Of a stretch of DNA of 40,493 nucleotides, positions 1 to 40,493 are shown piece after piece. The stretch comes from Proteromonas lacertae (Eukaryota). The position numbers and the translations under genes were made by a program. The notes under the pieces are model-generated. The model was given only the letters and a program-made list of their open reading frames with translations. It was not told where the DNA came from and did no database searches. The number at the start of each line of letters is the position of its first letter. Position 1 is the stretch's first letter. The DNA is taken from assembly GCA_002245135.1 (NCBI GenBank), contig NGBS01000343.1:1-40493 (forward strand), written 5' to 3'.

Positions 1-2110
1 AACAGCATCTTCAATTATATATGATTCTCTTGGAGATACTGATCTCTTCTTTATAAACGATGTAGAACCTGAACTTAACAAACTACTTAAAAATACTCCT
101 GTTATATCAATTACACTTCTAAATGGATCACGAATTTGATGTAAAGCTAAAACTATTATACTCTCTACAAACTCAGGATATAACATTGATAAAATAATTT
201 CACCTTTCATTGGTAGTGTATGTTGAACTTCTAACCATATATGATTATGATCTTCTAGTTTATAACTATCATTGATTAAATGATTATCATTTCCAATTTT
301 TCCCAACTCTCCTTTTCTAATACTCTTATATCAATTTCTTTTTTATATGTTGAGTATTGATTCCATAAAAGTAATAGAGAATCGTGATATTTATATTGTA
401 CTTCTTTACAATAATATTTGGGATGATGTTTATCTGTAATGATAGAATCTGTTTTGATGTAAAAGGAATTATTGATTCTTTCATTTCTTGGGCTATTCAT
501 ATAATACAAAATATATAATAATAATAATAATAATATACAAAATAAAGTTCCAACAGATATGTTTGGTTCAATCATTTCTAATGTCTTTAAAAATATCAAC
601 AATAATTTGGTTGGTTCAATTGTATCACTATAAACATATTAATATTTATTTATTATTATATATACAATTCATGTGATTTAGTTTCTCTACAATCTTTCTT
701 ATTAATTCCAACGTTATATAATAACAATTCAAATAGTGCAGTTTCAGATATTTTACTTATTAATCTCAAATGTTTAATAATAAACCAATATTCATTAATA
801 CATAATGAATTATCTCTTAAAAATGAAGTAAATAGATTTAAAACTGTAAAGCTTCTCTCACATAATATTGACTTTGGTATATCCAATCCATACATTGATG
901 CATCAAATTCATTTAATATATCAGAAGAAAACGGATATTTTTTTTGAAACTTCTATTGATTTTTTCCAACATTCTCCAAATAGACATTCACTTATTTTAT
1001 TTGAATCATTCACATTATTCTGTATTAAATCCATCATTGAAGATATATAGGGGATAGTTTGATTCAAAGCTTGAGTAGTTTCATTATGTTCTTTAGAAAG
1101 ATTTTCATCTGAATATGTTGTTATTTTACTATTTATAATAATAATATTGTAATAATAACATACTCTACTTTCTGTAATTGTTTGAAATGTGACTGTACTG
1201 TTCGATATGGAGCTAATGAAGAAGGTAAATATGGTTTTGATAAAAACAATGATGATAATAAAGTATACTATTACATTATATATATATATTACATACATTA
1301 AATGCAATATTACTATTATTCACATCTTCCCAAACACTATCAGTATCTATTTAATAATATAATAATAATTACAATAATAAAAATAAAAATATACTCTTTT
1401 CATGAACTAAAGTTTTATTTAATAAATACTTATAACCATCAGAAGTATCTACTGATTCTGTGTGCATTAATATTGAAGCTAATAACTTTAAATAATCTCT
1501 TTCATCAGCTAATTCACTTAAATCATTCAATTCTCCTCCAGTTAAATACTTATACCAATTGCATAATAATTCATTTATATATAAGAATCAGAATTTGGCT
1601 ATTCATATATATATAAATATATATACATAATTAGATGGCTTAATTGGATTTATATTACCATAATGTCTTGATAATATTGGTGTAACTGTTATTAATGCAT
1701 GACGAGTATGTCTCAATGAATATAAAAAACTACCCGTTACACCATAGATTGATTTATCATCACAATAAAAACTGATTTGGTCTAATATCAATCTTACTAG
1801 ATACTCTTTCATATTCATAATCAATTAATTGTTTTTGTTTAAATAATCTTCTAAGTCCTCTTTCAATTCAATCAATTTACTTTTTGTTAATTCGATATTA
1901 TTAATAGTGTCATCTTTATATTTAACTAATGCTTCATAATTGTATTGACTTGCTTTTGATTTCTTTGTGATTATAATCTCCTTCCATGCTTTAAATACTC
2001 TTAAAATAATCTGTTTTGGATCACGAATTGCCTTGAAAATAATATTTGGTAAATGATTCTTCAGTTGTTTATTATGTTGAATTATTCCTTTCCATTCGTT
2101 GAATGCTTGT
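1..2110. repeat. Copy 1 of a near-identical direct repeat (partner 9489-11605); runs off the left edge of the window
   Basis: Position 1 'aacagcatcttcaattatat' matches 9489. Identity continues to 'gaatgcttgt' (2101-2110 = 11596-11605). The differences I could see are mainly 1-nt or short indels in homopolymers and (TA)n. Confidence 0.97.
1..2110 (-). pseudogene. 5'-truncated duplicate of the multi-exon gene at 9378-12652
   Basis: It encodes the same peptides (QAFNEWKGIIQ, DKHHPKYYCKEV) but lacks the 5' exons and start. Similarity stops at ~2110. Confidence 0.8.
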
Positions 2111-2371
2111 ATCATAATCATGATCTTTTTTATCACACCCGTGGTTCCTATATGCAGCTAAAGCACTTCCTTCACCAAAAAAAATAAGTTACATTTATTG
2201 TTCTAAGAAAATGAAGCACATCATTACATTCGCTTTTTCTATTATAGTCATATTTCATTGTTGGGTAGTTTATATCCCAATTACATCTATTCTGTGTTGT
2301 AGCTGTATATAACGTATGATAGAAATTGAGAATAGTGATAAAAATAATATGAAGTAGGTAAAAGATTTCAT
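2111..2371 (-). pseudogene. N-terminal fragment of a LicD/fukutin-family phosphotransferase, frameshifted and truncated at the repeat junction
   Basis: The minus strand from ATG 2371 gives a signal-anchor-like MKSFTYFILFLSLFSISII. After small frame corrections it reads INVTYFFGEGSALAAYRNHGCDKKDHDYD, resembling the LicD motif YxLxxGTLLGAxRxxGxIPWDxDxD. The ORF track misses it. Confidence 0.65.
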
Positions 2372-2420
2372 TATTTCAACAATATAATTCACAAAAACAT
2401 TTGATTTAATCATAAACATA

Positions 2421-3358
2421 ATGAATTATATTATATTATAGTAATTATTTATTAATTATATTGGTCAAATACATTAGAGAGAAAGTATTAAATATAGAAA
2501 ATAATATATATAATAGTAAAAAGAAATCAATAGCAATTATACTTACTGTGTGGAAGAGAAATAATTTGTTAATGCAACTCAATATAATAAAACATCAAAC
2601 TATTATGAGGAGTATGAATGTAACTATTATTGTTTATCAAATTCTAATCATTTAAGTATTAATCAAATAATAGTTGAGTGGAATAGAAAAAATAAAAACT
2701 TGCATATTAATCTTATCAATACTATATTTGAAACAGGTTATTATGGGAGATTTTAGTTCCTTTAACATGTGACAGTTCCATTTCTTATTTTATTATATGT
2801 GATGATGATATTATTTTTGGTTCTAAATATTTCGAAAATATGATAAGAGTAGTAAATGATGGATATCTTGCTACTAGAAATGGTAGATACATCACTAAAA
2901 ATTATGAGGAATTATCTACAGACAAATTTATTAGAGGATTTGTTACATGGGAAGAGGATTTAGAATATGATTTTGGAGGTCATATATGGGCAGGAAAAAT
3001 AGAATGGTTAAGATTAGCTTGGCAACATCCTTCACCAACATTAATAAATTGTGAAGATTTATGGATTAGTGTTGTTTTGAGAAAATATTATAAAATTAAA
3101 ACTAAAGTACCTTAAATGCCCTTTCCTAAATCTACAAATGAAAAACCTTCATTGTGTGCATGTAGCGATATATCTGCAGCTTATCATAAAATATCAATTA
3201 TAGGCAATTCAACAGTCATAACAAATAGTAGATCAACTGCTATAAAACAAATAAAGAATTTCTATAATTTTAAAGGCATTATTGAAACAAATCAAAATTT
3301 ATACATCAAAGTAAAAAATCAAAATTTCGTCACAATAATAAGATTTCAATTTAAGTAA
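2421..3358 (+). pseudogene. GT-A fold glycosyltransferase, broken by frameshifts and an in-frame TAA (3113-3115)
   Basis: Joined frames give SIAIILTVWKRNNL...GYYGRF...YFIICDDDIIFGSKYFENMIR...YDFGGHIW...CEDLWISVVLRK. This shows an N-terminal beta strand, a DxD motif and a late ED motif. No introns evident. Confidence 0.7.
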
Positions 3359-3399
3359 TGATATTATGAATAAACGATGTCTATTTTTTATATAATTAA

Positions 3400-4495
3400 A
3401 TGTATATAAAATCATTACAATCATTAAGAGGTTTTTCAATTTTTATTATTATAGTATATCATTATTATAACAGAATATTTAGAGGTGGATATTTAGGTGT
3501 TACTTTGTTTTTAGAGATATCAGGAGTTGTTAATAATATAGTTGGAAAAGAATTTTGTATAATTAATTTCTATTTAAAAGAATTAATTCTATTTATCCTT
3601 CATTACTATAGTAATTGCTATATTGAATTTCATTATAAAGGATATCTCATACAATGAATTAATTAACTATTACAAAGAGTGTAAATATTCATTAATTGGT
3701 TATTTAAATTATCATTTTTATAAAAATAGTTTAGACTATTTTAATCAGTATAATTCTGCGTCTTATATTCTTAATATGTGGTATATATCCTTGCAAATGC
3801 AATTATATATATCTTCCCTCTGTTGAAGTTTTTATCAACAAGATATATTATTTTGATAATTGTTTTTAGTTATGTTATTTTTAGTTATAATAGTCTACAC
3901 AACATAAATAGATCATATTATATGATAGAATGCAGAATATATGAATTTTCTTTAGGATTTATTATAATGAATAGAAGGATAGGAATAACAAAATATAATT
4001 ATGTATTTATCTACTTTATCATTTTCTTTTTATTATGTTTATCTATTATAGTGATTATTCTTATTCATATGTTGTTATTTCAATAACTTCTGTGTTTGGA
4101 TTTGTCTTATTAGAGTTATTGATAAATAAATCATCTATATTTGATAAATCATTAGTGTTAAATTCACTTGGAAAGTATTCCTATCAGTTATATTTAATTC
4201 ATTATCCATTTATGTATATATTTCCACACAATATATTACTTAGAATTTTATGCTTGTATTTATTATCAATCTCTATACATTATACAGCACATTATATATC
4301 GAAGAGTTTTAGTATTTTAAATCTTACAATTATAATTATGATAAGTATTTATTCTTTTTATAAACTATATTCCCATAAAATTAATTTAACCATAAAAAAG
4401 AAAGCGGAATTACATTTTCTTCCACATAAAGATCCAATCTATGAATACTATAAAGTATTTAGTTTGTTTAAATTACAAAAGTCATATAAGAAAAG
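3400..4495 (+). pseudogene. Acyltransferase-3 (OafA/OatA/YrhL-like) membrane O-acyltransferase, frameshifted and 3'-truncated
   Basis: Family motifs occur in order across frames: LQSLRGFSIFIIIVYH, GGYLGVTLFLEISG, LNMWYISLQMQLYI, YYMIECRIYEFSLG, LGKYSYQLYLIHYP. The 3' end coordinate is approximate. Confidence 0.85.
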
Positions 4496-7400
4496 GAGCT
4501 GTTGATTCTCCACGTAGTTTGTTAGTATCATTTGAACCTCCATCTGTTTATAGTGGATTGCCAATATTAGGTTATAAATTGAAATACGATACAACTCCTC
4601 TTTATACAAGTGATAATACTAATACAGTCGACTATAATGATGTTAATTTCTTGTACTATGATCAAACAATAGAAATAAGTGTAAATCAGGATATGAGTAA
4701 TTTATTATATGATGCTATTGATATTAATAACAATAATGATGAAATTACATTGTGTTTATTAAAGGAACAAACATATCAATTAGTGTATGATGAATATATC
4801 TCAGATCCAATATCATTAGGAAGTGAAATTAGAGAAATGAGAAGTGTTATTGAATCAATACCAGTAATAAAAGCAGTTTCAATAACTAGAATACCATATT
4901 AGATTAGTATTGGAGAAGTTGAATTTGAAGAAAGAAGTATAAGAAGCACTAGTAGTAGCAATAATGGTGAAATCGTGTTTAATATAAGAACTCCAATTGA
5001 TATTTATATAAATGGTAGAAAGTATTGCTTATTAGGTAAGTATTATGAGAATATTACAGATTGCTATAATCAAGGATATCCAACAGAAGGAAAACAGAAT
5101 GTTCAAGTAGTACAATCTTATACATACAATATACACTTGGAGAATGTAGCAAAATATAGCACATTTGAAATACGACATAATAGTGAACCTAAATGTTCAA
5201 TTCATGTAACAAGTGAAAAATGTAATGGATGTATAATTATTAGTAATGTAATTACTGGATATGATCATTATTTAAGTCTTTCTGCATATAATGAGTTAGG
5301 AGAAAGTGAATATGTTTCAGTTAATGAACCAATCATACCATGTGAAGTATCAGGTGCTCCAGTTGATGTTAACTTTGTTATAGTAAACAGTACATCATTA
5401 GAATTGAGATGGAAAGAACCAATTTATACAGGTGGAAAACCAATATTATATTATGTAGTAGAAATATCATCAGTATCTGATTTTAAAGTGATTGAAGAAC
5501 AACATACAGTTTATCCATTACAAGGATATAGATATATATTCAGTGATTTAGCTCCAAGTACAAGTTATTATGGAAGAGTATTAGCAGCAAATGAAGTAGA
5601 ATTTGATAATAATGAACATTGGGGTTATACATTAGATTTAGTCAAAACACAAGATGTTGTACCAGAAGTAGTAAATGGAGCTTCAATCTCATTCTTAAAT
5701 CCAAACACGATAAGATTATTAATACAAGAACCATTATCAAATGGTGGAAAATCAGTAGAATCTTATGTTATACAATATGGATTATCAATTGATAATTTGA
5801 ATAACAGTTATGAATATGATGTAAGAAGTGATGATGTAGAAAGAGTTCCAAATATTGAAACACCAAGTGTAGATGAATATATTATAGATATAAGTAGTTT
5901 AGAGGAAGGAAAGACATATTATTTCAAAGTAGCAGCAAAGAATGAAATAGGTGAAAGTGAATATATAACTACAACTCCTAGTTATTTAAAACTACCAAAG
6001 ATATTAGATTATCAATATGATATTACAGTAAAATCAAAATCAGTATCAAATAGTGATATTGAAAGTTTTATAACAATATACAATCCAAATAAAAATAATG
6101 AAATTGATCATTTGAAGTTAATAATGTATGAAAGAGATCAACCATCATTTACAATTGATGAATTATACTTTGAGAATAAGAGCAGATTGGCTTTATCAGA
6201 GAGTTATACATTAACATATTATCTGAATGAAGTATATAATGTAACATTTAAATATGATACAAAACCATTTGAAATAAGAAAGATGCTATTGGAGAATATG
6301 CCAGAATTAGAAAATGTTGAAGTTGTAAAGAAATTCACATTAAATTCAATAACATTAACAATAACATATAGAACTCATTTATGTATGAGATTATTGACAG
6401 TAATACCACCAACAGATGATTCTTATATAATTAACTACAGAAGAATACAGAATGGTATTGATTCAAATGGTCAAAATGAAAGACAAGTTTTGTATGTGAA
6501 TAAATATATGAATAGTAATACATTTAGACCATACTTATTAAGAGATAATAATGAAAAGATTTACAGTTCATATATACCAATAAATAAAGATTGTAATAAA
6601 ATGATTAAAGATATTGAATGGAGTTATAACTTATTACCAAATATTGGAAGAGTGAAAGTTGTTAAAACAACACAAATGAATGATAGTTGCAAATATTTAA
6701 TAGATTTTATATCATCTTTTGATGATGTTGAAAAAGTGTATATTGAATATCATATAATAGATAATGAAGATGTTGATGGATTTACTTGTGATGGAAGATA
6801 TGATGATAATGGAGAAGAATACAAGAAAGAATGTATTGAATCATTACCAGGTACATTACCACCAGGTTATAGAGAATTTGAAATTCCTTCAACAAATGTT
6901 AATGGTTTTTATGAAATATTTAATATTATGCCAAGTCAAGTGAAGTATAATATTCATATTGTTGAGTATTATAAAGATGTTTATCCACCATCCAAATTAT
7001 CAATACCTCCAGGAATTGGTTATTATTCAACAAAGAATCCATTATCACCAGTGAATGTTACATTAACACCATCAAATAAAGAAAATGCAATAGAATTATC
7101 ATATGAAGAATCAGGTGTGAATGGAGGTTATACAGTTCAATCATATTCAATACAAATTAGTAAAGATCCCGACTTTAAGACAATTGAAACAGATTATGAT
7201 ATAAGTATTGATGATAGAATAATAGATTCAAATACAGTGATAAGATGTAGTAATTATCCACAATACTCTATTTGGTCATTACAACTGCAATCCGATAATA
7301 ATACAGATACATTTATATTAGATATAAAGACAAGCCAGTTTGAAGTAACAACAAAGCCATTATTGTTCTCAAAAGTAGTTGGAAATATAAAAGATGAAAA

Positions 7401-9300
7401 ATTAGATAATATATACGATGAAAAGGGTAATGGATCATTAGAATCTGCATTAGAATCATTAAGTTTCATTAATAATGTTTCTGTTACTCAATATTCTATC
7501 TTAGAAGGAAATATATTCTATATTACTTTCTTAGATTTATCATTAGATATTGAATCAATCAATGTAGTAGCAAGTGGTGAAAAGACAACTGTAACAAGTG
7601 TAAAAGAGCTTACTAAAAAGATCATACCACCAAGTAGATGTTTTGGTTCAAAAATAGAAATAGTAAACTTGAAATCATTAGATTATTATTATGTGAGAGT
7701 TAGAAGTGATACAACAATAGGTCATAGTGAATATGAAAGATGTAAAGAACCATTTAAACCTACAATATATCCACAGACAGTAAATAGTTTTACAGTTACA
7801 CCTTTATCAGCAAGTGAAATCTTAGTTGCATTTATTCCTGATTTATCAGCTGATTATTATATTATTGAATGTGATAGATCTGTTGAATTTAACTCTAATC
7901 CAAAAGGAACAGTTATTGATAATAGAATATTGTATAGTGAAATAGTAAAGAGAGTAGATATTAATAGTAATTCAAGATTATTGCAAGACTCATCATTATC
8001 AATAGAGATTAGTGGTTTAATAGAATGTGAAACATATTATGTTCGATTAACAAGTGTGAATAATATCGGTGGTTGGAGTGTACCATCAACTTCAAAAGAT
8101 ATTTCAGTATATGGATTACCAAGTAAACCTGAATCAATAGAAGTTGGAATTACTAGTTCAAATTCACTTACAATATCCATACCATTACCATTGAGAAATG
8201 AAAGAATTGATGAATATGTGATAGAAATATCAACAGATGAAGAATTTACATCACCAATGAGATATTCTTATAAAATAGCTATCACATCATCAATAACAAT
8301 TACAAAACTGAAAGAAAGTGAAGAATATTATATTAGAGCATGTGCAAAGAATGATTTAGGTGAAAGTGAATATTATGTTAGTGATAATGGTTATAGAACA
8401 AGATTAGTTCCACCAGGTAAACCATTAATATCTGAAATATCTTTATCAAGAAATACATTAAGAATGTCAATAAAACCACCAGTTATACCTTATCATGGAA
8501 TATGGTGTAGTGGTAAGAGTAATGCTGAAAATTGTCCAATAGAATCTAGTTTTACGAATGGAATAGCTGATGGTGGTAGTGTTATATTATCATATATAGT
8601 TGAATATTCAATATCTCCTGATTTTATTAATCCAAATATTACTAGATTTATACCTGTAGATAAAAGTACGATGAAAGTAACAGGTATATTTGATTTACCA
8701 TATGATGGAATATGGTATATTCGTGTGTATTGTGAGAATTTATATGGAAGTTACAAATCATGTAATAGAATGTGTGATGCAAAGAATGAATGTAATGGTA
8801 AAGAATTAGTTGTTACTGTTTCTAATACAAATGATCATTTACTACCACCATCAACTCCTGATGTTGAAGATGAACCAACTGAAGAACCAACAACTCCTTT
8901 ACCTCCTTATCCAACTACAATTCCTCCAACAACAGAAATTCCTACTACTGAACCAACAGAAACAGTTGAAACAGAAAGAACAGAAGAAATTGATCATACA
9001 GAAATAGCAACAAATGAAGAAGGAATCACAACAGAAGAAGAATCAATAACAAAAGAGCAGATAATTACAGATGAAGAGAATGATCATACTACTGAAAAGG
9101 AAGATACTAAAACAACACCTACAGCAACTACAACTACAACAAAAGAAGAAATATTAACAGATGAAGAAGATGATGTATTAACAGAAAAAGAGAAATTGAC
9201 TGATGAAGATGAAGAGAATGATTATACATCATCAGATGATGATAAAACTGAAACAAATAAAAAGAAGAAATTAGGAAAAGATGAAGAATTTTTATTCTAA
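4496..9300 (+). CDS. Large fibronectin type III repeat surface/secreted-type protein with a Pro/Thr/Glu-rich tail; 5'-truncated copy with an in-frame TAG at 4900-4902
   Basis: Repeated FN3 signatures: SLELRWKEPIYTGGKPILYYVVE, LAPSTSYYGRVLAAN, LEEGKTYYFKVAAKNEIGES, LKESEEYYIRACAKNDLGES. ORFs 4441-4902 and 4975-9300 share a frame. It begins mid-domain (VDSPRSLLVSFEPP) with no signal peptide. Confidence 0.85.
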
Positions 9301-9377
9301 ATATTATATTATTATATTATATTGTTTTTTTTTTTTTTTCAAAATAAATAAATATAATATAACTAATAAATAAAGAA

Positions 9378-12300
9378 TTAGAAATCAGGTTGTATTAATT
9401 GACTCTCATTATGAACAATCATTTTACTCATTCTTCTTCCATCAGTTTCATCCAATGATTTTATTGAAATTGTACTACCTTCTTCTACAACAGCATCTTC
9501 AATTATATATGATTCTCTTGGAGATACTGATCTCTTCTTTATAAACGATGTAGAACCTGAACTTAACAAACTACTTAAAAATACTCCTGTTATATCAATT
9601 ACACTTCTAAATGGATCACGAATTTGATGTAAAGCTAAAACTATTATACTCTCTACAAACTCAGGATATAACATTGATAAAATAATTTCACCTTTCATTG
9701 GTAGTGTATGTTGAACTTCTAACCATATATGATTATGATCTTCTAGTTTATAACTATCATTGATTAAATGATTATCATTTCCCAATTTTTCCCAACTCTC
9801 CTTTTCTAATACTCTTATATCAATTTCTTTTTTATATGTTGAGTATTGATTCCATAAAAGTAATAGAGAATCGTGATATTTATATTGTACTTCTTTACAA
9901 TAATATTTGGGATGATGTTTATCTTGTAATGATAGAATCTGTTTTGATGTAAAAGGAATTATTGATTCTTTCATTTCTTGGGCTATTCATATAATACAAA
10001 ATATATAATAATAATAATAATAATATACAAAATAAAGTTCCAACAGATATGTTTGGTTCAATCATTTCTAATGTCTTTAAAAATATCAACAATAATTTGG
10101 TTGGTTCAATTGTATCACTATAAACATATTAATATTTATTTATTATTATATATACAATTCATGTGATTTAGTTTCTCTACAATCTTTCTTATTAATTCCA
10201 ACGTTATATAATAACAATTCAAATAGTGCAGTTTCAGATATTTTACTTATTAATCTCAAATGTTTAATAATAAACCAATATTCATTAATACATAATGAAT
10301 TATCTCTTAAAAATGAAGTAAATAGATTTAAAACTGTAAAGCTTCTCTCACATAATATTGACTTTGGTATATCCAATCCATACATTGATGCATCAAATTC
10401 ATTTAATATATCAGAAGAAAACGGATATTTTTTTGAAACTTCTATTGATTTTTTCCAACATTCTCCAAATAGACATTCACTTATTTTATTTGAATCATTC
10501 ACATTATTCTGTATTAAATCCATCATTGAAGATATATAGGGGATAGTTTGATTCAAAGCTTGAGTAGTTTCATTATGTTCTTTAGAAAGATTTTCATCTG
10601 AATATGTTGTTATTTTACTATTTATAATAATAATATTGTAATAATAACATACTCTACTTTCTGTAATTGTTTGAAATGTGACTGTACTGTTCGATATGGA
10701 GCTAATGAAGAAGGTAAATATGGTTTTGATAAAAACAATGATGATAATAAAGTATACTATTACATTATATATATATATTTACATACATTAAATGCAATAT
10801 TACTATTATTCACATCTTCCCAAACACTATCAGTATCTATTTAATAATATAATAATAATTACAATAATAAAAATAAAAATATACTCTTTTCATGAACTAA
10901 AGTTTTATTTAATAAATACTTATAACCATCAGAAGTATCTACTGATTCTGTGTGCATTAATATTGAAGCTAATAACTTTAAATAATCTCTTTCATCAGCT
11001 AATTCACTTAAATCATTCAATTCTCCTCCAGTTAAATACTTATACCAATTGCATAATAATTCATTTATATTATAAGAATCAGAATTTGGCTATTCATATA
11101 TATATATATAAATATATATACATAATTAGATGGCTTAATTGGATTTATATTACCATAATGTCTTGATAATATTGGTGTAACTGTTATTAATGCATGACGA
11201 GTATGTCTCAATGAATATAAAAAACTACCCGTTACACCATAGATTGATTTATCATCACAATAAAACTGATTTGGTCTAATATCAATCTTACTAGATACTC
11301 TTTCATATTCATAATCAATTAATTGTTTTTGTTTTAAATAATCTTCTAAGTCCTCTTTCAATTCAATCAATTTACTTTTTGTTAATTCGATATTATTAAT
11401 AGTGTCATCTTTATATTTAACTAATGCTTCATAATTGTATTGACTTGCTTTTGATTTCTTTGTGATTATAATCTCCTTCCATGCTTTAAATACTCTTAAA
11501 ATAATCTGTTTTGGATCACGAAATTGCCTTGAAAATAATATTTGTAAATGATTCTTCAGTTGTTTATTATGTTGAATTATTCCTTTCCATTCGTTGAATG
11601 CTTGTCTCATTATCTTCTTATGAGCTTGTCGAACTATTCAAAATGAAAATAAAATTGTAAATACCTTGTATATTATCACCTCCACCTTCATCTTTCAATG
11701 TATTTAAATGTTTTAAAAATAAATTTCTGCATCTATCTCTATCAGCAGCTATTAAATGATTTTCACTTTCACTTTCTCTATATCTAATCACATATGGATA
11801 ACCATCAAAATATCTTAATGGTTCATTCGTACTAGTTAAATTACCGTCATAATTAACATAGCAACTTCTACCTATTTCACATAACAGTGTGTTTAGTATA
11901 TCACTATAAGGATCCATTCTTGGCAAGAGTAATTCAAAGATAACGAATGATAGACTGAGCAAATATTTATTTGGCTCATATAAATCTTTACATAAATGAC
12001 GAGATTCCTATACTCATGATTATTATTATATGTAATTATATATATATTTATATACTTTGAAGAAAAAAGCATATTGTAAAACTAATGATTCAAAGGTCTC
12101 TTTTGGAGCTGGACAGAGTAAAGGATAGTATTTTATTAATTGATCTTGTAGTTCTAACTCTAATGCTTTTAATGAAAGTTCATCATAGATTGAACCACAA
12201 TCTTCTTTGGTTAATTTTACTATTCCTCTTATTATACTGTAAGCTATTTATATTAATAATATTATTTAATTAAAAATACGTTTAATTTGTTGTGGTATAT

Positions 12301-12652
12301 ATGAAGCAATAGTTCTTCTTGGTGAATATTGAAGTAAATTTGGATTGAGAATTGCTTCTTTATGATTGCACATTTCTAACATATTATTTGTTATATCTTC
12401 TTTTGGAGTAGGTGATAGAAATGGTGTTAGTCTTTCAAAAGAATATTTATTATTAAGATTTTGAGGCTTTGGCTTATTGGGAGGTTTTGGGGAGTGTTTT
12501 GACTTTGAATCTGAATAGACATGAATTCTTGCTGATTTGATTGTTGTTTGATGTGATGGATCTGAGGATTTTCTAATAGTTAATATTGGTAAAGGTGATC
12601 TATTAGAACGAGAACTTATAGCTCTATTTTCCCAATGTGGATTGATATTCAT
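9378..12652 (-). CDS. Multi-exon protein of unknown function; weak resemblance to TSNAXIP1 N-terminal and SFI1-like repeats
   Basis: ORF pieces 12266-12652, 11618-11962, 11065-11610, 10146-10556 and 9378-9974 join through short GT..AG introns (e.g. gtatttacaattttattttcattttgaatag). Repeats QAFNEWK and RVFKAWK. A few 1-nt indels need correcting. Confidence 0.7.
9489..11605. repeat. Copy 2 of the direct repeat (partner 1-2110)
   Basis: Direct sequence comparison with 1-2110. Confidence 0.97.
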
Positions 12653-12699
12653 TAAAAAGAAGAAAATAAAAAACAGTTATTTGTAAATCAAACTTAGAA

Positions 12700-12708
12700 T
12701 CAAGCTTT
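12700..12708 (+). promoter_or_regulatory. Candidate core-promoter/initiator motif TCAAGCTTT upstream of uL13
   Basis: The same motif lies in sense orientation shortly upstream of the ATG of several host genes (see findings). Confidence 0.35.
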
Positions 12709-12735
12709 ATTGAAAGACATTTTTGTCTTTTTCTC

Positions 12736-13507
12736 ATGACATATGTGAATTTGAATAAAATTATCCATCAAGTTTACAGACCTGTATGGCGTTTAGTTGA
12801 TGCTGAAAATTATGTAAAGATATTTTATGTTATTTGTTTAGATTTGTGGTAGACTTGCATGCAATTTATGTACAATACTCACAGGAAAATATAAGCCAAT
12901 ATATGACCCTTCTAATGTTGAAGGAGGCGATCATATTGTTGTTATTAATTGTAAGAATGTAGCCTATGCTAAGCCTACATTTAACAATAAAGTTTATTAT
13001 TCACATTCACAATACCCAGGAGGACTGAAAAAAGTAACAATACAAGTATAATTTATCAAATTATATAATCAATAGGATTTAATAAAGAAGGATCCATGTG
13101 AACCACTAAGACGTGCTGTATATGGTATGTTACCTAGAAATAGAGTATATATATATATATAATCTATAATTTGTTAGTTGAGAAGAGTATTTATGTCAAG
13201 GCTTCATTTATATGCTGATGGAAAACATCCCCATATTGCTCAACTACCATTAGATACACCACCATTCATAGAAGCGCAAAAGAAAACAGAAGGTGTTAAT
13301 GAATGGCAGACTTTACAATTTCCTGGCATTGATAATTGGCCTGAAGATTTTGGTGAAGTTGTTTATCAATTTGATACATTTGAAAAAGGTAAAAAGTCAG
13401 AATTTGATATTATTGATTTTAACAAGTTACATAAAGAGTATGAAGCTAAGAGAAATATGAAAAAGAATGAAGTAGAAGCAGATAATAAGAAAAAAAGTAA
13501 GAAATAA
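12736..13507 (+). CDS. MRPL13: Mitochondrial-type (bacterial-like) ribosomal protein uL13, 4 exons
   Basis: Introns 12814-12841, 13046-13075 and 13145-13177. The spliced product reads WRLVDAENYICGRLA...GKYKPIYDP...GDHIVVIN...YYSHSQYPGGLK...RRAVYGMLPRNRLRR...RLHLY...HPH, which is diagnostic of uL13. Confidence 0.95.
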
Positions 13508-13629
13508 TGAATATTTATTGGTTTTTATTAATTGTGTATAATTTGTGGAGATATGTATAAATTCTAACATATAAACAAAAAAAAAATACGACAATTAATT
13601 CTTATATCTACTTATTTTAAACATCTATT

Positions 13630-15505
13630 CTACTTTATATCTCTTTTAATAATTGGTTGAACTTCTTTATCTTTGTCTTGATTCCATAATGCTAAAGAAT
13701 CGTGTTTTGTACTAATATACTTATGAGTAAACTTATCTTTAGTCAATATACAAGCTGATGGATTTCTTTTTTCTTTTACACTAAGTTTTCTAGCAGAAGG
13801 AGAGTTAATATCATGTAAAGAAATTCTACTTTTTGAACTATTTCTTTTATTATATGCTGAACTAGAATGTCTTCTACTTCTTGATCTATGAGATGAATAT
13901 CTATCTTTATTATTATTAGCAGCACCATATTCGTCACTTCTTTCATATGACAGCATGGAATCAAAACTATTATTTACATGAAGTGGATATGATTCAATTG
14001 GAAATAAAAATGTGGTATACATTGATAATAATAGAGAAAGACTTAAATTAGAAATATATAATGGAAAATTATCTCCACAATAAATATGATTAAATGAGCA
14101 TCCAAATGTTATAATAATTGAAGCAATATATAAAGGTTGAGGTATTTTTGAATTTAATTTTGATCTAAATATATGATGAAATACCATTCTGAATAAGCAT
14201 ATTGAACTACTCAAATATATTACACATCTAATTAAATAGGGTGAATAATATAGAAATGATATAACTGGATAAAAGAATGATAAAATGAATAATAGAACAA
14301 ATGCACAAATTAATTCATACAAATTCAATTTATTCTTTTCATTGTTAGTATAATTTGAATTACAGTAAAAACCTAAAGTAACTGAAGAAATTGTACAAGG
14401 AATTAAACCTAAAAGAGAAAATAAAACCATCAATATTCCATCAACTATACAATATCTCGAAAATACTTTTAGATTAAATATAGAATCTTTGGTAGATAAT
14501 TGATGAATGTATAAACAAAACAAATTTGATAAAATATGAACAATGGAATAGACAACTATTACAAACAAGCATTTCCAATTGTAATGGAAGAATTGTGTTA
14601 TATTATTCTTGCTTCTAGATGTATAACTTAGAATTGTATTATTAACATCTAATTTGTATATATCACTTTGATAATAATTATTATCTCCATAATACTCATT
14701 AATTCCACCAATTCTATCAACAATTAAACATAATATATAGGTAACTATAACTGTTATTAATGGAGAATAATTTGTTAAAATATTATAACACGATGTTCGA
14801 CATATTACTAAAACCGTAACAATAATTAGAATCAGTATTAAATTCTTCATATTATAGTTGATAAATATATACGAAATATCTGATGCATCAATATCACTAT
14901 CTGCTATAATACTTTTATCATTAACAGATGCCGCTATTGTTGGATATACTGCATATCTTAATTCATGAAACGCTAATACAATAGCCAGACTGATCAATAT
15001 TTCCACTCTAAATAGTATTGAATGAGGTGATAAATAATATGACAAATAAAACATTATTCCAAATATTATAATAACTATACCACATACACAAATACCTAAC
15101 TTTATTTCAGAAAATATATATTCAGATGACATAATTTTGGTATTTTCACTATTTCTTATAGAATATAAAGCTGTAATACTCCTAATTAAACACACATTAG
15201 GAGCTAATATCAAATATCGAATATGTGGTAAGAAATAATTCAGAATAACAGTATATATAATAGTAGATATTATCATTACAGGAATATCTACAAAAATAAG
15301 TGGATTTGTTGGAATAAAACATGTTAGAATAACAAAAAATGTTTGTAGTATTGATAAATAACCTATATTCTATAATAAATTAAAGAATACTGTGATAATC
15401 ACTTAACCACATAGAAAATGTCTTCTTTTTATCTGATTTCTTCACTGCTGATGGATTTACTATATTCTCAATATCATCAAAGTGTAATCCTGATGCTGAT
15501 CTCAT
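13630..15505 (-). CDS. Multi-pass membrane transporter, divergent NCS2/SLC23 nucleobase-ascorbate-like
   Basis: About 12 hydrophobic segments. IVDGILMVLFSLLGLIPCTISSVTLG resembles the NAT region DGlxxxlxglfGxxPxTxys. A short first exon from ATG 15505 precedes one intron. The membrane-protein call is firmer than the family call. Confidence 0.6.
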
Positions 15506-15650
15506 AATAATAATGTTTTTATAAAGAATGAAACGAATTATGAAACGAATAATTTATTTGAACAGCTAATTCTTATGTATATTATCAGTTGAGAATAATA
15601 ATATTTTCAACTCATTTATAATTTAAAAATATTAATAATAATAGTAAAAT

Positions 15651-18019
<2,369 letters not shown>

Positions 18020-18178
18020 TAGAAAAAAGAGATGAAACAAAGAATAGGCTTGACCTAACAAACTCAATTTTATTTTGAATTTTTCTACTATTTTTGTAAA
18101 AGAATAGTTATCATCCTTAGTATTACACAATTAAATCCTATAGAAACATTTGCAAATAATAAAAAAAAAAAAAAAGTC

Positions 18179-18919
18179 TTAATCTGTTTTATACTTTCCA
18201 TTTTCGTCAGGAATAGCCTCTTCTGGTATATTCTCCTCTTTAGGTGTTTCGCCATCAGATTCGCTTGTACTTCCTGAAGAACTTCCTGATTCTTCACCCT
18301 CTTCTTTAATTTGTTGATTTTCATCAACAGGTGATTGAGCAATATTCTCAGTTTGTTGTAATTTAATATTGTTCATTACTTGTGGATTTTCATCTTCATC
18401 ATCTTCGTCTTTCTCATTACATCCTTCATAGATTATCAAAATGATCAATACAAGCAACACTATACCAACAAATATAAACACCAAAGATATGGGGTAATTC
18501 TTTACAATCATTCTATATATCTTATGAATAAATCCAGAGGAATTTGGTTTAATATCACCTAAATGAATAAAAAAACAAGAAATACTATTAGTAGAAGAAG
18601 TAGAAGAAGAAGAAGAAGAAGAAACAGATTTTTTATTTGATTTTATTGATTTTAATTTTTTGATAATTTTTTTAGGTTTCATATTATATATACCATTTGC
18701 AATGGCATTTAAGAAAGATTCCATTTCATCTAATTCATCAACTTCTGGATCTTCATAAAACTTATTATTCTAATTAAATATATTAATAATAAATATATAT
18801 ATGTACATTTGAATCTAATATAATTAATTTCGGTAAATGACTTGTTTCAACATTGAATTGATCTAAAAATGATTCATATGTTATAGCATCCATCATTGCA
18901 AATGAATATAACTTTCTAG

Positions 18920-18955
<36 letters not shown>

Positions 18956-19923
18956 AATAAATTATAAAAATTAAATTATACCTTTGATGTTAATTTATTT
19001 GAATTAATTAAATTATGAAAGAATTGTTTCATTTCTTTATTCACTTTAGCCATTGTTGGATCTATACACATTATGGCTGTTAATTTATTCTCTTGTGTAA
19101 CATATGCTTTAAAATTATGTCCTTCTAATGTTGGAACTTCACTGTATTGATTATTCTGAATCCATTTTAACATATCTTCTCTTGTATGGTTTTGTGGTGA
19201 TAATTTATTATGTATTGTACCATCTGAATATATGGATAATATTGTATAAGATGGTTTTGAAGAGGATATTTTGTTTATTAAAGTTGTATCTGTCGTAAAT
19301 CCAAAGTCTATATATACAGCATAATCATCAGCTATTGAACGATAGATTTCCTCTTGTTCATGTACTAATTGTGTATCTGCTGCTTTTGTGAAGATAAAAC
19401 CTGCTTCTTGAATATTACGAAGGAATAGTGAATAATTATTCTCATTCACTAAAGATACTGGATCTCCTATTTATATATACATATATAGATATAGATATAC
19501 TTGCTGCTCTAGTGCAATAGGAAATAATGGCACTTAAACTCCTACCTCCTTTGTATGGCTTTACATTACCATCTTTTGAAAAGAATACTGTTGGAAAACC
19601 CTTCACATTATATCTATCTCTTAATTTCTTTTGAGTAGTAACATCTACAGTTCCAACATGAATATTTCTTGGTCTTAAGGTGTAAGAAGCATGATTTACT
19701 GTAGGTAACAATTGTTTGCAATGTGGACACCATGGCTATAACATATGATAAATTTTACTTTCATACTGCATGAAAAACAAGCAACCAACTATCTTTGGCA
19801 ATTTTTTTATCGAAGTCTTCTTCAGTTAGTTCTTCAGTTTGTGCATCTATACGACAATAATTCAATAGTTATACTTATGAAAATAAATAAGAAAATAAAG
19901 ATTAGTATTGAATTGAATTTCAT
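18179..19923 (-). CDS. PDI-family transmembrane thioredoxin (TMX3-like), multi-exon
   Basis: Signal peptide MKFNSILIFIFLFIFI, spliced active site APWCPHCKQL, YNVKGFPT, a C-terminal TM helix and an acidic tail. Confidence 0.88.
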
Positions 19924-20344
19924 CGTTTTTAATCAAAAAAGCTTGAATCAATAGTTTGATGAAACGAATAAATATTTCATGTTTTAAAAAACACACAACA
20001 TATTATGTATATATTATACTTATCATAACTATTATTTGTTCAATTAAACAATTAATAAAAAAAATATGTGAATTTGAAATGAAAAGCAATGTACAACCTA
20101 ATTTTTATAATTTTATAGTAATATATCTCTCCTTTGACATCTTGGCTGTATAACAATTTCAAAATTTACATGATATCCAATTATTAAAAATTTCAATTTT
20201 TAGAATCAAGCCTTCAAGCTAAACTAAACATTAAATTAGAAATTTTTAAGGTGTTCTAATTTAATATTTAAGGATTTTGCAATTTCTTCGTTATACACAT
20301 TTGATCTTATTTTTGTTGATTATTAGTATTTATTTATAAACACA

Positions 20345-20966
20345 ATGTCGGAACAACATGCTGATGTGTGGGTTGATGGACCAAAACCTGTTGATAAAGT
20401 AGAATATTTGCATTGCTATGTTTTGAATAGGAAATTGATCCAAGAAAGAACTATGTCTCTTCATTCAAAAAAGAGGGAGTTGGAAAGATAATAGCTAAGT
20501 ATATACCTGTGTGTTATTCTTTATAGAACTAAAGTTAAAGCAACTTGGAATGTAATAATAGAAGGTGTAGAACATGTGGTTGTTGCTTATCACAGCCAAG
20601 TAACAGGCAAAAAATCTGTCTTATTAGACTCAGAAGTATATTATGAAGATCAGGATATGTCATACTTTGGCATTGACTACGAATTTACTAATAAAGTAGA
20701 AGGAAGAAAAATAGGTGTTACTGCTGAATCTACAGGAGTAGGATGGAAATATGAATTGTATATTGATGGATATTCAATGGAAAAGCTAAACCAAAAGAGG
20801 TATTTAATATATTCTATTCTGTTATAGAGCAAACTTGACTGTACAAGCTCCTACTACTACAGCCGTGCAAGCTGATGCTGATAGACGTGGAACAGTGGCA
20901 GATGTGGAGAGTGAAAGTGAAGAAGAAGATGATGATGAAGATGAAGAAGAAGAAGAAGCTGTGTGA
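20345..20966 (+). CDS. FAIM (Fas apoptotic inhibitory molecule)-domain protein, paralog 1
   Basis: WNVIIEGVEHVVVAYHSQVTGKKSVLLD...GWKYELYIDGYSM matches the FAIM pattern H-x-x-x-SGKRxxxxDG...YxLxIdG. Short introns and an acidic tail. Confidence 0.75.
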
Positions 20967-21209
20967 TTATTTTATTTTTTGTATTATATGGTTGTTTGAA
21001 TTATGTCTAAATAATATATATAACTGTATTATAGAAAATGTGATTTGTTTGAACAAAAATATATTCGTTGTGAGGCTCAAGTTTTTGGTTTGAGTCAGTT
21101 TTTATCAAAAATTTAGAATTCTTTTTTATTCTATAAACAACTGATATAACTAAATGTACAAATTATTCCTTTTAATTATTTGAGTTATTATTTTATAATT
21201 TAATAGATA

Positions 21210-21841
21210 ATGGCAGATAAGGATACGAAAAAAGAAGATGTGTGGAATGGAAACAAGGATATAGCAGATGCAGTCAATATAGCAGTATAGTGTTTATCTA
21301 TTATTTAACAGGATATTGATCCGTTACGTAACTACCAAGTGTCATATCGTGAAGAAAAAGTGGGACGAATTGTAAAAAGGTATTAATAATTAATATAAAT
21401 ATTTATTTATCTAGTTCAAAGATGAAAATTACTTTTGAACTTGTAATTGAAGGTAAAGAACATACAATAGCTGTATATCACAGTAAAGTTACTGCTAAGA
21501 AAGTTATTTTACTTGATGGTGAAGTTATGTATGATACTCAAGATATGGTTGATATTGGTTTAGATTATGATTTCCCAGGTACTATTGAAGGACATAAAAT
21601 ATCAGTACAGATCATTGATCAATTTGGTTGGAAATATGAAATATTAATTGATAGAGTTTCTATGTCACAACTTGCTGAAAAGAGAATGAAATCAGCAACA
21701 CAAGCTACAGTAGCTACAACCACTGTACCACCAGCAGCAGCAGTAGCAACTACATCAAAAGCTGTAGAACCAGATGCTGAAGATGAAGATGATGATGAAA
21801 ATAGTTCTTCTTCTTCAGATGAAGAAGAAGTGACAAATTAA
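21210..21841 (+). CDS. FAIM-domain protein, paralog 2
   Basis: FELVIEGKEHTIAVYHSKVTAKKVILLDGE...GWKYEILIDRVSM aligns by eye with paralog 1. Confidence 0.75.
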
Positions 21842-21851
21842 TCTATTTAAA

Positions 21852-21859
21852 TGTTTGTT
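21852..21859 (+). promoter_or_regulatory. TGTTTGTT motif just 3' of a stop codon; candidate Blastocystis-type polyadenylation signal
   Basis: The exact octamer starts 11 nt after the end of the TAA at 21839-21841. This is the only gene-end instance I found. Confidence 0.4.
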
Positions 21860-21970
21860 CATTTGTTTTTAATTGTTTTACTTTTTTTTTGTAAGTTTTG
21901 TTATTAATAACAAATAAATAAATTCTATTACAAAACAAATAGTATATTTCATTAAAAAAAAATGATTTAA

Positions 21971-24900
21971 CTACACTACACCTTTATATTTATAATATTT
22001 CTCATATTCACTATGATATTTTCTATAAATAAATCTTTCTGATGGATTTAAAGTAACAAACAGTTGTTGTAATTCATATTTTGTTGATGAATCAAACAAT
22101 ATATTAATAGATGGTGTTAATAGTATTTTAATATCATTCGATACAGATGGTTTATCAAATAAATGGATAATATCACCCATTATATAATTCACATAATGAT
22201 TTATATTCTGCGGATTCTGTTTACACAGTAATTCAATGATGTAATTAATATCATTAGCTAATAATTCACTGTTGTATTCAATTTGATATAATGTTTGACA
22301 AGGATATATTAATAATGTATGAATCATTGAACGGATTATTGTTATTAATAAACAATAGATTTTGGAGGTAATATCAGGATAATGAGATAAAATCATTGTT
22401 AGTAATTTAGTAAAATATTTTGTTAGACTAAGTGGAACAAATACACCAGATCTATATAAATATAAACAGCAATAATACTTCATTTCATATATTATTTTCT
22501 TTTTATTATCTTTATCTATTTGTTGGTTGCTATTATTGAATGAAGTATTTGTTATTGGGATTAATACATTATTTATTGTCATAATTATTCCAATATCACT
22601 TGCTTCGATTGGTAATAACTTGTATTTTGATAATACTATAATGTGAAAAAAAAAATAAAAGATATATACTGGATGTTAAAGACACTATGTTATACTGTAA
22701 GAATAACAGTATCATCTTATACTCTTCATCATCTACAAATTGTCTTGTTTTGGGGATTACAGATAAGAATTGATTCAGTAAAAAAAAGAATTAAGATAAT
22801 AACTAAATTATAATATTCATTCATAAAGTAAAAAAAAGATATCTATCAGCTTGATTAAAATTCCATAACATTTTACTAACACTTGACTTTTCTTTGTTGT
22901 ATCTTTAATAGTAATGTGAATTACATGCACAAAGTATAATATTATTATTTTATCCATGTATGGTTTTGATATTAATATACTCAAAAACTCATTTAATAAC
23001 TTTCTAAACAAATTTGGGGTAGATTTTGTAATGAAATAATAAAAACAATCACTTAATAAATGAACTTCTTCACTTTCTATCTTTCCTTCAATATTATCAA
23101 TGAATTTATTCGATTTATAACTCTCAAACAACAGTTTGAATAAATTCATATAGCTTTCTTCATTCAATGATTCATATAATAATCTGAATGTCAAACAATG
23201 AGTATGTAACAACTTTATCGATAAAATATTTGTATCTATTCATATTTATAATAATAATAATAATAATAATATATATATATATATATATATATGTACAATT
23301 CGATTGAATGTATGAGTAAATAACATCATTTATATCTCTTCGGTAATATCTTTGAAATATCAATCTTTTCATCATCATTTTCATATACCATATTAGTATT
23401 TTCTGATTTAATAATGAATTGATAAAGGTAAAACCAGTTTATTATGATATAATATAACTCATTATTACTATCTATCTTCTTTGATAATAATAACTGAGAT
23501 AAACTACTGAAAAATGTTGTTAAACTTTTATCAAAATTTAATGTGTCATTACTATCATTTTCATTCTTTGATCTGATAGTATAAGATATTAATATGCTGT
23601 ATATAATATTATCAATATGACTAAATATATTATGATCTGTTAGATTATTTGACAAGTAAATAAAATATGAATGATAGATTGAGATTGATTTTGATTGGTT
23701 AATCTCTAATAGGATGTAATATTTTCCTAATAATAAGTATAATTCATTAATTAGGTGGTTAATCATTTCATTATTCATACTATTCACTAGTTTGTAGTTG
23801 AAATTGATAAATGAAGCTAATTCATGAGTTTCAAAATAATTTAGAAACAATAATGGATTTTGTGATAGAATATGAAGAAAATATCTGTATATATGTGTAT
23901 ATAAATTGCTATTCTGCATTAATTCATCTTTCTTTATCTTTGAATTGAAGATATTAGAATCAAACAAACTATTATATAAAATGAGTAGATAAATATACAT
24001 TTGATTTATTTCTTCAATTGTATCTTCTTTAATATAACCACTTGGTAATGATGTTAAATATGATAGAATAGACTGCAGATTGTTTTTATAGTTATTGATG
24101 TTTTTCTTTATTAATTCAACAAAATATTCGTTACTATATTCTTTTATTTCATATTGTTCATAGAATAATGCATTTTTCAATAATTGACATCTTATACATT
24201 CTCTATATATCATTATAAATATAATGAATAATTAATACTCTATATTCTGATGATCTGATAAACATAGTGGTAATGAATAAAACCATTCGACAAATTTATG
24301 AATAGATTCAGTGGAAAGATATTTAGTAATAAGCGGAAAATACTGTAAAAACAACATCCAATTAGATGATAAACAATTCTTACACTATACAAATACAATG
24401 ATCATTATAAAATAATACTTCGTTTATATAGACACTAATGATTTGATTTGATAGTTTCTGTGCTTCTTTAATACTCTTTTTATGTACTTTATCAGGTACA
24501 TCTGCAATAGAATATGTGAAGTGATTCAAAAATTCAATTCCTTGAAATAACAGTGTTAATACAATAAACTGATTATAATCTCTAAATGTCAAACATAAAT
24601 CATAAAAGTTAATATGCTCAGATATTTTGTACAACTCTGAATCTGAAGGAATTGATTGTTTATATGGAAAACCAGTATAGATTTCTATCTTATTCTTTAG
24701 TGAATGAACTCCAGTGATTAAATATAAATTCATAAAAACTAAATTATATTCATCACTATCTCTTTTTAAGTTCATTATATCTGAAGGTGTATTGAAGTTT
24801 ATGGATATTACTTTTTCATATAATGTATCTATTTTTGATAATATATTTCTACAATTATGTTCAGTTATTAACACATTTTCCATAATTAACAAATATATTT

Positions 24901-26627
24901 CTGTCATATCTTTAATACTATTGAAATTCTTATTATCTATTGAATTTACTAATACTTCTAAACCTTTATCAAATAATACTGGAATTTGATTGGGTGAGAT
25001 TTCTCTAATTATTTTCTTTATCACTTTCTTAATCTCATTTGATGTATATAATATAGACAATGAATTAGTCATTGATGCTTCATATAAGAATGAAATCATA
25101 TCTGGAAATCTTCTCAATTTACCAAATACATCTAAAACTGTGACTATATTATCAACATTATTATATTTCCAAAAATATTTATTCCATTCATCTCTCTTTT
25201 CTTCATATAATTGATAGTTTAACTGACATAATAACGATAATAATAGATGATCATTTTGTGGTTTAACTATCTCTAAATAGGTTAAATAATCATCTCTACA
25301 TTTTCTTAACTTTGATAATTCATATTCATTTATTTCATTTAAGGTGTAAATGTTATAAACATACAATCCATTTATTAAATATTCTATACTTCTCCATATA
25401 ATGAAATGATTATTCTTTTCTTTACTTATTTTTGTTGTTAAAATAGAATAAAGCTTTACAAAAAATGCAAATGAATGAGAGGTTTGAGAATCGGCTTGAG
25501 TAGAGGAAGAAGAAGCTTTTCTTTTTTGTGATAGTCCACTTTCAATTTTGATATTATTCTCATTTATTCTTTCAACATAAGCTTGAAATATTAATTTTAT
25601 TAATTGTGGAAATGATTTACTTTCATCATTTAACTCTAAACTCAATATTTTATCAAACAATTGATTTGAATGTGAGATAAACAAGGATGATTCTTTTTTA
25701 CTGTCTTTCTTTTCATCAATTTTCATTTTCTTATTCGATTTTATAGATACATCATAACTGAACAACAAATTATCATCAAATAATGTTGATTTGAATAAGT
25801 TTAATATTTCTTTATTTATATTTTCATTAATATCAATTATATATAATAAGTGTGGAATTAATGACAATATAAAATCAATTAATTTCTTCACATTTCCCAA
25901 TCTACGACATTCACTTATTATTGATGAAATAATAGAAACATAGAGTGATATGATCTTATTATTTTTATATGGATTAATATTTTGAGGTATGTACTTATAT
26001 TCTTCTGATAATTGATTTGAAATTGGATAAATCTCTATTAACACTTCTTTCAATAGTGATTTACATGCTTCTAAAGAGTATGTACCTAGCACTGAATATA
26101 TGGATGAACTAGTACGATATAATAATGAACAATATAATGATAATAAGTGGTAGGATAGGAGGGAAAAATCAGATGGAGTGAATTTTGTATGATTCTGGTA
26201 TATTGATAATAATGTAGCATTTAATGAATTTACTAATAATTTTGATGATGATTGAGATAATGGCTGCTGTTGTTGAGATTGTATTACTGTTATGTAGTGT
26301 ATGAATCTCCATATTTGATAGTTATATTTTGGAGAATCAGTACTATCATCATCATTAAATGCAGATGTAACCTTAATACACCTAATAAAACAAGATTAAC
26401 AAAAAACTATTAATTATATACCAATCAAGAATTCCATTTAGTGTAGATAGCGGAATGCTCTTTGATTTACTATTTTCTGATGTTATTAACCATTTATCTT
26501 CAGATAAATGAAGTAGTTCTGTAGCTATATCCAATTGAATCTAGTAATGTTATAAATATTGTTGCGCTTATACTAAATATTTATCTTTTTCTTCTCTAAT
26601 CTTTTTAAATATTGCTAATTTCGACAT
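21971..26627 (-). CDS. URB2: URB2/Npa2-like nucleolar pre-ribosomal protein, multi-exon
   Basis: Long helical protein ending IKILLTPSINILFD...ELQQLFVTLNPSERFIYRKYHSEYEKYYKYKGVV*, typical of the Urb2 C-terminal domain. Confidence 0.8.
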
Positions 26628-26718
26628 TATTCAAAATTCAAATGAAAAAGCTTGAAATGTTTGATTAAATTCTATTTTGATAAAATCCCAATAAAACACA
26701 ATTTAAATATTATATTTA

Positions 26719-29712
26719 CTATTTAACTTTTGGTTTAATCAAGTCTAAACTACCAGGTATGTACTGCCATATGCATTTATGTCCTTTCCATATATTAATG
26801 GGATGAAGGTAACAAACACTACAAATCTTCCTTTTGCACAAAGAAACATGAAGAGGCTTCATGCATATATAACTAGCAGGACAACGTTTACATTGATTAC
26901 AAAATCCTTCTTCTATCCAGTTCATTGGACAATCACCACTAAAATCAACGATTCTATGCATTTGAGACGAACCATTTTTGTGAATCTCTTCAGAACATTT
27001 AATACAAAATGAATCACCACAATTAGCACAAGATTTCTTTGCAAACTCTTTCTTACAAGATCCACACATGATACAATCCTTTGGAATATCAAATGATATC
27101 TTTGGACCAGAATAATTATAAAAATAATCAACATCTAATAAAACAACATAAAAAAAAATAATAATATACTCAAAACATTATCATGTCTTTGATACCATTT
27201 ATTTCTATAATTACAATCAAATACTCTACCAAATGTAAGTGGTTTAATATGTCTATATTTTCTAGTCTTTGTGTTGTAGTATTCTATATTCTTTGTTTCT
27301 TCATTGTAATCTTTGAATATGTATTGTCTCAATTCTTCTACCACTTTCTTTCTAACTACATAACCTCTCCATCTATTCATAATATAAACAATGATAATTA
27401 TTATACATTTTCTGAAGAGCAGTACATAACCATATTTTCATTTGTCTTTGTTTAAATATCGCTGTATTTTTAAACAACTTCTCTTCATCAGTTAGTTCTT
27501 TTCTATTCTTTTCAGCTTGTTCAAATTCTTCTCTTAATTCTTTCAATTTTATTGCCATTTGTTTGTTAATATAATCATCTGTTGCTTGGGTTATTGCATT
27601 TTCTAATTTCACTTTCTTTCCTCTCGCTGTTAAATCTTCAAAGAGAATATTTGCATTATTATTGATTAACGTTTGAACTTCCTTTTGTTTCATTAAATCA
27701 TACTATAAATAATAAAAATAAATAGAAATTTATACTCCTTCAAGATTTTGGGCTTTCAATAAATCCAAAATTTCCATTTTTACTTCCTGTAATGGTTTCT
27801 TTGTACTTTGTAACCATTCATTATATCTATTCTTATCTTCTGTTTGTTGTTTCAATTTGAACTCTTCCATTTCTCTATCCAATTCTTCTCTTTCTTTCTT
27901 TATTCTCTCTCTTCTTGCTGGCAATTTTTCAGTAAAATATTTCTCCCACTTTTCTTCTAATTCTCTTTGCTTTGCTTCTTCTTCACGTTTTAATTGAATA
28001 TCAAACTTTGCTTGAAATAGTTTTCTTCTATCAGCAAGTGTTTTAGCTTGTTGTTTTTCTTCTTTCCATTTTGCTAAATCTGCACTATTTGTACCAATAC
28101 CTCTTTTTGATTGAACTATCCTTTTAGCTTTAATACATCTCCAAAAACACTATTAAAGATAGAATTATGCATATATATATATATATATATATACTTGTAT
28201 TGTTAAAATTGCATTATTCTTTCTAATTTCTTTCTGTTTTTGTAATTTAATAGCATTTTCTTTAAACAAAGACTGCCAATGTTGAATTTCCATCTTCTTA
28301 TAATGTATTCGAGCAATAAACATTCTTAAATATTTCTCTATAATAATTGCTGCTTTTAATCTTCTTCTATTTATTTCCTTAAATCGAACTCTTGCTATAT
28401 AACCACGAAATACTGCTTGAATTCGAGTTGACATTATAATCATTCTCCTTTTATCAATATCAGTTTTTCTACCATAATAATAACCTCTAAATATCTTTTC
28501 TATTTTTACAGCATAGTAATATTTGACTACTTCAGATCTCCATTTATTCAATATCAATAATCGATTGTATTTACATATATTCTTATAAGCCCTTCTTAAT
28601 TTCCTTCTGTTTTTAACAATATACTTCCACCTTCCTATACATTCATGAATCATCATTTTTCTTTGGATTTCAAAGTTAATATTCAATTCTTTCAATTCCT
28701 TATATCTTTTTCTCGCATTTATTAGATATGATTGAAAGGGTCTTGGTAATAATGATTCTATTGATGAAATAAACTTGGTATCAATTTCTTTACCAATTAT
28801 TCTTTCTTCAAATTCTTCAGTTTTCATTAATGTTTGAAATAATCTCATATTTATCTTCTTTCTTCCTCTGAATGTCATTGGATTTACTTTATCTAATGTA
28901 TCATATATAAAATCTTCTAAAGTTTCAAGTTGGTATGTGTTTGAAGCAAAAACAGTAAAGATTTTGATTAAGTCGAAATTGTTTATATGATTCTTACATA
29001 CTTCATTCCTTACTGGTAATATTCCTTCACTTGCATATATGACGAAGAATTTATCAAATAATTGATATATATTTACATTTGGATTCTCCAATAAACTAAA
29101 TATTACAAATAAAAAATAGTAAAAATACTATAACATGCAAATCAACATTCTAAAATCCATTGTAGGTAGATTGTAATAATTGAAACTAGTATAAAGTTTA
29201 GGCAACATATCAATAATCTCAGGAGATAAATTTCTATATACATTCTGAGTTACACATATAAATTTAACTAAATTAATTTCACCATCTGGTGCTATATGAT
29301 ATAATCTTGTATAGTAATGTTGCCATTTTGTGCCTCTTCGACCTCCAACAGCAATGAACTATTCAAATAATAATAAAGGAATATATATACAAATTTATTT
29401 AAACAATCCCATCTACTATGATTCATCTGAAAGTTCATCATTTGCTTTTGTTTCTTTTCATATACTCTCTGGAAATGATTATCTATTTTCATCACATTTG
29501 TAGTATAAGCTTTTTCATTTGTTTTCTTAAGATTTTTTAAACTATAGATATGATAATAATGATATTAAATACTTAGTTTCACTAGATATCCATGTCCCAA
29601 CTCCACTACTACCTAATCTATTAATTGCACCTCTATCAATAGGCTTTTTAGTGTTAATAGTAGGTAGAGAATATGAATGAGGCATGTTTAATTTAGGTAC
29701 AGTATTACTCAT
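26719..29712 (-). CDS. IQ-motif coiled-coil protein with WW-like and C-terminal B-box-type zinc fingers, multi-exon
   Basis: IQ motifs IQAVFRGYIARVRF, IEKIFRGYYYGRK and IEKYLRMFIAR; EYYNTKTRKYRHIKP; CANCGDSFCIKCSEEIH...H. Confidence 0.8.
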
Positions 29713-29883
29713 TTACTTAATTACAAAGAAAAAAACAAAAAGAAAATTCTGAAACTGAATATGTTTGACGTAATTCAAACCTATTTTTATTTTTATGAAT
29801 TTGTAATTATTCAGCAAATATAATCAAATAAAAGCATTTGATCTGAATATAAAATCAACAAGTTATACATAATTAAATGCAAT

Positions 29884-31361
29884 TTATTTAAATTCAGATG
29901 TAATCCAAGAATAAAACAATTGCTTTTGACATTCATTCTTAAACCCACCTGGTTTGAATGGAGCTTTGATAATTTCACTGAATCCTTCAGATAATTCTGG
30001 TTTCTTATATCCTTTAAAGAATGTCCTTAAAGCAACCATCGGAACATGTCTATTTTCAACCCCATAAGGATCAACAACTCTAAATTGACTTAAATGGAAA
30101 GATATTTCCAGAGTTCTTTCCATATCAACACATCTAACAGGAATTTTGAATGATTTGGCTATATTAATCCATTCAGCTCTATTCTATACAACATAGATAG
30201 AATAATATAATATACTGCAATATCCTTATTAGTATTATCAATAATAACAGACTTACCACTAGAAAGTGCAGCTTTACATGCATTTATACATTTACTCTTT
30301 GTCTTTAAAGTATCTTGATTAATTCTTTCATAATTCTTAAATATATTAACAACTGTACTTTTACCAGCAGCAGGAGGTCCAACTAAAACAACAACTTCCT
30401 GTTTATCGCTTAATTTAATATCAGGAACAACGATTGATGGATCATCAAATGTAAGTGGATCTGTAATCTTATTATTCCACATTCCTGGATCTAAATCAAT
30501 CTTATTCTTACTCTCTTCAAAGAATGCATCTGGAGTAATAAAATTACATCCAATATTCTGTGCAAAGAGATAATCTCCTGGACTAAAATCCTTCTTTCTT
30601 TTTCCAACTATACAAATAAAAACATTATTATTATATAATATACATGCATCTCTACCAGCTGCATCACCACAGTAGAAACTCTTTTCAATATCAACAGGAA
30701 CATCAGAATGAATAAAATTACAGTAGAATTGAAACATTCCAACACAAGGTTTTCTATAAATACTATGCTTTGATACACATGCTAAAATAACTAATGGAAA
30801 TGGTAATAATTTTAAGAACTTCTCAAATCTCTTCTCCATTTGATCAACTGTTACTTTACCTGCTGGAACACCCCCTTGGTTAGAGATAATAGCTATTGAA
30901 TAACCTTTATCATTCAATTCTTTCATTTTATCTATAACATGTGGAAAACTGATTTTATCTGTATTATAATCAAATAAGGTTGAATCAAAATCAAAGCCAT
31001 AGAATACTGATGATTTTAAATTGCATCCAGGAGGATAGTAATAGTATAAATCATCAATTTCATGCCAATTAGTGTCTGGAACAAGAGGTCCACTTAGTTT
31101 TATATTTGGAATTACATTCTCAGATACTCTTGGCTTTGCTGAACCAACTATCCAATTCTTTTTACATTCATTAGTTGAATCTGTTGTAGATTGTGGTTCA
31201 CTTGCAGCTGTTTCAACTTTAGAAGCTTTTTCTGGTGGATTTGAAGATTTATCATCTTTTTCTTCTTCAGAAAGCTTTCTCTTCTGTGGAATGCTTTCCT
31301 CTTTCTCTTCTTTCTTATCAACAACCTTCTTTGAACTTTTTTTACCTCTTTTACCTGCCAT
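29884..31361 (-). CDS. PNKP: Bifunctional polynucleotide 3'-phosphatase/5'-kinase
   Basis: HAD motifs GFDFDSTL, SNQGG, YRKPCVGM and SFYCGDAAGR. Kinase P-loop GPPAAGKST, plus INQDTL and IIDNTN. Two short introns. Confidence 0.95.
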
Positions 31362-31780
31362 TAATTATTGGTTTGATGTAAAAAAGAGTTTTGATACAAA
31401 AATGTGAAAAACACTATAAATTGTTTTTTAAGCTTTTCTCAATAACTGTTTAGAGTATTCAAGAATTAATTTGTCCAAATATGTACTGTGCATAGCACTA
31501 CACATTTATGCACTTAAAATCAAATAACCATTTCTAGTCGATATCCATTATTATAAGTAGAGCGTAATATAATATTATATCTATGAAGGGTGACTTATAC
31601 ATATAACATTTTAGATTTTTTTTCGAATTAAGAATTAAAAGGCAATGAAATATAAAAAATGCTATAGTATTGTTTAAGTGAATGAAACATTGTTGTTTGT
31701 TATCTTATTGACTTAAGCAAACATAATACTATTGCTTCATAGAGTTTTTTTCTCTTAACTCTTACTAATTAAGGAGATAA

Positions 31781-32067
31781 ATGACTATTTATTAATCTGT
31801 TTTCTTTAATTGTTTGCTCCATACCTATCAAATCAAATAGAAATGTAGAATATAATAACATAGATACAGTCGATAAATTTGTTGAAAATAATATAAACAA
31901 AGATATATATGTTAATGTGGATCAATATTGTGAAGACAGCTTAATTATAGCTTTCTTGAGGTACAATATAAAACTTTGTGAGAAATAAATACGAAATTAT
32001 ATCAAGTACAGTATTAAAGTATTATATAAATCAAAAATTTGAAGATGATATTTACATATATGATGAT
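31781..32067 (+). pseudogene. Decayed, signal-peptide-like host ORF apparently cut off by the viral element
   Basis: With frame corrections it reads (M)LFINLFSLIVCSIPIKSNRNVEYNNIDTVDKFVENN...YINQKFEDDIYIYDD. Composition then changes abruptly at 32068. Confidence 0.4.
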
Positions 32068-32141
32068 AGTTCTCTTGACTGAGTTTGGCAAAAGACGTCC
32101 TTTTACGTTTTGTCCTGACCTTTGTCTCATTTTTGCTACGC
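32068..32141. repeat. Candidate left terminus / start of a terminal inverted repeat
   Basis: It starts AGT..., as Polinton ends usually begin with AG. It is GC-richer than the flank and has an imperfect hairpin GGCAAAAGACGT-cctttt-ACGTTTTGTCC. The partner TIR is not in the window. Confidence 0.45.
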
Positions 32142-32835
32142 TTAAGCCTCATTTTCAGATAAGTAACCATCTACTAAGCGTTCTATAACTTGATTATAAC
32201 GTTCAACCTTACCATTCGTTTGAGGATGATAAGGCGAGCTTGTTATCTTTTTGGTATGATAATCTGCCATTAATTCATTCAATATACTGTTGACAAACTC
32301 AGGTCCGTTATCAGATTGAATAATTGATGGGGAGCCAAAAATTCGTATATAACTTTTAATATTTTCTGCTGTTTCTTTGGCACTTTTTGTCTTTTGACAA
32401 TAAATCATAATAAAACTACTATAATGATCAATAATAGATAAAAGTAATTTTTCATTTGAATGATATTTGCTCATATTTATTAAATCAATCAGTATCCTTT
32501 CTCTTGGTGCATGAGATATGATTGGTTGCATTGGATTACTACGACTAATCTTCTTAATTTTGTGACAAACAGCACATGCATTTAAATAGATTCTAATCAT
32601 GTCTCTTTTTATACCAAAATATTTTGCATCACAATTAATATATTGCATCATGAAACGCTCTCTTCTATGCCCATGAGATCTATGAATATCATCCAATATA
32701 TCAAAACTTTCTTCCAATTTCACTACCAACTTATCTTCGAAGTAGAGTTTATTATTCTCGACTTTATACTTTTTAAGTTTGTAATAATTAATGTTATTCA
32801 AATATTTGTCATACTTTTTCTGATCAAATGTCCAT
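32142..32835 (-). CDS. Retroviral-type (rve) DDE integrase with H2C2 zinc finger, Ginger/Polinton-like; C-terminus appears truncated
   Basis: IHRSHGH...CAVC zinc motif; catalytic ILIDL, QSDNGPEF and NGKVE with exact D-35-E spacing. The likely ATG at 32835 needs a 1-nt correction (MTFDQKKYDKYL). Confidence 0.93.
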
Positions 32836-32868
32836 GAGTTTGTGCCACTTAAGCATAATTTAATATAT

Positions 32869-33270
32869 GTATAACCGTAAGAATATCACTGTATATGGGT
32901 AAACCGTACCAGACTATTCTTAGGTGCCTTCTACAGGTAAGAATAAGCGATTTGAGTGTGAATTAGTTTTTGGTACGGGTTATACTGGAGCAAGTGGTGA
33001 ATTTAAAATTGTGTATATATTTTAGTGTGTGAATAAATTTATGGGTTAAAATTTATTTTTATATTTTTAATAGTTTTTAGCGTAGGATAGTAGAAATAAA
33101 GTGTATAAATAGATAGGTAGCTACCTGTTCTACCCCGGCAGGGTAGCTACTTTATAGAATAAGAAATGTATTTCTATGTAAGTAAGTAGCGTGTCCTGTG
33201 TAGCCTGACTAGGACTTAGTGATTAAATAGTGTGGTGGCCAAGCTACAGAATGCGTTCTTACTTTTTTTT
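32869..33270 (+). ncRNA. Candidate structured non-coding RNA or structured cis-element inside the viral element
   Basis: Nested stems: 32904-32911/32971-32978, 32915-32922/32938-32945, 33032-33040/33049-33057, 33091-33098/33169-33176, 33117-33125/33142-33150, 33180-33194/33251-33264 and 33199-33204/33243-33248. G-U pairs favour the + strand. Followed by T8-GG-T8. Confidence 0.55.
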
Positions 33271-33503
33271 GGTTTTTTTTCATTTATCAATTTATTTATG
33301 GATTTATATAGTGTAGTTAAAAACATTCAAAAGAATTTAAATAGTGTCAAAAATATATATTTAAAGAATTATCTACAGTATTCTATATTTTTTACTAAAT
33401 CGAAATTCTGACGAGAAACTGTTGTTATAAACAGAAAAAAGAAACAGTTTTGATTTTCCTGATATTTTAGAAAAAACCGTTTCTTATCAAAAAATATATA
33501 AAT

Positions 33504-33983
33504 ATGTGTGCTTCAGTAAACTTTGCTTTCTTTTGTTCATTTAGAAATAATGAAGATTATTTAGATAAGTGTATATGTGGAACATGTAAGTTTTACTTAT
33601 ATTTTAACCATAACATAAGTGCAGTTTTAGATAGCCCATTACCTAAGGAAGAGATAAAGTCTTATAATGAATTCTGTGCTATTTGCCATCAAAAGATGTG
33701 GACAAAGTATAGTGATAAGAGATATTACATGATGCTTTTCGATATTAAACCATCAGTAAAACCAAGAGGATTAAATAGACATTATTTTGCAGTGTTCGAT
33801 AAGTATATTGAGTGGTTAACACTACCTGAAGGAATGGGAAGTGTTCATTTGAAGAAGAATCCTATGTTGAAACATTATGTAAAGAAGAATTATATATTTG
33901 ATGATAGTGATGATGAGGAAGAAGAAGAAGTACAAGAAGAAGTTAAAGGAAATAATGATCAAACTACGATAAACATAGTCTAA
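33504..33983 (+). CDS. Viral Cys-rich, putative zinc-binding protein with an acidic tail, function unknown
   Basis: Intronless 159-aa ORF with CICGTC and CAIC and a DDSDDEEEEE tail. Confidence 0.7.
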   Translation: MCASVNFAFFCSFRNNEDYLDKCICGTCKFYLYFNHNISAVLDSPLPKEEIKSYNEFCAICHQKMWTKYSDKRYYMMLFDIKPSVKPRGLNRHYFAVFDKYIEWLTLPEGMGSVHLKKNPMLKHYVKKNYIFDDSDDEEEEEVQEEVKGNNDQTTINIV

Positions 33984-34114
33984 ATTTTAAAACGAATCTT
34001 TATTTTAAAATGATTTGGGACAGGGTTTAAAAATATGCGTAATTTAATAAAAATCACATAATATAATAAAAAAATAATAAAAATAATAATAAACATAATA
34101 AATTCATATTAAAA

Positions 34115-34996
34115 CTATAATAAAGATTGATCATTAGGGTAAACATGTCTTAAACCAAAATCTATAATCTTTGTATCAATTGTTTGAGGTAATATTGCTT
34201 GATACTGATCACCTTCACATCCATCACTTTCTAACCATAATAGAACTTTATTTTCATTAAAATGATATAAATAAAAATTACAAGATAATTTTTGAGGTGG
34301 GGTAACACTATTGTTATGAATCTCTATAGGGAATGGTACTGCATTAGATCCATCATTAGGGTATTGATTATATAAATGATCAAAAAATGAATAGAATTTA
34401 TCATCTGAACTATATTTAGGATATAAAAGAGAATCATTATCTAAACATAAACGAATTTTACGAAGTTGTCTATTACCACTAAATATTTGACATAATTTTA
34501 ATGTTTTAATTCTCATAAAATTTGGGAAGATTGTAACTGTAATAGGTATACGATCAATTATTTGTTCATTATACTTATTATTACCTAAATCTTCTTTTAA
34601 CGATACAGTCCATGTAGTATAATACTTACCTAATATAGTAGGAAATATTATATTCATAGTTTTGCAATGTTTATAGATAGAATACATAAACTTACCACTT
34701 TTGTTCTTCATAAAATCTTCATAATCATTTTGATAATAATATGTTCCAAGTGTCTCTTTACTAATATATTCATTATTTTCATTATTATATGATAATGTTG
34801 TGACTGCACTTAATGTACTAGTAATTTTATTATCACATCCACTTATTTTAATATTACATTTTTCAATTTCATCATTGATGGGTTTAACAATAGTATCAGG
34901 ATCAGTAGGTTGTATATTTATTTTGTCAGCTATATCTTTAGCAAGCTTATCTGTATCAATATTTATATCTGAAGTATTTCGTTCCCCAATAAACAT
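34115..34996 (-). CDS. Viral protein of unknown function (short coiled coil followed by a beta-rich C-terminus; possible fibre-like protein)
   Basis: Intronless ORF co-oriented just downstream of the ATPase. First true ATG is at 34996 (MFIGERN). Confidence 0.7.
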   Translation of the reverse strand: MFIGERNTSDINIDTDKLAKDIADKINIQPTDPDTIVKPINDEIEKCNIKISGCDNKITSTLSAVTTLSYNNENNEYISKETLGTYYYQNDYEDFMKNKSGKFMYSIYKHCKTMNIIFPTILGKYYTTWTVSLKEDLGNNKYNEQIIDRIPITVTIFPNFMRIKTLKLCQIFSGNRQLRKIRLCLDNDSLLYPKYSSDDKFYSFFDHLYNQYPNDGSNAVPFPIEIHNNSVTPPQKLSCNFYLYHFNENKVLLWLESDGCEGDQYQAILPQTIDTKIIDFGLRHVYPNDQSLL

Positions 34997-35040
34997 TTTT
35001 TGAATTAATAAACAATAAAATAACAAAATTAATAAAAACA

Positions 35041-35802
35041 TCAAGAAACTTCAGAATGATCTTCAATCAAAATATTAAAGTTAGCTCTAAACACTTTTTT
35101 AACATTATCAATATATAAGAAGTTATATTGTGGCTTAGTAACAGCTAAATATAACTCTTTAAATGTTTCATATTCAGGTATCCATATATTCAATGAGTTG
35201 TATAAGTCAAACAAATTTCTATTACTCAATCCATAAAATGTTAAACAATAATCTACTTGTGATCTTGCTGAAGGTACTATATCAGTAATATATTGACTAC
35301 TAATTATAATTTTTGATTTTAAATGTCTATTTTCTTTCATTAATACTGGTATGATATTAGCTGTTTTCAACTCTAAACTAAGATCATCAAATATTATAAT
35401 ATGTTCTGCATACTCAAAATTATCTTTGTTTGTATCATCAATTGATTTCATTAACTTCTCTACTAAATTATCTCCTGAATAAGGTTCAAATAATGAATCG
35501 TTTTCATCATAACTAATTTCATTATAATCTAATAACTCTTTAATTGAATCATATATCCTATCTTGTTTAATTGTGCCTACGAAAAAATGTACATGTTGTT
35601 TTTTCTTATATTTTGGATCTATAATATGTCTTAATATATTGTATATCAAAGTGGTTTTCCCACTGTTCTTACGAGCTACAATAAATATATTGCAGAAAGG
35701 CTCATTAAAGTAATCATATCCCAGAATTTTCTTAGGATCAAAAGACTCACCACCATCAACAGGTTCAATTTGTATATTATTTATTTTTTCAAATTTAAAC
35801 AT
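35041..35802 (-). CDS. A32/FtsK-HerA-family genome packaging ATPase
   Basis: Walker A IVARKNSGKTT, Walker B IIIFDD, arginine-finger ENRH and sensor IISSQY; 253 aa. Confidence 0.93.
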   Translation of the reverse strand: MFKFEKINNIQIEPVDGGESFDPKKILGYDYFNEPFCNIFIVARKNSGKTTLIYNILRHIIDPKYKKKQHVHFFVGTIKQDRIYDSIKELLDYNEISYDENDSLFEPYSGDNLVEKLMKSIDDTNKDNFEYAEHIIIFDDLSLELKTANIIPVLMKENRHLKSKIIISSQYITDIVPSARSQVDYCLTFYGLSNRNLFDLYNSLNIWIPEYETFKELYLAVTKPQYNFLYIDNVKKVFRANFNILIEDHSEVS

Positions 35803-35873
35803 AGTGTGTGTATATATATATTATGTAGTGAGAAATCAAAAAATAAAAATAGAAGTCAATAATAAAGTGTTAT

Positions 35874-37295
35874 TTATACTACTTTCTCAACACCTCTTGG
35901 TCCAATAACTAATTGTTTACCTGTAATAATATAGAATTTATGATGAATTGTATAAGTATTTTTTGCAGTATCAAAATCATGATTTGAGCAATCCAAAGTA
36001 ATTTTTAAATCACTTGCTAAGTCTTTACCAGCTCTTAATTTTAATTCAGTTAATCGATCAGTACTGAAATTTAATACATCAAAGAATCTATAAGGGAATG
36101 AATATGCTGAACATTTTTCATATAATGTATTTTGAATAATATTTCTCATATATTCCCAAGTTTGGTATTTTGCAGGATATAAATAATCAGGAGTATAGAC
36201 AAAATCATTAATTTGCCATCTAATTCTATCTTCTTCTTTATCAAAAGGAACTATAGTTCTTATATAAGCATCATTTATGTATGCTCTGTATAATATAAAC
36301 TTAACATAACTTCCAATGCTGCTATTAATACTGAAGTTATAGTTAAAAGTACTATTACCTGGAATAGGATCTTTAGTTATTTGAACTATGTTAAAATCAG
36401 TAAAGTCAATAGGATGATGAGTTGAATAATTGATGGTATTGGCATTGCAAGTTGGATCTTTGTTATAACAAACATAAAGATGAGGATTAACTATTTTCAT
36501 TCCTAAAAATGCTTGCCATTGGTTTATATATTTATCTCCATCATTATGATGAACCCAATTCATTATAGGTGCAAATGTGAATTGTATGTATATTACTTCA
36601 CCAAAATAAATATCATTCTTCAAAGCTAAAATAGTATTGTATATGTCTGCAAAATGAAATCTACACAGTATTTGACCATGTAATGTATCTGTCATACCAT
36701 TTTGCATTACATAATAATTTTGAACACCTCCACTTGGATTTAATGTATTAGCTGAATGACATAATAAATTTTCACCTATTTTTTGATTTGCAGTATTAAA
36801 TCCTAAACCATCAAATATTTTCTTGTAATAATCTGGTTCTTTTAAATCATAAGGAAATTGATTTGCAATTTCATGAGCTAAATCTCTATATTCATTATAA
36901 CTAGTATCCAAATCACATAGCAAAGTTCCTGTTTTGTTGTATACTTTTAATGTACCAAAATTCATAGTATTCTTCAATGTTAGTTTATCTAAATTATTTG
37001 CACTAGTATCTCTTTTAGGTACAAAAGGCATATCCCAATTACCTGAATCTGCAGCAGCATGAGCTCTAGTTTGACCTGTAGTATAATCTAATATGAATTC
37101 AAAATAGCTTTTTGATAAGTTAACACAATTATCACCAGATATTTCAAATGTAATAGCATCACTGTTTGAATTTAAAGATAAAACAGTCTCATTCCTGCTT
37201 TGGTTTGGAGTAACTAAAATATGGTTGTAAATTGGTATGTAAGCTGGCACAATGCTTTCATGCTTTTGTGAATTAGGTATAGCAGTGATTGACAT
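35874..37295 (-). CDS. Probable double jelly-roll major capsid protein
   Basis: 473-aa beta-rich ORF between the minor capsid gene and the ATPase. N-terminal ITFEISGDNCVNLSKSYFEF resembles the IxFxI...DLsxSYl pattern of PLV/Polinton MCPs. Confidence 0.82.
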   Translation of the reverse strand: MSITAIPNSQKHESIVPAYIPIYNHILVTPNQSRNETVLSLNSNSDAITFEISGDNCVNLSKSYFEFILDYTTGQTRAHAAADSGNWDMPFVPKRDTSANNLDKLTLKNTMNFGTLKVYNKTGTLLCDLDTSYNEYRDLAHEIANQFPYDLKEPDYYKKIFDGLGFNTANQKIGENLLCHSANTLNPSGGVQNYYVMQNGMTDTLHGQILCRFHFADIYNTILALKNDIYFGEVIYIQFTFAPIMNWVHHNDGDKYINQWQAFLGMKIVNPHLYVCYNKDPTCNANTINYSTHHPIDFTDFNIVQITKDPIPGNSTFNYNFSINSSIGSYVKFILYRAYINDAYIRTIVPFDKEEDRIRWQINDFVYTPDYLYPAKYQTWEYMRNIIQNTLYEKCSAYSFPYRFFDVLNFSTDRLTELKLRAGKDLASDLKITLDCSNHDFDTAKNTYTIHHKFYIITGKQLVIGPRGVEKVV

Positions 37296-37348
37296 AATTT
37301 ATGTTATTTTAAAAGATTAAAAAATACTTAAAAATAGCAAGAAATTTA

Positions 37349-38321
37349 TTAATACAAAATAATCTCAAAATAAATAGGTAAGTTTTTTAAATAAATTGCA
37401 TAACCATCTTGTTGTGTGACTGATATAGTCATTCGTTGATATTCGTGATATTGCATCTTCTTAGCTGTCCATTCAATTTGTGGATTAGTGAATGTGGTGT
37501 AGTTAGTATTAAGATCTTTCACAGGTATGTTAGCTAAAACCATTGAATTCTCACCACTATTAACCCAGTCACATCTAATTTGTATGAATGACACCCAAAT
37601 TAAAGACGGTTGATTAGGCAATATTTTGTCATATTCTATATCAATATTATTAAAAAATGCTTCAATTGGAGCTGCTGTATGATAAATATCTAACTTTTTG
37701 TTCATCTCATCTACACCATATAACTTATAAACTAAGTTAGGGAATTCAATGCTAAAATCTGTGAAATATAATCTACCAAAATGAGTTAAGTATTTGAATT
37801 TTAAGTGTAATCTATTTTCTGAACTTTCACTAAATTGAAGTATATCTGTTTGATCATCTATTTTACGAAACGGATAGTTTTGTGAAAGATCTTCATCTGG
37901 CAATGGTCCTGCTGCACCTGCCTATTTCTGCAAAACTTAACGATAGTAACTTATTACTAAAAAATTCTAATAATTCTTTACCAGTATAATTTCTTTGAGG
38001 TATTTTAGCATCAATAGTTTTATAATAAGGTCCAAGCTGATTCTCAGGTTTTTCCCATTCTGCTGGATTTGTTTTATCTGGATTTATGCATTCGTAGTAA
38101 GTGAAATTAAAGAGAATATGATCATTTACTTCATCTTGTACTGTATAGAAGTTATTTGGAATAACTGCAGTAATTAAACTCATATATTGATATTTTTCAG
38201 TAATAGTTGGAGTATTAATACATCTAACCCATTTATTAGATAATTTTTCATTATAGTCTGATGTTGTTAAGAACAATGTTCTTCTATTAGCTAATATGTT
38301 GTTACTATCTTTTGGTTGCAT
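37349..38321 (-). CDS. Probable minor capsid (penton, single jelly-roll) protein split by one frameshift near 37920
   Basis: SLITAVIPNNFYTV...IPQRNYTGKEL in the N-half and FIQIRCDWV...VLANIPV...ISVTQQDG...PIYFEIILY in the C-half. Removing one base fuses the two ORFs into ~323 aa. Confidence 0.8.
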
Positions 38322-38400
38322 TATGTTTTATAATTGTTGAGAAATATTAAAATATAATTTTATTTGAATTATTCTTTAATTTATATATTGTTATATATAT

Positions 38401-40493
38401 ATGCAACCGCAACCTCAAGTTAACAATTCAAATGATGATGAAGAAGATGGACCCACAGATGATGATGAATATGAAGATGAAGAAAATGAAGACAATGTAC
38501 CTATTGATATGAGGCAGAATAAGACATAGAAGAAGACATAGAAGGAATCAAGTCATACCATTTCAAAATATAAGTGAAGATGATTTAAATAATTATGTGG
38601 ATCAAGAAGTGAAAAGATTTAACAAAGCATTAATTATTCAATATAGACTTATTCCAATAGGTTGGCCAAATCATGAGTTTAATAGAATATATAATTTATA
38701 TGATGAACATATGAAAATGTTTAATTGGTGTAAAAATTTATTTGTAACAGGTCCTTTTGCACATGGTAAACCATTAGAAGCTTATAATCCAAAATTAACA
38801 GGAAATGAAAACTCTGCTAATGCAAGAGAATGTGGCATATTTAAAACTCGTATAGCAGATGGTATTGATAAATTGTGTATGGCATCTGATTTTATATTAC
38901 AAAGAAATCCATTTGTTGTTTTACACCCAAAAGAGAGAATAGGTGTTACACAACTAGAAAATAGAAGAATTAAAAAAACTCATTATGAAATTGATGAAAG
39001 ACATCCAGAACCAGAAAATGATTTTAACATAATGAATAATGAACATTATAATAGTGCAGCTGAAATAAGAGCAGAAAATGTTATGCAAAATAGACATGAT
39101 AATATGGTAAGAGGAGTATTAGTAAATGCAGACAATGGAAGTAATGATAATAACAATAATAACAACAATGGAAATAATAGCAATGATAATAATGTAAATA
39201 ATAACAACAATGCAAATTATGATATAATTAGCTTTTGTGATTCTCTGAAAGATAAGTTAAAGTTTTATATAGGTCGTTTAATGAGAACTAAATTTTGGTA
39301 TTTAACAAATCAAAAAGAAGAAACAGCTTATTCAATTGCGTTAATCATATACAACTGTGTAACTGATTTGTATATATTAGCTTTATATTACATACCAATA
39401 TTAAAAGATAAGTTAAGTGGAGATTATCAAAATGATAATGAATATACTTTACCATATCATCCTGATAGAAGAAATTTTATGGGATTACCAGATGGTGATA
39501 ATAGAACTGGATATAGATATAACTATTTAGCAACTATACAAAAAATATTATCAGAAGCTCATGTACCACAAGGACAAATCAATACAAATATATTTGCTAA
39601 TCCTATAACTTTTAGAATGAATAGAGCTTTAGATACACAACTTAACCGTCAAATTAAACATAGAAGATCAGTTCCAGCTTATGTTGGAATGAATGTTGCA
39701 GATCATAGAAATTGGAGATATGTTGCACCAGCATAATTATCCTCCTGCTCATCCATCAATTACTGCAGATTTGAATTGATAGAAATGTCAATGCATTTTA
39801 TAATGCATCACCTGCAAATAGTGATAGTGAAGATAATGATAATAATCCATCAAGTAGTGATACTGAAGAAGATTCAGACACTTATGATCTTGGTGATATG
39901 AGTAATCAAATACCACTCCTCCTTTACCACCAAGACCTATACCAGCAAGAACTATTCAACAACCACCTCCACCTCCTCCTGTATCAAATGTATCTAGATC
40001 TAATGTAATTAGTTTAAATAATCAATTTAATCCTCATCATCTTATACCATCTGATAGATTTTCATTTTTAGTATCAGATGATTTGCTTAATGCTATACCA
40101 AATCCAAATAGAGACTTTAATAAATCACATAGATTTTTAGCTACTAGAGAAAATGGAGCAAAAATAGGTGTAACTAAGATAATACAAGAGTTTTATACAC
40201 AATTATTAACAAATAATGGTAAAATCTATTCAATTGATGCATTTATACATAATCATAATCCACCTTGTACAATTGTAGATGAAAATTCAAATAAGAGTTA
40301 TATGTTCTTTACTGATTGGGTTAGAGAAGAAAACATCAATTTACCTTTATTACCTAGATCTACATATAATGCAACTGAAGTAAATGATATACCTCAAAAT
40401 TACAGTAGTATCAATATGATGTTTTATGGATATGATTACAATAGAAATATATATTCATATACTGGTTTATTAGAATATTGGTTAAAGAATCAT
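38401..40493 (+). CDS. Large viral protein of unknown function, interrupted by several frameshifts/stops and running off the window
   Basis: ATG 38401 (MQPQPQVNNSNDDEED), ORF 38597-39736, an acidic/Pro-rich linker, then a stop-free frame from ~39960 to the end (PPPPPVSNVSR...LEYWLKNH). It could instead be two genes. Confidence 0.6.

Follow-up and report, generated by a model that had tools for sequence, protein, structure and literature searches.

Results

Gene content of the locus

The window, by which we mean the whole 40,493-nt stretch of DNA that was analyzed (contig NGBS01000343.1), carries a block of virion genes at its right end, which runs off the end of the contig, and eukaryotic genes on the same contig to its left. 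All open reading frames named in an initial annotation were recovered at their coordinates by an ORF check. The eukaryotic character assigned to the adjoining left genes was confirmed by Pfam matches (PNKP, Urb2, two FAIM1, thioredoxin/PDI, cation efflux, and FN3). The nearest gene to the left of the element that is clearly of host type encodes a polynucleotide kinase 3'-phosphatase (PNKP; 29884..31361, minus strand; Pfam PNK3P, E 1.2e-34), in which a 32-nt GT-AG intron at position 30215 yields a 481-aa frame. The same intron modeling gave no model for either FAIM1 gene. Short AT-rich GT-AG stretches of 30-38 nt are in weak excess in a scan (44 observed vs 29 expected). Splicing did not yield a single frame for a putative host gene interrupted at 32068, and Rfam gave no match at E ≤ 0.5. 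Across 2129 aligned columns, two host duplicates in the window show 10 gap openings vs 2 mismatches, and the assembly is prone to indels.

The left boundary was proposed at a 74-nt GC-richer stretch (32068..32141, GC 0.42) located behind the integrase stop. This local rise, to 42% GC, was the sole basis for the proposal; the stretch has no inverted or direct partner in the window apart from short AT-rich chance matches. Within the window we found neither a terminal inverted repeat nor a target-site duplication or a replicase, and one element end is present there.

The integrase frame (32142..32885, minus strand) matches Pfam rve (E 8.8e-13) and has an N-terminal H2C2 finger. The finger (His68/His73 and Cys104-x2-Cys107), the DDE residues (Asp133, Asp192, and Glu228), and the spacing of exactly 35 residues between Asp192 and Glu228 agree with the H2C2 finger and the D-35-E core named in the annotation. 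The frame is incomplete at both ends, with no ATG before the finger and a stop 19 codons past the catalytic Glu, and it aligns with the HTLV-2 core up to residue 121 of 164. Judging from the sequence, the integrase is likely inactive as assembled. No close relative with DNA context was found for it in IMG/VR.

To the right, a 159-aa ORF (33504..33983, plus strand) with two CxxC pairs and an acidic tail encodes a putative Zn-binding protein; its zinc-finger matches in Pfam are all below threshold (E 0.07-0.2). The region 34115-40493 is 97% coding. It opens with a 308-aa ORF (34115..35041, minus strand) directly behind the ATPase gene, for which Pfam, PHROGs, NCBIfam, and PDB sequences gave no match at E below 0.05. 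Its position makes a fiber or spike protein possible.

The packaging module

The A32/FtsK-type genome-packaging ATPase (35041..35802, minus strand) is an intact ORF of 253 aa. It scores 23.0 bits against Pfam Pox_A32, for which the cut-off is 22.8, and all 30 aligned sequences share its residues Gly48-Lys49 (Walker A) and Asp139-Asp140 (Walker B) without change. Together, the family match and the invariant motifs confirm the assignment. Among 445 candidates, 107 homologues were found, the nearest being 92%, 81%, and 68% identical. In IMG/VR, the ATPase alone gave no close relative with DNA context, and alignment searches returned only distant loci (9, 6, and 75).

The 473-aa ORF (35874..37295, minus strand) is likewise intact and is predicted to be the major capsid protein. 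Its AlphaFold2 model (pLDDT 85.4, pTM 0.85) consists mostly of beta strands, in line with its earlier description as beta-rich. A double jelly-roll fold in this ORF had been set beforehand as the test on which the viral reading depended, and the predicted fold was positive, with a best Z of 23.4 to PBCV-1 (rmsd 4.1, 350 residues aligned). Among the best 50 VIA rows, viral capsid or scaffold proteins occupy the top 16, and the first non-capsid row has a Z of 6.7. A low-confidence model built from 8 sequences likewise had double jelly-roll capsids as its first matches. Pfam gave no match for the capsid. Seven relatives are 38-77% identical to it, and a profile search collected 211 representatives, 12 of them at E ≤ 1e-30. 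In a quick tree, 12 of 53 capsid rows, including that of the window, form one long-branch clade (SH-aLRT 100). Pattern matches to the capsid numbered 600 in IMG/VR and 505 in JGI, and none was confirmed as a close relative with DNA context in either; a broader capsid alignment contained no segment of sufficient conservation for such a pattern search.

The third gene of the module (37349..38321, minus strand) is interrupted by one frameshift near 37900-37920 and therefore reads in two frames (37893-38321 and 37349-37921). Reading the two pieces as a single gene proved sound, with four relatives of 315-322 aa spanning both. Compared with capsid-adjacent ORFs of related loci, whose selection relied in part on a match to the same profile, the gene gives an HH probability of 94.8% (E 5e-8); against seven lake-virus pentons the value is 1.1%. 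Matches to pentons in Pfam, PDB, and the Atlas are weak and fall below each threshold. On these sequence comparisons, the product is likely a penton, that is, a minor capsid protein. A search of IMG/VR gave no close relative of it with DNA context.

Alignments of the capsid, ATPase, and penton genes to their homologues are colinear, so no introns are needed in them, in line with the earlier description of the cluster as intronless. Beyond the penton gene, a divergent coding stretch lies in overlapping frames on the plus strand (38401..40493, with a start at 38401 and frames at 38513-39736, 39775-40008, and 39906 to the end). One or two genes with frameshifts, cut by the window end, likely account for it. 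Pfam, PHROGs, and NCBIfam gave no match to it at E below 0.05; its two long frames do not match the protease genes of related loci, and the stretch continues past the window. Protein-primed PolB is absent from the 8.4 kb of the element present in the window.

Environmental relatives

The order penton-capsid-(small ORF)-ATPase on one strand recurs in 7 of 13 listed loci (L017, L020, L024, L031, L034, L036, and L039). Homologous capsid, penton, and ATPase genes in the same order are found in the environmental loci L017, L018, L020, L031, and L039 and in the L001 group, and the capsid profile matches L017 at E 5.6e-21 in a local database. These loci are distant from the window: capsids are about 25% identical, and near-full-length ATPases at most 38%. 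Unlike the window, they have a small ORF separating the capsid gene from the ATPase gene, and a C48 protease match is present in five of them. The integrase of L018 is of the rve-chromodomain type without an H2C2 finger and is 27% identical to that of the window over 108 aa. A labeling of the lake loci L001-L007 as Gosseviruses, considered for their helicase and protease genes, was dropped because the printed GKS1 capsid is unlike them by eye.

Discussion

Nature and host of the virus

The predicted double jelly-roll capsid, the A32 ATPase, and the likely penton fit a Polinton-like dsDNA virus, as the initial annotation had proposed. Besides a double jelly-roll capsid and an A32/FtsK ATPase, Polinton-like viruses in the broad sense (Polisuviricotina) have a minor capsid protein with a single jelly-roll and a genome of 15-40 kb that carries terminal inverted repeats and a replicase; Polintons/Mavericks (Polintoviricetes) are marked by protein-primed PolB, a cysteine protease, an rve integrase that has no N-terminal H2C2 finger, and terminal repeats with a target-site duplication. 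The virus is real and of an already known kind. We propose, with a probability of roughly 80%, that the locus is the virion-gene block of a Polinton-like virus, probably inserted into the nuclear genome of a gut opalinate with AT-rich DNA, and that the virus likely belongs to the capsid family of Proteromonas lacertae. One more endogenous locus of this type is expected, since 462 protist genomes are already known to contain endogenous Polinton-like viruses (PMC10120064).

In P. lacertae, endogenous Polinton-like viruses are represented by a single capsid cluster of 285 copies (Bellas et al. 2023, PMC10120064). By eye, the cluster motif DNCINLSKSYLE corresponds to DNCVNLSKSYFE in the window and FNYSFTINSSIGPY to FNYNFSINSSIGSY, and family motifs along the whole capsid recur in the window capsid. 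The published cluster has a double jelly-roll fold with PBCV-1 as its best structural match, as does the window capsid. Its listed lengths range from 304 to 509 aa, and one of 15 is 473 aa, the length of the window capsid. P. lacertae, the host of the cluster, is an opalinate of low GC content (27.0%). The printed representative is clearly another sequence than the window capsid, and the cluster criterion was at least 25% identity over 30% of the length, whereas the window capsid was compared by eye only. These sequence likenesses suggest that the window capsid likely belongs to the P. lacertae family.

Either an AT-rich Blastocystis or an opalinate resembling Proteromonas could be the host. 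The earlier description of the genome as Blastocystis-like is plausible, but P. lacertae is the sole named protist in which the capsid family was found. The Blastocystis downstream motif TGTTTGTT occurs in 11 copies (3.9 ± 2.0 in 200 shuffles, maximum 12), and a stop codon clearly precedes just one copy. With the count within the shuffle maximum and a single copy clearly after a stop codon, the motif leaves the host unsettled. A Blastocystis MELD virus with PolB and integrase has been described (Starrett et al. 2021, PMC8502044). It resembles the present element, by description only, in being a mid-size dsDNA virus with an integrase and with virion proteins unrecognizable by sequence. It differs in having PolB, which is absent from the window, and the passages of that paper that we cite do not call the virus integrated. 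The openly readable literature covered here yielded no integrated Polinton-like virus in Blastocystis and no Ginger2-type integrase in a Polinton-like virus.

By analogy with the known virus group, capsid trimers would assemble into an icosahedral shell with pentons at its vertices to close it, and a linear genome of roughly 15-30 kb would be pumped in by the ATPase. Past the window end, we would expect the replicase and the right terminal repeat. The family may well have spread in its host by insertion driven by the DDE integrase, which we consider likely, and it is probably present in multiple copies, which would explain both why the contig stops inside the element and why frames are shifted.

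Ownership of the integrase

By the zinc-finger criterion, the integrase is not of the Polinton type: it carries an H2C2 finger, and the finger is absent from Polinton integrases as described by Bao et al. 2010 (PMC2836005), where an H2C2 finger plus a DDE core is the Ginger2 layout. We consider the odds about even that the integrase belongs to the virus and was truncated by a deletion in which the left terminal repeat was lost as well. The finger, the missing start codon, the early stop, and the differing CpG content raise the alternative that the integrase block (~32068-33260) is a separate relic of a Ginger2/Tdd-like transposon and that the virus starts near 33250. We rate this alternative slightly below an even chance. 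It concerns the ownership of the integrase only; the virus would be integrated under it too.

The CpG observed/expected ratio is 0.72 in the block vs 0.23 in 33261-40493 (binomial p 1.4e-4), and none of 284 equally sized host windows reaches the value of the block (maximum 0.65). However, the block limits were set after the data had been seen, and 31400-32067 and 33261-34114 show raised CpG as well. The chromodomain type of the L018 integrase and the frequency of retroelements beside such insertions (PMC10120064) are further points in favor of a separate relic, whereas no terminal repeat pair flanks the integrase. Ginger2/Tdd elements have terminal repeats of 50-300 bp that start with TGTNR and a 4-5 bp duplication (PMC2836005); in the window, none of the 29 TGTNR sites in 31900-33600 is paired. 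The likeness to Ginger2/Tdd is one of domain layout, and the window frame is truncated, with its 3' part missing. In favor of viral ownership, an integrase at one genome end is described as usual in these viruses (10.64898/2026.07.28.741278), and the published Blastocystis virus has one (PMC8502044).

If the zinc-finger integrase is viral, it would point to an integrase swap from Ginger-type transposons. A fuller version of this proposal, in which an opalinate-specific Polinton-like lineage swapped its chromodomain integrase for a Ginger2/Tdd zinc-finger transposase and integrated in an AT-rich Blastocystis, appears rather unlikely to us. If true, it would provide the first mapped DNA provirus in Blastocystis and would connect Ginger transposons directly with virus integration.

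Probable integration and age of the insertion

Integration into the nuclear genome is likely, with virion and eukaryotic genes on the same contig. In the competing explanation, the contig is a chimera, in which the assembly misjoined host DNA to the genome of a free virus or to a copy from a different locus. The position of the element at the window end, a join marked by neither terminal repeat nor duplication, and the indel-prone assembly are compatible with such a misjoin. Nevertheless, we consider it improbable: the virion genes are host-like in GC (26% vs 25.5%) and in CpG depletion (0.22 and 0.12 vs 0.28), no repeat common to both sides might mislead an assembler, and the capsid family has been published as endogenous in a related protist (PMC10120064). 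A mavirus-type virophage provirus, suggested by an earlier low-confidence 8-sequence model (for which mavirus, Sputnik, and other double jelly-roll capsids ranked first in Foldseek against the PDB) and by the Sputnik V18-19 family in the nearest named Atlas cluster of the penton piece (0.93), is highly improbable, as the good model scores PBCV-1 (Z 23.4), faustovirus (22.1), and ASFV (20.1) above Sputnik (18.8) and mavirus (17.9), the capsid is without a Pfam match, no virophage family was found among the 30 distant homologues scanned, and a count of the columns in Table S4 of PMC10120064 places the P. lacertae cluster outside the block of virophages.

For the probably integrated Polinton-like virus, a recent insertion had been suggested from the intact capsid and ATPase genes. 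This suggestion is unsupported, as the assembly shows the integrase, the penton gene, and the right-hand ORF in broken form, and the host duplicates differ mostly by gaps. Frameshifts in endogenous Polinton-like elements are described as often being assembly artifacts (PMC10120064). Given the broken genes and the gap-dominated differences between the duplicates, neither intactness nor breakage dates the insertion.

Significance of the capsid clade

If the host is Blastocystis, the family would extend to the commonest gut eukaryote, for which the capsid count of ten assemblies is empty in Table S1 of the published survey (PMC10120064). The capsid clade comprises at least 12 divergent members; its named-source matches are sequencing-run assemblies only, and it is now tied to a gut protist. 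With the clade tied to such a protist together with a penton and an ATPase, gut metagenomes can be screened for it.

Virion genes

The initial annotation proposed that the 473-aa ORF at 35874–37295 (minus strand) encodes a double jelly-roll capsid protein, and structure prediction agrees with this proposal. A Pfam scan of the protein gave no match, and its seven relatives (38–77% identity) all come from sequencing-run assemblies. Searching with a profile brought in 211 representatives, of which 12 had E ≤ 1e-30. The structure model from 8 sequences was poor (pLDDT 54.9); that from 120 sequences gave a pLDDT of 85.4 and a pTM of 0.85. When the model was compared with 48,161 solved chains, the best 16 rows listed were viral capsid or scaffold proteins, and the next row scored 6.7. 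PBCV-1 matched with Z 23.4 (rmsd 4.1, 350 aligned), and the other scores were 22.1 for faustovirus, 20.1 for ASFV, 18.8 for Sputnik and 17.9 for mavirus. The BFVD structure matches agree with the solved chains, at 7–15% identity. A quick tree with 53 rows places the window capsid inside a long-branch clade of 12 rows (SH-aLRT 100), with the remaining 41 rows, more distant capsids, outside it.

The adjoining 253-aa ORF (35041–35802, minus strand) reaches the Pfam cut-off for Pox_A32. Its Walker A and B residues are invariant among 30 aligned sequences, and its closest relatives share 92%, 81% and 68% identity. At 37349–38321 (minus strand) there are two frames, each aligning with one half of four undivided proteins (315–322 aa); the region is therefore one gene with one frameshift. 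Judged from sequence, its product is likely the penton (minor capsid protein). Across the 86 loci fetched, its profile finds capsid-adjoining ORFs (best E 1e-6); it scores 94.8% against an alignment of eight such ORFs, a set picked partly from the same profile's matches, and 1.1% against a second set of seven. One of four relatives matches the adenovirus penton model (E 0.0024). The profile itself matches a penton in the PDB with E 0.34, and the closest Atlas cluster that has a name, a weak match, carries Sputnik V18-19. Of the 13 loci listed, 7 share the penton-capsid-ATPase order on a single strand; in these, a small ORF that is missing from the window lies ahead of the ATPase.

Integrase and overall reading

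The H2C2 finger and D-D35E motif annotated in the frame 32142–32885 (minus strand) are present. By the zinc-finger criterion, however, this integrase is not of the Polinton type: according to Bao et al. (PMC2836005), Polinton integrases lack the finger and the transposases of Ginger2 DNA transposons carry it. The frame has no ATG upstream of the finger and stops 19 codons past the Glu, and its match to the HTLV-2 core breaks off at residue 121 of 164. L018, the only related locus with an integrase match, carries instead an rve-chromodomain type (27% identity over 108 aa). CpG observed/expected is 0.72 in 32068–33260, compared with 0.23 elsewhere in the element (p 1.4e-4), for a block whose limits were fixed after seeing the data and whose adjoining non-coding DNA is also raised; 284 host windows reach at most 0.65. 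Repeat searches of the window found no terminal repeat pair around the integrase. Together, these observations point either to a swapped-in viral gene shortened by deletion or to a separate Ginger2-like relic independent of the virus. Between the integrase and a 159-aa ORF, a GC-rich hairpin (33117–33150; −8.4 kcal/mol raw for 33100–33160, DNA parameters) may form a piece of a terminal repeat or of an origin.

We consider the element to be part of an integrated Polinton-like virus, with a probability of about 0.8. It is not to be classed as a Polinton/Maverick, because its integrase departs from that type and any PolB gene would lie past the window end. The element would work as a Polinton-like virus does: capsid trimers and pentons would form an icosahedral particle, the ATPase would fill it, and DDE integration would spread copies, with the replicase and right terminal repeat presumably past the window end. 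Its interest lies in the zinc-finger integrase and the possible Blastocystis host.

Bellas et al. 2023 (PMC10120064) give one capsid cluster with 285 hits for P. lacertae and an empty capsid count for ten Blastocystis assemblies, in a column whose meaning we take from its agreement with Table S4. By eye, their printed P. lacertae representative shares motifs with the window capsid family along its length. A 2026 preprint (10.64898/2026.07.28.741278) names these Proteromonas elements PLVs. The Blastocystis virus described by Starrett et al. 2021 (PMC8502044) carries PolB, an integrase and virion genes that are divergent.

Host side, boundary and age

The annotated ORF positions were borne out by the recomputed ORFs. 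The genes to the left of 31361 are eukaryotic (PNKP, Urb2, two FAIM1, thioredoxin/PDI, cation efflux, FN3), and the stretch between 34115 and the end of the window is 97% coding. The host part has a GC content of 25.5% and 33261–40493 one of 26.4%, so composition is no marker of the element. Removing a single 32-nt intron gives PNKP a 481-aa frame; the same test gave no gene model for the two FAIM1 genes. These stand in tandem (20346–20967 and 21212–21841), and TGTTTGTT lies 10 nt past the stop of the second.

Intron-like stretches show a weak excess at 30–38 nt. Figures cited from PMC12129017 include 39–55% GC and 30-nt introns for human Blastocystis, 21.5–23.1% GC with longer, variable introns for tortoise isolates, and 27.0% GC for P. 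lacertae. The window GC of 25.5% and the intron-like excess fit an AT-rich Blastocystis or a Proteromonas-like opalinate.

The sole mark of the proposed junction at 32068 is 74 GC-richer bases. A host-like short frame (31785–31988) gave no single frame when spliced to the next piece. A short coding fragment directly left of the proposed junction (31782–32081) looks host-like and begins with a hydrophobic stretch; it had no Pfam or NCBIfam match and no single-frame model.

As assembled, the capsid, the ATPase, a 308-aa ORF (34115–35041, minus strand) and the 159-aa ORF (33504–33983, plus strand) are whole; the integrase, the penton and the stretch 38401–40493 (plus strand) are broken. The annotated intactness of capsid and ATPase thus stands, but the possibly recent insertion drawn from it is not supported, given the other broken genes and assembly indels. 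Bellas et al. (PMC10120064) show that, in elements of this kind, stops and frameshifts are frequently artefacts. Neither a recent nor an old age can be inferred, because whole and broken genes are mixed, duplicates are rich in indels and frameshifts may be artefacts. CpG depletion of the virion genes is host-like, which suggests a virus lineage long associated with its host.

A near-identical host duplication (1–2119 and 9489–11614; 99.3%), whose copies differ mostly by small indels (over 2129 columns, 10 gap openings against 2 mismatches), is either a recent segmental duplicate or an assembly artefact. A fibronectin type III repeat frame of 1465 aa (4903–9300) is unbroken; indel errors are therefore unevenly spread over the window.

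Related contigs

On the related contig L018, a 1282-aa ORF (10639–14484) adjoins the rve-chromodomain integrase and a Dam-like methylase; it matched nothing in Pfam, NCBIfam or PDB sequences and is possibly an unrecognised replicase. Three Polinton-like contigs carry LicD-family nucleotidyltransferase genes close to their capsid genes (L001:4969–5574, L002:10819–11487 and L005:3503–4084).

Follow-up and report, generated by a model that had tools for sequence, protein, structure and literature searches.

A GC-rich hairpin cluster at the probable left edge of an integrated Polinton-like virus in Proteromonas lacertae: a candidate terminal segment

The 40,493 nucleotides of Proteromonas lacertae DNA analysed here (contig NGBS01000343.1 of assembly GCA_002245135.1, forward strand; hereafter the window) end in an integrated Polinton-like virus (PLV), to the left of whose genes lies a cluster of hairpins that is real but moderate, not extreme. 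We propose, tentatively and as the best of several explanations, that this segment of about 400 bp is the left terminal segment of the virus, a candidate terminal inverted repeat (TIR), the hairpins and palindromes of which would be DNA signals rather than one RNA. The segment codes for no protein, is rich in GC, forms pairs to a similar extent on either strand and is followed by intron-less viral genes. A left virus end is likely because a transposase reading frame breaks off at 32861, seven bases short of the first hairpin.

Results

The viral block

Up to about position 31400, the window consists of host DNA with fragmented, intron-type frames. This DNA is 25% GC, close to the content of some Blastocystis, which PMC12129017 puts at 21-23%. 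Part of this host DNA, 1-2120, is repeated at 9489-11614 (about 2.1 kb, 94-100% identical, spacing of 9.49 kb, with frame differences), possibly a recent duplication or an assembly artefact. An intron-less block of genes occupies the DNA to the right of about 31400. Its first viral gene, on the + strand, is a Cys-rich ORF of 159 aa (33504..33983), whose three relatives, 38-42% identical, start at about the same place; two CxxC-like pairs are invariant among the four sequences. The protein gave no Pfam, atlas or fold match (model pLDDT 60; atlas scores 0.80), and on these results its candidacy as a known RNA binder was rejected. The next four genes are on the − strand. A 308-aa ORF (34115..35041) belongs to a family without assignment. 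The A32-like packaging ATPase (35041..35802; Pfam Pox_A32, E 6.4e-5, 23 bits for a cut-off of 22.8) has 107 relatives, the closest at 92% identity. The double jelly-roll major capsid protein (MCP; 35874..37295, model pLDDT 54.9) has seven relatives at 38-77% identity, and its top Foldseek match is the MCP of mavirus (E 4.1e-10), with which it shares 11% identity. A likely minor capsid gene (37349..38321), assigned on the grounds that it precedes the MCP, an arrangement shared with the distant PLV locus L039, is split between two frames that are interrupted near 37900-37930. Between 37349 and 40493 the viral reading frames are broken in several places, namely in the minor capsid gene and in frames at about 38401-38700 and 39740-39950, through either sequencing error or decay.

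Two PLV hallmarks, the double jelly-roll MCP and the A32-like ATPase, are thus present in the window, and the block is an integrated PLV of a protist. No replication gene was found within the window, nor was a pPolB or a protease seen there; an open intron-less frame crosses the right edge at 40493, where the viral segment leaves the window. The close relatives of the ATPase (up to 92%), MCP and Cys-rich protein are known as proteins only, in Logan. Queries with the capsid, the Cys-rich protein and the close ATPases found no relative in the IMG/VR, JGI and GTDB collections.

Three hairpin domains and a T-rich end

A first-pass annotation of the DNA had described a structured RNA of about 400 nt in this region, composed of three paired domains. 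All 15 of the motifs it quoted were found in place, within 32869-33280, and the helices are real. Domain 1 (D1, 32869..33003) contains perfect helices at 32869-76/32978-85, 32904-11/32971-78 and 32915-22/32938-45. The first of these, 8 bp long, had been overlooked, and the last has a second partner for its arm at 32878-85; the pair formerly taken to close the domain (32884-90/32993-99) contains two G.T. An AT-rich spacer of 84 nt follows (33004..33087, 18% GC), with a 9-bp helix made entirely of A and T (33032-40/33049-57) and T5 runs at 33056, 33064 and 33074. Domain 2 (D2, 33088..33178) consists of a helix, 33091-98/33169-76, around 33117-25/33142-50. Its inner arms are two direct copies, at 33117 and 33143, of the palindrome GTAGCTAC, also overlooked before; the first copy sits in a 12-bp palindrome (33115-33126), and half-sites occur nearby at 33186, 33200 and 33243. 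Domain 3 (D3, 33180..33264) is an imperfect inverted repeat (33180-33211/33236-33264) with two small bulges, and its mismatches comprise 4 G.T, 3 A.C and no transversion. Directly after D3, T8-GG-T8 is present on the + strand at 33263..33280, as had been reported, and accounts for two of the six runs of at least 8 T in the window. By eye, a possible pseudoknot was seen in D3, with 33193-98/33210-15 crossing 33199-204/33243-48.

GC content sets the domains apart, as the earlier description of GC-enriched patches had it: 38.5% for D1, 34% for D2 and 43% for D3, compared to 9-20% in the remainder of this gap and in four further intergenic stretches of the virus. Between 33115 and 33264 (150 nt), GC reaches 42%, a level matched by only one other region of the window. 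In the gap between 32955 and 33347, the motif AGTGT occurs six times on the + strand (32955, 33024, 33100, 33229, 33310 and 33343) and never on the − strand; it is a possible candidate for a promoter or binding motif.

Pairing compared to shuffled sequences

Perfect Watson-Crick helices of at least 7 bp number 11 in the region, against 4.1±2.1 in block shuffles, none of 300 of which reached 11. Taken together, the three domains, whose boundaries were chosen after seeing them, have a z of −3.16 on the + strand (1/300) and of −4.18 on the − strand (0/300). Of 403 windows of 100 nt, those at 33101 and 32901 come lowest in + strand energy. The folding excess over shuffles foreseen in the first-pass annotation therefore holds for the domains taken jointly and for the helix count, and is only moderate for the whole 402 nt (z −1.56 on +, 9/100 shuffles being as good; −2.91 on −, 2/100). 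The global fold of the region does not retain the three domains, and with DNA parameters these are weak (z −0.65 to −2.46). As for the count of GC-containing helices, 13 of 201 windows of equal length match it. No inverted repeat in the window scores higher than D3 (36.4, reached by 0/150 local shuffles), but D3 does not exceed the maxima of whole-window nulls (26.6-36.6 and 34.8-40.8 in two null sets). Helix count, GC content and joint z together bear out a non-random cluster of GC-rich helices beside a virus.

No strand preference beyond composition

The imperfect positions, said to be repeatedly G-T on the + strand, had been read as selection on a + strand RNA. This argument fails, since the split between G.T and A.C is the one that composition predicts. 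With 90 G and 45 C on the + strand, G-T is expected over A-C at 71 to 29, and the ends of 26 helices gave 14 G.T and 5 A.C, or 74% G.T. Shuffled sequences favoured the + strand more than the real one did in 127 (D1), 63 (D2), 168 (D3) and 157 (D2 and D3 together) of 200 cases. In D3, G-U pairs add more to the − strand than they do in shuffles (−7.5 vs −2.3±1.9 kcal/mol). The sole result in favour of the earlier reading is D1, with 9 G.T vs 1 A.C (p of about 0.1 at D1 composition, by hand calculation). The only directional cue is the T8GGT8 run.

A transposase fragment abuts the hairpins

To the left of the hairpins lies an internal fragment of an rve integrase/transposase, Ginger2/KRBA2-like and cut at both ends (32148..32861, − strand; Pfam rve, E 8.8e-13). 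A search with this frame returned a single cluster at E 1e-10 or better, including a 408-residue member, P0160. The fragment corresponds to residues 16-253 of P0160, with 232 of 238 residues identical (97%), and identity then breaks off sharply: 1/15 residues before the fragment and 0/15 after it. The missing N-terminal codons of the transposase are nowhere else in the window, and the apparent ATG at 32856 is a Leu-Cys codon pair of the conserved frame, not a start. Because the integrase frame has lost its start and is a fragment cut at both ends, the gap does not lie between two divergent genes, contrary to what had been assumed, and the idea of a guide or leader for the integrase loses its basis. 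A structured 5′ leader or a frameshift for the integrase was rejected because the ATG at 32856 stems from the Leu-Cys codons; an insertion into the integrase with a 5′ exon nearby was also rejected, as the exon was not found in the window. The − strand is ATG-free for 427 nt, the second-longest such gap among 874 (P 0.069, dinucleotide shuffles).

P0160 carries an N-terminal HHCC (H2C2) zinc finger before its DDE core (HRSHGH at 75, CAVC at 111), a finger that PMC2836005 attributes to Ginger2 transposases and denies to Polinton integrases. The integrase of L039 is devoid of it. The flanking fragment resembles the Ginger2/Tdd transposases and KRBA2 (PMC2836005, PMC3575427) in its finger and core; it differs in being internal only, with the transposon ends absent from it. 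The atlas ranks KRBA2-like clusters first and second and a cluster of viral proteins (Preplasmiviricota) third, all at 0.93, and the L039 integrase occupies the corresponding position of its gene order, following a plain gap of 350 nt that is AT-rich. Because of this third cluster and of the L039 gene order, the integrase could be the virus's own, with an internal break. From the sequence comparisons we infer that the fragment is a piece of a host transposon abutting the left end of the virus, and hence non-viral. Beyond its 3′ break, 32040-32147 is GC-richer (about 40%), possibly the end of another element.

Transposase homology ends at 32861 and D1 begins at 32869. The junction between them (32862..32868) shows an ATATA filler, then TGT at 32868, which we take as the candidate left virus terminus. 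The five bases of non-transposase filler count against this reading.

Inverted repeats of distant relatives

A broad alignment of the ATPase gathered at least 81 distant loci at 28-38% identity (best 80 of 128). Among the matches listed, the hairpin region had no blastn or nhmmer match in these loci. Single-sequence covariance models of D3 and D1, run on the distant loci, matched nothing but the window at E up to 1. The D1 pattern was found 0 times in IMG/VR and the D3 pattern 0 times in GTDB; the 27 matches of the D2 pattern are about what chance would give by estimate. The best of these pattern matches under the D3 model (L090, 21.6 bits) has a generic stem with a U run behind it, and its letters do not match. 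Phage and plasmid blastn with the region gave only E values above 0.4.

Among the matches listed, 9 of 38 distant loci of at least 4 kb (two of them identical) contain non-coding inverted repeats between genes that surpass the nulls of the same locus. These repeats are internal; of 20 loci of at least 8 kb, none showed terminal repeats. The PLV relatives L027, L039, L026, L055 and L071, with related ATPases, are like the window in having non-coding inverted repeats. Their repeats differ from the window's by near-perfect long arms, by often being several per genome, by their internal position and by having no sequence or model match to it; the window hairpins are much weaker than these foldback repeats (L027 reaches z −12.4 as RNA). 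In several distant relatives the inverted repeats are built of short direct repeats. L039 has four related intergenic ones (3929-4036, 4101-4236, 7056-7155 and 14378-14517), with arms formed by a doubled 9-mer. They are candidate origin or protein-binding elements, and one of them is found immediately beyond the end of a Prim-Pol/D5 primase-helicase gene. L027 carries two 410-bp foldback copies, 97% identical, with arms of about 110 bp (5387-5796 and 10279-10688), which is a MITE-like element within a PLV. More intergenic inverted repeats were found in L026 (8134-8273), L055 (6516-6635), L071 (2307-2441), L068 (1427-1566), L080 (1856-1994), L061 (11313-11447) and L066/L069, several of them with arms made up of 7-9-mers repeated in tandem two or three times. 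The intergenic inverted repeats of distant PLVs may constitute a family-wide class of cis-elements.

Discussion

Hairpins that begin seven bases from the transposase break, the probable start of the virus, are likelier to be DNA signals than a 400-base RNA, and the DNA reading is also the simplest one for strand-symmetric hairpins and a doubled 8-bp dyad at a virus end. The arms of D2 are DNA dyads and D3 mixes G.T and A.C, both of which count in its favour. The segment lies at a boundary between viral and presumably non-viral DNA, starting seven bases after the break in the 97%-identical transposase. In the preprint 10.64898/2026.07.28.741278, palindromes within TIRs, beside the target-site duplication, are described for several virophage subtypes and one PLV subtype, and hairpin priming is proposed as their predicted role. 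The Halocafeteria seosinensis endogenous virophages and PLVs of that preprint likewise carry palindromic non-coding DNA from the element edge; there, however, the TIR pair is proven, has a target-site duplication and is flanked by a palindrome of 52 nt, whereas the hairpins here are three, imperfect and spread over 400 bp, with the partner end beyond the window. The TIRs of mavirus-like EMALEs measure 0.2-2.3 kb according to PMC8547959, a range into which our segment fits, and EMALEs are likewise double jelly-roll viruses integrated in a protist genome, with mavirus providing the best structural match of the capsid. Differences are the low MCP identity (11%), the fact that no pPolB or protease is seen in the window, and the candidate status of the TIR. 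Passages on PLV gene content in PMC10120064 and 10.64898/2026.06.19.733378 make no mention of hairpins.

The virus would have entered the genome at or near a Ginger2-like transposon, in which case the remainder of the transposon and an inverted copy of the segment are expected beyond 40493. By analogy with known elements, the arms could fold back on either strand upon excision of the virus or unwinding of its end, and so form priming or recognition structures, and the doubled GTAGCTAC with its half-sites may bind a putative dimeric end-binding or replication protein. The window holds no inverted partner of the segment, which counts against a TIR, the other end lying outside; the right junction, and any target-site duplication with it, is also outside. 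Membership in a TIR had been named beforehand as fatal to the RNA proposal: the position at the virus edge, now the leading reading, goes that way, while the partner repeat that would complete it is absent from the window. The DNA role leaves the T8GGT8 run and some A/B-like boxes unaccounted for.

These two features bear on an RNA reading that is possible, though we hold it unlikely: D2 and D3 would give rise to a Pol III transcript of about 185 nt from the + strand (about 33080-33270), a VA RNA-like dsRNA decoy against host RNA sensing or silencing. Adenovirus VA RNA and Epstein-Barr EBER are about 160-190 nt long, have a terminal stem followed by a U run, and contain internal A and B boxes. 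D2 and D3 fit this outline, are a GC-rich non-coding patch in an AT-rich genome, and would be compatible with such an RNA also if they lie at the virus end. A scan with A/B-box consensus patterns found weak Pol III-like boxes on the + strand at 33078..33136, A-like at 33078/33083/33088 (1 mismatch) and B-like at 33126-33136 (2 mismatches). No T run precedes T8GGT8 in D2 and D3, and this run begins on the last pairs of D3; the unit is the only one of 21 box units in the window (both strands) whose first T run comes after the B box and has at least 7 T, by criteria set after seeing this very case, and 6/21 units have a run of at least 5 there. Unlike those of VA RNA and EBER, however, the boxes are degenerate, such pairs occurring 15 times per strand. 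Moreover, 33078-33270 folds at a z of only −1.26 on + (22/200), there is no G-U excess on +, and no Rfam family was found at threshold: the Rfam 15 covariance models gave 0 matches at the gathering threshold in the window, the best in the region scoring 21.4 and 17.4 bits for thresholds of 90 and 43. A pistol ribozyme and a U5 snRNA, considered because of their motifs, were rejected, as neither is among the Rfam matches at E up to 10, and so was a tRNA, with no Rfam or ARAGORN match. In the literature searched (titles and starts of abstracts), no report of Pol III or structured RNAs of virophages or PLVs was found. We regard with yet more doubt the wider proposal that the PLV itself encodes a small Pol III transcript in its terminal region, about 185 nt long and drawn from D2 and D3 with the T8GGT8 end, perhaps with D1 as a second unit ended by the T runs of the spacer. 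The single three-domain + strand RNA of about 400 nt that was first proposed is very unlikely. Three adjacent structured patches that end in T8GGT8, and the 9 G.T to 1 A.C of D1, speak for it. T5-type runs terminate Pol III transcription, and a product of this length would read through four of them, at 32967, 33056, 33064 and 33074, three interrupting the 84-nt spacer at 18% GC; if the first T run of at least 5 ends a unit, D2 and D3 qualify and the 400-nt version does not. The lack of strand asymmetry vs shuffles and the loss of the three domains in the global fold also stand against it.

The segment might instead be non-viral, a subterminal part of the Ginger2-like element, a small host element or a host RNA gene, brought up to the transposase core by a deletion, with a virus that starts only at 33280-33500. 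Such a deletion is possible, as the break removed the start of the transposase, and A-TATA-TGT at 32863-32870 resembles a Ginger2 target and terminus (RTATAY and TGTNR in PMC2836005); the two 410-bp MITE-like copies of L027 show that relatives carry foldback repeats. But TGTAT departs from TGTNR in its fifth letter, and 13 occurrences of the motif were counted in the window. The segment is present there in a single copy, with no bracketing pair of terminal repeats, and we find this origin improbable. More improbable still is that the pairing arose by chance in a promoter region of locally raised GC, no structure being under selection. The whole-region z of only −1.56 on +, the 13 of 201 windows that equal the helix count and a D3 within the whole-window null maxima speak for chance, but the 11 perfect helices (4.1±2.1 expected, 0/300), the joint z of −3.2 (+) and −4.2 (−) and a GC content two to four times that of the other viral gaps speak against it.

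If the small-RNA reading were true, VA-like Pol III RNAs would extend from adenoviruses to protist viruses and would give a direct handle on how PLVs meet host RNA defences; were D1 a second unit as well, this would be a VA-RNA-like pair in relatives of adenoviruses, of which there is no report in the titles and abstract openings searched. On the leading reading, that of a left terminal segment, the hairpin cluster would be one more palindrome-rich end of an integrated PLV. It would serve as a boundary marker for a virus lineage that is apparently undescribed, and as a test case for hairpin priming, the model put forward for those PLVs that lack a protein-primed polymerase.
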